From an uncultured virus (IMG/VR IMGVR_UViG_3300030117_005941) (lineage: Duplodnaviria; Heunggongvirae; Uroviricota; Caudoviricetes), in the IMG/VR virus record IMGVR_UViG_3300030117_005941, positions 1 through 64,000 of that record: a stretch of DNA of 64,000 nt; one strand, given 5' to 3'. Below the pieces are notes generated by a model that saw only the letters and a program-made list of their open reading frames with translations, made no database searches and was not told where the DNA came from. This document shows positions 1 through 64,000 of the stretch, piece by piece. Position numbers and translations under genes: made by a program. The stretch's first letter is position 1. Every line of letters starts with the position of its first letter.

Positions 1-4
1 GTAT

Positions 5-3000
5 ATGTTATTGTCATCCTATAATAATGATGTTATGTCTTTTAAAGATATGAAGGATCAAGCTAAGTTTCATCATATATATACAATACTTCAAACAGGA
101 AAAGCAGAAGACTTTAAAGCTCATATACAAGCATTTTTAAATATGAATGATGCAGATCTAGCAGATGCATTTAAAGATTCAGATGCATCAGCAGCGGATA
201 TTAGAAGAAGATTTACTGGTGTAGTTGATAAGATTGATAGTATGAGAGATAATTTTGATAAGTATGATTCTAAATTTATCAATCCTTATAATCCAGATAA
301 TTTTAAACAAAATAGTAGACCGTGGGCTCAGGAGATAATAAGAATGAAAGCATTTGATCATGCTAAAATGATGTTAATGTTTACAAATGATACTTATGAG
401 CAGGCTGTTACAAGAATGAATTCTATTTTAAGTAACTTGTCTGTTGATCCTGTAGTAGATAAAATTGCTGCAAATGATATAGCTGCACTTACTAGTCAAA
501 AGGGTATGCGTGCAGAGATAGAGTTATTAAAAGATGAAACTGCAGTAGCCCCTGCTAAAAATGCATCAAGAGAATTAAAAGAACAATACAAGAATAAGAA
601 AGAAAAATTAAAAATCTTTGAGGAGTTTTATGATACTTTCTATAGCAAAGAAAACTATAGAGTAGTTAGCAGAACAAAAGATAAAGTTAAGTATGGCAAG
701 TTAAAAGAGTCTGGTAAAAAGAAACTTAAAAAAGTATTTGTAAAACTATTAGATCACATTGCAAAAACAAATGATGGTAGAATACAAGATAATGATGCTG
801 TAGATAAAGCATTTGAAATGATTATAGATCATGATGCATTGAATGGTAGAGCATCTGATTATTATCAAGCTGCAAGAATATTAAATGATCCTACAGCATT
901 AAATGAGTTAGCTGATAGATCTGCTGAAGCTATGAATAAGATTTGGAATGATCAAAGAAAAAAGTTTAAGATATATGGCAGATTAAAAAATTGGACAGAC
1001 TATCAAGAACGTGCTAAGATAGTATCAGATTTAGCAAAACATGGAATCTTTGCTGAAGCAGAGGAAGCTAAAACTTTTATTAAAACGGGTGTTGTACCTA
1101 CAGATTTCTATAGTGAGGAAAGCAGATTAAATTCTATAACAGCTGAAGAAAATCCTGCTGCATACAAAACACTTATGAATGTATTTACAGCTTATAGAAA
1201 ACAAAAGGAAGCAGAAAAAGCAGCTGGTGAAAATAAAGCTGGACAAGATGTTGAAATTAATGAAGAAGACTTTGATAAAAATTCTGATCTTAATGCTGGT
1301 GATGAAGTTGATTCAGTATCTGAAGTTGAAGAAGAAAGAGGTGCAGCAATATCTGAAAATGTACAACCAAGAATATATACAGAAAAAGATTATCAAAAGT
1401 TTATAGATCAAGATGAAGGTACACAAGCTATACTTAATAAAAAATATCAAGAGTATGAATATGCTTGGAATAAGTTAGGTATAAAAAAATTAGCAGGTAA
1501 GAATGGTAAAATCTTAACTAAAAGTGAATGGGTTAATTCAAATGAGGGTGGTGGTAAACTTGTTAAGGCAAGACATAGATTATTTAGAACCTATGCAATG
1601 CAAACACCAGGAGCAAAAAAGAAAATGACATTTGAAGAATATTTAACTAAGAATCAAGATCAACAGTTTCTTTTAAATGTTGTTAAAGGTTATGGTCTTA
1701 GAGTAGAGGATATACTTGTAGATACAGTTGTAAATGAAAACATATCAGTTGAACAGGGTTTAAATCCTGCTAGAGATAGTGTAGTAGAGACTGGTATTGA
1801 TTATGCAAAGCATAAAATTAAAATCATTAGAAAGAAAAGATATGAAACAGAAGAAGGTGCTGCTGCAGATTATTTTATGGTTTTAACTCTTAATAATGAA
1901 AATACAGTTGATAAGTATGCAGGTCTTCCTAATGCTAACACTAATTTATCTACAACATATAAAACACAAGAAGAGGCTCAAGCTGCGGCTGATTGGTTGA
2001 TATTGAATATGCCAGATGCAAGTACTTTTGGTTTCTTAATGGAGGGTACTGCAGAAGAGGAGTTTACTAGTGGAGAGATTGTTGTTAAAGATAAAAAAAG
2101 ATATAGTGTAGAAAGTAAACAAGCAGATAATAGTATGCTTGTAAAAGACTTAGAATCTGGTAAAGAAGAAACTATAACTGCAGGCAAGTTTGAATCAGAA
2201 GGTTGGTCAAGATCTAAAGATGAAAAGATTATAATAGCTGATGTTAATAAGTCTACTAAATTATTTGTTAATAGAGCCTTACAGGTAATTCCTTATGATG
2301 AGAATGCAGATTCTTATAAAACAATGAATGATCCTGAACAAGAAGCAATACTAAGAGCTCAAGCAAGAAAAGATTTTGAAAAAAAATTACAACAACTTAC
2401 ACCTCAAGAAATTAATGACTTAAAGTTTAGTATTACAAAAGGTGAAGACTTTGAAAAAGTTATTAAAAATACAGCTCCTTCTGATAGAGATAAGTTTCCA
2501 GCTAGCGGTACTTATGATCAGAATGATCAAATAAGAGTTGGTGCTGCTAAGTATAGAGTTGTTATATATAGTGGGGATCAACCGCTTGCAATATTAGCTA
2601 GCCCTTATACTGCTACTATGGTAGATGCACAAGGTAATGAGATAGATCCTTTAACAATAACACAAAAACAAGCTGAAAGATTATTTATAGGTGCATTAGG
2701 TGATAAAACAGCATATAAAAAGATTAGAGCTAACTATGGTGCTGCATATGAAATAGAGCAGATGTTTAAAGAAGAGTTGGAAAAAGCTAAAGGTCAAGAA
2801 GCTGTTATTTCTTTAGCTAGTTTAAGAGAAAAAAATGTAGAGCTGCAACTTACTTCAGGTTTAATACTATATAATACAGCAGAAAAAATAGATGGGAAGT
2901 CTGTTCCTGCAGAATCAGATTTACAAGAATTAGCAAATAACGGTTTTACAGTTTCTAAAGGTACTGGTACAGATGGTAATCCATTATTCTTTATTGAAGA

Positions 3001-6000
3001 CAATCAGGTTATAGATTTAGAGACAGGAGCAAAAGCAGAGATACAAGAGATTACAAACTTTCCTGCTAAAGATAAAAAAGGTTTAGATAAATTAAGATCA
3101 GACATCAAAGACTCTATGGCACGTCAAGGGTTTGATCCATTACGAAGTTTAGGTAGATATGTTGCTTATGTTTATTCACCAGGATTAGGAGAATATACAG
3201 CTTTTGAATTAAAAACAAAACCTAAATCATTAGAGCAAATAAATAAAATTTTTACAGATTATTTAAATCAAATGAATGATACTGTAAAAAATAATTTAGA
3301 TGACAAAAAGAATGCAAAAGATGAAATGTATAATGTTGAGTTTAATACAAAACAACAATCTGATTTATTTATAGCTGGATTTAGTGGTCAAAGTTTTTCT
3401 ATGGGTGTAACTAGCAAGGGTGACCTTAGATTTAATTACTTTGATAAGAAAGGGAACTTTGAAGAAACTGTATTTTTTAATGTAAAGCAATTAGGTGATT
3501 TATTACAGTCAGATGCTGGTGTTACATCAATTTTAAAAACCATTCAAAATAAGTTAAATCAAAGTGATAAAATTAATATACAACTTGATACACAAAGTTT
3601 TAGAGAGAGTTTACCAAAAGATCTTGCTTCTAGTAAAGGTAAGTATGAAATTATAAATTCTAAAACAGATGCTATTATTGATTCTAGTGTAAGATCAAAA
3701 ATTTATGCTCAACTTGTATCTAACAATACACCTGCTATTCAAAATAGAATACAAACTGCATTAGATGCTAAAAGAGAAAAAGAAATAAAGATTCAAACTG
3801 TTGTTGAAAAACCACAATCTAATGTTAGTTTAACAAATGATAACTACTTTACAAAACAAGCAAAAGATAAATTTAAAAATATAGATGAGGGTATATTAAA
3901 AGAAATAGCAAACAAGATTGTTAAAGAAGGTAAAGAGAGTTTAACAAATAGGGAGAAGTTAGTATTACAAAATAAATCTAATAAGAATAGAGTTAGTGAA
4001 TTTATGCTTGAGATTACTAGTAGACAACCTAGTTATGAAAGTCAAAAAGAAGCAGAGAATTCAGAAGAACAAAAACAAGTTGATGATGAGCTATCATTAA
4101 GAGATCAATTAAGAGTTCTTAGAAAAGAAAAGTATGATAAGTATTATCAAGAAAGATCTTTTCCAGAATTTAAAGGAGCACCAAATCCTAGGTATGTAGA
4201 TGAGGAAGGTAAAAGAAGAGCAGCAGCTTTGGCTGATGTTAACGCAGATCAAGAGATAAAAGACTTAAGAGATAAAATAAATACTGCATTTAAAGTTGAT
4301 ACAGAATTTGATGGTAGAGATATAGAGGATATAAATAAGTTTATTACATGGTTAAAAGCTAATTTACCAGAAGATGTAGTAACAATAAAAGATATAAATG
4401 ATCTATCTGAAAGGTTAAAGAATCAAGGTACTACTGTAGGCGCTTTTATGATGAGATTAAAAACATTACGTGGTAAGTCTAAGACTGTAGGAGAAATATA
4501 TACATCTAAGGATTCTCCTTTTAGATACCATGAAGCATTCCATGCTGTTTTTAGATTATTATTAACTGAAGATCAGATTACAAATTTTTTAAACATAGCT
4601 AAGAAAGCTAAGAAAGCAGAACTTAAAAAAGAAAATAAAAGTTTAGATCAAGCATTAAAAGAACTTGCATTACTAAGTCCTACATATTCTGCCATGAATA
4701 GAAAAGAATTAGAAGACACTTTATATGAAGAGTATCTAGCAGATGAGTTTGAAAAGTTTAAACAAAGTCCTACTAGTACAAAAGTAGATTCTCAAGTAAA
4801 AAGTTTCTTTGCACAATTATTAGAAATGATAACAAAGATTTTTGAAAATGCATTTAAAGTGTTTTCAGGATCTGCATTGGTAGAGCAGTCTACTGATACT
4901 CAGTTAAATAGATTATTTCAAGATATTGATTCAGGTAAATTTAGATCATCAAAAACACAAGAGAATAGATTTACTGATGCAGTTGCAGAAACTAGTGGTG
5001 GAGTTTCTAATCCTATTTATGCTATAGTAGCAAAGGAAAATATAACTATACCAGTTACAATAAGGAAAGCTGGAGAGCTTGTTACATTTAATAGAAAGGT
5101 TGTAATACCATTTCCTGCAGAACAAGTAGATAGACTTGTAAAAAGAATTGCAGCTACATACACTCAACTTAAAAGCAGGTTTAAGCCTACAAGAGAGGGT
5201 GCTGGGTTTAGTAAGGCAAAAGGTATTAGACAAGCTACAGATATGGTTATACAAATGTATAATCCAGCTAACTCACAGTATGATAAGTTTAATGAAGATG
5301 TAGATAAAATATTTGAACTAGAAGATATATACAATGGTTTGAATAACCCAGACAACAAAAGAGCATTGGCTAATGGTGTAAGAGATTATATTAATATTGT
5401 TGAAGAAGTTGATAACATGTTAGATGATCAATTAGATGATGCTCAAAATGAAGAAAAAGATGCACCTTATCAGGCTAATGAAAAGAGGAATCAAATGGGT
5501 GGGTTTAGAAACCTAAATGAAATGATAAGAATGTTTATTCTTACAACCACAGTGGATGTTCAAGATGATAGGTTTGGAAATACTTTTATAAACCCTGATG
5601 CAGCTGAAGCAGATAGAATACCATTACAAGAAAGTGTAAACTATATTGAAGTGTTTAATGGTTTGTTAAAAGCACTTTCAGGAACTGATAATCCTGCAAC
5701 ATCTTTAACTAAAATGCATTTATTTTCTGAATCTAATAGAGAAACTAAAGCAGTGGTTGATAGATTCTTTACTGAGTTTTTTGGTAATGAAGGACCTAAG
5801 CTAGTTTCAGATTTTGTAGAAGGTAAGATTGAAATGCCTAAAGTACTTGGTGTTAGTGGTGCTGAGTTTTTTCAAAAAACAATGAATGCTTTTCATCAGT
5901 TTAGAGTTGATTATATTGTAGGACTTAAAGATAAAGCTACTGGAAATACAAGTTTAATTGCAGCAAATAAAAGTGATGATACACATTGGCAGTTACAAAG

Positions 6001-9000
6001 ATGGAGTAATGCTTTTGATAATAAAGACTTAAGAAAAGGGTCAACATCTTACAATGCAATTATAAGAGGGTTAAAAGATTTAGAAAATCTTATGGTTTCA
6101 GGAGAAACTTTAAGTGATTCAGAACTTAAGGCGGAAGGTATAAGTGTTGCAGAAGCTCTTGAAAGACATTTAGGTATTGATCTTTCACCTAAGTTTATTG
6201 AGTATAGTTTACTTTCTACTATGAAATCTAAAACTGCACGTCAAAATAGTATAGTTAATTTGTTTGAAGAAAGACCTATAACTATAAGTGATGAAAATCA
6301 AAATTCAGATTTAAGAGAAATTATAAGAGCGTTAGAGAGAGGAGAACAACTTTACAATGAAACAAATAAAGATGACTCTATAGAATCTGAAAAAGAAACA
6401 TCAACAAATTATTCAGAGCAAACATCCACTGATGCTCAAGGTGTTTTCTATAGATTGCAAAAATGGGCAATAGCTAATGCTGCTTTTGATGAAAGAGTTG
6501 GATCTACTGTGATGCTAGATCCAAAAGGTAATTATGTGTATACACATCAAACACCCACCTATCATTTAGAGATAGCAGAAAAACTTAATTCTATAAATGG
6601 TATAAACCAGTTAATAAATGAAAGGCCAGATTTAGTAGAGAACATGTTATTAAAAGATCCTAAATTTAGATCTCTTTCTGAATCACGTAAGTTAAGTATT
6701 ATTAGAACTTTAGGTACAAGAACAACTAGTTTTAGTGTTACAAAGGATGGTCAAAAAATAGAAAACAAATCTTTAGATACTACTGATGATGCAAAAACAT
6801 ATGGTGATTATACACCAGTTGAATTTTTAGCTGATAGAATAAATTTATATCTGCTTAATTTTAATGATATAAATGGCAAGGTTTCTACATTAAATTTTGT
6901 TGACAACAATAATAAATCAAATCCATTTGCATATTCTCCAATTCTACTTAGAGTAATGAGTGATTCTAATATGGGTGATATGCAAAACATGCCTATTGTT
7001 AAAGTTGAAAGTAAGAAAGGTACTTTTGATAATGCTTATTTAAAAGAGTGGGCAATATTGATACAAGAAGATTATAAAATAATACAAAAAAATAGCAAAG
7101 AGTTAAAAGACAATAATGTTAAAGAAATACATAAAGGATACAATGATATAGAAACCTCTGATATTGATTTTACAAATGGTAATTTAAATAATGAATTGGT
7201 AGATGCAACTAAAGNNNNNNNNNNACTAAAGCTAGAGGTTTTAAAATGGGACTAGCTACTCAAGATGTTTTGACAATAAGAAATATTGAAGGTAATTTTT
7301 TTGATGAAAGTTTAAAATTACATTTAGAAAAAGTAGCAAGAAGTTTTAAAGAAGATGGTACTCAGTATACTTTAAAGGAGGCATTTGATTCTTTTGTAAG
7401 TACTAAAACTGATGATGCAAGTGAGAGTGCACCAAAAAGAACTGCAGAGCAGTTTATGATACAAGCATTAGAAGCACAGTATAAAAGATTTGAAAATGAA
7501 ATAAAAGATTTAGGAGCTGGTGCTTTTATTGATGCTAGAATTAAAAAAGGTTTGGCATCAACAGGAAATACTCAGTTTAAAAAGAATGCTAGAATGGCTC
7601 AATCATTATTATTTTTGAGCACAGATCCAAGATCAAATTTAAGACAAATTTATTTTAATAATTGGTTACAAACTACCCGTATTAATAATGTATATCTACC
7701 TAACCAAAGTATGTCATTAAAAGATGCAGTAGATGCAATTAAAAGAGCTAAGATGCAAAATGCTGGTGGTTCTAATACTGAATCTTATATAGCTGCTCCT
7801 GAGTTAGGTGTAAACAAACCAGTTAAAGAATTACATGTTCTTGTTGGTACAGATCCTTTAGTAGAAAAACAATATGATGTAGATGGTGAGGATCAAAAGC
7901 CTGGAGAACAAACAGATGGTCAAGGTTATATGACCACTAAAACTTTTAGAGCAACATGGTTTGGTTTAGGTAAACTTACTGAGAATCAAGCAGATATGCT
8001 TAATAAGATAGAAAGAAATGAACCAATTACAGAAGAGGAGTTCTTTGGAGCTGTAGAGGAAACAGAAGCAGGTTTAAATAGTTTAGGGTATAAAGATTAT
8101 AAATCTCAAATAAATTCTAAAAAGTATGTATATGGAGATGGTAGTTTATATTTTAAACTATCTTATACAGTTTTAACTCCTGCTTTAGATAGTTATGCTG
8201 ATGGTACACCATTAGAAAGTAGAAGAAGGTTATATAATTTAAGAAATACTCTTGAAGCTAAGGAGCAAAGAGACGGTGTGTTTATGATGTACATACCAGA
8301 GTCTGCTTCTAAAATGCGTAAAACAAATATATTAGACAGAGAAACAAGTGAGTTATTATTTGATCAAGGTCTTACTATTGGTGAGAGACTTGAAGATACG
8401 GATATAATAACTGACATGGGTAAGAAGTTGGAAGATGCTATTGAAGTTGTACCAGCTAAATATATGAGATTACAGCAAATAACTCCATCAAATAAAATGG
8501 AAGTTGTTGATCCTAGACAAATACAAAATCTTATTCTTAATGAACAGAATGATGCACAAGAGGTAATGTTTATGGGTGAAAAAGTTACTGTTGGAGATAT
8601 TAAAAATATGTATCAATGGTCTATATCTAATAGAAAACAACTTAACTATTTAAATAGACACAGCTTAATTTTTGATTTACAACATGGACTAGAGTACCTA
8701 CAAGAAGCTATTGACAAAAATGAAGTTACACCAAACTTAGAAGCATTTGTTGATTATGCACAAAACTCTTTACAAGCATCACAAGCATCTACAATATTAT
8801 TAGAATATTTTTCTAAAACTAAAAATGGTGAATCTAGATATGAATTAAATAATCCTGTTACAATACAAAAGTTAACAGAGCTTATGATGAGTTTCTTTAG
8901 CAAGGGTGTTATTGCTGATATACAACCTGGTAAAGCTGTTGTGCTTGTATCTGATTATGGAATGGATGTGTACAAAAGAGTTGATGCTGTTGATGAGAAC

Positions 9001-12000
9001 GGTACACCTATAGCTTGGACAGTGATAACAACAGAAGGTTGGAAACAATCATCTACTCAACAAAGAGCTGCATTAGTAGAGCCTACTATAAATCCAAAAG
9101 GAAATCCAATAGGATTATCTGAAGGTCAAGTTTATGTAGATAGATTAAGACATGATGTAGTTGAATATAAAAGGAACGCTAATGGAAAACTCATTAGAGA
9201 AAATGGAGAGTTAGTTCCTACTGGAGAAGTATATACAGAGTTTATGCTACCTCCACACTTTAGAGAAGAGATGCGACTAAATCCTGGTGATCCTATACCA
9301 GATGTAATAGCTAAACAGTTTGCAGTGCGTATACCATCTCAAGATAAACACTCTGCTGTTAATTTAAAATTAGTTGACCATCTTCCTGTATTCTATGGGT
9401 CATCTGGTGTATTTGCAAGAGAGTTATTAGAGATAACAGGATCTGACTTTGATATTGATAAGTTTTACATACATCATAAAGAGTTTTATACTAATGAAAA
9501 TAATGAACTTGTAGAGTATGGTAAAGGTAGAACTGCAAAAGAAAGATACCAAGAATACTTAATGGCATCAGAAAAAGATATGTCAAAGCCAGGAACAAAT
9601 ATGTTCTATGCATATAAGAAATGGAGACAGAGAATTAGAGAAGTTGATAAAGAAAAATATAGTGAAGTCCAAGATAGAATAAATAAAGAATTTGATGAAT
9701 ACATTTTAACTAGTAGATCAGCATTATTACTTAGTGGTCAAGATCCTAAAAAATTAAAGCAAACTTTTGCAGAGGAAAGAGGTTATGATTATGACTCTAG
9801 AGCTGATGAGTTTTATTTATCTTCTGTAGAAGACACTAATGTTGAAGAACCAAATAAACAAGCAGCATTATTAGGATCTTTGAAGATTTTAAATTTACCA
9901 GTTACTATAGAGCAGTATGAACAGTTTAGAGAAGAAAATAAGTTTGTAACAGAAAGTGGTATTACACTATTTAGAGAACCTTATACTCAAGCTCATAGCA
10001 ATAATATATTAGATTTTAAAATGTTACTGTTAGGTAATGACTCTATGTCAAAGGCTCAAGGTGGACGTTTACATGCTATAAAGAATGAGCCTGCTGTAGA
10101 TAAACCTTTTGTAAGAATATGGAACAGTTGGAAAACTAAACTACCAGCTTTATATCAAAAGAATAGAGTAGACTTAAACTTTAGTGTAAACAATATTAAT
10201 GGTCAAACTAAATACTATAAAGATAGTAAAGAGGGTGCAAGAAACATTGGTGCGGTGGTTCAACCTAATACATATTTAGGATGGCATAAATTATTAAAAA
10301 CAAAACTTAGAACATCTGTTGATGTACCAAGACTAAATGGACGTAAGTATAGAGACTATAATATAGATTACTTTATTGATCCTAAAACAGGAAAGCAAAT
10401 GAAAGATGGTGAAAGAACACAGTATGTGATGTCTGCGCTAGTTTCTATTATGGTTGATAATGGTAAGAATCCATATGCTGCAAAATTAGGTTTAAATAAA
10501 AAAGCTGTTATAATGGCTGCAAATGGCATTGCACTAGGTATTGATCTTGAAACAATTTTATTATTGTTAAACTCACCTAATGTTCAAGATGCATTTAAAG
10601 AGGCTAGTGTGGAAGGAAAAAATGCAACTAATATTCTTAGAAAAGAATATAATGCTGCAAGAAAAAATAACAAAAAAGAGTTTAATAAATCTTTAAAGGT
10701 TCAAGTTGGAGATGAGATGTTAGTAAAAAACATAAATGAAAAGGTAGAGACTTCTGAAAAATTAGCAATTATTAAAGAGTTTTTAAATCTTAGTGATCTT
10801 AGTGATGCAAACAGCAATTTAGCATCTGTTGCTGCACTAGCAGAAAGCATGGGTAGAGATTTAGATGCTGTAGCTAGTACTAGAAAAAACTTAGAAGCTT
10901 TAGGTTTATATTTAACAAAAGCACAATATGACAAAACTAAAATACCTTTTGCATATAATTTTGTTAAAAGAATAAAAAATAAAAACACTATACCTGGTAT
11001 TAATATCAATTTGTTTGAGCACTTTACAAATCTTAGTACACCTTACTTGTTAACAACAGCATCAACACCATTTGTTTCATTAGAGAAATTTTTACTTAAT
11101 GGTCTTAAAGGTATGTCACCTAAAAGAACAATTGATGCTCAATCTAAAATTAGAAAAGATTTATTAAGTTATTTAACAATAAAGTCTTACATGCATCACC
11201 TTAACTTAATAGGTGAGTCTGGTCAGGAATCATTAGCTTCATTAAATAATGCATTGATCTATGACGAGATGGAAGGGTCTATAAGAATAAGTCAAGAAAT
11301 CAAAAAAATAAAAGATCATTTAAAAGCCACAAATCAAAAGAATGAGTTTATTAATTTCTTTATTAGAGATGATAAAAATGGAACTAAGAAAAATAAAACT
11401 GGTATTAATAGAGTAAGAACACAGAATCTTGTTAAACTTAGTAATAATAAAGCTAATAGAATTCAAACATCTTTTATATCATTATTAAAAGATAAAACAA
11501 CTAGAGCAGCTGTAACACATTTGATTCATTATGAAATGGTTAAGAATGGATTTCAACAAAAGGCAGGATCATTCTTGCAAGTTATTGCACCTGCATTACC
11601 AGATATACAAATATATTTAGGTGAAGCTAAAAGAGTTAAAGATCTATTATCAACTAAATTTAAAAATTTAGAAGAGGTTAATGAAGGTTTTAAGGATGTA
11701 CTTGGTTTAACACTTAATGAAACTTTGCAAGATTTAAGTCAATGGTTTAAATCCGCTAAAGATTCATATTACATTCCATCTATTAAAAAAGTACAGTTAG
11801 ATACAAAAAAAGGAGTAAGGTCTCCAGTATATAAGAGGGATAAAACACTTATTGTAGATTATTATCAAGGTAAACCTGAAATGCTTGCAAAATATAAAAC
11901 TAAAAATCCTAATGATAAAAGAATAAAAATACCAGCTGATAGATCTATAGTATTAGATAAATTTGAAACACCAAGCCCAAATCAAGAGAAACTACAAAAC

Positions 12001-12825
12001 GCTGGTTTTAAGTTTGTTGAAGATGGAATTATATTTCCACCAGTTATTTCAACAAGTGAAACAGTGTCAGATGGCAGTACACTTAAAAAATATTATTACT
12101 TAGATAAATTATTTTCACCGTATACAAAAGGTGCAACGAGTAATAATTTATATGATACTACTGATGTCAGTAAAGCTTTAATTGGTACAACAGCTCAATA
12201 TGTAGAGTTTGATTTGTTAGGTAGTACAGATCAATGGAAGATGGGTTTTATGTTTAATATTGCAAAGATTAATGGTAAAACTCAATTACAACCTACAGCT
12301 ACAGAAATAAGAAACAGACAAAATTTAGTAAATGAACAAGTAATACCTTATGTAGAAGATTTTTATGGTGAGTCAGATATGGGTTTTGCTCCACCATTTG
12401 AACCTAGAAATACAGTTAGTAGTACTGATATTAATGTAGTAGAAGCAACCAATGACAAGATAGATTTTAAAAAAGGAGGTGAGGTTGTTGGGTCAACTGA
12501 AAATCAAGATGCTCAAACTATTATAAATGCTAATGTTATTGTGGATAAAAAGAAGGCAGCTCCAGCATCTGCATTTAGTAAAGCTGAAGGAGTGGGTGCA
12601 AAGTTTTCTAAAGATAGGTTGGGACCACAAACAAAAAAAGATAATAATTATGTAGATGTAATTACAGAATGGTTTCAATCAACACCTGTAAAACAACTTA
12701 ATAGAGCAGCAGAAGCTAATATGCTTCCAGGTTCTAGATTAAAAGACTTTGTAACATATTATGAAAAGAATAGAAATGTTACTAACTTAGATGACTTCAT
12801 GTATAGACTTAAAAACTGTAACTAA
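5..12825 (+). CDS. Giant crAss-like virion RNA polymerase polyprotein (ORFs 5..7255 and 7246..12825 joined; probably 5'-truncated by the window)
   Basis: Two-barrel RNAP motifs TDGQGY (~7912), RIPSQ (~9328) and GSDFDIDK (9439-9462); DFDID is the catalytic motif of phi14:2 gp66. Zincin HEAFH (4529-4543) is followed by EEYLADEF. ACTAAAG flanks both sides of the N-gap, and collapsing it gives a continuous frame DATKARGFKMGL. Confidence 0.88.
7208..7231. other. Scaffold gap (10 N, 7215-7224) with a duplicated 7-mer
   Basis: ACTAAAG at 7208-7214 and 7225-7231. Confidence 0.95.
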
Positions 12826-15800
12826 TGGCAACTTGTTTTAATAGAAATTTACCTGCATATCAAACACTTTTAGGAAAGTATGACTCTCCTATGTTTGTAG
12901 ACAGTGTTGTTAATGGCTGGCAAAAAGTAAATAGATCTGAACTTATGCCTACAATTCCTCAAGTAGAAGATTATTTAAAAGATCAAAAAACATTTGAAAG
13001 TTTAGATAAACAAAATTTAAAACAATCTATACTTACAAACTTAGGTGTAAAAGGTAAAGGTTTAATTAGTGCATTAGGTGGATCCTATTATACAGACAAA
13101 CATTAGAAAGAAACAAAAATACTGTTGAGAGATTACTAGATTGGTGGCAAGTTACACCAGAAGCGGTGACAATAACAAAGACAGATAACTCTTATAGATT
13201 AGATATAAATGCTAATCTTTTAAATATGCAAGATGTTATAACAGAAACATCAGATGTAACACACTTGCAAGATATACTTCAACATTTAACAAGATTATTT
13301 CCTGATGTACAGATACAAGTATTAAGTCAAAAAGATGCAAAAAAACTTTATGATGCTTTACCTCAATTTACATCTGAGTTTCAAAAGCCGGTAGACTTTA
13401 AAGATGTAAAAAGTTTTTATGTAGATGGTCAAGCTGTATTAGTTGAAGGTAGAGTAACTTCAGAAACAGCAATAGAAGAGGTATTGCACCCTTTTGTTAA
13501 TGCTTTATACGCAGATAAGTCAGAGTTGTTTAGAAGATTAAAGACAGAATCAGAACGTTCTTTTCCTAAATTGGCTCAAGAAATAGCAGGTGCATATACA
13601 AAAACTAAAGGTTTTGATAACATTGATAGAGATAAAGAGTTAGTTACACAGGCAATGGCTAGACACTTTAAGAGAGAGTATGAACAAAATCCTACAGAGA
13701 GTTTTAGATCTAAGATTAGAGAGTTTATGAGATGGTTAATGGATGTCTTTAGTGATCTTAGCAAGTGGGTGGTAGGTAAAGACTTATCATTAGCACCAGG
13801 TATGATAGACAACGCTAACAACTTGACAAGTCTTTCTAAAATTTTAAATACAGGTGATTTAAAATTTAGTGTTGATAGAGCTATAAGAGAAGATAGAAAA
13901 GTTAGATTTAGTTTAACACCTAGATTTAAAAAGATATATAATAAAATAAAAGGTAAGGCTACATCAAAAAAACAAATTACTAGACTTGATGATCTTTACA
14001 ATGTAAGTATTAAAAGTGAAAAACCTATAGATGATTTTACTGTTTCTATGACAAAAAAGAAGAATCATCCTTTAGTAATATTAAATAAAAAAACACATAA
14101 GTATATTAGCGTAGAAAACGTTACTGATCCATTTACAAGTGTAACTACAAAAATTGGAGGGTTTAGTTCTAAAAGTTATTCTATTAAAAAGGGAGATACT
14201 GTATCAAGTATTGCTAAAGACTTAGGTACTACAGTAAAAAAGATTAAAGAATTAAACCCACCATCTGATAACTTAAACACACTTACAAAAGCAAATGGGC
14301 AAGGTATAAAAGAAATATATGTACCACAAGAAGATTTTCAAACTAATATGGATATTGGTAATGATTTTGATAATATAGTAAGTGCTATTGTATTAGATGA
14401 AGGAGTGGATAGTGTGGATTTAAAAGTTGTTAGCAAGGAAGTTGCAGAAGATTTCTATACAAGAATGAAAAAAGATCTTGCAATACTAACAAGAAATGGT
14501 GGTATCCTTATACCTCAAGTTGTAGTATCAGATAAACTTAATCAGATTGCAGGAACTATAGATTTATTATACATGGATGAGGATGGTAGTTTAGAGATCA
14601 TAGATATTAAGACAAGTAAAGATGCTTTAAATACTATTGTTAATGGTAAATTAAAGTATGAACAAGCATATTATCCTGTTAGTTATGGTAGTATTTTTTA
14701 TGATCCTAGCAAGTCTCATGATGATCAGCAGAAGTTTACTAAAGAACAAATGCAAGCTTTACAGGTAAACTCTTATGCACAAATATTAAGAAATCAAGAT
14801 TATGATGTTGATTCTACTTTTACTTTTCATGTGCATACTCCTGTTACAGGTAAAGGTAAAAATCAAAAGTATACACAGAAATTTATCATTGAAGGTCTTA
14901 GATCACAAGTTGAAACTGCAGATGTTCTTATTGGTGATCCAGCTAATAACAACTTTGCTTCTGAAATGATGGTAAAAGATATGTCTGATCCTACAGCTGG
15001 TAATAAACTATTTACTTTAGATAAAGAAACAGGGGAGAATGAAATAGAAATTGATGAGTCTGAGATAGATGCAGTAGCAGAAAATGTTACTTCTAAAATG
15101 ATGTCAACAGAATCTGTGCTTGAGCAAATAACAGATTTTAAGGTTGCAATGTCTACAAGAAAGGAAAATTATCAAAGGGTCAAAAATCAAATTACTTACT
15201 TTAAAGATGGCAAAGATGTTGTTCAAGAAATTGATAGGACTTTAGCAATTATAGATGCTGGTGTTGAAGATGGTAATGTAATACCTTTGTTTGAAGAAAT
15301 TGTAAAACAATCAACACAAGAGTTAGATGATTTTATTGAGTATGTTAATGACCCTGATAGTTATCTACAAGATCCTAATTATATATCTAAAGTTTTAAAC
15401 TACTCAAAGATGGTAAATACTTATGAAAGTTTATCAGAAGTTGAAAAAGCAGAAGGTTTAACAAAAGCACAACTTCAACTTATAGCAAAACTTAGAGAAA
15501 GAATATATACAATTAATGGTAAAAGAGACGCTTTAGGAAATATAATAGAAGGTAAAGAAGGTTTAATAAATACCGCTATAGAAAATTTTGCTAAACAGTT
15601 TATTAAAGATAATTCTAAAAGAGATTTTACACAAGAAGATTTAGAAGACATATTAAGATGGGGTACAGATATTGGCATGATAGAATATCAAACAGGTACG
15701 TTAGCTACATCAAGTGATACTATTCTAGCTTTAATGGATAAAGTATTTAAAAGAAAAAGACAAGAGGTACTGGATAGAGTAGAGGAAAGGAATTCAGAAG

Positions 15801-18746
15801 TTAGAAGGTTAGCTTCAAGAATAGAAAAACTATCACCTGGTAGAAAAGCTAACTTTGATTTTATGATTGTTCTTGATGAAAATGGTGTTCCTACAGGAAA
15901 TTATGTAAAGAAGATTGGTAGGAAATATGCAGAAATGAAACAGGAAAGAACTGATAAACTTAAAAATTCTGATGGTGATCCTTTGGAATATGTAGTAAAG
16001 CAAAAACTAACACCTGAAGAAATAGCTTATAATAAAAAGTTATATAAGGATAGACAGGAGTATAGAAGTTTTATGCAAGGTGAAAGAATTATAGATGGTA
16101 AAATAGAAGAGGGCAAGTATCACAGATATAGTGAAGAGTTTAAAAAAGAAAGATCAAAGTTTATGTTTTTTGATGGTCAGCAATGGCAGAAGAGAGACAG
16201 AGTGCCTTTAAATGAATATTTAGAATTTAGAACTAAATATTATAATCCTTCTAGTTTTTTTGTACCAATAAATGATCAAGATGGATTTACAGGATATTTA
16301 AAACCAAGAAGACAAGGCTGGTTTCCTAAGTCTGAACATCTTGAAATTAGAGAGCAAAGTTCATCTGATTCAGGATCAATAAACTTTTTAGATCCAAAGT
16401 ATCAAAAGATTATGAATCCTACTAATGCATTGCAAGAAGCTCAAAAAGAATTTTATGAAATGTATATTAAATATTTTGAAGAGGATTTACTTAAGAAGCT
16501 TCCTATGCGTGTTGTACAACAAATGCATGGTAGACTACCGCTTATAAAAGATACACAGTTTCAACAACTTAAAAATGCTCCAAACATGATGTCTAGGTTA
16601 TGGGCTAAAGTTAAAGGTGTTCCACGTGGTGTTTATGATTTCTTTGCAACTAAAACTCAAAAGTCAAGAGTAGTTTTAACTGATGAGTATGGTAATTTTA
16701 CAAGCACCCTTCCAATATTTTATACAGGTAAAATTCAAACTGAACAAGATCTTCAACAAATATCTGACAAAATAAAAGTTAAAGAGGATGAAATAATTAA
16801 AGCTAATGGTGATCCAAAAACAACACAACTAGCTATAGAGAAATTAAAACAACAACTTGAAGATTTAAAAGGTAAAAGAATTGATTTTAAAGATTTAATA
16901 AAATATGATAAAGAATATACAAATTTTAAAGATGTATTAAATACANNNNNNNNNNGATACAAGAACAACACAAACTAAAATTGATAAATTAAAACAGCAG
17001 CTTGAAGACTTAAAGGGTAAAAAAAGAAGAATGCAAAATAGACCTGAAGCAACTGAACTTAGCAGAGATCTTGCTGATAGTTTAATAAGGTTTAGTGCAA
17101 TGGCTGAAAATTATGAAATCATGTCAGGTGTAGAAGATACTCTTAGTTCATTAATAAAAGTATTAGAAAGAAGAACATATGATCCAGCAACAGGTGATGA
17201 TCTTAAAACTTTTAAAGATGGTGTAATGGAAAAAGCTGGACTAAAGGGTAGCTCAGGATTAGAAACTCCTTTGATTGTTAGAAGAGCAAAGAAATGGATG
17301 AAGATGGTATTTTATGATGATGATCAGAAAACAGAAAATGTATTTGAAAAGATATCTAGAGGTTTGATTAGTTATACATCCTTAACATATGTTGGTCTTA
17401 ACCCTTGGGGTAATTTAAATAACTATGCTATTGGTAGAATAAATAATTTAGTAGAGACAGCTGGTGCAAGATGGTATGATAGAAAAGCTGCTGTAAGAGC
17501 AACAAAAGAATTCAATCAAAGAATGATACCAGACTTTATGAAAAGAATGGGTGGTAGAACTTTTCTTAATGATGCAATGGGGGTAAGTCCAGGGCAGTAT
17601 GAAAAGTATAAACCTGGTAGTAAGTATGAAGCTCTTGTAGAATTATTTAGAATGATGGATGATAAAGCAGATATACGAGAACAAAACAAAACTGCTGGTA
17701 AAGAAAGCACGTTAAGAAAAGCTATGAGTTGGGGGTATATGTTACAGGATGCTGCTGAGTATAATGTACAAACTAAAGTTGGTATGTCTATACTTATGTC
17801 TACTAAAATATTTAAAAGTGGTGATCCAGATGGAAGTAAAAGTGCAATATCTCTTTTTGATGCTTATGAATACAACCAAGAAACAGGTAAACTATCTCTA
17901 CAAGAAGGGTATGATACAGTTATAGACTTTCAAACAGGCAAGCAACAAAAGATGTCTGATAAAGCAAGATATGATATTAGACAATACATACGTGAGGTTA
18001 ACATACATATACATGGTAACTATGCTTATGAAGATAGAATGGTATTACAGTCTAGTGCATTAGGACAATTAGCTGCACAGTTTCATAAATGGATTGCTCC
18101 AGCTGTTAAGGCTAGATATAGAGCAGAATATTTTGATGAGAATCTAGGTTGGATAGAGGGTAGATATAGAACCTTTTGGAATTTTATGACTTATACTGCT
18201 AAGAATATGACAGATATTAGAACAGCGGCTAAAGATTGGAAAGATTTACAAGGAGAGAAGGCAGAAATGAAAGTTAAAAATCTTCACAGAGTTGCAGGTG
18301 AATTAATGTTATTTATGATGACAGTAATGTTAAGACAAATGTTTGCTGCTATGTGGGATGATACAGACGAAGATAAGAAGGGTACAATGAAAAGATTTCA
18401 AAATGCTTTTATGTATCAGATGGATAGGCAAAGAAGAGAGCTTCTCCAGTTTGTAAACCCTAGAGATGCTTTTATGTTAATGAAGTCTCCAATTAGTTCT
18501 GTAAGAATGATGAAAGAAATGTCTGAAGCATTAATGACTGGTGTACAAACACCTTTTATTATTGGATCATATAGCTTACGTGGTGAAGGAGATGTTGAAT
18601 TAGATAAAAGAATATACTATCAAAGAGGTGCTAAGAAAGGAGATCTTAAACTTTACAAAGAATTCTATGATGCATTCCCAGGTCTTTATGCACTTAACAG
18701 ATGGATGTCATATGATAATGTAAAAAACTTCTGGGTGGGGGATTAA
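12825..18746 (+). CDS. Giant crAss-like virion cargo protein (degenerate zincin, LysM, PD-(D/E)xK nuclease, helical C-terminus), fragmented into ORFs 12825..13106, 13166..16978 and 17031..18746
   Basis: Start overlaps the RNAP stop (TAATG). A frame change lies within 13070-13103. Motifs: EEVLH (13475-13489), LysM YSIKKGDTVSSIAKDLGTTVKKIKELN (from 14177), IAGTIDLL...IIDIKT (~14546-14614). Homologous overlapping sequence flanks the second gap. Confidence 0.72.
16805..17030. other. Scaffold gap (10 N, 16946-16955) joining two diverged copies of the same coding segment
   Basis: Left side reads DPKTTQLAIEKLKQQLEDLKGKR; right side reads DTRTTQTKIDKLKQQLEDLKGKKRRMQN. Confidence 0.9.
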
Positions 18747-18782
18747 TTCACAATTCCTTAACTTTCCTTTAACATTAGAGTT

Positions 18783-18794
18783 GTATATTATTAG
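18783..18794 (+). promoter_or_regulatory. Block A promoter-like motif variant (GTATATTATTAG)
   Basis: Similar to GTATATTATAAT at 21116 and 22435; lies immediately before ATG 18796. Confidence 0.35.
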
Positions 18795-18795
18795 T

Positions 18796-18870
18796 ATGAG
18801 AATAAATGTTACTAATTATATATATGTGCTAATAATAGTTACTGCTTTTGCTTTTGGTCTTTTGATTTAA
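18796..18870 (+). CDS. Putative 24-aa single-TM peptide
   Basis: MRINVTNYIYVLIIVTAFAFGLLI*, hydrophobic, directly after a promoter-like motif; not in the ORF track. Confidence 0.35.
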   Translation: MRINVTNYIYVLIIVTAFAFGLLI

Positions 18871-18991
18871 AAGGACAATGTCTACAATTACTATTACAAC
18901 AATATCCTCTTTTTAGATGATATGCTACGGTCATAACCATATTACCGTCTTTATCTTTGTAAAAGTATGGATTAAATTCACTTGACTTCAC
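18839..18991 (-). CDS. DUF5522-like small Cys-rich protein (50 aa)
   Basis: GTG start overlaps the nrdJ end; YKDKDGNMVMTVAYHLKRGYCCNSNCRHCPF matches the DUF5522-type signature; not in the ORF track. Confidence 0.75.
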   Translation of the reverse strand: MKSSEFNPYFYKDKDGNMVMTVAYHLKRGYCCNSNCRHCPFKSKDQKQKQ

Positions 18992-20843
18992 AAGCACCAC
19001 CAGCACATGCTAGCTCTCCCATTAGATTAGTTTCATCATCATCTTCCACAACTTTAGAAAGATCTATATCCATTAATGATGTAACCATTGTATTAAACTT
19101 ATGTTCATCTATATCTTCAAATGGAGCTTGAGTGTAGGTACCACCATCATAAGGTAGCACAGCCAGCCCATTATAATGATCTCTATTATTCCACATCCAT
19201 TCACCCGCATCATTCCAGTCTTCATCTTTTAAACTAATAGTAGCAGAAACATTATGACTGTTAGATCCAGTTCTATGACCAGGCTTTACCCATTCAGTTG
19301 CAACTTTCTTTACTCTTTCTAATAATTGAAAAGCAGATTCAGTTCTTAGTATAGACCCTCCTGGTGCTTTTTGAGGTATACTTATTACAGCAGTATCATG
19401 ACCACGGAACACACAGTCTTCTACAAGATCAGGATGATTTTCAGCAAGATATCCATATATAGATTCATTTTTACCTACACGTATTCTTCTAACATAATAG
19501 TCATTATGCCAAGCATGAATACCAGAACTAGTACCTAATGTTAATGATGTTGTACCAGCAGGTTTTACTGTTGTTGTCCTAGCAGCTTTTTTAATTCCAA
19601 TAATTTTAGCTACACGTGTATTTTCTTTATTAACAATTTTTGCTGCAGCATTCATGTCTATGTAATCAGCAAGAACTTTTTTAGATCCTATACCAGTCAT
19701 GGATACACCAATCAATGCATCTTTTTCTGTAGTCTCTTGCCATACTGGTCTGAGATAGTGGAAGTTAGTATATCCTGCTTGAAGTGTTCCTATAAATGCA
19801 GCAGCCTTAACTCTTGCTTCTAAGTCTTCTTGGGACTGAATATTGCTTACATTAACTTCACACAAGTTACAAAATTGAAAAGGACGTAAAGCAATCTCAC
19901 AACAAGGGTTTGTACCCCAATCTTTATCATTGTTAAAGTAAATACCTGGTTCACCAGCTTTACTTAACTCTACTCTCTTCCATAGATCCATAAAGAAAGA
20001 CTTAGTTATCTTATGTCTCATAAGCACTGCAGAGTTATTAGCTCTACCGCGTTGTGGATTTAGTTCCCACCAAGCTCCAGATTTACAAGCAATCATCTCA
20101 CTATCATCAGCACTAAACAGACTGATAAGAGCAGCACGTCTAATACCACCGGCTAATACAGCATCTGCTATATGGCAAACTATATCATGCACTTCTAATG
20201 TAGATAATGCATCACCATCTTCTTTATTTTCTAATATACCTGTTACTTTTAATATGCATTCTTTTAATGGTTGTGGACCAGGGGCTTTACCTCCTGATGT
20301 AACTAGTCTAGCACCTTTAGGTCTAATGTCTGAATAGTCAAATACTATACGTGAACTTTTACCATTTAAGTAAGACTTCATTAGAATCTTAACTGCATCT
20401 GCCCAACCTTCAATAGAGTCACCAATCAAATAACGTCTAGTTCTTTTTTTGTATGGTTTATTTATTAATGGTAGTTTATCAACATGATGTTGTTGAACTG
20501 AATAACCTACACCTGTTCCACCAAGTAACAAAAACATAGTTTCACTAAATGAGTCTACATGATCTATAGGAAGGTATGCGCAATTATATATTCTATTAGG
20601 ACTTATCTCTATTGGCTTGCCAGCAAACTGCATGGATCTCATAGAAGGTAAGATCTTTTTATCATAAACATAAGTATATGCATCTAATATATCACTTTTT
20701 AATTTAGGATATTTTTTAATATGCATATGCATGTTTCTTGTTACTAGCTCTTCCCAAGTTTCTCTACGTTTTAACTCCGGTAAGTATTTTGCGTATTTCA
20801 TATAGACAGTGATATCACTAAGGATCTTGTTATTCAATTCCAT
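18978..20843 (-). CDS. nrdJ: Class II adenosylcobalamin-dependent ribonucleotide reductase, monomeric RTPR type
   Basis: NCAY, GTGVG, TNPCCEI thiyl-radical loop, VKPAGT, C-terminal ACAGGACEVK cysteine pair; no small subunit gene adjacent. Confidence 0.93.
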   Translation of the reverse strand: MELNNKILSDITVYMKYAKYLPELKRRETWEELVTRNMHMHIKKYPKLKSDILDAYTYVYDKKILPSMRSMQFAGKPIEISPNRIYNCAYLPIDHVDSFSETMFLLLGGTGVGYSVQQHHVDKLPLINKPYKKRTRRYLIGDSIEGWADAVKILMKSYLNGKSSRIVFDYSDIRPKGARLVTSGGKAPGPQPLKECILKVTGILENKEDGDALSTLEVHDIVCHIADAVLAGGIRRAALISLFSADDSEMIACKSGAWWELNPQRGRANNSAVLMRHKITKSFFMDLWKRVELSKAGEPGIYFNNDKDWGTNPCCEIALRPFQFCNLCEVNVSNIQSQEDLEARVKAAAFIGTLQAGYTNFHYLRPVWQETTEKDALIGVSMTGIGSKKVLADYIDMNAAAKIVNKENTRVAKIIGIKKAARTTTVKPAGTTSLTLGTSSGIHAWHNDYYVRRIRVGKNESIYGYLAENHPDLVEDCVFRGHDTAVISIPQKAPGGSILRTESAFQLLERVKKVATEWVKPGHRTGSNSHNVSATISLKDEDWNDAGEWMWNNRDHYNGLAVLPYDGGTYTQAPFEDIDEHKFNTMVTSLMDIDLSKVVEDDDETNLMGELACAGGACEVK

Positions 20844-20894
20844 TTTTTAGTTATTTAATAGTTAATAAATGTAGACACCTGAGATGAACAGGTA

Positions 20895-20906
20895 ATTATA
20901 ATATAA
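20895..20906 (-). promoter_or_regulatory. Block A promoter-like motif upstream of nrdJ
   Basis: TTATATTATAAT on the minus strand about 50 nt before the nrdJ start. Confidence 0.45.
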
Positions 20907-20913
20907 TTAAAAA

Positions 20914-21093
20914 TTATGACTTAGGATACAAGTATGTGAAAGAAATAGTAAAAAATAAAAACCCAAAAGATACTATCATTGCAGGTTCCCACTTCTTAAC
21001 AAACTGTACCTCACATTGTTGCACGTATATTCCTAATAAAGGTGATTCTGAAAGCATCTCAATTCCAAAAGTAAATCTTTTCATATTTGTCAT
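20914..21093 (-). CDS. Hypothetical 59-aa protein with hydrophobic C-terminus
   Basis: MTNMKRFTFGIEML...IVSFGFLFFTISFTYLYPKS*; ATG start with A-rich leader, co-oriented with nrdJ. Confidence 0.6.
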   Translation of the reverse strand: MTNMKRFTFGIEMLSESPLLGIYVQQCEVQFVKKWEPAMIVSFGFLFFTISFTYLYPKS

Positions 21094-21115
21094 TTTTAAT
21101 TGGTTATATTTTTTT

Positions 21116-21127
21116 GTATATTATAAT
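21116..21127 (+). promoter_or_regulatory. Block A promoter-like motif GTATATTATAAT in a divergent intergenic region
   Basis: Preceded by a T-tract; identical copy at 22435; the core TATTATAATA is palindromic. Confidence 0.55.
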
Positions 21128-21156
21128 AGTATACAAATATAAAAAAAATAAATACT

Positions 21157-21468
21157 ATGGCAAATTCACCTTCAGGATTAAATGCAGATCCTAAATTTAA
21201 AATGATGATTGATGTCTTAAGAGACACAATGATACAAGGTTATGCTAAACAAGGAGCAACTTTTATCAATGATACAGCTCAACATACAGCAGGATATTAT
21301 GCAATACAAGGAATAAATTCTGCAAAATTAGATGTTAGTGATTGTGCTTTTGGTTCTGGCATGACAGACTTTGATGCAGATTTTACTATACCAAATGGAA
21401 CAATTATATATGGAAACTTTAATACAGTAAGTTTAGAAAGTGGTTCATGTATAGCTTATAAAAAATAA
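21157..21468 (+). CDS. Hypothetical small beta-rich protein, probably structural
   Basis: 103-aa ORF tightly coupled to the downstream lectin-like gene. Confidence 0.6.
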   Translation: MANSPSGLNADPKFKMMIDVLRDTMIQGYAKQGATFINDTAQHTAGYYAIQGINSAKLDVSDCAFGSGMTDFDADFTIPNGTIIYGNFNTVSLESGSCIAYKK

Positions 21469-21470
21469 TT

Positions 21471-22412
21471 ATGATTGGTATAGGTACATCAATATCTAAA
21501 AGTCATGTAATTAATGACCCTTCATCAGTATCTGACTTAGTTCTTTGGTATGATTTCACTAATGCAAGCAGCCTACGTCAAGATAGAGATGGTACTGGTA
21601 CAGTTAGTGCTAATAATGATCCTGTAGAATGGGCACGTAATCTAGCTAATGGTGATGCAAATGGAAATGTATTAGGATATTTTGCACGCTCATCAGCAGC
21701 AGGAAGTAGTTATGGTGCAACTTTTAAAACTGGTGGATCAGGAGGACAACCTTATATCCAATTTGCAAATGATGCTTCAGACAATACTAAAGGTCTTAGA
21801 TCTGGATATTTTAATAGTGGTAACTCTAATCTTGATGGGGGTGTAGCAGTTAATAAATTTTCTGATGTAGTTGTGGATATGAGAGACTTTACTCTAATAC
21901 AGGTTTTAAAACATGATGATGCTGATATAGATACAAGTAATGATTTTTCATTAGAAATGTTCGGTTATGCTAATGGAACTTCTAGTGACAATGCTACTTT
22001 TTATGGAATGAAAGATAGAAATTCTCCAGATAAATACAAAATACTTTATCTTGGAGACTCTTTAGCTGATGAAATTGAAACAAATGGTCAATTAGATACA
22101 AATCCACATGTATTATTTTCAAGATCTAAAAATGAAACTAATGGTTTTATATTAAAAATAGATGGTACTACACAAACAGATACTGAAACTCCAGAAGCAT
22201 TAACTTTTCACTTTGATTCAAGCTCTGATAGTGGAAGTGGATCAGCTGCTATTAGTATAGGAGCAATGAATACAGGAGATTCCGGAGCTACAACTAATGC
22301 ATGGCAAGGAGGAATTTATGAAATAATGATTTATAATAGAGCAATAACTGATGATGAAATGGCAGATTTAAATATATATTTTGCACAGAAGTACGGAATA
22401 ACTATAAGTTAA
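21471..22412 (+). CDS. Concanavalin A/LamG-like domain protein (putative fibre or decoration protein)
   Basis: MIGIG N-terminus, LVLWYDF, C-terminal ISIGA...WQGGIYEIMIYNRAITDDE...YFAQKYG. Confidence 0.7.
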   Translation: MIGIGTSISKSHVINDPSSVSDLVLWYDFTNASSLRQDRDGTGTVSANNDPVEWARNLANGDANGNVLGYFARSSAAGSSYGATFKTGGSGGQPYIQFANDASDNTKGLRSGYFNSGNSNLDGGVAVNKFSDVVVDMRDFTLIQVLKHDDADIDTSNDFSLEMFGYANGTSSDNATFYGMKDRNSPDKYKILYLGDSLADEIETNGQLDTNPHVLFSRSKNETNGFILKIDGTTQTDTETPEALTFHFDSSSDSGSGSAAISIGAMNTGDSGATTNAWQGGIYEIMIYNRAITDDEMADLNIYFAQKYGITIS

Positions 22413-22434
22413 TTTTAAAAATGATAATTTTTTA

Positions 22435-22446
22435 GTATATTATAAT
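22435..22446 (+). promoter_or_regulatory. Block A promoter-like motif GTATATTATAAT
   Basis: Identical to the copy at 21116; about 20 nt before ATG 22465. Confidence 0.55.
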
Positions 22447-22464
22447 ATCAAGTAGTTTATAATT

Positions 22465-22707
22465 ATGAATAGAAAAGAAATGCAAAAGATGGCAATGGAG
22501 CTCTATAATCAACAGATTATGGATAAGAATGATTCATTAATAGGAGATGCATTAAACGCAGTGGCTACAGAAAACATCATGCTTAAGAATACTATTGAAA
22601 GCATGAAACTCAAAACCTCAAAAGAAAACCTAATAAACCAAGGTAGAACTAAACCTGTAGATCTTAGTAAGAGAAGATCAGGTAAAAGAAAAGGAGGAAC
22701 AATATAA
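22465..22707 (+). CDS. Hypothetical protein with basic C-terminus
   Basis: 80-aa ORF in operon context. Confidence 0.6.
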   Translation: MNRKEMQKMAMELYNQQIMDKNDSLIGDALNAVATENIMLKNTIESMKLKTSKENLINQGRTKPVDLSKRRSGKRKGGTI

Positions 22708-22720
22708 ATAAATATTTAAC

Positions 22721-23128
22721 ATGGCAACAATTACAGCACAATTAAAATTAGATAGTGCAGCCGGAAGTTTATTAACTTCTGTATTAGCTATTGATGATAC
22801 AGCAACATTAACTAAGTTGGGAACTTCAGATGGTTTGGAAGATACAACTGGTTTAGCTAGAAGAACATTTGCAGCAGCAACAGAAACTCAACTATTGGCA
22901 GCTGCTAGTTATACAGATACAAAAGCTCATAAGTTATATATAAAGAATACAGATACCGGTCATACTACGCAAGTAGAAATAACTCTTGGTACTATAGGGG
23001 GATCTAAAAGTTTAGGTTTTTTAGATCCAGATGATTGGGCTTTTATACCTTGGCAAGGAACTGAAGATATAAATGTAAAATGTACATCTGCAACTACACA
23101 GGTTGAATGGATGTTAATTTTTGAATAA
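22721..23128 (+). CDS. Small paralogue family member 1 (MATITAQ type)
   Basis: Shares MAT(I/L)TAQ, Y(I/L)KN and WAF.PW with the next two ORFs. Confidence 0.75.
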   Translation: MATITAQLKLDSAAGSLLTSVLAIDDTATLTKLGTSDGLEDTTGLARRTFAAATETQLLAAASYTDTKAHKLYIKNTDTGHTTQVEITLGTIGGSKSLGFLDPDDWAFIPWQGTEDINVKCTSATTQVEWMLIFE

Positions 23129-23145
23129 TAAATAAAAAATAAGAT

Positions 23146-23511
23146 ATGGCAACTTTAACCGCGCAAACTAAACTAACATGTTCAGGAATAAATTCTGATG
23201 ATATGGCACTAGATGTTACAATGACTCCAACTGTAGCAGCAGGAGGTATTATTAGTAAAACTATTGATGTTAGATCAGGAGCAGCAGTAGAAATTTTGTA
23301 TGAAACACATTATGATGCTGGTGCAATAATTTATTTAAAGAATACAAGCAGCAGTGAAACTGCATATATAGAAACAAATGGTGGACATGCTTCTATAGTT
23401 TTAAGTGCAGGTCAATGGGCAGTATTTCCTTGGAATGCTGTTTCACATGATTTAAAAGCATATTCTTCTGCTAGTTTAGTATTAGAGATAGGAGTATTTT
23501 CCGCAACATAA
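23146..23511 (+). CDS. Small paralogue family member 2
   Basis: MATLTAQ...YLKN...GQWAVFPW...LEIGVFSAT. Confidence 0.75.
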   Translation: MATLTAQTKLTCSGINSDDMALDVTMTPTVAAGGIISKTIDVRSGAAVEILYETHYDAGAIIYLKNTSSSETAYIETNGGHASIVLSAGQWAVFPWNAVSHDLKAYSSASLVLEIGVFSAT

Positions 23512-23536
23512 CAATTAATAAAATAAGTATATAGAT

Positions 23537-23908
23537 ATGGCATCAACATTAACAGCACAAGTAAAAATAGATATTTCAGGAATAACTTCTGATCCTATTT
23601 CTGTAGATAAAACTTTAACTGCAACTAACATAGTAGCTGGAGGTATAAAAAGTAGATCAATTAATGATACTTCAGCAGCAGGAGAAACAGTAATAAGTTC
23701 TGGTGATTATAATGCAGGAACCATGGTTTATCTAAGAAATGCACATGCTTCAGAAACAATTTTTATAGAGTTATCAGCTAGTACAACAACTATACCTTTA
23801 GCAGCAGGTCAATGGGCTTTTTTCCCTTGGCAAGCAGGTGTTAGTTTAAAAGCGCATGCAGCAGCTAATACACCTATATTAGAGTGGGGAATATTTTCAG
23901 CAACATAG
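23537..23908 (+). CDS. Small paralogue family member 3
   Basis: MASTLTAQ...YLRN...GQWAFFPW...LEWGIFSAT. Confidence 0.75.
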   Translation: MASTLTAQVKIDISGITSDPISVDKTLTATNIVAGGIKSRSINDTSAAGETVISSGDYNAGTMVYLRNAHASETIFIELSASTTTIPLAAGQWAFFPWQAGVSLKAHAAANTPILEWGIFSAT

Positions 23909-23911
23909 ATT

Positions 23912-24196
23912 ATGGCAAAAGAACTATCAGAAGATTCAAAGTTTGAGATAAGTCTAAAGACACTTGGTGGAATAGGTTTTCTAATTACTACGCTAGTAAG
24001 TATGTGGTTTGTATTACAAGCAGATATTGCTGAAGCTAAAGAGTTACCAGCTCCTCCTGATCCTGAAGTTACTAGGATGGAGTTTCAGATGAAAGATGAG
24101 AACATAAGACTATCAATTAAAAACACAGAAGAGAATGTAAAAAAATTGGAAGATAGACTTATAAGGATAGAGGATAAAATAGATGACATGAAATGA
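23912..24196 (+). CDS. Membrane protein, single TM plus coiled coil
   Basis: TM LGGIGFLITTLVSMWFVL, Pro-rich linker, heptad C-terminus; ATGA overlap with the next gene. Confidence 0.65.
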   Translation: MAKELSEDSKFEISLKTLGGIGFLITTLVSMWFVLQADIAEAKELPAPPDPEVTRMEFQMKDENIRLSIKNTEENVKKLEDRLIRIEDKIDDMK

Positions 24197-24558
24197 AATG
24201 GATAGTTTTAATATGCCTAATGTTTTGTTATATATGCACTGGTCAACAGATGTTAACAGACAAAACATTTAGTGATAGCCAAGAGGGTGTAGCAGTTGTA
24301 GAGTTTTGGGCAGATTGGAATGCAAAAAATGAATGTACTTGGTTAGAGGATATAGAGGATGCAGATGTATATAGAATAGATCTTAATACAAATGCTGCTA
24401 AAGAAAACAAGATAACAGTACTACCAACTGTTATAGTATTTGATGATGGTGAAGAGGTTGAAAGATTTGAAGGAGATATATCTTTTAGTTTATGTCCAGA
24501 TAAAACACCTAAAAAAGTACAAAAAGAGATTAACGAATTAATATTAGATAAATTTTAA
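24193..24558 (+). CDS. Exported thioredoxin-fold protein without CxxC
   Basis: Signal-like N-terminus; VVEFWADWN in place of WCxxC; ITVLPTVIVF..GEEVERFEG cis-Pro region. Confidence 0.75.
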   Translation: MKWIVLICLMFCYICTGQQMLTDKTFSDSQEGVAVVEFWADWNAKNECTWLEDIEDADVYRIDLNTNAAKENKITVLPTVIVFDDGEEVERFEGDISFSLCPDKTPKKVQKEINELILDKF

Positions 24559-24559
24559 A

Positions 24560-24649
24560 ATGAAAAAATTTTTATGTAAATTATTATGTGTAGTTACTTT
24601 TAACTATGTGTGTTTAAAATGGTGTGGTACGTCATGCTGTAAAAAATAA
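24560..24649 (+). CDS. 29-aa peptide with six cysteines
   Basis: MKKFLCKLLCVVTFNYVCLKWCGTSCCKK*, starting 1 nt after the upstream stop and filling the gap; not in the ORF track. Confidence 0.6.
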   Translation: MKKFLCKLLCVVTFNYVCLKWCGTSCCKK

Positions 24650-24675
24650 TTGTAAATAAATAAATAAATAATAAT

Positions 24676-25041
24676 ATGGCAACTTTAACAAGTATATTAC
24701 AACTTTCAACAAGTGGTGTGGCTAAAGATGGTGTGAATATAACCTATTCTAACATAGCTAATGTTAAAAATCCTGCTATTCAAACTAGTACAGCAACTGT
24801 TGCAACAGGTGGTGATACAGATATTGTTACTCCTGCTTCTGATGCAGCAGCATATGTATATGTATGCAATAAAGATGCAACTAATTTTGTAAAGGTAAAA
24901 TTAGGAGGTAATGAATTGCTAAGAGTGGGTCCAGGAGAGGCTAACTTATTTTGTGTACACAGCAATAATGCATGTGCACTAAGAGCTGACACTGCTGAAT
25001 GCAAAGTTGAATTCGGATACTGGACATTTGACAAGTATTAA
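24676..25041 (+). CDS. Small paralogue family member 4 (MATLTS type)
   Basis: MATLTSILQLSTSG...IANVKNPA...N.DATNF...GPGE..FCVH...VEFGYWT. Confidence 0.75.
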   Translation: MATLTSILQLSTSGVAKDGVNITYSNIANVKNPAIQTSTATVATGGDTDIVTPASDAAAYVYVCNKDATNFVKVKLGGNELLRVGPGEANLFCVHSNNACALRADTAECKVEFGYWTFDKY

Positions 25042-25060
25042 TAAAAAATAATTATAAGAA

Positions 25061-25432
25061 ATGGGAACTTTAACAAGTGTAATTCAATTATCAACTTCTG
25101 GTATAGCAACGGATAGAGCAAGATTTAGTACATCTAAAATAGCTAACGTAAAAAATCCTGCTACACAAACAGGAGCTTTATCTATATCAACTATTACTAC
25201 AATAGCTACAGCACCTTCTGGAGCTACAGCTAGTGATGGTTTATATATGTATATACATAACACAGATGCAACTAACTTTTTAGTTGTAACATTTGGTTCT
25301 ACTAGCACCTTAAAGATTGGACCTGGAGAAACTAGTTTCTTCTGTGTTCATGACGGTATACTCGTAAAAGGTACTGCTAGTGCTGGAACTGTGAAGATAG
25401 AGTATGGTACTTGGACTTTAAGCAAATACTAA
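25061..25432 (+). CDS. Small paralogue family member 5
   Basis: Close paralogue of 24676..25041. Confidence 0.75.
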   Translation: MGTLTSVIQLSTSGIATDRARFSTSKIANVKNPATQTGALSISTITTIATAPSGATASDGLYMYIHNTDATNFLVVTFGSTSTLKIGPGETSFFCVHDGILVKGTASAGTVKIEYGTWTLSKY

Positions 25433-25436
25433 AAAC

Positions 25437-28400
25437 ATGAATAAATTTATACAAATATTAATTATATTTGTATTAGCCCCTTCTCTCTTGTTTTCACAAG
25501 AGTCTTGGATACATATACAATTGCAAACAGATCAGTATCCTAGTGAAACATCATGGGAGTTGTATGATATTAGTGGTGCTGCAATAGCTGTAAATGAACC
25601 GTTCTTATTACCAGAATTTTTACATGATACTGTAATAAGTATACCAGCAGGTGAATACATTATATCATTAAATGATACTTATGGTGATGGATTAGCTGGA
25701 TCTTTTTGGGGTGGCAATAACGGATGGTTTTCAATAAGCAACGCTTGTCAAGATAGTTTAATGTATGTAGAGGGTGCTTTTTACGAAGATTCACTACTAA
25801 CAACAGAACCTAGTGGACCAATATCTTTAGTAGATACTTTAACAATAGCACCTTGTGCTCCCCCTTTACAAGGTTGTACAGATGAATTAGCAGAAAACTT
25901 TAATGAAGATGCCTTAATTAATGATGGTAGTTGTACATATGTTTACGGATGTATAAATGAGTTTGCGTTTAATTATAATCCACTTGCAGCAGATATACCA
26001 ACAGGTATTATAACACCAGGTTCAACATGCAACTTGGTATCCTTTACTAATACTCACTTTGGAGTTGACCCCGAATTTTATTTACAATATCAAGATATTC
26101 TACAAATTGGTGCAAGAATATATGTTGGTGATAATGGACAGCAATGGTTTATAGATGCTGTGGCTTTTGATGGTGGAGGTTGTAATTCACCTACAACATT
26201 AATCTATGTAGTATCAACACAAGCAGAAGCAGATGGAAACCCTAATACAAATACTCCAGGTGTAAATGTAAATGCTGTAGTAGGAGAAACATGGCAGGTA
26301 GATCCTTGTATTTTTATTTATGGATGTACAGATCCAAATGCACTAAACTATAATGAAGAAGCAGGTATTGATGATGGATCTTGTATTAACATACCAGGTT
26401 GTACAGACCCAGAAGCAGCTAGTTATAACCCTGCAGCAACTACAGACGATGGTTCATGTAATGGAGGAGATATAACATGTACACCAGGTAAAACTTTAGT
26501 TACAGTTGAAATAATGGTAGATCAGTATGGTTGTGAAACTAGTTGGATAATATATGATCAGTATGGTGATGGAACACCTTTAGCAGAAGTAAATGATAAC
26601 ACAACGTATTGTGGTGTGCCAGTAGGTACTACAGTAGAATATCAAACTTGTATTGATGACAATACTAACATAATGTTTTGGTTACAAGACTCATATGGAG
26701 ATGGTCTTGGTGGAGCTCAATGGGGTGGTATAGATGGTACTTGGGCGGTATATACAGAATGTGGTGATACAATATCAGAAGGTATAGGTGATTTTGGAGA
26801 GCTTATAATTGATGTTGGTCAAGTAACACCATGTGCACCAGAGACTGTAGAAGGATGTACAAACAATGAGTATTTAGAGTTTAACCCTTATGCTAATGAA
26901 GATGACGGATCATGTGAAACAGAAAGAATATTTGGTTGTATAAATCCTGATGCTTTTAATTTTAACCCTGATGCAAATACACAACTATCAAACCCTAATT
27001 GTACAAATACATTAAGATTGACAGATTGGGCTGATAATGGTTGGGCAGGTTCATTTTTAGTAGTTACACAAGGTGATCAGTGGTGGGGACCTTTTACATT
27101 ACAAAGTGATCAGACAGTTTTTGAAACTGAAATTAATTTTAATACCAGTGAAATGGTTAAAGCTTATTTTTATTCTTTTGGTCAATCTCAACAAACAACA
27201 GAACAATGCAGCTTTGAAATAATTAATCCTATAGGGGATATTATATTAGAAGGTGGAACTAACCCTTACACAAATCCAATACTCTCTTATAACCAGTATA
27301 ACTTTCTATATCAAGGTCAAGCTCTGTGTGGTAATAACTGCATTCCTAAAATTTATGGTTGTTTAGATTTAGAAGCGGTTAACTTTGACCCAATAGCAAA
27401 TACAAGCAGTAATGACTGTTATTACAATCCTGGTTGTACTGATGCAGCTTATATTGAATATTATAATTATATAGAACAAAATGCAATAGAAGCAGATTTT
27501 GATAATGGAACATGTGAAGTATATGCTATATTTGGTTGTATAGATGAAACAGCGTATAATTATAATGAACTAGCAACAGTTAATCAAGTGGCTGTTGAAG
27601 ATGAAACAGATCCTTGTATACCAACCATTTTAGGTTGTACAGACCCATTAGCATTTAACTATGATCAAGAAGCAAATACTCTAGAACCAGGATCATGTGA
27701 GCCTGTTATTAATGGTTGTACAGACTCTGCTGCGTTTAACTATGATGAAGATGCTAACACAGATAATGACTCTTGTATAGAAATAGTATACGGTTGCACA
27801 GATGATGAAGCATTTAACTATTATCCAGATGCAAATGTAGATGATGATTCTTGTGAACCGGTAATTGAAGGTTGTACACAGTCAAATCAATTTAATTACA
27901 ACGAGCTAGCTAACACAGATGATGGTTCTTGTTATCCTTTTGTATATGGTTGTTTAAATCCAAACTCTTATACATATAATGATTATGATAATGATGGTGT
28001 TGGTAATCCTATAACAGGAATAAATGGTGTAGATGTTAATACAAATAATAATTTATGTGAACCTTTTATTTATGGTTGTTTAGATGAAACAGCATTTAAC
28101 TACAATTCAGAAGCTAACACAGCAGATGAAAATAATCCATGTGAACCATTTATATATGGTTGTATGGATCCAACTCAATTCAATTATGATGTTAACGTAA
28201 ATACTGACGATGGTTCTTGTATAGAATTTGCATATGGTTGTACAGACCCAGAAGCATTTAACTATGATGAAACAGCAAATACAAATGTTGGTTGTATATC
28301 ATTTGTTTATGGTTGTACAAATCCAGACGCCTTTAATTATAACCCACAAGCTAATACAGAAGATAATAGTTGTGAAGCTGTAGTTATTGGATGTACAGAT

Positions 28401-29303
28401 TCTACAGCAAACAATTATGATGAGAATGCTAATACTAATAATGGTTGTATATATCCAGTATATGGTTGTACTGATGAGGAAGCATTTAATTATAACTCTA
28501 ATGCTAACACAGATGATGGTTCATGTATACCTTTAATTTATGGGTGTACAGATAATACAATGTTTAATTATAATTCAGAAGCAAATACTGAAAATGGTAG
28601 TTGTATAGAATTTATATATGGTTGTATGGATTCAACAGCGTTTAATTATGATCCAACAGCTAACACAGATAATAGTTCATGTATCCCCATAATTGAAGGT
28701 TGCACTGATCCAAGTGCATTTAATTATAATGCAGATGCAAATACAGAAGACTTTTCATGTATTGAAGTTGTTATAGGTTGTACAGATCCAGATGCAATAA
28801 ATTATGACCCTTTAGCAAACACAGATTCAGGAGCTTGTATAGATGTATTAACAGGTTGTACTGATGTAAATGCATATAATTATAGTTTAACAGCTAATAC
28901 AGATGACGGTTCATGTGTTTATGATGCAGGATGTAGTGGAGGACCAGGAGAACCATATTGGTTACCTAATGAATGTTTTGCATGGGTAATATCAGTAGAT
29001 GATGAATGTTGTAATGGTCAATGGGATTCATATTGTGTAGAATTATATAATTATTGTGATTTAGGTTGGCCTATTGATTTAATAGAATCTTCTTCTGAAT
29101 TATTGATTTATCCTAATCCAGTAATTGATATATTAAATATAAATCAAGAAATTGATGTAAAATTATATGATATGGTAGGAAATTTAGTAATTTCTAAAGA
29201 AAACATAACACAAATAGATATGACTAATTTACCAAGTGGTATTTACAATTTAAATATAAACCACAATAATAAAATAATAAATAATAAAATTATAAAACAA
29301 TAA
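25437..29303 (+). CDS. Secreted Cys/Asp-rich repeat protein with a T9SS type A C-terminal sorting domain
   Basis: Sec signal ending ...LLFS-QE; about 25 GCxDxxAxNYxxxANxDDGSC repeats; C-terminal LIYPNP...LYDMVGNLV...IDMTNLPSGIY...KIIKQ. Confidence 0.85.
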   Translation: MNKFIQILIIFVLAPSLLFSQESWIHIQLQTDQYPSETSWELYDISGAAIAVNEPFLLPEFLHDTVISIPAGEYIISLNDTYGDGLAGSFWGGNNGWFSISNACQDSLMYVEGAFYEDSLLTTEPSGPISLVDTLTIAPCAPPLQGCTDELAENFNEDALINDGSCTYVYGCINEFAFNYNPLAADIPTGIITPGSTCNLVSFTNTHFGVDPEFYLQYQDILQIGARIYVGDNGQQWFIDAVAFDGGGCNSPTTLIYVVSTQAEADGNPNTNTPGVNVNAVVGETWQVDPCIFIYGCTDPNALNYNEEAGIDDGSCINIPGCTDPEAASYNPAATTDDGSCNGGDITCTPGKTLVTVEIMVDQYGCETSWIIYDQYGDGTPLAEVNDNTTYCGVPVGTTVEYQTCIDDNTNIMFWLQDSYGDGLGGAQWGGIDGTWAVYTECGDTISEGIGDFGELIIDVGQVTPCAPETVEGCTNNEYLEFNPYANEDDGSCETERIFGCINPDAFNFNPDANTQLSNPNCTNTLRLTDWADNGWAGSFLVVTQGDQWWGPFTLQSDQTVFETEINFNTSEMVKAYFYSFGQSQQTTEQCSFEIINPIGDIILEGGTNPYTNPILSYNQYNFLYQGQALCGNNCIPKIYGCLDLEAVNFDPIANTSSNDCYYNPGCTDAAYIEYYNYIEQNAIEADFDNGTCEVYAIFGCIDETAYNYNELATVNQVAVEDETDPCIPTILGCTDPLAFNYDQEANTLEPGSCEPVINGCTDSAAFNYDEDANTDNDSCIEIVYGCTDDEAFNYYPDANVDDDSCEPVIEGCTQSNQFNYNELANTDDGSCYPFVYGCLNPNSYTYNDYDNDGVGNPITGINGVDVNTNNNLCEPFIYGCLDETAFNYNSEANTADENNPCEPFIYGCMDPTQFNYDVNVNTDDGSCIEFAYGCTDPEAFNYDETANTNVGCISFVYGCTNPDAFNYNPQANTEDNSCEAVVIGCTDSTANNYDENANTNNGCIYPVYGCTDEEAFNYNSNANTDDGSCIPLIYGCTDNTMFNYNSEANTENGSCIEFIYGCMDSTAFNYDPTANTDNSSCIPIIEGCTDPSAFNYNADANTEDFSCIEVVIGCTDPDAINYDPLANTDSGACIDVLTGCTDVNAYNYSLTANTDDGSCVYDAGCSGGPGEPYWLPNECFAWVISVDDECCNGQWDSYCVELYNYCDLGWPIDLIESSSELLIYPNPVIDILNINQEIDVKLYDMVGNLVISKENITQIDMTNLPSGIYNLNINHNNKIINNKIIKQ
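27340..28920 (+). repeat. Tandem array of ~25-aa Cys-rich coding repeats
   Basis: Recurrent GGTTGTA...TTTAA(C/T)TA...GC(T/A)AA(C/T)AC DNA units. Confidence 0.9.
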
Positions 29304-29322
29304 CGCCTTTTAAAATAAATAT

Positions 29323-29331
29323 ATATTTATT
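29323..29331 (+). promoter_or_regulatory. Block B promoter-like motif ATATTTAT(A/T)
   Basis: First of six intergenic copies, each shortly before a start codon. Confidence 0.55.
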
Positions 29332-29351
29332 AAGGAACAACATTATAAAAA

Positions 29352-30521
29352 ATGGCAAATAATAAACTTTACGGATATACTCCTACAACTTCAAAAGAAA
29401 AAGAAGGTAATAGATTAGACCAATATAATCCATACGAATTTAGAAAAGGTATGGATTATGAATTAACTTCTATGGGATGCATGAGACTAGCAGAATCTAC
29501 TATTGAAGAAAGAGAAAAAGCTACAGAATCTGTTCTTAAAAATTTAGAAAGTCACCCTGCTTATTATTCAGGTTTAATACAATTTGAAGCAGGAATGAAC
29601 CATGCGGGTAAAATTGATGGTAAAAATTTTAAAACTTGGCTTAAAGATCATTTTGAAGTAAATAAAATGCAAGAAATTCAAAATGGATTTGATAGAAAAA
29701 ATGTTACTTCAGATGTAAGAGCTAAAAGTTTAAAAACACCAAAATTTGATGATCAAATGACTGAACCTAAAGGATACAATAAAAAAGATTACACAACTCC
29801 TTTTGAAACAAAACCTTCTCCTTTAAAAGAAGAACAACTTAGAAAAACAATTAGAAATGAAGCTTTAAAAATTCTTAAAGAACAAGATGAAGAAGAATTT
29901 GACGCTGATGTTGATAAAGCAGATAAAGCAGCTACTAAAGCTGCTAAAAAATCAAAATCAAGTAATAGATTTGATTTAGAAAGAGAAGCAATTAAAGACT
30001 TATTATATAGAGGTAAAAAAGGAAAAGAAAGCGAATATACAGAAGAAGAACCAGCTCCTAAAAGTATTCTTGATATAAAAAATCAAATGTTAGATTTATA
30101 TAAAAATAAATTTAAAGGAAAAGAAGGAGGTGTAGATGACTATAATGCAGAACTAAAAAAAGTAAATGAAAAATTTAAAAAAATATTAGAAAAGCATGTA
30201 AAAACTTTTGGTGAAGAAGGAAAAGGTAACAATGTTACTTTAAATATTGTATATGGAGAAAAATTACCTGATACTATTAAATTGTTAGGTGCAAGACTAA
30301 AAGCTTTAGAAAAAGAAGAAGAAGAAGATATAGTATCAGCAAATGAATTAAGACGTGAAGTAGCAAAAACAGATATGACACGTGAACAACATATTAAACT
30401 TCTTGAAATAATTAAAAAACATGGTGTCTCTTTAAGAGAAGGAGCTATGGGTGTTAAGCAATATTATAATATAGCAAAAGAAGCATATTTAGAAGGTGTT
30501 GCAAACGGTTTAAAAATATAA
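29352..30521 (+). CDS. Hypothetical charged protein, probable internal head protein
   Basis: NPYEFRKGMDYEL...VLKNL..HPAYYS N-domain; LKEEQLRKTIRNEALKILKEQ motif. Confidence 0.6.
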   Translation: MANNKLYGYTPTTSKEKEGNRLDQYNPYEFRKGMDYELTSMGCMRLAESTIEEREKATESVLKNLESHPAYYSGLIQFEAGMNHAGKIDGKNFKTWLKDHFEVNKMQEIQNGFDRKNVTSDVRAKSLKTPKFDDQMTEPKGYNKKDYTTPFETKPSPLKEEQLRKTIRNEALKILKEQDEEEFDADVDKADKAATKAAKKSKSSNRFDLEREAIKDLLYRGKKGKESEYTEEEPAPKSILDIKNQMLDLYKNKFKGKEGGVDDYNAELKKVNEKFKKILEKHVKTFGEEGKGNNVTLNIVYGEKLPDTIKLLGARLKALEKEEEEDIVSANELRREVAKTDMTREQHIKLLEIIKKHGVSLREGAMGVKQYYNIAKEAYLEGVANGLKI

Positions 30522-30540
30522 AATATAAAAATAAATAGTT

Positions 30541-30690
30541 ATGAATTGGATAAATAGTTGGAGAGAAGGTAATAAAAAAAATATTGTCGACTTTACATTA
30601 AGATTTGGAGTATTAACTCTATTTGAACTTAAGTGGAATCCCGGAATTAAGTTTAGATTATTAATATTAAATTTTGGGATTGAATTATAA
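30541..30690 (+). CDS. Hypothetical 49-aa protein
   Basis: MNWINSWREGNKK...FRLLILNFGIEL*, fills the intergenic gap; not in the ORF track. Confidence 0.65.
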   Translation: MNWINSWREGNKKNIVDFTLRFGVLTLFELKWNPGIKFRLLILNFGIEL

Positions 30691-30724
30691 GACTATAAGC
30701 TAATAATATTAAAATTAAATAAAG

Positions 30725-31174
30725 ATGAATTTAACAGAATTAAAAAAAATGGTTAAAGAAGAATATAATAAATTCTTAGAACAAGATATGCCTGACATGC
30801 CTGACATGCCTCAACCATCAGCAGGTATGGAAGATCCTACAATAGCAGTATCTGACAATGACATAGATCTTGATGGAGGAGAAAATCCAGAAGATACTTT
30901 ACGTGCAATTTTTGACATGCTAAAAGATTTTTTTGAAGGAGATGATAAACCTGCTCCTAAAGCACCTAAAGCTAATAATAAAAAAGATGATGATAAAGGT
31001 GATGACAAAAAAGATGATGATAAAAAAGATGATGATAAAAAAGATGATGATAAAAAAGATGATGTCAAAGAATCATATAATAGAAAATTTAGAAGAAAAA
31101 TTTCTCCTAATAAATCTAATGATATGAAAATTTTACAAGAAAGGTTTAAAAAATTAGCTAATATTATAAAATAA
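30725..31174 (+). CDS. Acidic low-complexity protein, probable prohead scaffold or internal protein
   Basis: LTELKKMVKEE N-terminus, KKDDD repeats, LQERFKKLANI C-terminus. Confidence 0.6.
   Translation: MNLTELKKMVKEEYNKFLEQDMPDMPDMPQPSAGMEDPTIAVSDNDIDLDGGENPEDTLRAIFDMLKDFFEGDDKPAPKAPKANNKKDDDKGDDKKDDDKKDDDKKDDDKKDDVKESYNRKFRRKISPNKSNDMKILQERFKKLANIIK
30980..31063 (+). repeat. 15-bp coding tandem repeat AAAAAAGATGATGAT (KKDDD)
   Basis: About five imperfect copies visible. Confidence 0.9.
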
Positions 31175-31178
31175 TATT

Positions 31179-32420
31179 ATGACTCTTGATGAGTTATTAT
31201 TAGAATGGTCTTATAGGTCAGAAAAGGGGTATCCATCTTTGGATAGCCCTTCTGATATCTTTACTCTTAAACAAATTTTAGAAAAATTAAAATTACCTTC
31301 TAATAAAATTATTAATAATTTAAAAGAAGGTACTAAAGCATCTAATAGTAGAAATGCTATAGCTAAAATAGTAGATTCTCCTGAAGGAAAAGAATCAGGT
31401 TTAACTACTATGTCAAATGTTTATAGAGTAGGTAATCAAAAAAAGATTGATAAAGATAAATTTATGGAAATTATAATTTCTCTTTTCAATAATCCTCAAA
31501 TTACAATTCATGAACCTAAATCAGGTCCTAATAAAAGTTCAAAATATAATATGTTTGAATTTGAAACTGAAGAAGGTCAAGTACAAATAGTTTTAGCAGG
31601 TGGAGCTAATGAAGGAGAAGTTTATGAACAAGATCTTTTAACTAAAATACAAGGATCTGTTGGTTTTCCTATGGACGAAATAGAATTTCCTGATATTCAA
31701 AAATTATTTACAACTATAGGTATTGATCCTGAAGATCTTACCCCTGATGATGCTGAATTTATGGGAGCTGCAGATACAAAAAGACAATTATCATTTGAAG
31801 GACCTACAGATTTAGGATCTAAAGTAGCAGATCTTGTAATACATGCTGAACAAGATATTTATTTATCTATAAAAAATAGAAAGGGTTCTGGAATATATAA
31901 TGGAGGAAATGTTCCTTTTGTTTATTTAAATGATGAAGGTCAAGCTATATTTGATGAAAGTAAATATAATGAAAAACCATTATTTAAAGAAATATTTGAA
32001 GCTTGTGGTATTGACCCACAAAGAATGGCAGATGGTTTAAATGCTTATATTAATGGAGAAGGAGAAAAAGGAGAATGGGAACCATCATCTGGTGTAGATG
32101 TAAATAAAATAAGAAATTTACTAGCATCTTCATTTGGATATAACTATTGGTATGTAAGAGAAAAATCAGGTGGTGAAATATTTGTTCATTATATAGATGG
32201 TGAACAAGGAGCTTATGATATGGTAGGAGAATTGAATGAAAATGCAGTACAAATAAAATATCCAGGTACTACATCTAAAAATTTAGATGTAGTTATTGAA
32301 ACTAATAGTCCTGTTTTTCAACAAGATGAAGGAAAAGTACCTTTAAAATACCAAATAGTCATAAGAAACGCATCAGGTAAAATCCTTCCTGCAAGGCTTA
32401 ACATAAGAACCAATAAATAA
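31179..32420 (+). CDS. Putative PD-(D/E)xK (restriction-endonuclease-like) protein with N-terminal leader
   Basis: GEVYE helix and KVADLVI...YLSIK motif; leader LLEWSYRSEKGYP...LKEG. Confidence 0.5.
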   Translation: MTLDELLLEWSYRSEKGYPSLDSPSDIFTLKQILEKLKLPSNKIINNLKEGTKASNSRNAIAKIVDSPEGKESGLTTMSNVYRVGNQKKIDKDKFMEIIISLFNNPQITIHEPKSGPNKSSKYNMFEFETEEGQVQIVLAGGANEGEVYEQDLLTKIQGSVGFPMDEIEFPDIQKLFTTIGIDPEDLTPDDAEFMGAADTKRQLSFEGPTDLGSKVADLVIHAEQDIYLSIKNRKGSGIYNGGNVPFVYLNDEGQAIFDESKYNEKPLFKEIFEACGIDPQRMADGLNAYINGEGEKGEWEPSSGVDVNKIRNLLASSFGYNYWYVREKSGGEIFVHYIDGEQGAYDMVGELNENAVQIKYPGTTSKNLDVVIETNSPVFQQDEGKVPLKYQIVIRNASGKILPARLNIRTNK

Positions 32421-32455
32421 TTTGGTTTTTCAAAATTCCCTTATTACATATAAAT
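32421..32455 (+). promoter_or_regulatory. Possible early/middle promoter (TTTGG...TTATTACATAT)
   Basis: TTTG resembles the Bacteroidota -33 element; a similar arrangement occurs at ~55382-55412 before the primase. Confidence 0.3.
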
Positions 32456-32473
32456 TAATAAATAAAAATAATT

Positions 32474-32710
32474 ATGAAATATTCAAGACAAGTACAAGGA
32501 GCTCTTAATAGATTAGATCAAACCCTATTAGCTCTTAATAGATTAGTTAAAGAAGGCAAACAAACAGAAGCTATTCAATTTATGGAACAAGGAGCATTAA
32601 AAGATGCTTTTGAAGACTTACAAAATATAATTACAGTAGCAGGAGGACCAGGAAATACAGCAGATATGGGAGCTAGAGGTACAAATCAAGCAGGTACATT
32701 TAGAGAATAA
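32474..32710 (+). CDS. Hypothetical protein
   Basis: 78-aa ORF with A-rich leader. Confidence 0.6.
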   Translation: MKYSRQVQGALNRLDQTLLALNRLVKEGKQTEAIQFMEQGALKDAFEDLQNIITVAGGPGNTADMGARGTNQAGTFRE

Positions 32711-32724
32711 TAAAAAAATAGGTT

Positions 32725-33510
32725 ATGTTATCAGCAGAAAAAATCCAATCAAATTGGGATCGTTATATAAATGAAATAAAAACAAATATATCTAAAGAAA
32801 GATCGGATATATTATTACCTTTTTTAGAAAAATTTGAAGAACGAATAATGATGATGCCTGCAGCAGCTAAAAATTGGCACCATTCAGCATTTGCAGGTGG
32901 TTATGTTGATCATGTATTACGTGTATATGATTGCGCAAATGAATTATATAAAACGTGGAGTAAAATGGGAGGAGATATATCTACATATACAATTGAAGAA
33001 ATGCATTTCGTTGCTTTATTCCATGATTTAGGTAAAATGGGCCAACAAGAAGGTGAATACTATCAACCAAACGATTCACAATGGCATATTGATAAATTAG
33101 GTCAAATATATAAATTTAATACTGATATCCCTGCAATGAAAATACCAGAACGATCTTTATTTTTATTACAACAAATAGGATGTAAAGTATCTCAAAATGA
33201 ATATATTGGTATTAAAATACATGATGGTTTATATGATGAAAGTAATAAATTTTATTTTATGTCTAGTATGAAAGAGACTAAATTAAGATCACATTTACCT
33301 TTACTTATGCATCAAGCAGACCATATGGCAGCTCAAATTGAATTTGAAATATGGAATAATGCAACAGATGCTGTTCCTAAACAATCTAAACCTAAAAATG
33401 GTTCTAAGGGAGATAAAACAATAAGAAATGCTAAAAAAATAAATACTAAAAATAATCCGAATCTATCTAACGCTACTTTAGATGTTATAGATTCTTTTTT
33501 TAAAGATTAA
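32725..33510 (+). CDS. HD-domain phosphohydrolase
   Basis: HHSAFAGGYVDH, ALFHDLGK, IHDG, HQAD. Confidence 0.85.
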   Translation: MLSAEKIQSNWDRYINEIKTNISKERSDILLPFLEKFEERIMMMPAAAKNWHHSAFAGGYVDHVLRVYDCANELYKTWSKMGGDISTYTIEEMHFVALFHDLGKMGQQEGEYYQPNDSQWHIDKLGQIYKFNTDIPAMKIPERSLFLLQQIGCKVSQNEYIGIKIHDGLYDESNKFYFMSSMKETKLRSHLPLLMHQADHMAAQIEFEIWNNATDAVPKQSKPKNGSKGDKTIRNAKKINTKNNPNLSNATLDVIDSFFKD

Positions 33511-33513
33511 ATT

Positions 33514-33768
33514 ATGGGATGGACAATAGCAACAATAATACTTAGTATATTTACAACTGCAATGGGATTTTCTATTAGAAATTTACTTATTAAAAATGAA
33601 AAACTAGAAGATTTTATATCAAAACAAAGTGATGCTATAAATGCTTGCGATCAAAGATTAAAACAAATCGATAATAAAAATATATTTTATGCGGATGATG
33701 AAATAGGTTGGTTTTTTAAAGAATTAAAAAAAATTCAAGACGCATTAAATGAATTTACCCTTAAATAA
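33514..33768 (+). CDS. Small membrane-anchored coiled-coil protein
   Basis: N-terminal TM; FYADDEIGWFF motif. Confidence 0.65.
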   Translation: MGWTIATIILSIFTTAMGFSIRNLLIKNEKLEDFISKQSDAINACDQRLKQIDNKNIFYADDEIGWFFKELKKIQDALNEFTLK

Positions 33769-33771
33769 AAT

Positions 33772-34527
33772 ATGATTACTAAAACTCAAACTAAATTAGA
33801 AGTAAACTCTATCCCTCCTCCTAAAAAAAAAAGAGGAAGAAAAAGAACTAAAAAAAGATACTTTACTGAAGATACAGATGCTGCTATAAAAGAATATTTA
33901 GCATCTGAAAACCAAAAAGAAAGAGATTCAATATATAAAAATAGAATACATTATCCTTTTTATAAATTAGCTGAAAATTTAATTCATACATTCAAATTTT
34001 ATTATACAGAAGTAGATAATTTAGAAGACTTAAAACATGAAGTAATTTGTTTTTTATTAGAAAAATTAGATTACTTTAAGCCAGAAAAAGGAACTAAAGC
34101 ATTTAGTTATTTTTCAATTGTAGGAAAAAATTATCTTATATTATATAATAATAACAATTATAAAAAGAAAAAAATAACAACAGATATTATGGCTGCTGAT
34201 GAAGATGAAGGAGTTTTACATCAATTAGGTAGAGATAATAGAAAAAAAGAATTAAAAGATTTTATAGATTATTTTACAGAATATGTTGATAAACATATAT
34301 TTACCTTATTTAAAAAAGATAAAGATAGAAAAGTATGTGACGCTATTAATACTCTTTTTAAACGTAGAGAAAATTTAGAAATTTTTAATAAAAAAGCATT
34401 ATATATTTATATTCGTGAAATGACAAATGTAGATACTCCTGTTATTACTAAAGTAACTAAAATACTAAAAAAACATTACAAAAAATTATATTTAGAATAT
34501 AAATCAACAGGATATGTAAAAATTTAA
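33772..34527 (+). CDS. Phage sigma-factor-like protein (T4 gp55-like late sigma)
   Basis: KLAENLI...EDLKHEVI...FKPEKGTKAFSYFSIVGKNY resembles sigma region 2 of gp55. Confidence 0.6.
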   Translation: MITKTQTKLEVNSIPPPKKKRGRKRTKKRYFTEDTDAAIKEYLASENQKERDSIYKNRIHYPFYKLAENLIHTFKFYYTEVDNLEDLKHEVICFLLEKLDYFKPEKGTKAFSYFSIVGKNYLILYNNNNYKKKKITTDIMAADEDEGVLHQLGRDNRKKELKDFIDYFTEYVDKHIFTLFKKDKDRKVCDAINTLFKRRENLEIFNKKALYIYIREMTNVDTPVITKVTKILKKHYKKLYLEYKSTGYVKI

Positions 34528-34535
34528 TTCTTTCC

Positions 34536-34545
34536 ATATTTATAA
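34536..34545 (+). promoter_or_regulatory. Block B promoter-like motif ATATTTATAA
   Basis: Intergenic, upstream of the baseplate hub operon. Confidence 0.6.
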
Positions 34546-34559
34546 TAAAATATGAAGAT

Positions 34560-34946
34560 ATGGACTCATTAAACCAAATATTATTTGATGATAAATCATT
34601 TTCTGATTTATTAAAAGAAATTCACAAAAACCAATCTAAAAAATCAAAACAATTAGCCAGTTTAATTGCTGAATTACGCCCTCTTATTACTAATTTAGGA
34701 GATGCTACAGTAGTAGTACCCTTAATTAAAGAATATATGGAAATTAGTGTAAAAAATGATGATCAATTAATAAAAATGGCTGCTATAGTACAACGTTTAT
34801 CTACAGGTGCTTCAAGCACGGGTGATGGAGGTATGTTAACTGAAGAAGAAATGGAACAACTTCAATCAGTAGCTGAAGAAATATCTAAAACAGTAGAAAA
34901 ACCAAAACAACTAGAAAGTCCTAAAGAAGAAAATAATGAGATTTAA
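34560..34946 (+). CDS. Hypothetical helical protein
   Basis: 128-aa ORF overlapping the next gene. Confidence 0.65.
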   Translation: MDSLNQILFDDKSFSDLLKEIHKNQSKKSKQLASLIAELRPLITNLGDATVVVPLIKEYMEISVKNDDQLIKMAAIVQRLSTGASSTGDGGMLTEEEMEQLQSVAEEISKTVEKPKQLESPKEENNEI

Positions 34947-36087
34947 AGTAGTTAGAGTAATAGATATTATATTAGATGAATCCCATTCACATTATTTACG
35001 ATATGGTAAAGAAGAATCTGTAGGAACTATATTTTGGAGTCCTATAAGTAGAAGAAATCCTGTAGTAACAAATCTTGATCTTTTTCAAACAGCTAAACCT
35101 TTAAATTACAGTATATCTCATTATCCTGTACCTAATGAAATATTACATATATTAGGAGCTCCTTCTTCTACATACAATGAAAATAATAGTTTTGATTGGT
35201 ATTATATGCCTCCTATATCAATTTATAAAGACCCTTCAAGTAATGCTTACCCTACAGACATAAGAGGTGATATTGGAGAAGGTTCTGGTTTTTACGAAGG
35301 TCGTTATTTTAAATCAAATGAAAATGTAAGACCATTAAGACCATATGAAGGAGACATAATGATAGAGGGTCGTTTTGGACAGTCTATAAGATTTGGATCT
35401 ACTATAAATAATACTTTAACTGCTCATCCTAATGAATGGAGTAATGAAGGAAAAGTAGGAAACCCTATTACTATTATAAGAAATGGCCAACAAGGAAATG
35501 AAGGGTATGAAGTAGGAAATCCCGATAAAGAAACTTTTAAACATATATTAGAAAATATAAATGAGGATGATTCAAGTATATATTTATGTTCTACACAACA
35601 AATATCAAACTTTATTCCTGCTTCACTTTATAAAGAATCATATGGGGTAGAAGATTCAGGAACAAAACCTCAAGAAACTGTAATTATGCCTAATAATGAA
35701 TTTCCACCTTCTATTGAAGAAAAATTAACATCTTATACTCCTCCTATACCACCAGAAGAAATACAAAATACAAGTGAAATTAACCCAGAAATAGACCCTG
35801 AAACAGCACAATATGATATAGCCCCTACAGAACAACAAATAGTACAACCTACAGATACAGACAACTCAATTCCTCCTAATCTTATAGTCCCTGATAATAT
35901 TGACCCTAATGTATTAGCAGCTCCTATAGATAATTTATCTGTTTCTCCATTTACTATATCTGGAGATGAAAATACTCCTACTAATATTGATGATCAAATA
36001 ACAATACCAGGTTATAACCCTGATTTACCTAATGGAGGAGGTACTTTTTATGATGATGGAGAAGATTTTGATGGAGAATTAGATTAA
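34936..36087 (+). CDS. Putative baseplate hub/spike protein, gp5-like N-terminal part
   Basis: OB-like N-terminus (YPVPNEIL), GDIMIEGRFGQSIRFGS, Pro/acidic tail; baseplate context. Confidence 0.5.
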   Translation: MRFKVVRVIDIILDESHSHYLRYGKEESVGTIFWSPISRRNPVVTNLDLFQTAKPLNYSISHYPVPNEILHILGAPSSTYNENNSFDWYYMPPISIYKDPSSNAYPTDIRGDIGEGSGFYEGRYFKSNENVRPLRPYEGDIMIEGRFGQSIRFGSTINNTLTAHPNEWSNEGKVGNPITIIRNGQQGNEGYEVGNPDKETFKHILENINEDDSSIYLCSTQQISNFIPASLYKESYGVEDSGTKPQETVIMPNNEFPPSIEEKLTSYTPPIPPEEIQNTSEINPEIDPETAQYDIAPTEQQIVQPTDTDNSIPPNLIVPDNIDPNVLAAPIDNLSVSPFTISGDENTPTNIDDQITIPGYNPDLPNGGGTFYDDGEDFDGELD

Positions 36088-36098
36088 AAATATAAAAT

Positions 36099-36689
36099 AT
36101 GCCCTTTAACCTATTAAGTAATATAAAAAGCAAAAAAGCAGAACAAGAAGGAATAAATAATTTCCCTGGAGTTGATGTAGAAACAGATCCTACCTTAACT
36201 TATGATTTTATTGTTAATAATTTAATTCGTTTACATGCACAATGTATTACCCCTATAATAGAAACCTTTGGTGAAAGTAATATAGGAATTACTTCAGCAT
36301 ATAGATGTAAAGATTTAAATAAAGCAGTAAATGGAGTTGAAAATTCTCAACACATTAAAGGGTATGCTATAGACATAGTTAGTATAAATCATCCTACATC
36401 TGTAATATTTAATTGGGCAGTTCAAAATTTAACTGATTACTACCAATTAATTTGGGAATATCCAGAACAAGGACAATTTAATAATCCTAATAACTTTAAT
36501 CCATCGTGGATTCATATATCTTTAACAGATGGATTTAACCCTAAAACTAAATCTATAGCTACTAAAATAGAAAAAGTACATGAAGCATATTTAAGAAACT
36601 CAGAACTTCAAATTTCTTCTAAAACTCCTTATAGAAGTGGAGAATATACACATAATATTGCGATAGCAGATAATAATTTATTTTTATAA
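36099..36689 (+). CDS. Peptidase M15A-like peptidoglycan hydrolase
   Basis: ITSAYRC..LN..VNG..NSQH..GYAID...WIH zinc motif. Confidence 0.85.
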   Translation: MPFNLLSNIKSKKAEQEGINNFPGVDVETDPTLTYDFIVNNLIRLHAQCITPIIETFGESNIGITSAYRCKDLNKAVNGVENSQHIKGYAIDIVSINHPTSVIFNWAVQNLTDYYQLIWEYPEQGQFNNPNNFNPSWIHISLTDGFNPKTKSIATKIEKVHEAYLRNSELQISSKTPYRSGEYTHNIAIADNNLFL

Positions 36690-36691
36690 AA

Positions 36692-37162
36692 ATGACGTTT
36701 AAACCTTTACCTTTATCTACATACATAGGAAATCAAGTATTAATAAATTCAGATAGATTAATATTTAATGCTAAAAAAGATTCTATACTTTTATATTCAG
36801 ATAAAGTTATAGGATTTAGTACTAATGGAAGTTTTCACTTTGACACTAGTCCTGAAAGTGATAGTAAATTTGTTTTAAATTCACCTAATATATATTTAGG
36901 ATTAGAATATGATAATACACTCCCTACAGAACCTGCAGTTTTAGGAAATGAACTTAAAGATATTTTACGTAGAATTATAGATCAAATTATGGGGTTAATG
37001 GCAGATATAGAATTTAAAATATCATATACAGTTACTCTTCCAGGATCTCCTACAGGACCTAATCCTCTTAATTCAGGACAATTACAAGGAAGATATAGAG
37101 AACTTAGAACTATAATATCAGATTTAGATGACATTTTAAGTGAAAACACAAAACTAGTTTAA
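36692..37162 (+). CDS. Putative spike protein, gp5-like C-terminal beta-rich part
   Basis: QVLINSDRLIFNAKKDSILL...IYLG...EPAVLG; context. Confidence 0.5.
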   Translation: MTFKPLPLSTYIGNQVLINSDRLIFNAKKDSILLYSDKVIGFSTNGSFHFDTSPESDSKFVLNSPNIYLGLEYDNTLPTEPAVLGNELKDILRRIIDQIMGLMADIEFKISYTVTLPGSPTGPNPLNSGQLQGRYRELRTIISDLDDILSENTKLV

Positions 37163-38083
37163 ATGGCAACACAACAAATAAGAAATATAATTAATAGTCA
37201 AATTGATTCTAGATTAGCTAGAGCAGAAAAAGATGTACGAAATGAAGGAAAAAAAAGATTAAAAGATTTAAAGAAAAAAATTCCAACTCCTCAAGAAGTA
37301 CAAGCTAAAATGACAATTGAAATAGATAATGAAAGTTGTAGTGAAGCTGGGTATGAAGAATATATGAAAAAATATAATGAACAAATGAGTAAATTTCAAA
37401 ATTTAGAATTTATTTTAGATAGAGGATTAAACAAATTTGATGGAATTATAAATAAAGTAAAACCTATTTCAGAAGAAAAAGGTCCCATAAAAGTTATTAT
37501 GGGTGTAGTAGATTACTTATCTCCAATAATTGATATTTTAAAAATAATAATATCTTTAGCTCCTATTGCTTTATTAGCAAATTCAGGTCCTACTTCAAGT
37601 GGAGCTGTTACTGATCAAATTCAAGATAAAAGAGATAAAGCAAATGGAAAAATAAAAGAATGGGCTGCTCTCTTTGCAACTATACCTGCAATAATACTTT
37701 TATATAAAAATAAAGCTGAAAAAATTCTTTCTAAATTAGAACAAGCAAGAAATAAATTAAATTTTTTAAAAGAAAAAGTACTTTTATTAAAAGCTCTTTT
37801 AGATCACCAAAAACTTGAGTATGTTCAAAGATGCAATGATCTAAATAACCCTCAAGTTACTACAGACACTACTGTAGGTATAGATGGAGAAGAAATAAAC
37901 CCTGATATCCAAAATACAGATTTAGAAAATTATTTACAACTTCTTCAACAAAAATATAATAGCGTATATCAACAATTACAAGAATCAGGGGATACAAAAG
38001 CTCTTGAAAGAACTTATAATATTAAAGAAAATTTACAAGAATTTTACAATAGTGGGTTTAAAATTATAAATCCTCAAGATTAA
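37163..38083 (+). CDS. Hypothetical coiled-coil protein with two hydrophobic segments
   Basis: Helical; ILKIIISLAPIALLA and WAALFATIPAIILLY. Confidence 0.6.
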   Translation: MATQQIRNIINSQIDSRLARAEKDVRNEGKKRLKDLKKKIPTPQEVQAKMTIEIDNESCSEAGYEEYMKKYNEQMSKFQNLEFILDRGLNKFDGIINKVKPISEEKGPIKVIMGVVDYLSPIIDILKIIISLAPIALLANSGPTSSGAVTDQIQDKRDKANGKIKEWAALFATIPAIILLYKNKAEKILSKLEQARNKLNFLKEKVLLLKALLDHQKLEYVQRCNDLNNPQVTTDTTVGIDGEEINPDIQNTDLENYLQLLQQKYNSVYQQLQESGDTKALERTYNIKENLQEFYNSGFKIINPQD

Positions 38084-38086
38084 ATT

Positions 38087-38097
38087 ATATTTATTAA
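38087..38097 (+). promoter_or_regulatory. Block B promoter-like motif ATATTTATTAA
   Basis: Intergenic, upstream of 38115. Confidence 0.55.
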
Positions 38098-38114
38098 CAT
38101 AAACAAATAATAAC

Positions 38115-38540
38115 ATGAAAGCAAAAACTTTTGAAAATCTAATTAGAAAAGTAGTTAGAGAAGAAATTGACTATGCTCTACGTAGAGAAATTAGATCACT
38201 TAAAGAAGACTTACAAAGTGAAAATAAACCTCAAATTGTAGAACAAAAACCAGTGTTGCAAAAAGCTAACAATTTAAAACAAGAAATTTTTGCAAAAAAA
38301 CACATTAAAGCACAACAGTTTACATCAAATAATACTTTAAATGATTTACTAAATGAAACAGCTCAAGGAGACACAAATTTAGATAGAGGAACTTCTCCTG
38401 TTACAATGGAAGGAGATTTTTCTACTGTAGGAGGAGTACCTGTAGAATCAGTCCCTGAAGAAGTACAAAATGCAGTAACAAGAGATTATAGTGCTTTAAT
38501 GGAAGCAATTGATAAAAAGAAAAATAATAAAAGACCATAA
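38115..38540 (+). CDS. Hypothetical protein with putative head-targeting motif
   Basis: FENLIRKVVREEI, LLNETA, TRDYSALM. Confidence 0.6.
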   Translation: MKAKTFENLIRKVVREEIDYALRREIRSLKEDLQSENKPQIVEQKPVLQKANNLKQEIFAKKHIKAQQFTSNNTLNDLLNETAQGDTNLDRGTSPVTMEGDFSTVGGVPVESVPEEVQNAVTRDYSALMEAIDKKKNNKRP

Positions 38541-38947
38541 TGGCTATATTACAAGGAATAAAAAGAATTAGTCCTTTAGATCTTAATAAAAATGTTAGGA
38601 TAGGGGTTGCTTTTCCTTTGGATGATATTAATATGTTTCAAGGAACTGAAACTATAAAAGAACAAGTCAAAACAAATCTTATAAATGTCTTACTAACAGT
38701 TCCTGGAGAAAGAATAAACTTACCTAAATATGGTGTAGGATTAAAAAAACTTTTATTTGAAAACGAAATAAACACAGAATTACTAAAAGAAAAAATAAAT
38801 TTTCAAATAAGTAAATATGTTGAAAACATACGTGTAACTAGTGTAGATATAGGCGCAAGTGAAGATGAACATACTATATTTATAACTATAGTATATAGAG
38901 TTTTGTTAGATGGATCTTTAGATAGTATAAAATTAAACTTTTCATAA
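38540..38947 (+). CDS. Baseplate wedge protein, gp25/GPW-like
   Basis: QVKTNLINVLLT.PGER...P.YG.GL..LLFE. Confidence 0.85.
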   Translation: MAILQGIKRISPLDLNKNVRIGVAFPLDDINMFQGTETIKEQVKTNLINVLLTVPGERINLPKYGVGLKKLLFENEINTELLKEKINFQISKYVENIRVTSVDIGASEDEHTIFITIVYRVLLDGSLDSIKLNFS

Positions 38948-38949
38948 TA

Positions 38950-40845
38950 ATGGCTTATAATAAATTATTAACACAATTTCAACCTAGAGATATTAATTAT
39001 CTAAATAAGGATTTTGCTACATTTAAACAAAATTTATTAGAATTTACACGAACTTATTTTCCTGACAATTTTAATGATTTTAGTGAAGGAAATCCTGGAA
39101 TGATGTTTTTAGAAATGGCTGCTTATGTAGGAGATGTTCTTTCCTTTTATACTGATACTCAATTTCAAGAGTCTTTTCTTTTATTAGCACAAAATCAAAA
39201 TAATTTATATAATATGGCTTATGCTATGGGTTATAAACCTAGAGTTACATCAGCTGCAGCTGTTTCTTTAGATATAACTCAATTAGTTCCTGCTAAAGTA
39301 GATGAAGAAGGTGCAAGAGTCCCTGATTATGATTATGCTTTAAATATAAAACAAAGTTCTACTTTTATTTCTACTGAAGGTCCTTCTTTTTATTTAATAG
39401 ATGATTGTGATTTTACATATTCTTCTTCTTTATCTCCTGTTACAGCAAGTATATATCAGTATGACAGTGATGCTAAACCAGAATATTATATATTAAGAAA
39501 ACAAGCACAAGCTATATCTGCTAACGTAAAAAGTCAAGAATTTTCAATAGGAACAGCTCAACGATTTAAAACTATTAGCTTATTTGATACAAATATTATA
39601 TCTGTAGAAAGAGTTACAGATTCAAATGGTAATACTTGGACAGAAGTACCTTATTTAGCACAAGATACTGTATATCAAGAAGTTAATAATAATGCAGCTA
39701 ACGACCCTGAATTACATCAATATAATCATGAAACTCCTTATTTACTTAAATTAAAAGAAGTTCCTAAAAGATTTATAAGTAGAATAAAAACAGACAATAC
39801 TTTAGAAATTCAATTTGGGGCAGGAACAAGTGCTCAATCTGATGAAGAAATTATACCTAATCCAGATAATGTAGGATTAGGAATAAAAGATGGTTTATCA
39901 AAGTTAGATAAAACTTATGATCCATCAAACTTTTTATACACAAAAACTTATGGTCAAGCACCACAAAATGTAACTATAACAGTAGATTATTTAGTAGGAG
40001 GAGGTTTAAAAGCAAATGTAAATAGTAATACTATTACTGATGTAGGTGAACTTACAATTGTTTCTAAACCTAATTTACAAGTTGGAATGGCTAATTTTAT
40101 TAGATCATCTATTACTTCTACTAATGTGGAAGCAGCAAGAGGAGGAGGTAGTGGAGATTCTATAGAAGACATAAGATTAAATGTTATGGCTAACTTTTCT
40201 ACTCAAGGAAGAACAGTAACAAAAGAAGATTATATTGTTAGAACTCTTTTAATGCCTTCTCGTTTAGGAAGTATAGCTAAAGCTTACATTACTCAAGATG
40301 ATCAAATATCCCCTCTAACTACACAACCAAATAGAATTCCAAACCCATTAGCTATAAATTTATATGTTTTAGGATATAATCAAAAAGGTTTATTTACAAC
40401 AATAAATAAAGCTACTAAGACAAATTTACTTACATATTTAGAACAACATAGAACATTAACAGATGCAATTAATATTAAAAATGCTTTTATAATAAATTTT
40501 GCAATTGAATTTGAAATTACAACATTTAAAAATTATAACAATAATAGTGTATTATTAGAATGTATTACTAATTTAAGAGAATATTTTAATAATGATTCAA
40601 GACAAATTAATCAACCTATTGTAATAGCAGATGTTAAAAATTTAATAGGATCTATACGTGGTGTACAAACAGTAGAAAATGTAATATTTTCAAATAAATC
40701 AGGAGTTTATGGAGGATATTCTATTTATAGATATGATATGGAAGCAGCAACTAAAAATGGTATAATATATCCATCAATGGATCCAAGTATATTTGAATTA
40801 AAATTCCCTAACACAGACATTAAAGGTCGAGTAATAACTTATTAA
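38950..40845 (+). CDS. Baseplate wedge protein, T4 gp6/Baseplate J-like
   Basis: KDFATFKQNL...YFPD.FNDFSE...FLEMAAYVGDVLSFY.D, IQFG.G, GG...DSIEDIR, RTVTKEDY. Confidence 0.85.
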   Translation: MAYNKLLTQFQPRDINYLNKDFATFKQNLLEFTRTYFPDNFNDFSEGNPGMMFLEMAAYVGDVLSFYTDTQFQESFLLLAQNQNNLYNMAYAMGYKPRVTSAAAVSLDITQLVPAKVDEEGARVPDYDYALNIKQSSTFISTEGPSFYLIDDCDFTYSSSLSPVTASIYQYDSDAKPEYYILRKQAQAISANVKSQEFSIGTAQRFKTISLFDTNIISVERVTDSNGNTWTEVPYLAQDTVYQEVNNNAANDPELHQYNHETPYLLKLKEVPKRFISRIKTDNTLEIQFGAGTSAQSDEEIIPNPDNVGLGIKDGLSKLDKTYDPSNFLYTKTYGQAPQNVTITVDYLVGGGLKANVNSNTITDVGELTIVSKPNLQVGMANFIRSSITSTNVEAARGGGSGDSIEDIRLNVMANFSTQGRTVTKEDYIVRTLLMPSRLGSIAKAYITQDDQISPLTTQPNRIPNPLAINLYVLGYNQKGLFTTINKATKTNLLTYLEQHRTLTDAINIKNAFIINFAIEFEITTFKNYNNNSVLLECITNLREYFNNDSRQINQPIVIADVKNLIGSIRGVQTVENVIFSNKSGVYGGYSIYRYDMEAATKNGIIYPSMDPSIFELKFPNTDIKGRVITY

Positions 40846-40846
40846 T

Positions 40847-42013
40847 ATGGCATATTATTTTTTATTTCCTGAAAAAGATACAACAATCTATAGTCATCCT
40901 GATAGATCAAAAATGAATGCAGGTCATGATGAAATATTAGAAGTAGTTAAAGAAAGAGGATCAACAGATCAAAAATTTTATCCTTCAAGAATTTTAATTA
41001 AATTTAAAAATGAAGAAATTACAGATTTAATATCTGAAACCATAGGTCATTCTACTTTTAATAATAGTACTTCAAAAGTTAATCTTGAATTATTTAATGC
41101 AAATTCTAAAAATTTAAATGCAACTTTAAATTTAAATGTATTTGCTATATCTCAATCATGGGATGAAGGTACAGGTAGATATTCTAATTTACCAACAAGT
41201 TCAAATGGATGTAGTTGGATATTTAGAAATAATACAACTGTAGCTACAGAATGGTTAGGAGTAACAGCATCAAATTTTGCAACAGGTACAACAGGATCAA
41301 TCACTTCTTTATTAACTCAAGGAGGAGCTAATTGGTATACAGCTAGTGGATTTACTTCTACTCAACAATTTTTAGCAGGTGATTCTTTAGATACTGATTT
41401 TGATGTTACAGATATAGTAAAAAAACATAGTGCTAGCTTATTTAATAATAGTACTTTTCCTGTTGGGGCACCTAATAATGGATTTTTAATAAAAAAACCA
41501 GAAATAATTGAAGCAGATACAGGAAGTGCTTTTGGTGATTTACAATATTTTTCAACAGATACACACACAATATACCCACCTACATTAACATTTAAATGGG
41601 ATGATTCTATCTATAATGATTCTCTTACAGGAAGTGCTAAATATTCAGGAGATTTAAATGTTTCATTGTATAGAAATAAAGAAGAATATAATCAAAATGA
41701 TGTAGCTACTTTTAGAATTCATGTAAGAGATAAATATCCAACAAGACAATTTGCTTCAAGTTCAAATTTTTTAAATGCAGGCTACTTTACAACAGCTTCT
41801 TTTTATAGTATAAGAGATGCTCACACAGAAAGAGAAATTATTCCTTTTGATACTAATTTTACAAAATTAAGTGCTGACTCAGAAGGTATGTACTTTAAAG
41901 TATATATGAAAGGATTACAACCAGAAAGATATTATCGTATCTTATTTAAACACACTAACAATGATGGAACAGCTATTTATGATGATAAATATTATTTTAA
42001 AGTTGTTAGATAA
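40847..42013 (+). CDS. Virion structural protein (baseplate/tail region)
   Basis: EKDTTIYS...SRILIKF...WDEGTG...NNGFLIK...YPPTL; context. Confidence 0.6.
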   Translation: MAYYFLFPEKDTTIYSHPDRSKMNAGHDEILEVVKERGSTDQKFYPSRILIKFKNEEITDLISETIGHSTFNNSTSKVNLELFNANSKNLNATLNLNVFAISQSWDEGTGRYSNLPTSSNGCSWIFRNNTTVATEWLGVTASNFATGTTGSITSLLTQGGANWYTASGFTSTQQFLAGDSLDTDFDVTDIVKKHSASLFNNSTFPVGAPNNGFLIKKPEIIEADTGSAFGDLQYFSTDTHTIYPPTLTFKWDDSIYNDSLTGSAKYSGDLNVSLYRNKEEYNQNDVATFRIHVRDKYPTRQFASSSNFLNAGYFTTASFYSIRDAHTEREIIPFDTNFTKLSADSEGMYFKVYMKGLQPERYYRILFKHTNNDGTAIYDDKYYFKVVR

Positions 42014-42025
42014 TAAAAATAATTT

Positions 42026-43786
42026 ATGGCTAATAAATCTCTACGTAAAAGAATAACAAGTAATAAACACTCAAATACTGTTATAAATAAAAAATTTGAA
42101 AAACTAGCCAAATCAGGAGATCCTATAGACCCAGAAAGAATTAAAAATATGTATAATGATTCTTTCTTTAAAATAAAAAAAACAGGTAAATTATCACATA
42201 ATGAAATAATAGAACAAAGCTATAATTATGTGTTTTATAGACTTAATCAAACTTTAGACAATAGAATAGATACACTTTTATATGACCTTGATGAATGGAA
42301 TAACAAACTAACAGATAGTCAATTACCAAATATTAATGAGCATAGTGTATATGATGATGGGTCTTTTTTAATGGCAGGAGAAAGTCCAGATCAAGAACCT
42401 TATCAAGACATGTTTACTGTATGGGTAATGCAAGAAGGAAGAAAAAGACCTATTGCAGATGTTAACGTATATAATACTATTAGAAAAGCTTATGGTCTTG
42501 AAATAGGAGAAACTACAGGAATATATTATCTTACTATAGAAGAATTAAATTTAATACCTGATGGTACACCCATACATGTTTATCCTGACTTAAATTTAGA
42601 AGGAAATAGTTTAATAGCAGAAGATGTAGATTTAGAACTTACTTCTGCTTATTATGAAGCATCTTTTTATTGTGAAGGTAATGAAGTGCAAGATGTGTAT
42701 AATATTATATTAAATGATAATGGAGCATCTCAAGGTCAATTTTTTGTAAATAACGAAGGATGTCGTATAAAATTTTTAGTAGATAATGGTACAGTTGATG
42801 AAGTATTACCTGAAATTGTAGAAGTACAATTTAATAAAGGAGACCAAATAATACAAAGATTTGTTAGAGAAACTTTTAGTTTAAATAATTCAGGAATGCC
42901 TACTAATATTAGTGAACTTTATACGTTAAATTCTCCTGGAGAATTAACATATGATACTGCTTATGTTGCGGGAGCTATGGATGTAGGTGTAATGCCTATA
43001 TCTGATTATATAAGAGAATGGGGACCTATGGGAAAATTTACAGGTATAGTTTATGCTGAAGGTAGAATTAAATACAGAGAACTTAAACCTAATGAAGAGA
43101 CTGACTCACACATACTTAATGGGTTACCATCTTCTCCCTCAATGGGAAGTTATTATCAAGTTGTAAATGTAGATCAACTTAATCAAAATACACCCTTTGG
43201 TACTAATAGAATTTTTGCACCTGGGTCTAGTTTATTTGGGGGATTAAATCAAGATTCTGATCTTCAATCTAAATTTGATGATTTATCTTTTAAATACTAT
43301 TCAAAACAAGCTGTAGTAGGTAACATATATTTAGATTTATCATATCTTGGGGGATTTGTAAATTTCTTTACTGGAGATGAAATTCGTGTAAATGGAGGAA
43401 CTTTTCCTATTTATGGACAACCTATAATTAGGTATGATCAAAGGTATAATGTAATATTAGCAATAAGATCAAAAACATGGGATATTGCTAGTATTGATGT
43501 AGGTTCACAAGAATGGTTTGTTTTATATGATTTAACAGGAGGTAGAGGAGTTTATACAAGAAGAAGAAGAGACTTAAAAAATGCAGGTATAAATTTAGAT
43601 ATGGGATTTAGTGATTCAGGGCCTGATAGAATTAAATGGGAAAATGCAGATCGATCTAAAATAAAATTTATAGGATTAAAAGGGTATGGAACTGTTGGTT
43701 ATAATAATTCAGGAGTAGGAAATGATAATCCATTTAATCCTAACAATGGAGGTAGTAATTTTGAAATAAACTCATATAATAATTAA
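42026..43786 (+). CDS. Hypothetical structural protein; N-terminal part paralogous to 43791..44423
   Basis: Shared EH..Y/F..G.F.M, KRP(I/V) and G.PI motifs. Confidence 0.6.
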   Translation: MANKSLRKRITSNKHSNTVINKKFEKLAKSGDPIDPERIKNMYNDSFFKIKKTGKLSHNEIIEQSYNYVFYRLNQTLDNRIDTLLYDLDEWNNKLTDSQLPNINEHSVYDDGSFLMAGESPDQEPYQDMFTVWVMQEGRKRPIADVNVYNTIRKAYGLEIGETTGIYYLTIEELNLIPDGTPIHVYPDLNLEGNSLIAEDVDLELTSAYYEASFYCEGNEVQDVYNIILNDNGASQGQFFVNNEGCRIKFLVDNGTVDEVLPEIVEVQFNKGDQIIQRFVRETFSLNNSGMPTNISELYTLNSPGELTYDTAYVAGAMDVGVMPISDYIREWGPMGKFTGIVYAEGRIKYRELKPNEETDSHILNGLPSSPSMGSYYQVVNVDQLNQNTPFGTNRIFAPGSSLFGGLNQDSDLQSKFDDLSFKYYSKQAVVGNIYLDLSYLGGFVNFFTGDEIRVNGGTFPIYGQPIIRYDQRYNVILAIRSKTWDIASIDVGSQEWFVLYDLTGGRGVYTRRRRDLKNAGINLDMGFSDSGPDRIKWENADRSKIKFIGLKGYGTVGYNNSGVGNDNPFNPNNGGSNFEINSYNN

Positions 43787-43790
43787 TAAT

Positions 43791-44423
43791 ATGCCAAATG
43801 TAAAATTAACAAAAAGATATTATGGAGCAAAAGAGGCTAAAGAAAGATTAGATACAAAAATTTTTCAATTATTACCTAAAAAAATAACTCCAAAAATTTT
43901 TTTTGATTTATATAACCAATATTTTTATAATATTCCTAATCTTTTACATAGAGAATTTATAACAAGAAGTACAGAATATGTTTATCCTGAAGGCTATACT
44001 AATCCTAGACAAATAGAAATAGATGAACTAACAAAACAAATAAATGATATTAAAGATCAAATAGACTCAGTAGAAAAAGAACATCCTTACTTTAAAAATG
44101 GAAATTTTATTATGGATTTAGTTTATGAAGGTAATCCTCAATCAGCAATATCAGAAGGTAAAGTTTTTTATATGCATTCAAAGAAAAAAAGACCCGTTTT
44201 AAATTATAGTATTTATAGTAATTTAAAAAATAAAATAAGAAAAATTAGAGGTCCTATAGAAGATTCTAATTTTATTATTTTTGTAGATAATATTACATTA
44301 GGGGGAATATCTACTGGTCCCCCTATAGAAAAAACAGAAGATATTTACATACCTGTTTTAGAAATTAATAGGTATGGTCGAGCATTAGTAGATGATGATG
44401 ATGCGATAATTATAAGAGATTAA
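43791..44423 (+). CDS. Hypothetical structural protein
   Basis: Paralogue of the upstream gene's N-terminus. Confidence 0.6.
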   Translation: MPNVKLTKRYYGAKEAKERLDTKIFQLLPKKITPKIFFDLYNQYFYNIPNLLHREFITRSTEYVYPEGYTNPRQIEIDELTKQINDIKDQIDSVEKEHPYFKNGNFIMDLVYEGNPQSAISEGKVFYMHSKKKRPVLNYSIYSNLKNKIRKIRGPIEDSNFIIFVDNITLGGISTGPPIEKTEDIYIPVLEINRYGRALVDDDDAIIIRD

Positions 44424-44425
44424 AA

Positions 44426-47400
44426 ATGGCAGAAGAATATTTTATATTAGATTCAGAATCAACTTCTTCAGTTGACCCTACTATTAACCCCCCTGTATCT
44501 GTAGATACTCTAAGAATAGGTTCAAATTCTCAAGAACTAAATAAAACTTTTGGTAGAAAAGGAGATTATATAGATGTACACATTTATGATACAGAAGGTA
44601 ATCTAGAACTTACAGTTAATGATTGTAAAGATTATTCTATAATAGGAGAAGCTCCATCTAATACTATAGATATTGATGGAAAAGTTATTTTAAGTAATGC
44701 TGGATATACTTCTGGAAAATTTAGATTAAAAGTAAATATTTTTAAAAATAAAATATTTGATACTCTTTCTGATCAATATCCATTTTTAGTAAAAGAAATA
44801 TCTGACAATAGATTAGAAATAAGATCTGTTACTCCTTCAATCAGTAATGAACTTTTTGATTCTGCTGTTAGTAGTTTTATTTCCGAAATAGAATCTTCAG
44901 CATATTTTAAAGAATTCTCCCTTGATTTTGGTGATGATACAATAATACCTGCTGTTAATGTATTATTAAATAAAAATCCTATTAAACATGAATTGCTAAT
45001 AAAAACACTTGAACCTCTTTCCCGTGATTTTCATACGGGCAGAAATTTTAAAGTTGTAGAAGAAATAGTAGATTCATTTTTTATAAATGTAGACTTAGGA
45101 GAAATAACATTTACAGATCCTACTGTTGGTATAAGACCTCCTAATTTTAATATTGATGTTAAAAGATATGCATCAATGCCTTCAAGTTTAAAATCATATG
45201 ATGATATATTAAATTACAAAGTAACTTCTTCTTATGAACATTTATTAAGTAAATTAGAAGATGATGGTATAGATTTAAATATACAATATGATTATATAAG
45301 ACCTACAACAGGAAGTAGTGATGAACCTGTATATCATTTTGAAAATTTTACTCATTTTAGTAGTGCTACAGAACGTTTAAAAAATTTTCAACATAAAATA
45401 AAATTAATTGAAAAATATGATTCTGAAATAAACACTATAAATAATATTGAAGGGTCTACATCTGGAGCTGCTGTTGTTGTAACAGACAAAAGTCATATAT
45501 ACAGAAAAAAAGAAAAACTAATAAAAGGGTTTGATGGTTATGAACAATTTTTATATTTTACTTCAGGAACTTTTGCTTGGCCTAAAACTAACACACATGA
45601 ACCTTATGAATTATATGCAGTAACTTCTTCTGAAGCTAAAGTTTGGTTAGGTAGTGAGGATAGTATTAAAGAAGGTTCTTTATATGGAGGTCAATTATTA
45701 TCTGCTTCTTTATATGATAAAATAAACCATCATAATTTAAATAGATTAATACCAGAACATATTATAGAAAATGAAGATAATGATTTTTATATTAGTTTTA
45801 TAAATATGGTAGGTCAACATTTTGACCATATATGGACTTATATAAAGTCAATGACAGAAATCCATAATACAGACAATATTAATGGTATTTCAAAAGATTT
45901 AGTTTATCTCCAGTTAGGAAGTTTAGGAATAGAATCTTTTGATCAATTTGAAAATGCTGATCTAATAGAATATATTTTAGGTCAAAGTACTAGTCCTGCA
46001 AATACAGTTGGAGAATTAGTAATAGGAGAATATGTTATAGGAGGAAATTCTTTAAATTATTATAATACTCCTATTAATCAAACTTTAGTTACTGCTTCAA
46101 ATGAAGGGTCTATACCTAAATCAGATATTCCTAAAGAAATTATGAAGCGTTTATACCACAATGCTCCTTATTTATTAAAAAATAAAGGAACAAAAAGAGG
46201 TTTAAAAGCATTAATGAGTTGTTATGGTTTTCCTACAAGTATATTAAGTATAAAAGAATATGGAGGGTCTACTCAAGTAGTAGGACCTTTAAAAGATTTA
46301 AAAACAGCAGATTTTTATAAAACTTTTACATATAAAAAATCTTCATTAACATTACATGGAGTTTCTTCTGATGATGAGTTTTTTATAAAAACAAGATGGG
46401 GTTCTCAGTACACTTTACCATTATCTTCATCTGCAAAAACCATTGAATTTAGAATTAAACCACTTAGAAAAGGAGAAATACAAGATGAAAAACAACATTT
46501 ATTTAGTTTATCAGGTAGTGCTATTAATTCTGTAGCTCCTCATTTAGTTTTAAATCCTTATGGAGAAAATGATATATATGAAGAAGGAGACATGTCTCAA
46601 TTTGGTAAATTAGAACTTATCATTAATAACACAGTAGTAGCATCTACAGACAACTTTAAAGTATTTAATGGTGATTTTTGGAATATTTTTATAGGAACCC
46701 CTGGTACTTCAGGTAGTGCTGACGATATAAAATTTGGTGCTTATCAAGCTAACTTTTTAAAAAATATTTTACATTATACTGCTAGTTTTTCTATACCTGA
46801 AGTTCAGAGAAGTTTAACTTTTGGAGATCCCTATTATAACGGAACTAACACTAGCGGAGCAACTAATGTTTTTTTTGGAGGTATGCCCCTTAATTCAGAT
46901 CCTGCCCTTAATAGTGTAGATACACTTGGGTATTCAGGTTCACTTCAAGAAATAAAATATTATTTTCATAAAAGTGGTTCTTTTGAAATGTTATCTCATA
47001 GTACATTAAAAAAACATGCGTTAGAACCTTTTATGTATAGTGGTAATCATATTACTTCTTCTTTTAATGAAGTAATATTAAGATTACCTTTAGGTAGTAA
47101 TGATCAAAGAAATAGTTCTAGTTTTCATCCCGACATAGATACACCTTATTTAGATCCAGGAGATGGTTCTGATATTGAAAGTAATTTTTCAAATCAATCG
47201 TGGATAGAAACAATAGAAAATCATTATTTACCTACTCCTGATACTATTGGTAGATCATGGACAAGTGAAAAAGTAAGATTAGATGAAGGAACAATAGATG
47301 AAAACATATTATCTCTAACAGTTAAAAATGAAACGTCTACATTAGATAGACAACCTCTTGATTACCCTGATTTAGGTATTTTCTTTTCTCCTACAAATGA

Positions 47401-48271
47401 AATAAATGAGGATATAATTTATACTTTAGGAGCTTTTAGATTAGATGATTATATAGGATCCCCTTTACCTTCAGCTCAAACTTCTTCAAAATATGAAGAT
47501 TTAAAAGAAATTAAAGATTATTATTATAAAAAAGTAAAAGAAAAATATAATTATTTTGACTATATAAAAGTTGTTCAACAATTAGACCATACACTTTTTA
47601 AAGTAATAGAACAATTTGTTCCTTATAAAGCTAATACCAAAACAGGACTATTAATAGAACCACATTATTTAGAAAGACCAAAAATTCAAAGAAGTTTACC
47701 TGTTAGATCTGATGGTCAAACAATGATAACAGGATCTCATCAAACTATTGAGGTTCAACTGTCTACTCCTTTTGAAGGTAATAAAATATATAATATGGCT
47801 TCTTCAAGTGCTAAAGATTTTGGACAAGAAGGTATAAAATATTTAGGTAAAACAAAATTACTAACAAGTAATAATGTTAAAGGACAACATGATCCTGGAT
47901 CATATGTAATAGGTCATAATAATTTTACATCCCATTTAACTTCTAGTAAAGGATATAGAAAAGATTATGGAACTAATACTACTATAGGAATTTATGATGA
48001 ATATTTAGATCCATTTTTAAGAGATAAAAACGCTGAAAACCAACAATCAAACCAAGCTCCTATTAAACCCTATACAGGTACAAAATCATTTAGTTATAAA
48101 GCCCATGCTCCAAGAGTTGTAACTCATAATCAAATTCACCCAAAACCACAACTCCCAGAACAAGATGTTTTATTAGGAAATGTAATGAAAGGAAGAAAAT
48201 CTAATAAGTATTATAAATACACAGAATATTTCTTGCAAAGTTCAAGTTTATATGGAAGTTATACCCTTTAA
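44426..48271 (+). CDS. Large baseplate/tail structural protein
   Basis: MVGQHFD.IW, RLYHNAPYLLK.KGT.RGL..L..CYG motif, LamG-like insert, VP....GLLIEPH.LER; context. Confidence 0.65.
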   Translation: MAEEYFILDSESTSSVDPTINPPVSVDTLRIGSNSQELNKTFGRKGDYIDVHIYDTEGNLELTVNDCKDYSIIGEAPSNTIDIDGKVILSNAGYTSGKFRLKVNIFKNKIFDTLSDQYPFLVKEISDNRLEIRSVTPSISNELFDSAVSSFISEIESSAYFKEFSLDFGDDTIIPAVNVLLNKNPIKHELLIKTLEPLSRDFHTGRNFKVVEEIVDSFFINVDLGEITFTDPTVGIRPPNFNIDVKRYASMPSSLKSYDDILNYKVTSSYEHLLSKLEDDGIDLNIQYDYIRPTTGSSDEPVYHFENFTHFSSATERLKNFQHKIKLIEKYDSEINTINNIEGSTSGAAVVVTDKSHIYRKKEKLIKGFDGYEQFLYFTSGTFAWPKTNTHEPYELYAVTSSEAKVWLGSEDSIKEGSLYGGQLLSASLYDKINHHNLNRLIPEHIIENEDNDFYISFINMVGQHFDHIWTYIKSMTEIHNTDNINGISKDLVYLQLGSLGIESFDQFENADLIEYILGQSTSPANTVGELVIGEYVIGGNSLNYYNTPINQTLVTASNEGSIPKSDIPKEIMKRLYHNAPYLLKNKGTKRGLKALMSCYGFPTSILSIKEYGGSTQVVGPLKDLKTADFYKTFTYKKSSLTLHGVSSDDEFFIKTRWGSQYTLPLSSSAKTIEFRIKPLRKGEIQDEKQHLFSLSGSAINSVAPHLVLNPYGENDIYEEGDMSQFGKLELIINNTVVASTDNFKVFNGDFWNIFIGTPGTSGSADDIKFGAYQANFLKNILHYTASFSIPEVQRSLTFGDPYYNGTNTSGATNVFFGGMPLNSDPALNSVDTLGYSGSLQEIKYYFHKSGSFEMLSHSTLKKHALEPFMYSGNHITSSFNEVILRLPLGSNDQRNSSSFHPDIDTPYLDPGDGSDIESNFSNQSWIETIENHYLPTPDTIGRSWTSEKVRLDEGTIDENILSLTVKNETSTLDRQPLDYPDLGIFFSPTNEINEDIIYTLGAFRLDDYIGSPLPSAQTSSKYEDLKEIKDYYYKKVKEKYNYFDYIKVVQQLDHTLFKVIEQFVPYKANTKTGLLIEPHYLERPKIQRSLPVRSDGQTMITGSHQTIEVQLSTPFEGNKIYNMASSSAKDFGQEGIKYLGKTKLLTSNNVKGQHDPGSYVIGHNNFTSHLTSSKGYRKDYGTNTTIGIYDEYLDPFLRDKNAENQQSNQAPIKPYTGTKSFSYKAHAPRVVTHNQIHPKPQLPEQDVLLGNVMKGRKSNKYYKYTEYFLQSSSLYGSYTL

Positions 48272-48281
48272 GTTATAAGAT

Positions 48282-50267
48282 ATGCCCTATTCAAACGATT
48301 TTTTTCCAGATAGCTCAATGACTCAATACCTTCCAGGTACTCCTTCAACAAGTGCTTCTTCACTTGTAACACATAGTTTTAGTGAAAGACTTATGGGAGC
48401 TGAATTTGATGATGCTTTAGTAGATCAAGCTCCTTGGAAAAACCCTAGATATGATGGGTCAAAAATTACAGGTAAAGAAATTAATAAATTTACTCCAGTA
48501 GAAACTGTAGGAATAGGAACTGCTGAAATAACTGTAGATTTTATAATAGGAGGATATCAAAAAGATGGGTGGTTAGGAGATAAAACAGGTCAATTAGGAG
48601 ATACTCCTGTAATTAATAATGAAACAACAGCTTTATATATAGCTAATACTGTTATAGGTGGAACTGAAGATCCACAATTTGCTACTATAAAAGGTCATTC
48701 ATATGTAGGGATTAATAAAATGTTACTTATAAATCCATCAGATGATTCTGTTACTATTATAGATAGGGCTGTAGAACCTTATGAAGAATTTCACAGGTTT
48801 GTAACTAATGATTTTCATACAGGAACTAGGTGTAAAGTAAAAATTATAGATGAATCTATAGGTACTAATTTAAAAGGAGATTATAGAGTAAAAATGAATA
48901 AAGGATATTTACTTAAAACCTTTTCATTTGATCAAGCAGGAGAAAAATCAGGTTCTTTAGATCCCGCACATTCAAAATCTTTATTAGATAATAACTCAAT
49001 GTATCTATATACAAAAGGAAATTTTAGAGATAATTTTATTGTTACTGGATCTACAGCAACAGGTACAGTAACAGCTCAAGAAGATCAACTTAGATTTAGA
49101 TATGGTGTAGTTGAAATGTTTAATGCAGGTACTTCTAGCGGACATCATGGACACCTTTTTGATCATAGAAGAATAGGACCCCTATTTGTTTCTGCTTCAA
49201 TTCATGAAAATAAATTTACCCAAGAATATTATACTGGTAGTTATGGTTTTATAAAACACCAAACAGAAGGAGTACATATTGAAACACAAGCTCGAATGTT
49301 AGGTGCTTCAGGTTTAGGTTCTGCAAGTAGATTTATGGGAGTAGATACTTTAAGTTATTTATCTGAACGTAATACAGATCCATTTTTAACAGAACAAGAA
49401 AAAACAGAAGTACATGTTACCTTTTTTAAAGGTACTAAAGACTTTGCCCCAAACCAACATGATGAAAGAAGTATAGGTACTTTTGAAGTTGATGGAAATA
49501 AAGCTCAATTAGGCATAGAACAAGGAGATAGTTGTAATAATGGGTTACCTACAAATCATGAATTAGTATTTAAAGGTCGTCTTGATAACAGATTTTTACC
49601 TAAAATTGATACTTTTATAGATACTCTTCAAAATGCTCATTTACAATTATTAAGTGCAGATGCAGGTTGTGCACCTACAGGATCTTTACAAGGTACTGTA
49701 GATGGAGATGGTGTTACAACTGCAACAGCAGCAACATTAGGAACTCAAACTCTTATAGGAAGTATACAAGCAGGAGTTACTGTAGATAAAGTAGAAGATT
49801 TTAATTGCTACGTTCAAGGTGGGGCTTTAGGAGTTATAGGATATATAGGAGCTAACAGTGCATCTTTATTTAATGCAGGAAACCCAAATGGTACTCCTAA
49901 TACATTAGCTGAAATACCATTAGATTCTCCATCTCCATTCGCCCCGGGAGCAGGAGGTGGGGGTTTATTTGATCCACCTGCAGGTACTCTTCTTCACCCT
50001 GGATATGGTGAAGGGTCTGATAAATTAATGAAATCTGATAATTTCTATACTGGATCTTTTAACTATGAATTATCATTTTTAGATAAAGATCATACATTAA
50101 TATTAAATTTAGATAAACCTTCTGAACTTTTTGATGGAATAGGAGAAAAAGGCTTAGTTATAGTACCACAAGATTGCTTACCTAAAATAAAAAATAATAT
50201 TGAATTTTATTTAGAAAAAGCAGGAATAATAGAAAACACAACTAACACACAACAAAATTTAGGATAA
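48282..50267 (+). CDS. Hypothetical tail/baseplate protein
   Basis: Gly/Ser/Thr-rich ORF in the structural operon. Confidence 0.55.
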   Translation: MPYSNDFFPDSSMTQYLPGTPSTSASSLVTHSFSERLMGAEFDDALVDQAPWKNPRYDGSKITGKEINKFTPVETVGIGTAEITVDFIIGGYQKDGWLGDKTGQLGDTPVINNETTALYIANTVIGGTEDPQFATIKGHSYVGINKMLLINPSDDSVTIIDRAVEPYEEFHRFVTNDFHTGTRCKVKIIDESIGTNLKGDYRVKMNKGYLLKTFSFDQAGEKSGSLDPAHSKSLLDNNSMYLYTKGNFRDNFIVTGSTATGTVTAQEDQLRFRYGVVEMFNAGTSSGHHGHLFDHRRIGPLFVSASIHENKFTQEYYTGSYGFIKHQTEGVHIETQARMLGASGLGSASRFMGVDTLSYLSERNTDPFLTEQEKTEVHVTFFKGTKDFAPNQHDERSIGTFEVDGNKAQLGIEQGDSCNNGLPTNHELVFKGRLDNRFLPKIDTFIDTLQNAHLQLLSADAGCAPTGSLQGTVDGDGVTTATAATLGTQTLIGSIQAGVTVDKVEDFNCYVQGGALGVIGYIGANSASLFNAGNPNGTPNTLAEIPLDSPSPFAPGAGGGGLFDPPAGTLLHPGYGEGSDKLMKSDNFYTGSFNYELSFLDKDHTLILNLDKPSELFDGIGEKGLVIVPQDCLPKIKNNIEFYLEKAGIIENTTNTQQNLG

Positions 50268-50291
50268 ATAATAATCTTTTTTAAAAAATTT

Positions 50292-50301
50292 ATATTTATA
50301 A
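50292..50301 (+). promoter_or_regulatory. Block B promoter-like motif ATATTTATAA
   Basis: Intergenic, upstream of 50317; TTATATTTATAACAAAA context is shared with the copy at 56344. Confidence 0.6.
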
Positions 50302-50316
50302 CAAAACACAAATAAT

Positions 50317-50979
50317 ATGGGATACTTAGATAACAGTTCAATTACAGTAGATGCGATTTTAACTAAAAGAGGTCGTGAATTACTAGCAAGAAACGATGGT
50401 AGTTTTAAAATTACACAATTTGCCTTAGGAGATGATGAAATTGATTATTCATTATTTAATGAAAGTCACCCAAATGGTACTCAATATGCTTCAGAAGCAA
50501 TTGAAAATATGCCCTTAATTGAAGCAATACCAAATGGAGCTAATTCAATGAATTCTAAACTTATAACTTTAGCTAGAGGTGCACAAGCAATTCCTTACAT
50601 ACAAACATCATACCCAGCTACAGGTATTAGTCTTAACCAAGGAGGTGATGCTACTATATCACCTAGTACTTTTAATCTAACAGGAGGTAACACAGCAGGT
50701 GCTGAAGAATATATATTTACTATTTTAGATAGTAGATTAAGAAATTCTTTTTCAGCTACAGGAGGAACAGCTTCTGCTTCAACTGCAGATATTAATGAAT
50801 TTTCTACTATAGCAACTTCAGAATCTATTAGAGGAACTGTTCTTAATATAGTAGCTACAACAGGTAATGAATTATTTAGCTCAACAATTTTAACTAGAAC
50901 TACTAGTATAATTATAGAAGGAGTTACTTCAGGAGCTATAATATCTATTCCACTTACTATTAATAAAACTACATCATAA
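50317..50979 (+). CDS. Baseplate/tail structural protein
   Basis: VDAILTKRGRELLA...ITQFALGDDEIDY N-domain. Confidence 0.65.
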   Translation: MGYLDNSSITVDAILTKRGRELLARNDGSFKITQFALGDDEIDYSLFNESHPNGTQYASEAIENMPLIEAIPNGANSMNSKLITLARGAQAIPYIQTSYPATGISLNQGGDATISPSTFNLTGGNTAGAEEYIFTILDSRLRNSFSATGGTASASTADINEFSTIATSESIRGTVLNIVATTGNELFSSTILTRTTSIIIEGVTSGAIISIPLTINKTTS

Positions 50980-50990
50980 AATAAATAATA

Positions 50991-52067
50991 ATGTATACAA
51001 GATTTCAAAACACTGATATTGTTACCAGAGAAGCTCAAGAATTAGTAACTTCAACTTGGACAAACAATACAAATAATTTAAAAGTAGCTCATACAGCTTC
51101 TATACAAGCAGATTTTACAACAGCTACAAGTTCAGGTCATTTCTATATTGATGTATATAATGATTTTACAGGATCTACTTCAGCTGAAGTACAATATGCT
51201 GTATCTTATGGTCATAGATTTGGATCAGGATCTCCTGATTTTACTAATGATACAGGTTCTTTTGGTATAACAGCAACAAGAACTGTTTATAATCAATATA
51301 GACAATTACATTTTAATGATGATACTAAATTTTTTGAATTTGGTACTCATACACCTGACAGTGTTTATGTAATCAATATAAATAGATCTAGATATAAACA
51401 AAGATTAACTTTAGGGTCTTTAAATTTAACTATATCAGGAGCAGCAACAGGCCATGCAGGTATGTCTACTATTAAACTTACAGATGATAGTGTTACAAAT
51501 GGTCAAACAGCAGATTCTAATTTAGGACCTGTATATAATATAGTATCAGGTTCAAATGGTGTACTTAGTGGTTCTAAAACAAACCAACTAACTATTAATG
51601 CTAGTGCTTCTACATATGGTAATTTTTATCCTGAATCTGGGTTAATAATTTTAAATGCAGATGCTTTTACAGGATCTATAAATCCAGCATATTATTCAGG
51701 TTCAAATCAAGCATTAGACCAACAAAAACCTCATGAAAGATTCCTTAGACATATATCTACAGTAGGAAATCAAATTTCTTTAGATAACACAGGATCTTTT
51801 ATAGTTGATACTACTGAAGAAATAAATTCACAATTTTATTTTGTTAGAGCAGCAAACAGTCAATTTAATTATACTAATAATGAATCTTTTGTAGATAATA
51901 ATAAAAATATTAGATTTACAACAATGAGACTTAATCCAAAAGTATTCATTACAACAGTAGGATTATACAACGATGCTTTTGAGTTAGTAGCAATAGCAAA
52001 ATTAAGTCAACCAGTCGCTAAAGATTTTACAAAAGAAGCACTTATTAGAGTAAAATTAGACTATTAA
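50991..52067 (+). CDS. Baseplate/tail structural protein
   Basis: C-terminal ITTVGLYND..ELVAIAKLSQP domain shared with the next gene. Confidence 0.65.
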   Translation: MYTRFQNTDIVTREAQELVTSTWTNNTNNLKVAHTASIQADFTTATSSGHFYIDVYNDFTGSTSAEVQYAVSYGHRFGSGSPDFTNDTGSFGITATRTVYNQYRQLHFNDDTKFFEFGTHTPDSVYVININRSRYKQRLTLGSLNLTISGAATGHAGMSTIKLTDDSVTNGQTADSNLGPVYNIVSGSNGVLSGSKTNQLTINASASTYGNFYPESGLIILNADAFTGSINPAYYSGSNQALDQQKPHERFLRHISTVGNQISLDNTGSFIVDTTEEINSQFYFVRAANSQFNYTNNESFVDNNKNIRFTTMRLNPKVFITTVGLYNDAFELVAIAKLSQPVAKDFTKEALIRVKLDY

Positions 52068-52079
52068 AATGTTATTTGA

Positions 52080-53954
52080 ATGGCATATGTCTATAAACAA
52101 TTTTCAGCAAACGATATAGCAACGGTACCTTTTAATGCTCACAAACAATATGATTTTACTTCTGCTTCTGCCGTAACTAATAAAGTATCTACTTTTAGTG
52201 GACAATATACTTCAGAATCAATATCTCTTTACAGTTCAGCTAGTGCTGCATATGGAAGTGATACAAAAAATGTTGTAAAATATAATCAAATAGATCATTT
52301 ATTTTATAACAATTATATAAAAAATGTAGGTAAAAAAAAAGATTTTTTAAATTATCTTAAACAACGTAGAGAATTATATGAAAAAATCAATATATTATCC
52401 ATACCCACAGGTTTGTATGGATTTGAAGTAAGAAAATCTTCATTTTATGTAAGTTCTAGTAAATACGAAGTTACAGATGATTCTTTTGGTAATTTAATTA
52501 TTAGTGGTACTATTATAGATAACTATCCTAATATTAAAAGCAATGTATTTAGATTAGATCCTATTAAAGGATTTAAAAAATATGATTTAAGTATTTATGA
52601 TGGATATGCTATAGTTATGGAAGGTCCTTTTATAGGAAATCATCCAACAGTTGCTAGAAGTCATTATAGAAGAGGTTCAGTAAACCCAAAAGCATCTTCT
52701 TCTTACACTACAGTACCTAGGTTTCCTTTAGGATATTTTCCAAAAGATGAAGACGATAGTTATGTTCTTAATGAATTAAATTATACTAATATAACTTTCA
52801 AATCTTCTTCTTTAGGATCTTCTAGTCATAAATTTCCCTCTATAAATTTTAATAGTGCTATAACATCATCTATTAAAATTAACCATGATGATAAATTTAA
52901 TTTTAATAGTAATGATGATTTTTCAATTTCATTTTGGATAACACCACAAGCAACAGGATCTGATGGGGGTATGGATATTAATGAAAAAAGATATATTATT
53001 GCTAAAAGTGGAACTAAAACAGTACATGTAAGTGGTTCTTCTCCTTTAGATACAAATGCTGGTCCTCAATATCCTTTTGAAATATATATGAGGAGTCAAT
53101 CATTATATTTTTCAAGATCTGATGGAGAACAAACAATTACTATTAGTGGAGAAATAACTTCTAGTGCTGAAGGAGCTAAAAGAACTTCTCATATATTATG
53201 CCAAACTTCAGCGTCTATAATGGAACTTTGGTTTGATGGTAATAAAATAGATTCCCAACTATATAGTTTTAAAGAAAAAACAAAAAATAAAGCTAACCTA
53301 TATATAGGTTCAAAAGGACATAATACTACCTCAGATAAAATATCTATTGGAGTTGGAGATTTAGAAATAGGAGGTAATTTTGAAGTAGATAATTATTATC
53401 TTTCTGATAAAGGTACTATTAAACATTTTAATGGACAATTAAATAATATTAATATATGGTCTAGAGCATATAACTCAACTCAAATAGCAAATATATCAGA
53501 AAGTATTAATGCTTCTCCATATATAGGAAACATTTTTTATCAAAGTGGTTTTGCAACTATTACTCATCCTAAGTATCATGATATTTTAAGGACACCTATA
53601 GGTATAGGAACTGATGGTATGACTATTGGAGAAGACTTTATAGTAGATGCAGGAATTGAAAATGGAATAAAAACACTACAATTCCAAGGTTCACATTTAA
53701 TTTATGAACATGAATATCATTGTAATGTTCAAGAACATGAATTTAATAGCACTACTAATTTTTCAGCAAGAGATAAATTTGAAAATCCTTATAATTTAGC
53801 TAACTTTACTACGAGTTCTAATTTTAGACCATATGTATCAACGATTGGGTTATATAACCAAGCATATGAATTATTAGTTATTGGTAAACTAGGACAACCA
53901 ATACCTATATCAGATCAAACTGATACAACTTTTGTGGTCCGTTGGGATACCTAA
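52080..53954 (+). CDS. Tail protein with LamG/ConA-like domain
   Basis: DFSISFWI...LYIG...FNGQLNNINIWSRA; C-terminal VSTIGLYN...LLVIGKLGQP. Confidence 0.7.
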   Translation: MAYVYKQFSANDIATVPFNAHKQYDFTSASAVTNKVSTFSGQYTSESISLYSSASAAYGSDTKNVVKYNQIDHLFYNNYIKNVGKKKDFLNYLKQRRELYEKINILSIPTGLYGFEVRKSSFYVSSSKYEVTDDSFGNLIISGTIIDNYPNIKSNVFRLDPIKGFKKYDLSIYDGYAIVMEGPFIGNHPTVARSHYRRGSVNPKASSSYTTVPRFPLGYFPKDEDDSYVLNELNYTNITFKSSSLGSSSHKFPSINFNSAITSSIKINHDDKFNFNSNDDFSISFWITPQATGSDGGMDINEKRYIIAKSGTKTVHVSGSSPLDTNAGPQYPFEIYMRSQSLYFSRSDGEQTITISGEITSSAEGAKRTSHILCQTSASIMELWFDGNKIDSQLYSFKEKTKNKANLYIGSKGHNTTSDKISIGVGDLEIGGNFEVDNYYLSDKGTIKHFNGQLNNINIWSRAYNSTQIANISESINASPYIGNIFYQSGFATITHPKYHDILRTPIGIGTDGMTIGEDFIVDAGIENGIKTLQFQGSHLIYEHEYHCNVQEHEFNSTTNFSARDKFENPYNLANFTTSSNFRPYVSTIGLYNQAYELLVIGKLGQPIPISDQTDTTFVVRWDT

Positions 53955-53963
53955 TATGTATAA
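53954..53963 (+). promoter_or_regulatory. Block B promoter-like motif variant ATATGTATAA
   Basis: One mismatch; upstream of 53983. Confidence 0.45.
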
Positions 53964-53982
53964 TAAAATAAATAAATAAAAA

Positions 53983-54666
53983 ATGGCATCAAATAAAACA
54001 AGAACACAATTAAAACAATACTTTGAAACAGGAGACAAACCAACACAAGCACAATTTGCCGACTTAATAGAAAGTAATGTAAATTTAACTGACGCTACAA
54101 CGGTTACAGGAGATTTAGAAATTTCATCATCATTATTACAAGTATCAGCATCATCTTTTACAACTAGAGGAGCAGGAGCTGCTACAGGTTCAAATTTTCA
54201 TTGTAAATTAGCTCATTTTAATGGAGAAACTATTACTACAATATTAGTAGACATTGAAGGTATGAAATCTAAAAATGATGAAGGAGATGTAATTGGTATA
54301 GCAGGAACAAATAGTGCAAGTTTAATGAAGTGGGATACTGCTAAACATGGTATTTTATACAAAGTAGAAATGGCATGTCTTGAAGCACCTACAGGTGGAA
54401 CAGAAGATATTGATTTAAGAAGTAATGCAGCAGGAGGATTAACATATGATGGGGATTGCAATAGTTGTACAGCATTATTAGCAGCAGGAGGTGATTGGGC
54501 TGTAGGTAAACGTTTAGGAACAGACGGTGCTAATGGTACTCAAACCCAAATAGCAGCAAATGGTGATCATATCTATTTAGTAGCAGGAGATGCAGGAACA
54601 GACGGTGTTTATACCGCTGGTAAATATATTATTAAATTTTATGGAGTAAAAGCAGATTTTAGCTAA
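53983..54666 (+). CDS. Putative fibre/appendage protein
   Basis: N-terminal RTQLKQYFETGDKPTQAQFADLIES anchor-like motif plus a beta-rich C-domain. Confidence 0.55.
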   Translation: MASNKTRTQLKQYFETGDKPTQAQFADLIESNVNLTDATTVTGDLEISSSLLQVSASSFTTRGAGAATGSNFHCKLAHFNGETITTILVDIEGMKSKNDEGDVIGIAGTNSASLMKWDTAKHGILYKVEMACLEAPTGGTEDIDLRSNAAGGLTYDGDCNSCTALLAAGGDWAVGKRLGTDGANGTQTQIAANGDHIYLVAGDAGTDGVYTAGKYIIKFYGVKADFS

Positions 54667-54670
54667 AATT

Positions 54671-54949
54671 ATGAAAAAAAGTACATTAAAAAATCTAATT
54701 AAAGAAATACTCCAAGAACAACTACAAGGAGCTGCTGTAGTTCCTAATGCTTTTCCTGCTTCAGGAGGTAAAGTAGCAATAGTTTGTCCTGATGGTTATA
54801 ATTTTAAAAATGAAAATTTTCAAACATTAGGTCCTGTAGGGCCATCAACTCAAATTGTTCACATTGTTGAAGGGTGTATTCCAGATAAAAAAACATTTAC
54901 AGATAAATTTGGAAATACTGTAAGCCCTATTGGAGCAGGACCTGGTTAA
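54671..54949 (+). CDS. Hypothetical protein with putative head-targeting leader
   Basis: MKKSTLKNLIKEILQEQ. Confidence 0.6.
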   Translation: MKKSTLKNLIKEILQEQLQGAAVVPNAFPASGGKVAIVCPDGYNFKNENFQTLGPVGPSTQIVHIVEGCIPDKKTFTDKFGNTVSPIGAGPG

Positions 54950-54961
54950 AAAATAAAAAAA

Positions 54962-55390
54962 ATGAAATGGTTATATAAAGGATCAGAAATCAATGAAATT
55001 TCTGATCTACCAAACAATGCCTTCGGCTTTGTTTATCAAACAACTCACTTACCTACAAATAAAAAATACATTGGTAAAAAGTCTTTAATGTATAATTTAA
55101 AGAAAAAATTAGGTAAAAAAGAAAAAGCACTTTGGGAAGGTAAAGGTCGCCCACCTGTATATAAGAGGGTACTTAAAGAAAGTGATTGGAAAAATTACTA
55201 TGGTTCACATGGTTTTATTAAAGAAGCAAACGAAGAAGACTTAAAAAGAGAAATTTTAGAAATTGCTTACCATAAAAAAGAATTAACTTATCTTGAATGT
55301 AAATATCAGTTCACACTTGGTGTGCTTGAAAGTAGGTCTTACCTTAATGACAATATTCTCGGTAAATTTTTCGATAAAGATTTTGTTTAG
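54962..55390 (+). CDS. GIY-YIG-like (Seg-like) small protein
   Basis: FGFVY.......KKYIGKK, SDW..YYGS, REIL, E, YLNDNI. Confidence 0.7.
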   Translation: MKWLYKGSEINEISDLPNNAFGFVYQTTHLPTNKKYIGKKSLMYNLKKKLGKKEKALWEGKGRPPVYKRVLKESDWKNYYGSHGFIKEANEEDLKREILEIAYHKKELTYLECKYQFTLGVLESRSYLNDNILGKFFDKDFV

Positions 55391-55416
55391 TTACTTATTT
55401 TTCATACAATAATAGT

Positions 55417-56337
55417 ATGAAGGAAGATCTTTTAAAACAACTATTAGAATCTGTATTAGGTAGAAGTAAATCAGCTAGAGGAGGTGATGAAGCTGTATTT
55501 ACTTGTCCTAGTTGTAATCATCATAAAAAGAAACTTACATTTAATTTACAATCACAAAAATTTCAATGTTGGGTTTGTGGTTATAAAGGTCATAGAGCTT
55601 ATCAATTACTTAAAAAAGCTAAAGCTCCGGGATCTACTTATTCAACCTTAAAAGAAATAGATTCACAATATAATTTTAAACAACAAATAGTTAAAAAACA
55701 AGAATTAACCTTTAATTTACCTGAAGGTGTTCAACCTTTAATTTCTTCATCTGCTGTATTATCAAGACATGCTTTACATTATTTAGATCAAAGAGGTATA
55801 TCACAACAAGATATAGTTAAATATGATATACATTATAGTGAACAGGGTGATTTAAAAAATATGGTAGTAATCCCTTCATATGATGCAAATGGTATACTTA
55901 ATTATTATGTAGGTAGATCATTTGATAAAAACGCATATATTAAACATAAATTAGCTCCTACAACAAAGGATATAGTTGGTTTTGAAATGTATATAAACTG
56001 GGATTTACCGTTAATTTTATGTGAAGGAGTATTCGATGCAATGACAATTAAACGTAATGCTATACCTTTATTTGGTAAAAAAATATCATCATCATTAATG
56101 AAAAAAATTATTAAAAGTAATGTTAAAAAAATATATCTTGCTTTAGATGATGATGCTTTAAAGGATGCCCTTAAACATGCTGAAACATTTATAGGTTATG
56201 GAAAACGTATTTATTTTATAGAAATGCAAGGTAAAGATCCTAACGAATTAGGATTTAATAAATTTACAAAATTACTACATAAAGCTACAGAACTTACTAC
56301 TTCAAGTTTAATGAAAAAAAGAATGGCCTTATTGTAG
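55417..56337 (+). CDS. DNA primase (Zn finger plus TOPRIM)
   Basis: CPSC...CWVC, YL..RGI, EGVFD, LALDDDA, KDPNE. Confidence 0.88.
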   Translation: MKEDLLKQLLESVLGRSKSARGGDEAVFTCPSCNHHKKKLTFNLQSQKFQCWVCGYKGHRAYQLLKKAKAPGSTYSTLKEIDSQYNFKQQIVKKQELTFNLPEGVQPLISSSAVLSRHALHYLDQRGISQQDIVKYDIHYSEQGDLKNMVVIPSYDANGILNYYVGRSFDKNAYIKHKLAPTTKDIVGFEMYINWDLPLILCEGVFDAMTIKRNAIPLFGKKISSSLMKKIIKSNVKKIYLALDDDALKDALKHAETFIGYGKRIYFIEMQGKDPNELGFNKFTKLLHKATELTTSSLMKKRMALL

Positions 56338-56343
56338 TTTTTT

Positions 56344-56353
56344 ATATTTATAA
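56344..56353 (+). promoter_or_regulatory. Block B promoter-like motif ATATTTATAA
   Basis: Intergenic, upstream of 56371. Confidence 0.6.
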
Positions 56354-56370
56354 CAAAAACTAACCATTAA

Positions 56371-59300
56371 ATGGAAAAAATTGCAATTTTACCTGGAGGG
56401 TTTAAACCTCCCCATGCTGGTCATTACAATATGGCTAAATGGTTAGCTAATAATACTGACGCAGATACAATAGTAGTTAAAATAGGATCAGGAGTAAGAG
56501 ACGGAATTACAAGAGAAATATCCCTTAAATTATGGAATTTGTATAGAACTTCAGATCCTGATGATACTAGTATTTCAATTTTACCTTCAGAATCTCCTTC
56601 TCCCGTAAGAGATGTTTACGATTTTATAGAACAAGAAGCTCCTGAAGGATCTACTGTTTATTTAGGAATGGGAGAAAAAGATATAGATGATCAAAGATTT
56701 AAAAATATAGGAAAATTTGCGGATCCTAAAAATATAAAATTTGAAACTGTATTAGTACCTCCACAAGCAGGAGGAGTTTCAGGTACTGAAATGAGGAGTT
56801 TTATAAAAAATAATGATAAAAAAAGCTTTCAAAAATATTTACCTGACCATTTAACATCTGATCAAGAAGAAGAAGCATGGGATATAGTAACTTCTATAAA
56901 TGAAGATTTATATGACCCAAATGATCATTATAGAGATTTTGCAAAAACAAATGATCCTAATCCTAAAAAACCAATATCACCTTCTTACAAATACCATAGA
57001 GCAGGAGTGTATGGAAGAATGTATGAGCAACAAGGAGGAAAAACTTTAAGAGTATATGATTTTGATGATACTTTAGCTATTACTAGAGGGGCTAACATAA
57101 AAGTAAAACATGAAGATGGTACTATTGATACTTTAGATCCTGCTGAATTTGCTGTTTATCAAGAACAACCAGGAGATAAATTTGATTTTACTGAATTTGA
57201 TAGTGTAATTAAAGAAGCTACCCCTATTCAACACATAGTAGACATGTTAAAAAAAGATGTCAATGATGCTAGTGTAGATAAAGTAACAATTTTAACAGCT
57301 CGTTTATTAGCTTATCCTGTTAAAAGATATTTAAGAGAAGAATTAGGATTAGATGTTTACGTTGTAGCTGTAGGATCTTCAGACCCCTTAGATAAAGCTA
57401 CTTGGATAGAAGACCATATTCTTAAAGGGTATAATGATATAATGTTTATTGATGATTCTGAACCAAATAGAAAAGCAGTAAGTAAATTAAAAGATATCCA
57501 TTCTGATATAAAATTAGATGTTTTTCATCCTCATGAACTTAATGAAGAAATGTATGGGATGATGACTAAGCGAGAAAAAGCTAGACATAAAAGAAAACTA
57601 AAAAAAATAAAAAAAGATCTTAAAAGACTTGATAAAAAAAATAGATATTATGAAGTACCTAAAAGTTGGAGAGGATCACTTACAAGAAAATATAAAAGAA
57701 AAAGAAGAAGAAAAAGAAGAAAAAGAAGAAAAATGAATGAAAATGCTACTGCCTCAATAAAAGGTCAATTTATACCTTTAGAGGTAATGGATACTCCTGA
57801 ATTACAAGTACAAGGAATGATGGGAAGAGATAAATTAGAAGGGGGTATGGTTTTTCCTTATGATGGGATAGATAAAAGAACTTTTCATACCCAAAATTGT
57901 AAAATTCCTTTAGATATAATTTTTATAGCAGATAATGAAGTTACTAAAATATTTCATGATTGCCCTCCTTGTCAAGAAAAACAATGTCCTAAATATTCAG
58001 GAAGAGCAGATAATGTTTTAGAATTGCCTGGAGGTTATTGTGAAGAAAATAATATAAATGTAGGAGATCAAATAGGACTTAATACTTATAATTTACCTAA
58101 ACCTTTATCTGAACAAAAAGAATATAGACCTTTTAAAGATAAACTTATACAAAGATATGTAAAAGCTTGTAATTGTAAAGTTTTAGATAAATTTGGAAAT
58201 TGCCCTAGAGACTTTTTTCCTTATTGGCTTAATTGTACTATTGATGGAGATACTCCTAAAGTAGGAGATACTTTCATTTATCCTATAAATAATCATAAAG
58301 TAAAAGTACATAAAGTACAAATGGGTTTTGATGCTCCGGTTGTCGTAACAGATGTAGAAAGTACTAATTGTGGTGTAGGACCTAGAGAAAGAAAACTTAC
58401 TAAAAAAGAAAATATAGACCCTAAATCACAAGCTAAACATAAAGGTAAATCTGCTCCTTATGGTTCTGCTTATGAACCTGTTAATGAAGCCGATCCTAAA
58501 AAAGGAACAGGTAAAAAACCTAAAGGATCAGGAAGAAGATTATATACAGACGAAAATCCTAAAGATACAGTTAAAGTAAAATTTTCAACAAGACAAGATA
58601 TAGTAGACACTTTAAATAAAAAATCTTTTAAAAGCAAACCACATAAACGTCAATCTCAAATTATAAATTTAATTCATCAAAGGGTAAGAGCTGCTTTAAG
58701 TAGAACAAAAGATCCACAAAAGAAAAAAAGTTTAAAATCAGCTTTTGAATATATTAAAAAACGTAAAGAAGCTTCTAAGAAAAAAACACAACGAATGAAA
58801 AAAGAAAATGTGTTTACTAAAGGATGGTGGAAAGATACCTTAAATGAAATATTGTTAAAAGAGGGAGGAGCAGCAGGACATATGGCACATCCTTTTAATT
58901 TACCAGATGTTAATTCAGGTAGTGATTTAAAGGATATATTTAATAAATCAGCAGAATCTCTTCAAAATAATCCAGGTTCAGTAAAAATAGATGGAGTAAA
59001 TAGTTCTATTCGTTTAATAGATTTAGATGGTGAAAAACAATTTGTGATGGATAGAGGTTCTAAAAAAGAACTTGATATAAAAGGTATTACTAAAGATGAT
59101 TTATTAGATAGGTTTGGAGATGGACATGGAATGGTTAAAATAGGAGGAGAAGTATTGGATATGTTTAATAATGCATTACCTTCTATAAAAAATGATTTAG
59201 AAAAATTAGGAGTTTATGATGATCCTAATATATTATTTAACATGGAATATGTTAGTGGAAAAACTAATGTACAAGATTATGGTTCTAATTTTATAGCAAT

Positions 59301-59916
59301 ACATGGTTTAAATAAAATAGAAAGTAAAGAAGTAGAGGGTAAAAGAGGACCTTTAATTAAAAGAGTATCTTCTGAAGTGTCTTATGATAAGTCCGCTTTA
59401 CAATCACTTTTAGATAATTTAGCACCAACAGCTAAAGAACAAGGATTTGAAGTGTATGGTTCTGTACCTACAGAAATGAGTAAAAAACCTAATTTTTCAT
59501 CAGCACTTTCTCAAAATTATACAATAGTGTCTAATGAAGGAGAAAAAACACAAACATTAGATCAATGGTTAAATGAATTAAATAACATTCCTGAAGAAGA
59601 TTTTATATTTATGAATGTAGACAACTCTAAAAAGAAAGTTGGGGCTGTCTCTAAATTAGTATATACTACACTCCTTAAAGGAGATAACATAGATGAGTTG
59701 TTTGAATCTGAAGAAGATAAACAAAAAGCTATTGAAGGTTTTACAACTTATCTTGCAACTGAAAAATTAGGTGATGAAGTACTTAAAGTATTAAATTCAC
59801 CTATGGGTTCAGTTGATAACCATGAAGGAGTAGTAATAAGAGATGAAAATATAGCAAATGTACCATTTAAAATTACAGGTAAATTTATTTTAGGTGGGAT
59901 GGCCTCAGATTTTTAA
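56371..59916 (+). CDS. Multidomain polyprotein: HxGH nucleotidyltransferase, HAD-like hydrolase, Arg/Lys-rich segment, DUF192-like domain, KxDG ligase-like domain
   Basis: GGFKPPHAGH...SGTEMR; YDFDDTL...ILTAR...FIDDS; GMMGR...GMVF...IPLDIIFI...VLELPGG; GHMAHP...VKIDG...HEGVVIR...FKITG. Confidence 0.8.
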   Translation: MEKIAILPGGFKPPHAGHYNMAKWLANNTDADTIVVKIGSGVRDGITREISLKLWNLYRTSDPDDTSISILPSESPSPVRDVYDFIEQEAPEGSTVYLGMGEKDIDDQRFKNIGKFADPKNIKFETVLVPPQAGGVSGTEMRSFIKNNDKKSFQKYLPDHLTSDQEEEAWDIVTSINEDLYDPNDHYRDFAKTNDPNPKKPISPSYKYHRAGVYGRMYEQQGGKTLRVYDFDDTLAITRGANIKVKHEDGTIDTLDPAEFAVYQEQPGDKFDFTEFDSVIKEATPIQHIVDMLKKDVNDASVDKVTILTARLLAYPVKRYLREELGLDVYVVAVGSSDPLDKATWIEDHILKGYNDIMFIDDSEPNRKAVSKLKDIHSDIKLDVFHPHELNEEMYGMMTKREKARHKRKLKKIKKDLKRLDKKNRYYEVPKSWRGSLTRKYKRKRRRKRRKRRKMNENATASIKGQFIPLEVMDTPELQVQGMMGRDKLEGGMVFPYDGIDKRTFHTQNCKIPLDIIFIADNEVTKIFHDCPPCQEKQCPKYSGRADNVLELPGGYCEENNINVGDQIGLNTYNLPKPLSEQKEYRPFKDKLIQRYVKACNCKVLDKFGNCPRDFFPYWLNCTIDGDTPKVGDTFIYPINNHKVKVHKVQMGFDAPVVVTDVESTNCGVGPRERKLTKKENIDPKSQAKHKGKSAPYGSAYEPVNEADPKKGTGKKPKGSGRRLYTDENPKDTVKVKFSTRQDIVDTLNKKSFKSKPHKRQSQIINLIHQRVRAALSRTKDPQKKKSLKSAFEYIKKRKEASKKKTQRMKKENVFTKGWWKDTLNEILLKEGGAAGHMAHPFNLPDVNSGSDLKDIFNKSAESLQNNPGSVKIDGVNSSIRLIDLDGEKQFVMDRGSKKELDIKGITKDDLLDRFGDGHGMVKIGGEVLDMFNNALPSIKNDLEKLGVYDDPNILFNMEYVSGKTNVQDYGSNFIAIHGLNKIESKEVEGKRGPLIKRVSSEVSYDKSALQSLLDNLAPTAKEQGFEVYGSVPTEMSKKPNFSSALSQNYTIVSNEGEKTQTLDQWLNELNNIPEEDFIFMNVDNSKKKVGAVSKLVYTTLLKGDNIDELFESEEDKQKAIEGFTTYLATEKLGDEVLKVLNSPMGSVDNHEGVVIRDENIANVPFKITGKFILGGMASDF

Positions 59917-59919
59917 AAT

Positions 59920-62900
59920 ATGAAAAAAACAATTTTACGTAGAATTAGACAAAAAGCACATAAGTTACTAAAAGAACAAAAAATATTTGATCAAGAATAT
60001 TTTAGTAATATATTAAAACCACCAACAAGTCCTTTTGACTTAGTATCAAAAATACCAAAACCTGATAAAGATCAACCATATCCTTTTGGAAATGGAATAG
60101 CAGTCCAATGTAAAAATCAACAACCTGCCTTTGAATTATTTTATGTAGTTTGTCAAGATGGTGGAGATCTTGGACCTCAATGTGAATGTGAACAATATGA
60201 AGTAACTGCTGATTGGATTTGTTGTGATGGTGTTGACAGTTTTACAAATCCTGGATTTGTCCCTTATCCAGGTCAATCATATGCAGGTGATGATAGTCTT
60301 TATTGTATGGCAGCACCTGGTACTCCAAATACTTTTGAAAATTATAAAGAAGCTCTTTTACAAAATGCTTGGATAATAAATATTAATTTTAGTAATTGGA
60401 TAGCAGATGGTTTGCTTAATTTTCAAAGTGGACCTGGAGACATACCTGTTGTAGGAACAGGTTATTTATCTGAAGAATGTCCTGGATGTATGATAACACA
60501 ACCTGCACCTCTTTCAGGTAATAATTTAGACATAGCAAATCAACAAAATATGCCTGATAATTTATCAATGGTACATGATGGTTCATGTGTGTTTGAATGG
60601 TGTAATACTCCAGAAGCAGACAATTATTTTTGTAATTCTGAATTAGCCTCAGAAGATATAGCAGGAATAAATATTAGTTTTAGTGATTGGTGTGTTCCTA
60701 ATGAAGATGGAATTTTAGTTCTTGATACTGCTATAGGAATTGTACAAGAAGGAGAACTAACTGAATGTTATGTTGGTGGTTGTACAGATAATGGAACCTT
60801 AACTGCTGAAGTTTGGGCTGCAGAATATGCAGGAACAACTCAAACATTAGGAGATGGTACTGGTGTATTACCAGATGAATATCCAGGAATGCCTGGAGCT
60901 GATAACTATGATCCTTTAGCTACTGTAGATGATGGTTCATGTATATATGATGGAGATGAAGATGGAGTTTTCTCATTTGATGAAGTAGATGGCTGTACAG
61001 ATCCTTCAGCTTTTAATTATAATGAAAATGCATCTGAAGATGATGGTACATGTGTACCTATAATTTATGGTTGTACAGATTCATTAGCTTTTAACTTTGA
61101 TGAAGAAGCTAATACTTTATGTGAAGATCCTCCAAATCAAATTAATATAGACCTAAATGGTAATGAAGAAGAATGTATAGAATGTATAGAAAATTTAGGT
61201 GGTTGTACAGATAATAGTGCAACTAACTATAACCCTGATGCTACTTTTGATGATGATTCATGTTGTTATAATCCAGGTTGTACAGATGTAAATGCTTGTA
61301 ATTATAGTGAAGCTGCTTGTTTTGATGATGGTTCTTGTGAATATGAATCATGTTTAGGTTGTACAATAATTGGATTTAATGGTGATGCTTCAGGTATAGG
61401 TGCTTATAGTGCTGCTAACAGTACAACATTAAGTGTACCTACTATAGATTATTGTGTTTATAGTGGTTGTTTAAATAGTGAACAAAATGAAGATGGGTCA
61501 TATGTTTATGAAAATTATGTTTGTAATGGAGATTATGCTCAATTTTTGTGTACATCTATTGATATTGATGGTGATGGAGCTCCAGATTTAGGGGTCCCAA
61601 TGAGTCAAGAAAGTATAGATCAATATGGTCTTAGTATGGAACCTATAGGTATTTTTGTTGATAAAGGAACTTGTCAATTAGCTCCTGTATTAGGATGTAC
61701 AAATCCTGATGCTGAAAATTTTAATCCTGATGCAACTGAAGATGATGGTTCATGTGAATTTATTCTAGGATGTATGGAAAATACAACAGCTGATTGGAGT
61801 TTAGAACCTAATGGATTTATAGTAACTAACTACCAACCAGATGCAACTCAAAATTTTGGCTGTAATTACGTTGTTTGTTTAGATGGAAATGCTGACAACT
61901 ATGTATGTGATGCAGAAGATGGTGTACCATATCTATGTTTACAAAATACAGGAGACCCTAATCAAGATTTAGATGATGACTTTATAGATAGTATAGGTGC
62001 TACTATTGAAGATTGTAATTATAATGATCAAAATATATTTGATGCTTCAGGTACAAATACTTGTTGTTTTAACATTATTCCAGGATGTATGCAAGGAGGA
62101 AATACTATTACTAACCCAGGAAATCTTACAGCTGACAATTATGATCCAAATGCTAACGTAGAATGTGTTGATCCTCCAAACCAAGAAGATAATGACACAG
62201 GCCTTCCTTGTGAACCTTGTATATTTTCAGGATGCCCAGATCCAACAGCATGTAATAGTATAGTAGGTACTAATATGTTTGGTCTGTTAGGTTATGAAGC
62301 ATGGGTATATAATGATGATGGTTCATGTGAATATCCTGACACTTGTAATGATTGTGATGGAAATTACTTAACTGATGGATGTACTGATGAAGCAGCATGT
62401 AACTATGATCCAACAGCAGAATGTGGACCTAATGATCAACTTTGTGATTATGGTTGCTATGGTTGTACAGATGAAGCTGCTGCTAATTATGATCAACTAG
62501 CTACTATGGATGATGGTAGTTGTGAGTATGATGAAATGTGTTGGGATATAACAATAACACAATGTAATGCAGCTTATTTATCATTTGCTTATCAAATTGC
62601 TGAACTAGAAGGAACTAGAGCTCCTGGTGGTCCTGATATGTGGACAAATGTAACACTTAGATGTGTGTCTATAGGATACCCATCAGCTGCAACTGAAATT
62701 GGACCTAATGCTCCTGATGGAGAATTTGGAGGTAACCCACCTTTTGTAGATGGAACAAGCCCTAATGGTTTAGGAGAATATGTTGTTTATGAAGGTTTTA
62801 CAGCACAAATGGAAGGAGGACCTGGAGATGATTTAGGAATACCTTACGTACCAGCAGCTGTATGTCCTACTGATGCTTTACCTTTAGGTGCTAGTTTAAT

Positions 62901-63612
62901 GAATTTTAATTGGACACAATTTGATCCTAATGATTATGGTAATATAGGTCAAGGTGGTTGTTGTGTACCTGCATTAGTACATGTAGATTCTGCAGGACAT
63001 CCTAATGTTTATACAAATGCAGGTACATTGTCTGCAGGTACTAATTTTGGTGAACTTGTTCCTAATACAACTGGTCTTTCACAAGCAACAGCTGTTTGTA
63101 ATACTGAATCACCTTGTGCAATTGAGGTAGGTCCTAATAGTAACTATTATTGTAATGGAAATCCAACAACTACTATAGATTTTGATGAGGATGATTTTGA
63201 GCCAGATGATGATATAATATATAACCCACCTATTGATGAAGGATTAGTAAATGAACAAGCTGACATTCCAACAGGTCTTGGAGTATATGTTGATTATGGA
63301 GAACCTTATAGAGATGTACAATGGGGTCAGGATCCTGACGCAATTTGGAGAGTTACTAGCGTATCAGAACCTTATTCATCTACAGGAGAAGTACTTTATT
63401 TACCTACATCAACTGATGATGAATGTTATGAATACTCAATGAATGGACCATTTATGCAAGATGGTCAACCAGAGACAAGAGTTACAAGTACTAGTGATAA
63501 ATTTACAAATCCAAATAGATCTGTAAATCGCCCTATTAATAGAGATGTTCAAAGAACAATTAATGAAAGTAAAAGATTAAGAAAAGCTATTAAAAAAATA
63601 TTTAAAAAATAA
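59920..63612 (+). CDS. Cys/Asp-rich repeat protein with basic termini and no secretion signal
   Basis: About 15 GCTD..A.NY...DDGSC repeats; N-terminal LRRIRQKAHKLLKEQ, C-terminal INESKRLRKAIKKI. Confidence 0.75.
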   Translation: MKKTILRRIRQKAHKLLKEQKIFDQEYFSNILKPPTSPFDLVSKIPKPDKDQPYPFGNGIAVQCKNQQPAFELFYVVCQDGGDLGPQCECEQYEVTADWICCDGVDSFTNPGFVPYPGQSYAGDDSLYCMAAPGTPNTFENYKEALLQNAWIININFSNWIADGLLNFQSGPGDIPVVGTGYLSEECPGCMITQPAPLSGNNLDIANQQNMPDNLSMVHDGSCVFEWCNTPEADNYFCNSELASEDIAGINISFSDWCVPNEDGILVLDTAIGIVQEGELTECYVGGCTDNGTLTAEVWAAEYAGTTQTLGDGTGVLPDEYPGMPGADNYDPLATVDDGSCIYDGDEDGVFSFDEVDGCTDPSAFNYNENASEDDGTCVPIIYGCTDSLAFNFDEEANTLCEDPPNQINIDLNGNEEECIECIENLGGCTDNSATNYNPDATFDDDSCCYNPGCTDVNACNYSEAACFDDGSCEYESCLGCTIIGFNGDASGIGAYSAANSTTLSVPTIDYCVYSGCLNSEQNEDGSYVYENYVCNGDYAQFLCTSIDIDGDGAPDLGVPMSQESIDQYGLSMEPIGIFVDKGTCQLAPVLGCTNPDAENFNPDATEDDGSCEFILGCMENTTADWSLEPNGFIVTNYQPDATQNFGCNYVVCLDGNADNYVCDAEDGVPYLCLQNTGDPNQDLDDDFIDSIGATIEDCNYNDQNIFDASGTNTCCFNIIPGCMQGGNTITNPGNLTADNYDPNANVECVDPPNQEDNDTGLPCEPCIFSGCPDPTACNSIVGTNMFGLLGYEAWVYNDDGSCEYPDTCNDCDGNYLTDGCTDEAACNYDPTAECGPNDQLCDYGCYGCTDEAAANYDQLATMDDGSCEYDEMCWDITITQCNAAYLSFAYQIAELEGTRAPGGPDMWTNVTLRCVSIGYPSAATEIGPNAPDGEFGGNPPFVDGTSPNGLGEYVVYEGFTAQMEGGPGDDLGIPYVPAAVCPTDALPLGASLMNFNWTQFDPNDYGNIGQGGCCVPALVHVDSAGHPNVYTNAGTLSAGTNFGELVPNTTGLSQATAVCNTESPCAIEVGPNSNYYCNGNPTTTIDFDEDDFEPDDDIIYNPPIDEGLVNEQADIPTGLGVYVDYGEPYRDVQWGQDPDAIWRVTSVSEPYSSTGEVLYLPTSTDDECYEYSMNGPFMQDGQPETRVTSTSDKFTNPNRSVNRPINRDVQRTINESKRLRKAIKKIFKK

Positions 63613-63615
63613 GTT

Positions 63616-64000
63616 ATGTTAAAAAAAGAGTTTAAACGTAGAGATGTAGAAAGAATGAGAAACCTAATTAAAGGTGATGTTGGTTCTTCATCTGAAACTC
63701 AAATTGGTTACAATAAAAAAAGAATTGAATATAAAGAAGGAGACATTTGGACAGAAGGAAGAAAAACATGGACTATAAAAAATGGAATAAAAAAAACTGT
63801 ATCAAAATTAAGTTCAATAAGAAAAGAAATATTTACTCCCTTATGTTGTCCTAAATGTAGTAAAGTAATAAAACATCCTTTAGACAAGAGTAATTATAAA
63901 GTTCATAAAAAATGTCATGATTGTGTTATAGAATTTGAACATAAACTTAGAATAAAAGGTAAATATGATGATTATATAAAAAAATTAAAAACTAAAAATG
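63616..64000 (+). CDS. Zinc-finger protein, truncated by the window end
   Basis: MLKKEFKRRDVERMRNL...EGDIW...CPKC...CHDC; open to the end; not in the ORF track. Confidence 0.7.
   Translation, partial: MLKKEFKRRDVERMRNLIKGDVGSSSETQIGYNKKRIEYKEGDIWTEGRKTWTIKNGIKKTVSKLSSIRKEIFTPLCCPKCSKVIKHPLDKSNYKVHKKCHDCVIEFEHKLRIKGKYDDYIKKLKTKN

Follow-up and report, generated by a model that had tools for sequence, protein, structure and literature searches.

The natural alleles behind a 1288-aa open reading frame in an uncultured phage record probably encode a phage-made cargo protein of the host type IX secretion system (T9SS). The frame lies in the window, as we term the whole 64,000-nt stretch of DNA analysed, which is part of a 73.5-kb viral record (the whole record is called G000 here). 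Both of its predicted export labels, a Sec-type signal peptide and a type A C-terminal sorting domain (CTD), are present and conserved across a family of phage homologues, and export via the T9SS, a route that we infer from sequence, is strongly indicated. The head-plus-stalk layout seen in structural models fits a binding or adhesin-like surface protein and not an enzyme. The features on which this account draws are as follows, in window coordinates unless stated otherwise.

23912..24196, + strand: neighbouring gene, 94-aa protein with one membrane helix and a coiled coil (sequence)
24193..24558, + strand: neighbouring gene, exported thioredoxin-fold protein without a CxxC active site (PF00085, 25.1 bits)
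24676..25432, + strand: two of five small paralogues of 121-135 aa with MATLTAQ... starts (46% identity, E 1e-36)
25437..29303, + strand: cargo ORF, 1288 aa (ORF list and translation)
25437..25496, + strand: predicted Sec-type signal peptide, residues 1-20, with Gln21 as the new N-terminus (sequence)
25500..25850, + strand: D1, beta-sandwich head domain, residues 22-138, with a conserved D-x-YGDG motif (AF2 model)
25869..25988, + strand: two two-cysteine repeat units as a linker, residues 145-184 (self-profile)
25989..26312, + strand: D2, small beta-barrel domain, residues 185-292 (AF2 model)
26316..26459, + strand: two two-cysteine repeat units, residues 294-341 (self-profile)
26484..26831, + strand: D3, beta-sandwich and paralogue of D1, residues 350-465 (AF2 model)
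26847..26981, + strand: two two-cysteine repeat units, residues 471-515 (self-profile)
26994..27332, + strand: D4, beta-sandwich, residues 520-632 (AF2 model)
27351..28922, + strand: stalk of three units (residues 639-713) and a continuous 16-unit array (residues 731-1162) (self-profile)
27975..28018, + strand: joint between two alleles, a 44-nt stretch on which both parents agree, inside the repeat array (sliding identity, per-base comparison)
28923..29102, + strand: Cys-rich knot with 6 Cys before the CTD, residues 1163-1222 (phage-family comparison)
29106..29300, + strand: type A T9SS C-terminal sorting domain, residues 1224-1288 (PF18962, TIGR04183)
59920..63612, + strand: ORF with the same two-cysteine units and neither signal peptide nor CTD (sequence and self-profile)
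66540-69275 and 69277-70473 of G000, beyond the window: two further ORFs of two-cysteine units without an export label (self-profile)

Export labels and architecture of the cargo

The translation of the cargo gene begins with MNK, followed by a 16-residue hydrophobic run and the site S|Q; the signal peptide was called by eye from the sequence and is hence given as predicted. In accordance with the original prediction of a Sec signal peptide leaving Gln at the mature end, Gln21 was kept in at least 90% of 80 aligned homologues, and the pattern of hydrophobic run, small residue and Gln was repeated by 28 of the 29 viral sequences that are complete at the 5' end. The Q-rule, under which Gln follows the signal peptidase cleavage site, is described as specific to Bacteroidota (PMC5837995) and has already been reported in phage proteins (PMC10367356).

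At the other end of the protein, the type A CTD that had been placed at about 29100-29300 was recovered at nt 29106-29300. TIGR04183, the match to which had been put forward as a check, scored 43.6 bits (cut-off 23) over residues 1224-1288 of 1288, that is, at the very C-terminus, PF18962 scored 45 bits (cut-off 27) over residues 1224-1286, and a CTD profile searched on the DNA gave 47.3 bits. Among the viral homologues, 32 of 38 exceeded the TIGR04183 cut-off, and a recognisable type A tail was missing in three family members, L022 having a degenerate tail and L025 and L033 another C-terminal end. Residues P1226, N1227, P1228, Y1244, G1248, G1268, Y1270, K1287 and Q1288 were invariant across 13 homologues. 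Such domains are described as conserving a Gly that opens strand beta4 and a Lys in the C-terminal motif (PMC11285876), for which G1248 and K1287, on putative strands beta4 and beta7, are candidate counterparts. Sequence searches of the PDB gave matches only at the CTD, all of them weak (7pzj, E 0.0016; 8glk_D, E 0.044). Since CTDs can be species-specific, as stated in the same source (PMC11285876), compatibility of this one with a given host is not assured.

AlphaFold2 models of the N-terminal half (mean pLDDT 83.7 and 89.6) resolved four domains, such that the globular heads of the original prediction stood while its count of three did not. D1 and its paralogue D3 each have invariant residues in the alignment (D80, G83, D84 and G85 in D1; D418, G421, D422 and G423 in D3). 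Foldseek against the PDB returned only meaningless whole-chain multi-domain alignments for the 660-residue model (TM 0.05-0.11), and VIA-align over 48,161 chains reached at best Z 6.3 for this model and 6.0 for residues 345-640. No fold family is named for the head domains because these values are under the kinship level of 8. Likewise, no catalytic family or specific fold was found for the cargo with Pfam, TIGR and PHROG profiles and VIA-align, and a tblastn search of 50,697 phage records with the cargo sequence produced just one weak repeat match. Searching 1.84 billion representatives with D4 alone retrieved 32 clusters at E<=1e-3; the 4,276 homologues counted with the whole protein are a figure inflated by the repeats. 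In the ESM Atlas, D1 fell with unnamed viral and diatom clusters at 0.92, which we record as leads only.

The heads are linked and followed by a 26-aa, two-cysteine repeat (GCTDxxAxNYxxxANTDDGSC), for which Pfam held no family at E<=1. A profile built on 15 clean units detected 26 stretches, corresponding to 25 units as an insertion splits one of them, in agreement with the roughly 25 Cys repeats first noticed; they occupy residues 145-184, 294-341, 471-515, 639-713 and 731-1162, and the protein has 69 Cys in total. The tandem pattern GCxDxxAxNYxxxANxxDxSC of marine Flavobacteriales repeat proteins, for which there is no curated family, is also present in the cargo. Between stalk and CTD lies the Cys-rich knot, found in 35 of 38 viral loci versus 3 of the 69 best genome loci, those three all phage-like contigs; in this comparison the knot is specific to the phage family.

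A record probably joined from two phages

On balance, we regard the 1288-aa ORF as written as a probable assembly chimera, in which a crAss-like contig and a myovirus contig would have been joined through 44 identical bases within the repeats of their homologous cargo genes. This reading concerns the record only, and it does not conflict with the cargo explanation for the two natural alleles. Left of the joint the gene follows L009 and L011, which are crAss-like, and right of it L013, a myovirus. Sliding nucleotide identity over codons 51-850 was 92-99% to L009/L011 and 46-89% to L013, and from about position 27987 to the gene end it was 97-100% to L013 and 58-88% to L009/L011; the first 150 nt of the gene shared 73-81% with L009/L011. 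The matching stretches thus amount to 5' 2.5 kb of one allele (from codon 51) and 3' 1.3 kb of the other. The record as a whole is crAss-like left of about 27,975, with homologues of crAss-type RNA polymerase subunits, and Immutovirus-like myovirus to the right, with a T4-type baseplate like that of Immutovirus; of five records tested, only G000 carried both markers. A 124-nt word across the joint occurred in 0 other viral contigs and 0 metagenome contigs, the record contains two 10-N scaffold gaps, and Pfam and PHROG searches recognised no terminase, portal or capsid gene in it. Further evidence came from a gene for an exported protein of ~350 aa (no Pfam match), which lies near the cargo gene in 32 of 42 phage loci, both parental types included. 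As this partner follows the cargo in L009 and precedes it in L013, a join at the cargo gene would lose exactly this gene, and tblastn over the whole 73.5 kb of G000 found no copy of it (best E 0.10).

Set against a chimera is the fact that the parental alleles, from otherwise unrelated genomes, share 81-89% nucleotide identity over the head domains (residues 200-600), and therefore natural exchange does happen at the cargo locus; phages do recombine at such repeats. Moreover, the lack of a second copy of the junction is weak evidence and no proof alone, and Logan contigs are too short to bridge the joint in either direction. None of the contigs from four runs spanned the joint or a boundary of the gene; in X5, the upstream piece reached 26 letters into the cargo gene, where 31 were needed. 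Depth in run X1 was 7.4-9.2 on the left versus 13.6 downstream, a difference too slight to draw on. Pieces were present in RNA run X19, and such pieces are no indication of transcription.

An assembly chimera is nevertheless the likely explanation, with both parental alleles intact. Since two phage types are combined in the record, the exact 1288-aa protein may not exist in nature. Database users are accordingly warned that a "100% complete" 73.5-kb viral genome is most probably two phages joined at a shared repeat gene.

Proposed role, neighbouring genes and origin

For the natural alleles, we propose that the cargo would be made during infection of a marine flavobacterium and cross the inner membrane by Sec, with signal peptidase I cutting before Gln21 in line with the Bacteroidota Q-rule. 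Its ~69 cysteines would then pair in the periplasm, and the 65-residue type A CTD would pass the folded protein to the translocon of the host T9SS, after which the tail would be removed and the protein released or anchored via its new C-terminus. If anchored, it would present four heads, each a beta-sandwich or barrel, at the distal tip of a stalk built from two-cysteine modules. The relatives of the record make a host lineage with a T9SS plausible, in that its baseplate protein shares 44.6% identity, over 98% of the length, with that of Flavobacterium phage vB_FspM_immuto, a cultured phage with a small T9SS-type cargo of its own (described below). The closest relative in culture to the right half has Flavobacterium sp. 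LMO8 as its host.

What the protein does for the phage is guessed, with masking or replacement of T9SS-borne receptors, superinfection exclusion and particle attachment as examples. The roles first proposed (display or release of the protein, with receptor masking, aggregation or altered grazing) are guesses as well. One tentative picture, which we consider possible and somewhat speculative, is that the cargo is a mobile cassette traded among crAss-like podoviruses, Immutovirus-like myoviruses and a jumbo myovirus, planting a stalked binding protein on the infected cell via the host T9SS. There it could displace or mask T9SS-borne phage receptors or tether the cell to particles, and the same two-cysteine modules would be reused in non-exported, possibly virion, proteins. 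Should these proteins truly exit infected cells via the T9SS, phages of abundant marine flavobacteria would re-dress the host surface during infection, using a protein that is hypervariable and exchanged across phage families, with a bearing on phage host range, superinfection exclusion and the particle attachment of bacteria that degrade algal matter.

The genes around the cargo raise a second, unlikely role, in which it serves a lysis-linked envelope module rather than acting as an adhesin, for example by late loading or jamming of the T9SS, such that receptors stop surfacing, or by preparing the outer membrane for lysis. In 28 of 42 phage loci, a homologue of the 94-aa membrane coiled-coil protein is encoded no more than about 3 kb from the cargo gene and always adjoins the thioredoxin-fold gene, and the frequent presence of the ~350-aa exported protein nearby points the same way. 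So does a holin (phrog_3427, E 5.6e-31), homologues of which occur on 16 of the 38 cargo-bearing viral loci. A plug, however, would need less than four conserved heads and a variable stalk.

The thioredoxin-fold neighbour has a signal peptide followed by Gln and reads FNAxWNxxN where WCGPC is expected; lacking CxxC and any Cys conserved across 29 sequences, it was ruled out as a disulfide catalyst for the cargo. The cargo gene itself begins 4 nt (AAAC) after ORF 25061-25432, which belongs to the set of five paralogues, as had been claimed of a preceding phage paralogue gene. In our main reading, the cargo gene belongs to a mobile envelope module made up of the membrane coiled coil, the redox-dead exported thioredoxin fold, the ~350-aa exported protein and the cargo. 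Carriers of this module include crAss-like phages, Immutovirus-like myoviruses and a 298-kb jumbo myovirus, and hence a minimum of three phage types with no relation to one another. In G000 this four-gene set is not complete, the membrane protein and thioredoxin fold being present at 23912-24558 and the ~350-aa partner missing.

It is quite improbable that the cargo is a fibre or decoration protein of the virion that assembles in the cytoplasm, with an N-terminus that is no working signal peptide and a CTD that is a mere Ig-like module. Ig-like domains are common on virions, and the best match of D2 (Z 6.3, under the kinship level) was to small barrels from phage tail proteins. The repeat also occurs without export labels in three further ORFs of the record, which means that it is not tied to secretion; neither Pfam nor PHROGs assigned a family to 59920-63612 or 66540-69275, and PHROGs, the only profiles applied to it, gave none for 69277-70473. 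Against a virion protein stand the conservation of signal peptide plus Gln and of the CTD among the homologues, the ~33 disulfides, which would not form in the cytoplasm, and the presence of a signal peptide together with matches to 0 PHROG families, structural ones included, which sets the cargo apart from phage tail fibre and decoration proteins.

The reading as a T9SS cargo of phages also depends on the origin of the gene. Relatives of the same architecture occur on 36 of 38 viral loci, adjoining the same phage genes, and the cargo has its upstream flank in common with L009 and L011 and its downstream flank in common with L012, L013 and L014, which are separate metagenome assemblies. The phage head domains and knot were found in 32-35 of the 38 viral loci, except D2 in only nine: D1 was present in 32 versus 5 of the 69 best genome loci, D2 in 9 versus 0, D3 in 32, and D4 in 33 versus 4, the latter all phage-like contigs. 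In bacterial genomes, pattern and tblastn searches confirmed 598 stretches of the repeat, of which the 69 best loci were examined; within these, head domains or knot were confined to the phage-like contigs L049, L053, L055 and L103, plus L082, the sole bacterial protein with D1/D3-like domains, and D2, D4 and the knot appeared in none of the true bacterial loci. Compared in this way at the sequence level, the cargo DNA is phage and not bacterial, with bacterial loci otherwise having only the repeats and the tail in common. A bacterial gene misassembled into the viral scaffold, the outcome that had been named as fatal to a phage-encoded cargo, has next to no probability and is already contradicted by phage genes on both flanks in several independent assemblies and by the distribution of the head domains and knot, for all that the repeat and type A tails abound in Flavobacteriales MAGs.

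Comparison with known systems

Export of phage proteins by host machinery to the envelope of infected or lysogenic cells is familiar from T5 Llp and from lambda Lom and Bor, which are small lipoproteins or barrels exported by Sec, Lol or Bam; none of them is known to use the T9SS. Among T9SS substrates, the adhesins SprB and RemA of Flavobacterium johnsoniae share with the cargo the stalk-plus-head logic of surface adhesins. Giant secreted proteins encoded by marine Flavobacteriales (MAG loci L047-L115) follow this logic too and are filled with the same 26-aa repeat; they resemble the cargo further in their signal peptide and, in many cases, in a type A tail, but run to 1,000-6,500 aa and up to 105 units without D2, D4 or knot and have D1/D3-like domains only in L082.

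Closer to a culture-based test is immuto35A_15 of Flavobacterium phage vB_FspM_immuto_3-5A (MW353176.1), a 243-aa protein annotated as 'cohesin domain-containing protein'. Like the cargo, it has a signal peptide followed by Gln and a C-terminal PF18962 match (36.7 bits); unlike the cargo, it bears a cohesin domain (36.6 bits) and neither repeats nor heads, and the passenger part is not homologous. As this cultured relative has a small T9SS-type cargo, and T9SS mutants of F. johnsoniae exist, the export hypothesis is testable.

Phage-encoded T9SS cargo is, as an idea, not new, having been raised in the accounts of 'Cryophage' (PMC7468147) and of gut phage cluster 2 (PMC6949934). The latter (de Jonge et al. 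2019, Viruses, PMC6949934) describes ORFs with T9SS sorting domains, among them a BACON-repeat ORF with such a domain, and leaves their function open. These likewise unite tandem binding-type repeats and a T9SS sorting domain in ORFs of Bacteroidota phages, but the gut ORF consists of BACON repeats, comes from the human gut and adjoins head genes, and the cluster 2 ORFs are unrelated in sequence to both the repeat and the head domains of our cargo. The authors of the 'Cryophage' study (Bellas et al. 2020, Nat Commun, PMC7468147) reported type A cargo genes and proposed a hijack of the host T9SS. Common to both systems are phage-encoded proteins with type A sorting domains that vary strongly from one phage variant to the next. 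In that account, the cargoes are an endoglucanase, a GH39 and a PA14 protein of one glacier phage, whereas the cargo described here is no enzyme and combines a cysteine-repeat stalk with four beta-sandwich or barrel heads in marine phages of three types.

Export labels and build of the predicted cargo protein

The gene predicted to encode a phage cargo for the host type IX secretion system (T9SS) carries recognizable export labels at both ends of its product.

25437-29303, + strand: cargo ORF, 1288 residues

The protein opens with MNK, continues with 16 hydrophobic residues and reaches S|Q, in agreement with the predicted signal peptide exposing Gln at the mature end, and at least 90% of 80 aligned homologues retain this residue (Gln21). 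In 28 of the 29 viral homologues with an intact 5' end, a small residue and Gln come immediately after the hydrophobic leader. Exposure of Gln after signal-peptide cleavage is described as a Bacteroidota trait in PMC5837995 and PMC10653852, and PMC10367356 already notes it for phage proteins. The predicted type A C-terminal sorting domain (CTD) was recovered at residues 1224-1288, which passed both curated models, TIGR04183 (43.6 bits, cut-off 23) and PF18962 (45 bits, cut-off 27). TIGR04183 scored above cut-off in 32/38 viral loci, the misses being L022 (degenerate end), L025 and L033 (different C-terminal end), L043 (gene truncated at the edge of its contig), plus L045 and L046, which encode an unrelated 3,061-aa repeat protein outside the cargo family. 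In L025:9352-12198 and L033:3-2087, the type A CTD is replaced by a conserved tail (...Y/F-x-Y/F-x-D-G-S-x-x-K...) that also ends bacterial repeat-protein ORFs in L051, L060, L066, L068 and L074. This tail, possibly another sorting signal, had no match among NCBIfam or Pfam models.

Between these labels, 15 clean units served to build a profile that detected 25 copies of a two-Cys, 26-residue unit, in line with the roughly 25 anticipated from the sequence; pairs or a triplet of units separate the globular parts, and 16 units form an array at residues 731-1162. The whole protein contains 69 cysteines, including six in a 60-residue knot directly ahead of the sorting tail. Globular domains had likewise been predicted, but as three; AlphaFold2 models (alignments of 80 and 91 homologues; mean pLDDT 83.7 and 89.6) instead gave a head of four beta-sandwich or barrel domains (D1-D4; residues 22-138, 185-292, 350-465 and 520-632). 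Structure searches with the head returned generic sandwiches as best matches (Z 6.3 and 6.0), and the passenger matched no Pfam, NCBIfam or PHROG family, with no enzyme found.

The cargo start lies 4 nt past the end of ORF 25061-25432, as originally predicted; this ORF belongs to a set of five small paralogues surrounding an envelope module.

22721-23128, 23146-23511, 23537-23908, 24676-25041 and 25061-25432: small paralogues, 121-135 aa, with starts of the form MA(T)(L)T...
23912-24196: 94-aa membrane and coiled-coil protein
24193-24558: exported thioredoxin-fold protein without CxxC
59920-63612, G000 66540-69275 and G000 69277-70473 (G000 being the whole record): Cys-rich ORFs with the same two-Cys unit, 1230, 911 and 398 aa

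None of the five paralogues matched a Pfam family, and their single PHROG match was weak (25061-25432 to phrog_30535, E 5.9e-4, function not assigned); L011 and L026 have comparable genes close to their cargo. The membrane coiled-coil and thioredoxin-fold genes stand side by side and adjoin the cargo in 28/42 phage loci. The thioredoxin-fold protein was considered as a disulfide catalyst for the cargo and rejected, because the CxxC site is lost in all 29 sequences. The three other Cys-rich ORFs have neither signal peptide nor CTD, share short, basic, similar N- and C-ends (for example ...KLAG[LI]K...) and may be virion proteins; the first two matched neither a Pfam nor a PHROG family, and the third matched none in a scan against PHROGs. 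ORF 56371-59916 (1181 aa) contains a DUF192 domain (75 bits, residues 469-568), and a free-standing DUF192 gene occurs near the cargo in L017.

A phage family with a host stalk module

The cargo locus is phage DNA. Within the window we identified gp25-type and gp6-type baseplate proteins, a ribonucleotide reductase, a primase, a segE-type GIY-YIG endonuclease and an M15 endolysin, and the homologues expected on viral contigs were found, with a cargo-family member on 36 of the 38 loci from the IMG/VR scan. Carriers included crAss-like phages (L009, L011), Immutovirus-like myoviruses (L012, L013, L014) and L017, a 298-kb record with a gp25 gene. The L012 and L014 contigs start within the cargo gene and continue into the shared downstream genes; L013 extends to either side of it. 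The L017 record also encodes a phage lysozyme, and a complete TonB-dependent receptor gene (Plug and barrel; L017:18814-21216) is located 5 kb downstream of its cargo homologue.

The repeat unit also occurs in the hosts: a scan of prokaryotes with one genome per species confirmed 598 stretches of it, and the best 69 of these loci derived nearly all from marine Flavobacteriales MAGs. The bacterial proteins filled by the unit are secreted, with 1,000-6,500 residues and up to 105 units. Head and knot were distributed differently.

Table. Head domains and knot in viral loci and in the best 69 prokaryote genome loci
Part: viral loci; genome loci
D1: 32/38; 5/69
D2: 9/38; 0/69
D3: 32/38; 5/69
D4: 33/38; 4/69
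Knot: 35/38; 3/69

Among the genome loci with head or knot parts, L049, L055 and L103 are flanked by phage genes shared with the window, and L053 by gp32, a RecA-like ATPase, a DnaB-type helicase and ribonucleotide reductase; L082 encodes one true bacterial protein with D1/D3-like domains, beside SprB repeats. D4 alone matched only 32 clusters (E<=1e-3) among 1.84 billion representatives, and the broader total of 4,276 homologues is therefore mostly due to the repeats. The full cargo architecture is thus a phage family borrowing a host stalk module.

The cultured Flavobacterium phage immuto encodes no homologue of the cargo passenger. It does have a small cargo of its own, immuto35A_15 (243 aa), in which a signal peptide followed by Gln precedes a cohesin domain (36.6 bits) and a PF18962 match (36.7 bits), two genes downstream of an exported C-type lectin protein gene. 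The MW353176.1 annotation marks neither protein as secreted cargo.

L117:28-1026 (MW353176.1): exported C-type lectin protein
L117:2192-2923 (MW353176.1): cohesin/T9SS-CTD protein

The joint inside the cargo gene

The record, whose 73,554 bases begin with the 64-kb window, is classed as linear, and CheckV estimates its completeness at 100%, yet no terminase, portal or capsid gene was recognized anywhere in it, and two 10-N runs (7215-7224 and 16946-16955) identify it as a scaffold. In 150-nt windows over codons 51-850, the cargo gene is 92-99% identical to those of crAss-like L009 and L011 (73-81% in the first 150 nt) against 46-89% to that of L013, whereas the remainder, from about 27987 to the stop, shows 97-100% identity to L013 against 58-88% to L009 and L011. 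The allele switch falls within 44 bases (27975-28018) that are identical between L009 and L013. Flanking DNA follows the same division, with 16956-21203 tracking L009 (93.7%) and 25865-39246 tracking L013 (96.8% overall).

Gene content is similarly mixed. ORF 17031-18746 is a crAss-type RNA polymerase subunit homologue that matched 58 phage records, including crAss001 and two Cellulophaga phage records, and ORF 7246-12825 gave weak matches, again to such a subunit. Baseplate and tail genes of T4 or Immutovirus type occupy 32.7-55 kb. The gp6-type baseplate protein (38950-40845) shares 44.6% identity, across 98% of its length, with that of vB_FspM_immuto, a 160-kb myovirus whose annotated functions around this gene follow the same order. 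Among five records compared, the gp25 family was present in G000, L013, L017 and immuto and not in L011, and the crAss-type subunit in G000 and L011 only, leaving G000 as the one record with both. An exported partner of roughly 350 aa accompanies the module in 32/42 phage loci, following the cargo in L009 and preceding it in L013. Nowhere in G000 was it present, and a join at 27975-28018 would produce exactly this loss. The C-terminal residue of this partner is aromatic.

A 124-nt word across the joint was absent from all other viral contigs and from the metagenome contigs searched. We consider the record to be probably an assembly chimera of two phages, joined inside the cargo gene. The alternative is natural recombination between the two phage types, since the parental alleles, from otherwise unrelated genomes, share 81-89% nucleotide identity across residues 200-600; public contigs from four runs were too fragmented across the joint to tell the two apart. 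Whether chimera or recombinant, both parents encode an intact cargo of the same build, with signal peptide and CTD (L009, 1337 aa; L013, 1329 aa). Beyond the window, a holin (G000 70499-70891; phrog_3427, E 5.6e-31) is 77-80% identical to one found some 4 kb past the cargo in crAss-like L009-L011, reflecting either lysis genes also common to both phage types or a further join.

Putative route and role, and relation to earlier reports

Established knowledge of the pathway (PMC11285876) suggests that a protein with these conserved labels, in its phage context, would be exported by Sec, fold in the periplasm and be recognized through its CTD by the translocon, after which a PorU-type peptidase would remove the CTD and the cargo would be released or attached through its new C-terminus. 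Such C-terminal anchoring would place the head domains distally on a stalk, in an adhesin layout. This analysis neither supports nor contradicts the originally proposed roles in receptor masking, aggregation or altered grazing. As a guess, we favour masking or displacement of receptors, because flavobacterial phages frequently depend on T9SS or gliding surface proteins. Holin homologues, found at 16 of the 38 cargo-bearing viral loci, leave room for a lysis-linked role as a less likely reading.

Phage-encoded proteins with T9SS sorting domains are already known. Bellas et al. 2020 (PMC7468147) found that "Cryophage" has three variable genes with type A sorting domains and suggested that it hijacks the host T9SS, and de Jonge et al. 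2019 (PMC6949934) reported sorting-domain ORFs in gut phages, one with BACON repeats. A full-text search for phage and T9SS returned no further report and no experiment within the collection searched, beyond which further papers may exist. Relative to these systems, the new elements are the occurrence in three phage types, a head and knot specific to phages, allele exchange between phage families, a cultured handle in phage immuto and the likely chimeric state of record IMGVR_UViG_3300030117_005941.

Follow-up and report, generated by a model that had tools for sequence, protein, structure and literature searches.

The 73.5-kb scaffold-type virus record G000, whose first 64,000 nt form the window analysed here, very probably arose in silico, as an assembly chimera that joins two marine phages occurring together, and it is almost certainly not a hybrid phage. 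An earlier note, made from the sequence alone, had described two phage lineages meeting at a Cys-repeat gene, most likely through misassembly. Its two blocks proved real, with a crAss-like left part of G000 matching G001 (a 115-kb crAss-like record) and a myovirus right part matching G002. Their meeting at the Cys-repeat gene stands insofar as the switch lies inside this ORF, but it falls neither at the gene borders nor in the generic 26-aa repeat (GCTDxxAFNYxxxANTDDGSC). Misassembly through the gene is supported by an allele fusion across a 44-nt identity, a depth step and the recovery of both parents. The parents in their separate contexts, the exact crossover, the intact allele, the orphan continuation and the steps in composition and depth were all observed directly, while that the assembler made the join, rather than a cell or a tube, is the part we infer. 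Coordinates are collected in Table 1.

Table 1. Features of the window, with positions counted from its first nucleotide
Feature	Position	Strand	Description
Block A	1..25436	+	part of crAss-like phage genome; colinear with G001 44182-68978, 78-90% nt identity
First 10-N scaffold gap	7215..7224	.	interrupts a giant ORF, which then reads as ORFs 5-7255 and 7246-12825
DFDID (DxDxD) motif	9445..9459	+	residue 734 of ORF 7246-12825, putative crAss-type virion RNA polymerase
Second 10-N scaffold gap	16946..16955	.	splits ORFs 13166-16978 and 17031-18746
Class II ribonucleotide reductase	18978-20843	-	in block A
Exported thioredoxin-like ORF	24193-24558	.	in block A
Cys-repeat ORF, whole	25437-29303	+	1288 aa, fused form
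Cys-repeat ORF 5' part	25437..27974	+	crAss-lineage (L-type) allele; L-type contigs, P0124
Crossover	27975..28018	+	44 nt identical in window, G002, L023, L034, L029, G003
Cys-repeat ORF 3' part	28019..29303	+	myovirus-lineage (G002) allele; includes T9SS C-terminal sorting domain
Block C	29352..64000	+	part of Immutovirus-like myovirus genome; with the record's last 9.5 kb, 99.9% identical to G002
gp25	38540-38947	.	Pfam GPW_gp25, 9.5e-11
gp6-like baseplate wedge	38950-40845	.	PHROG baseplate wedge families; 44.6% identity to immuto wedge protein

The crAss-like source accounts for window positions 1-27974, with the alignment to G001 starting at G000 position 4 and ending at 24791. Giant transcription/cargo ORFs and five small paralogous ORFs make up block A together with the genes in Table 1, and the left end of the record itself sits inside a giant crAss ORF. 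Both 10-N gaps of the record are found within this low-depth block. At the place of the first, whose flanks have 7 nt in common and overlap by ~7 nt when mapped on G001, the latter carries a single 4979-aa ORF, and at the second a single 1938-aa ORF; by this comparison of sequences, the two ORF pairs flanking the gaps are artefacts of them. The putative crAss-type RNA polymerase that had been read in the left block has the DFDID motif and weak tblastn matches of residues 431-855 of its ORF to 66 phage records (best E 1e-5, 23-29% identity), the best 20 of the 66 being crAss-type phages mostly annotated as RNA polymerase. PHROG, Pfam and PDB sequence searches gave no match for this ORF, and neither tblastn nor PDB found anything for ORF1; the PDB result for ORF2 was negative as well. 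Giant proteins bearing DxDxD in the crAss transcription block are described in a published account (PMC7886860). In its giant-protein transcription block and DFDID motif, block A resembles those Crassvirales that package an RNAP in the virion (Cellulophaga phage phi14:2, gut crAss phages), but it differs from them in its very low identity to their RNAP genes, in the location of the G001 DxDxD protein within the 4979-aa ORF and in being marine. Portal (phrog_6547, 1.3e-90), major head (phrog_11589, 7e-27) and TerL-fragment (8.1e-06) genes of crAss type were found by PHROG searches in colinear G001, none of them lying within the window. A search with the G001 portal gave 129 matching records, with crAss-type, Cellulophaga and Flavobacterium phages among them. 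CheckV puts G001 at 98% completeness. The source phage of block A, marine and ~114-115 kb in size, would belong either within or next to Crassvirales.

On the right side, G000 25865-73554 aligns with G002 7404-54997, and from position 27975 to the end of the record the two are 99.9% identical over 45.6 kb. Block C encodes an HD phosphohydrolase, an M15 peptidase, fibre-like ORFs, a GIY-YIG endonuclease and a primase, and the gp25/gp6-like contractile baseplate genes claimed for it were recovered with Pfam and PHROG families (Table 1). The gp55-like sigma claimed beside them was not recovered, with no gp55 or sigma family match in any ORF scanned (PHROG, Pfam, NCBIfam). Flavobacterium phage vB_FspM_immuto (immuto; Immutovirus, a 160-kb myovirus) matched 18 of the 44 G002 ORFs, mostly in the same order (immuto 77-117 kb), versus 1 of 82 G001 ORFs. 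Block C/G002 shares with immuto the phosphohydrolase, gp25-like, wedge, fibre, GIY-YIG endonuclease and primase genes and an NMNAT-like giant protein. By contrast, ORF identities between G002 and immuto amount to 25-53%, the first 14 kb of G002 (including its Cys-repeat gene) have no counterpart in immuto positions 1-150,000 of 160,366, and no sheath, head, portal or terminase gene was found in the 55 kb of G002. Tail sheath and tube genes were found neither in the window nor in G002 (PHROG, Pfam); the immuto sheath is located at 147 kb, outside the region common with G002, and the missing sheath/tube genes of block C are probably a partial-genome effect. Given its synteny with the 160-kb immuto, G002 would probably represent a fragment of a larger genome. 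The 100% completeness that CheckV assigns to G002 is doubtful given that genes for head, portal, terminase and sheath were not found in it and that immuto measures 160 kb, and this value was therefore dropped and no genome-size argument is used. PHROG, Pfam and NCBIfam detected a capsid/portal/terminase set neither in G000 nor in G002, and counting such sets to tell a chimera from a hybrid, as had been proposed, is inapplicable because neither partial genome in the record has a detectable set. Megablast of window positions 20000-40000 against phages gave no match.

The codon-usage contrast that had been noticed by eye, with G-ending codons on the left and A/T-ending codons on the right, was confirmed by counting. 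GC3 and the AAG/(AAA+AAG) fraction are 0.14-0.21 and 0.23-0.32 in the left ORFs versus 0.06-0.12 and ~0-0.1 in the ORFs from 29352. When pooled, block A shows a GC3 of 0.147 with 366/1463 (0.25) G-ending K/E/Q codons and the right block a GC3 of 0.087 with 95/2481 (0.038), the genome-wide G-ending fraction being 0.241 in G001 and 0.039 in G002. Tetranucleotide profiles split between the blocks as GC3 does, block A having a correlation of 0.92 to the remainder of G001 that is not homologous to it and of 0.75 to G002. The same step runs through the Cys-repeat gene, from a GC3 of 0.142 (19/98 G-ending) in the 5' part to 0.090 (2/38) in the 3' part. Such a split between gene halves (Fisher p 0.0076) is seen in the window, whereas the gene is uniform in G002 (0.089/0.090) and L023 (0.128/0.154); each allele is recoded to the codon usage of its own genome. 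The sequence motifs assigned to the blocks showed no above-chance excess: GTATATTATAAT with at most one mismatch had 5 matches against 3.25 expected (23/100 shuffles reach 5), and ATATTTATAA had 5 against 2.61 (12/100 shuffles reach 5). Exact copies of the motifs are nevertheless confined to one block each, and three ATATTTATAA sites are positioned 24-27 nt upstream of start codons.

Alignment of the two parental alleles resolves the switch to a single identical stretch (Table 1), with the last mismatch to G002 at 27974 and the first mismatch to L023, L034, L029 and G003 at 28019. This stretch is located in a single atypical 42-aa unit (residues 838-879). Mismatches to G002 number 96, 73, 88, 146 and 16 per 500 nt up to 28364 and then 0-5 to the end, the 5' part being just 71-85% identical to G002 and the sequence from 27975 showing zero mismatch until bin 32865-33364. 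The reverse pattern was seen in 6/6 L-type contigs compared (L023, L029, L030, L031, L034, L035), with 0-19 mismatches per 200 nt (~90-100% identity) from 25634 to ~28018 and 63-84% identity beyond. At the protein level, P0124, a 1392-aa protein on 3 other contigs, is identical to the window ORF at 890/890 first residues with its first mismatch at residue 891, while the G002 protein equals window ORF residues 825-1288. Sibling proteins P0125, P0126 and P0128 occur on 2, 2 and 1 contigs, respectively. The full-length L-type allele is carried by at least 3+10+3 contigs, of which some reach 114.5 kb, whereas the one contig recorded with the fused 1288-aa ORF is its own. An alternative position of the join at ~25547, where similarity to G001 stops and X1 contigs end (25546 and 25548), was rejected given that L023 and P0124 continue through it; the 44-mer across 25547 occurred in no other IMG/VR contig, which is uninformative either way.

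The natural continuation of the crAss-like side is represented by G003. Read in reverse complement, it begins at G000-equivalent position 27970, 5 nt before the crossover, and is identical to the record for 49 nt and then L-type from 28019. P0124 residues 957-1392 are encoded in it without a difference (436/436), and crAss-like genes follow for 33 kb, colinear with G001 71383-102405 at mostly 80-94%. If it stems from another sample, G003 may show just that assemblies break here, and not be the counterpart left over from this join. Beyond small shared modules, myovirus-block sequence was absent from 11/11 distinct left-type contigs fetched, 8 of which extend to G001-like genes past the Cys-repeat position. 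These 11 contigs derive from seven loci with the last block-A gene (L022-L028), four metagenome contigs (L029-L032), L034 and L035, with the 114-kb record of L035, L030 and L032 counted once given their identical mismatch profiles (probably one genome) and G001 and G003 kept apart.

We reasoned that the crossover stretch of 44 nt would act as a shared node in a short-read assembly graph. An assembler would enter this node on the low-coverage crAss-like path and leave it on the higher-coverage myovirus path, and the true crAss-like continuation would be left as a separate contig beginning at the repeat. Chimeric contigs in short-read metagenome assemblies are a well-known artefact class (for example PMC7299287). 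As in such inter-genome chimeras, the record is joined at an exact repeat with a step in coverage and composition and with its true continuation separate; unlike in the usual cases, the repeat is not an rRNA operon, a transposase or a strain-level duplicate but a 44-nt island in an exchanged accessory gene.

The opposite assignment, in which the window is natural and G002 (or the set of G003 and P0124) is misassembled, could draw on the occurrence of the exact G002 Cys-repeat protein on just 1 contig as well and on the probable fragment status of G002. However, the G002-type allele is tied to myovirus genes independently by L041, a G002 relative of ~82% identity in which the 5' part of this allele is 87-97% identical and is followed by the same downstream genes. 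The Cys-repeat gene of G002 is moreover uniform with G002's own signature, and the many contigs with the full-length L-type allele include crAss-like contexts (L023, L032, L035, G003). We consider this assignment extremely improbable.

Depth could be followed in two runs as Logan contig-level word depth (k=31), not as read depth. In X1 it was 7.1-8.1 in block A, 7.4-8.6 in the gene 5' part and 11.7-15 in block C, and in X2 4.2-4.6, 7.6-7.8 and 17.6-23.9, respectively. The coverage step named in the earlier note as speaking against a hybrid is therefore present in both runs, depth rising across the join with a ratio between blocks that differs from X1 to X2. Such a step would be equally expected if a real recombinant co-occurred with a G002-type parent. 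Logan contigs were indecisive as a test of the junction itself; they contain no junction-specific word because 45 nt separate the diagnostic sites that flank the 44-nt stretch and no 31-mer spans both. The presence of the gene 5' part without block A in X3 and X5 raised the possibility that the 5' part is myoviral, which was rejected given that block A of L-type strains falls under the 95% threshold (that of L023 is 93.7% identical to the window).

A genuine recombinant would have arisen in a co-infected Flavobacteriia cell by homologous recombination at the 44-nt island, which joined a crAss-like left arm to a myovirus genome, and would combine crAss virion-RNAP/cargo genes with an adjacent contractile-tail baseplate module, whether as a hybrid phage that is viable or as a dead end that was packaged. 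Recombination at this place is mechanistically possible given that the lineages have exchanged the Cys-repeat gene before (80-85% nt identity), and the equal X1 depth of block A and the gene 5' part is in line with it. By contrast, the flanks are near-identical to extant parents (P0124 and G002, as above), the fused ORF is restricted to one contig, the myovirus block occurs in 0/11 distinct left-type contigs, G003 supplies the true continuation of the parent and begins at the crossover, and depth ratios of the blocks vary among runs. Because the record starts inside a giant crAss ORF, a real molecule would also have to bear still more crAss structural genes beside the myovirus tail module. Taken together, we regard a natural origin, viable or dead-end, as very unlikely. 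Only slightly less unlikely is an in-vitro chimera, in which template switching at the 44-nt stretch during library preparation or amplification produced real chimeric molecules that the assembler then followed. Amplified viromes form chimeric molecules, template switching requires just such an identical stretch, and two parents, a crossover within identity, an orphan continuation and a depth step all fit. However, no observation points to amplification, and chimeric molecules usually form a small minority that rarely wins the consensus path. The reading as an in-silico assembly chimera is thus retained, with two marine, co-occurring source phages of Flavobacteriia-type hosts as the best explanation of its parents.

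Taxonomy, host prediction and completeness estimates would go astray if based on the 73.5-kb record, as would any claim that a myovirus carries a crAss-type RNAP. The record should be divided at 27975-28018, its left part belonging with a G003-like contig in one crAss-like genome of ~114 kb and the right part with G002 in a larger Immutovirus-like genome. Gene islands shared between phage lineages are in this sense predictable sites of chimeric assembly.

That misassembly at this gene would imply related copies in both lineages was correctly foreseen. An allele of their own is carried by crAss-like G001, L023, L034, L035, G003 and four metagenome contigs and by the myoviruses G002 and L041, and the two alleles are 80-85% identical in nucleotides over much of their length and identical outright over 44 nt. 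Elsewhere, G001 and G002 have three other short segments in common (66-74%). The 5' part of the ORF has a hydrophobic N-terminal leader (MNKFIQILIIFVLAPSLLFSQ, by eye in the sequence) and contains the first repeats, with three non-repeat stretches of ~110-130 aa lying between repeat units. Neither the 26-aa repeat nor the N-terminal domains matched a Pfam or NCBIfam model. At the other end, the Por_Secre_tail domain (PF18962; residues 1224-1286) scored 1.4e-11 and 45.0 bits (cut-off 27), and the TIGR04183 sorting domain 2.1e-11 and 43.6 bits (cut-off 23); the T9SS type A sorting domain exceeds curated cut-offs in all three phage alleles (window, G001 and G002). The ORF thus ends like Bacteroidota T9SS cargo proteins, from which it differs in being phage-borne and present in two lineages, a cargo role being predicted from the domain. 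In the titles and abstract openings of literature on chimeric viral contigs, phage-borne T9SS domains/crAss-like phages and Immutovirus, no phage-borne T9SS Cys-repeat gene was found.

With ORF residues 1-640 as query, 2754 proteins were retrieved (E <= 0.001). Among the matches listed, almost every one carries the T9SS sorting domain, and some come from contigs as long as 300 kb. ORF residues 20-145 matched unnamed viral clusters alone in the ESM Atlas. A single cellular relative was met in one scan of genome contigs, in a Flavobacteriales MAG (34% identity), which gives a weak hint of the host. The sharing of a T9SS-tailed Cys-repeat gene between two unrelated phage lineages from marine Bacteroidota is real and points to a putative host-surface accessory gene exchanged between phages with common hosts. 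In both lineages, a thioredoxin-like gene adjoins the Cys-repeat gene.

The window covers positions 1-64000 of a single virus record of 73,554 bases, nearly all of whose ORFs lie on the + strand and in which no terminal repeat was found. A search with the ORF bearing the proposed RNA polymerase (RNAP) located G001, a crAss-like relative of 115,139 bases whose two ends share an identical overlap of 98 bases, and with which bases 4-24791 of the record are colinear (G001 44182-68978, 78-90% identity). The 389-aa ORF adjoining the Cys-repeat gene retrieved G002, an Immutovirus-like myovirus relative of 55,251 bases, in which 7404-54997 aligns to 25865-73554 of the record. The step in codon usage described in the earlier note was borne out, GC3 falling from 0.147 in the pooled crAss-like left part (block A, 1-25436; 12 ORFs, 7263 codons) to 0.087 in the 36 ORFs from 29352 to the record end (block C), and the share of G-ending Lys/Glu/Gln codons from 0.25 (366/1463) to 0.038 (95/2481). 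Individual ORFs range over GC3 0.14-0.21 and AAG/(AAA+AAG) 0.23-0.32 from 5 to 20843, and over 0.06-0.12 and about 0-0.1 from 29352 on. Genome-wide values are 0.150 and 0.241 for G001 (82 ORFs) and 0.090 and 0.039 for G002 (44 ORFs), and the tetranucleotide correlation of block A is 0.92 with those parts of G001 not homologous to it, versus 0.75 with G002.

G001 carries matches to portal phrog_6547 (1.3e-90), major head phrog_11589 (7e-27), a TerL fragment and replication genes, and among the 129 phage records that its portal matches are crAss-type, Cellulophaga and Flavobacterium phages. The contractile baseplate genes noticed in block C were confirmed; the gp6-like wedge has no match in G001 and shares 44.6% identity with its counterpart in Flavobacterium phage vB_FspM_immuto. 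This 160-kb myovirus matches 18 of the 44 G002 ORFs, with gene order largely retained (immuto 77-117 kb), as against 1 of the 82 in G001. Since immuto has its genes for terminase, gp20 portal, gp23 capsid and sheath at 119-149 kb, outside the common region, G002 is probably a genome fragment despite its CheckV value of 100%; for this reason no head or packaging gene was detectable in the record or G002 with PHROG, Pfam and NCBIfam, and counting capsid, portal and terminase sets is not applicable here. The crAss-type RNAP stays tentative: tblastn with residues 431-855 of ORF 7246-12825 yields 66 matching phage records, of which the 20 listed are crAss-type and mostly annotated as RNA polymerase (best E 1e-5, 23-29% identity), but PHROGs, Pfam and PDB sequence searches with this ORF returned no match. 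PMC7886860 describes a transcription-type block of this sort, with multiple giant proteins, among them one bearing DxDxD, and a virion-packaged RNAP. The supposed gp55-like sigma gained no model match in any scanned ORF, and both AT-rich motifs occur, each restricted to one block, but in numbers not above shuffled expectation (5 vs 3.25; 5 vs 2.61). ATATTTATAA may be a phage promoter element of the myovirus block, with an overall count not above chance.

Features of the record and its relatives
Feature	Position	Remarks
Crossover	27975-28018 (+)	44 nt; identical in all sequences of three-way alignment
10-N gap	7215-7224	splits apparent ORFs 5-7255 and 7246-12825; one 4979-aa ORF in G001
10-N gap	16946-16955	splits apparent ORFs 13166-16978 and 17031-18746; one 1938-aa ORF in G001
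DFDID motif	residue 734 of ORF 7246-12825	
Class II (B12-dependent) ribonucleotide reductase	18978-20843 (-)	
Five small paralogous ORFs	within 22721-25432	starts 22721, 23146, 23537, 24676, 25061; 121-135 aa
Exported thioredoxin-fold ORF	24193-24558; G002 6517-6840	no classical CxxC
Rhodanese-domain ORF	G002 2020-2319	Pfam 2e-14
ATATTTATAA	34536, 50292, 56344 (+)	24-27 nt upstream of starts of ORFs 34560, 50317, 56371
gp25-like gene	38540-38947	GPW_gp25, 9.5e-11
gp6-like wedge gene	38950-40845	PHROG baseplate wedge families
ORFs with 26-aa Cys-repeat-like stretches	59920-63612; 66540-69275	myovirus block; latter beyond window
blastn matches to Cys repeat	60.9-61.3 kb; 66.9-68.3 kb	

The change of affiliation falls inside the T9SS-tailed Cys-repeat gene (25437-29303). 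Mismatches to G002 per 500 nt numbered 96, 73, 88 and 146 over 25865-27864 and then 16, the final one before the switch being at 27974; none follows until the 32865-33364 bin, and 0-5 occur per bin to the record end. All six copies of the crAss-lineage allele (L-type) compared (L023, L029, L030, L031, L034 and L035) differ little from the window to about 28018, L034 not at all across 26479-27278, and then by 31-73 mismatches per 200 nt. The crossover corresponds to ORF residues 847-861, inside the sole atypical 42-aa unit among 25 repeat units, which are about 26 aa long and of the form GCTDxxAFNYxxxANTDDGSC. Before and after it, GC3 is 120/845 versus 40/442 (Fisher p 0.0076) and G-ending codons are 19/98 versus 2/38 (p 0.061), while GC3 is uniform between the 5' and 3' parts of the same gene in G002 (0.089/0.090) and L023 (0.128/0.154).

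A protein search with ORF residues 1-640 gave 2754 relatives at E <= 0.001, nearly all among the matches listed having a T9SS sorting domain. P0124, a natural L-type protein of 1392 aa (3 contigs, longest 56 kb) in the ORF's own 90% cluster, first mismatches at residue 891, past which its L-type tail is 45-84% identical to the window ORF per 100-aa bin; residues 825-1288 of the latter equal the G002 protein. The fused 1288-aa form is recorded on one contig only, its own, and full-length L-type forms on 10, 3, 3, 2, 2 and 1 contigs, some of these as long as 114.5 kb. An L-type-specific pattern just right of the crossover retrieved G003, a crAss-like contig of 33,611 bases that, reverse-complemented, starts at the equivalent of 27970, is identical to the window over its first 49 nt (27970-28018) and is L-type from 28019 onward. 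The 80 residues shown before its own 10-N gap are P0124 846-925, the part after the gap encodes P0124 957-1392 (436/436), and downstream it is colinear with G001 71383-102405, mostly at 80-94%. Because G003 completes P0124 and is colinear with G001, we infer that it and the left part of the window each hold half of a single natural gene and belong to a single crAss-like genome, severed at the shared stretch.

Independent contigs were collected through the last block-A gene (25061-25432; 7 IMG/VR loci) and the L-type 44-mer immediately left of the crossover (4 metagenome and 3 IMG/VR contigs), giving 11 distinct left-type contigs after removal of overlaps. Identical mismatch profiles indicate that the 114-kb record of L035 and metagenome contigs L030 and L032 are probably one genome assembled several times. 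Myovirus-block sequence follows the Cys-repeat gene in none of the 11; eight extend to G001-like genes past the gene's position (G001 72-81 kb), L027 and L030 terminate within the gene, which L025 and L026 lack. On the myovirus side, L041, about 82% identical to G002, has a G002-type 5' part (87-97% identical to G002 vs 79-86% to the window) and continues into the genes that lie downstream in G002. Beside these contigs, the notion that some other record is faulty, and not the window, deserves almost no credence.

Depths were taken from Logan contigs (k=31), with block A contigs counted at >=95% likeness, a threshold that accounts for its sparseness in X3 and X5.

Contig depth by sequencing run
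Run	Block A	Gene 5' part	Block C
X1	7.1-8.1	7.4-8.6	11.7-15
X2	4.2-4.6	7.6-7.8	17.6-23.9
X3	sparse (bins mostly <4)	5.8-7.3	4.4-6.5
X5	sparse (bins mostly <4)	4.4-5.3	4.8-6.6

X1, possibly the source run, contains 0.93 of the words sampled. Across runs, blocks A and C are not in fixed proportion. A mixture of a real hybrid and its parent would likewise produce a depth step; nevertheless, with the fused form confined to its own contig, we regard a real recombinant as very improbable. With 45 nt between the diagnostic sites, the k=31 contigs can hold no word specific to the junction. A chimera joined in vitro, which would share this junction, is improbable too, if slightly less so. Taken together, the record is very probably an in-silico assembly chimera of crAss-like and myovirus DNA. 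The 44-nt identical island in alleles otherwise 80-85% alike would form a shared node of the short-read assembly graph, at which the low-depth crAss-like path would exit along the deeper myovirus path, yielding a contig in which about 28 kb of crAss-like sequence precedes 45.6 kb from the myovirus, with the crAss-like continuation left behind as a contig beginning at the repeat. The two 10-N gaps fall in the low-depth block and, judged against G001, generate false ORF boundaries; the flanks of the first overlap by 7 nt, making its true size about -7. The left end of the record also interrupts the giant ORF (4979 aa in G001).

G001 and G002 have only four short segments in common (Cys-repeat gene, thioredoxin-like region, 353-aa ORF and holin; 65-74% identity), and in each lineage, crAss-like podovirus and Immutovirus-like myovirus, a T9SS-tailed Cys-repeat gene stands beside a thioredoxin-like gene. 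Its product has 1288-1392 aa, with 69 Cys in the window's copy. That the alleles are 80-85% identical in nucleotides, versus almost no other likeness between the genomes, and that each fits the codon usage of its own genome, indicates from sequence comparison that a putative host-surface accessory gene was once exchanged between lineages that probably share Flavobacteriia hosts; the sole cellular relative retrieved is in a Flavobacteriales MAG (34% identity). The thioredoxin-fold ORF lies a short way upstream of the putatively secreted, Cys-rich protein in both lineages, and together with the rhodanese-domain ORF may help disulfide formation in this cargo. Repeat-like stretches in other myovirus-block ORFs show that the Cys repeat is not confined to the T9SS-tailed gene. 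Elsewhere, for example in L042 (81-kb IMG/VR), the Cys-repeat gene, 353-aa ORF and thioredoxin-like module are rearranged; this varying order, like the gene's absence from crAss-like relatives L025 and L026, would fit a mobile accessory cassette.

G002 opens with roughly 950 bases (1-950, L018) that are ORF-poor, contain short direct and palindromic repeats and reach GC 0.38 in the first 500 bases vs about 0.27 elsewhere, and on the right G002 and the record stop no more than 254 bases apart. Such sites may mark a genome terminus or places where assembly broke off. The five small paralogues of block A begin with MATLTAQ or MGTLTS, and have high second-position GC and pairwise identity up to 46%. 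Their position upstream of the Cys-repeat gene is conserved among crAss-like relatives; their sole PHROG match is weak (phrog_30535, unknown function). Contig depth over the ribonucleotide reductase gene is 59-176 in three of the four runs, far above its neighbours, and 20-42 in X5, which suggests near-identical copies in other abundant genomes of the samples.
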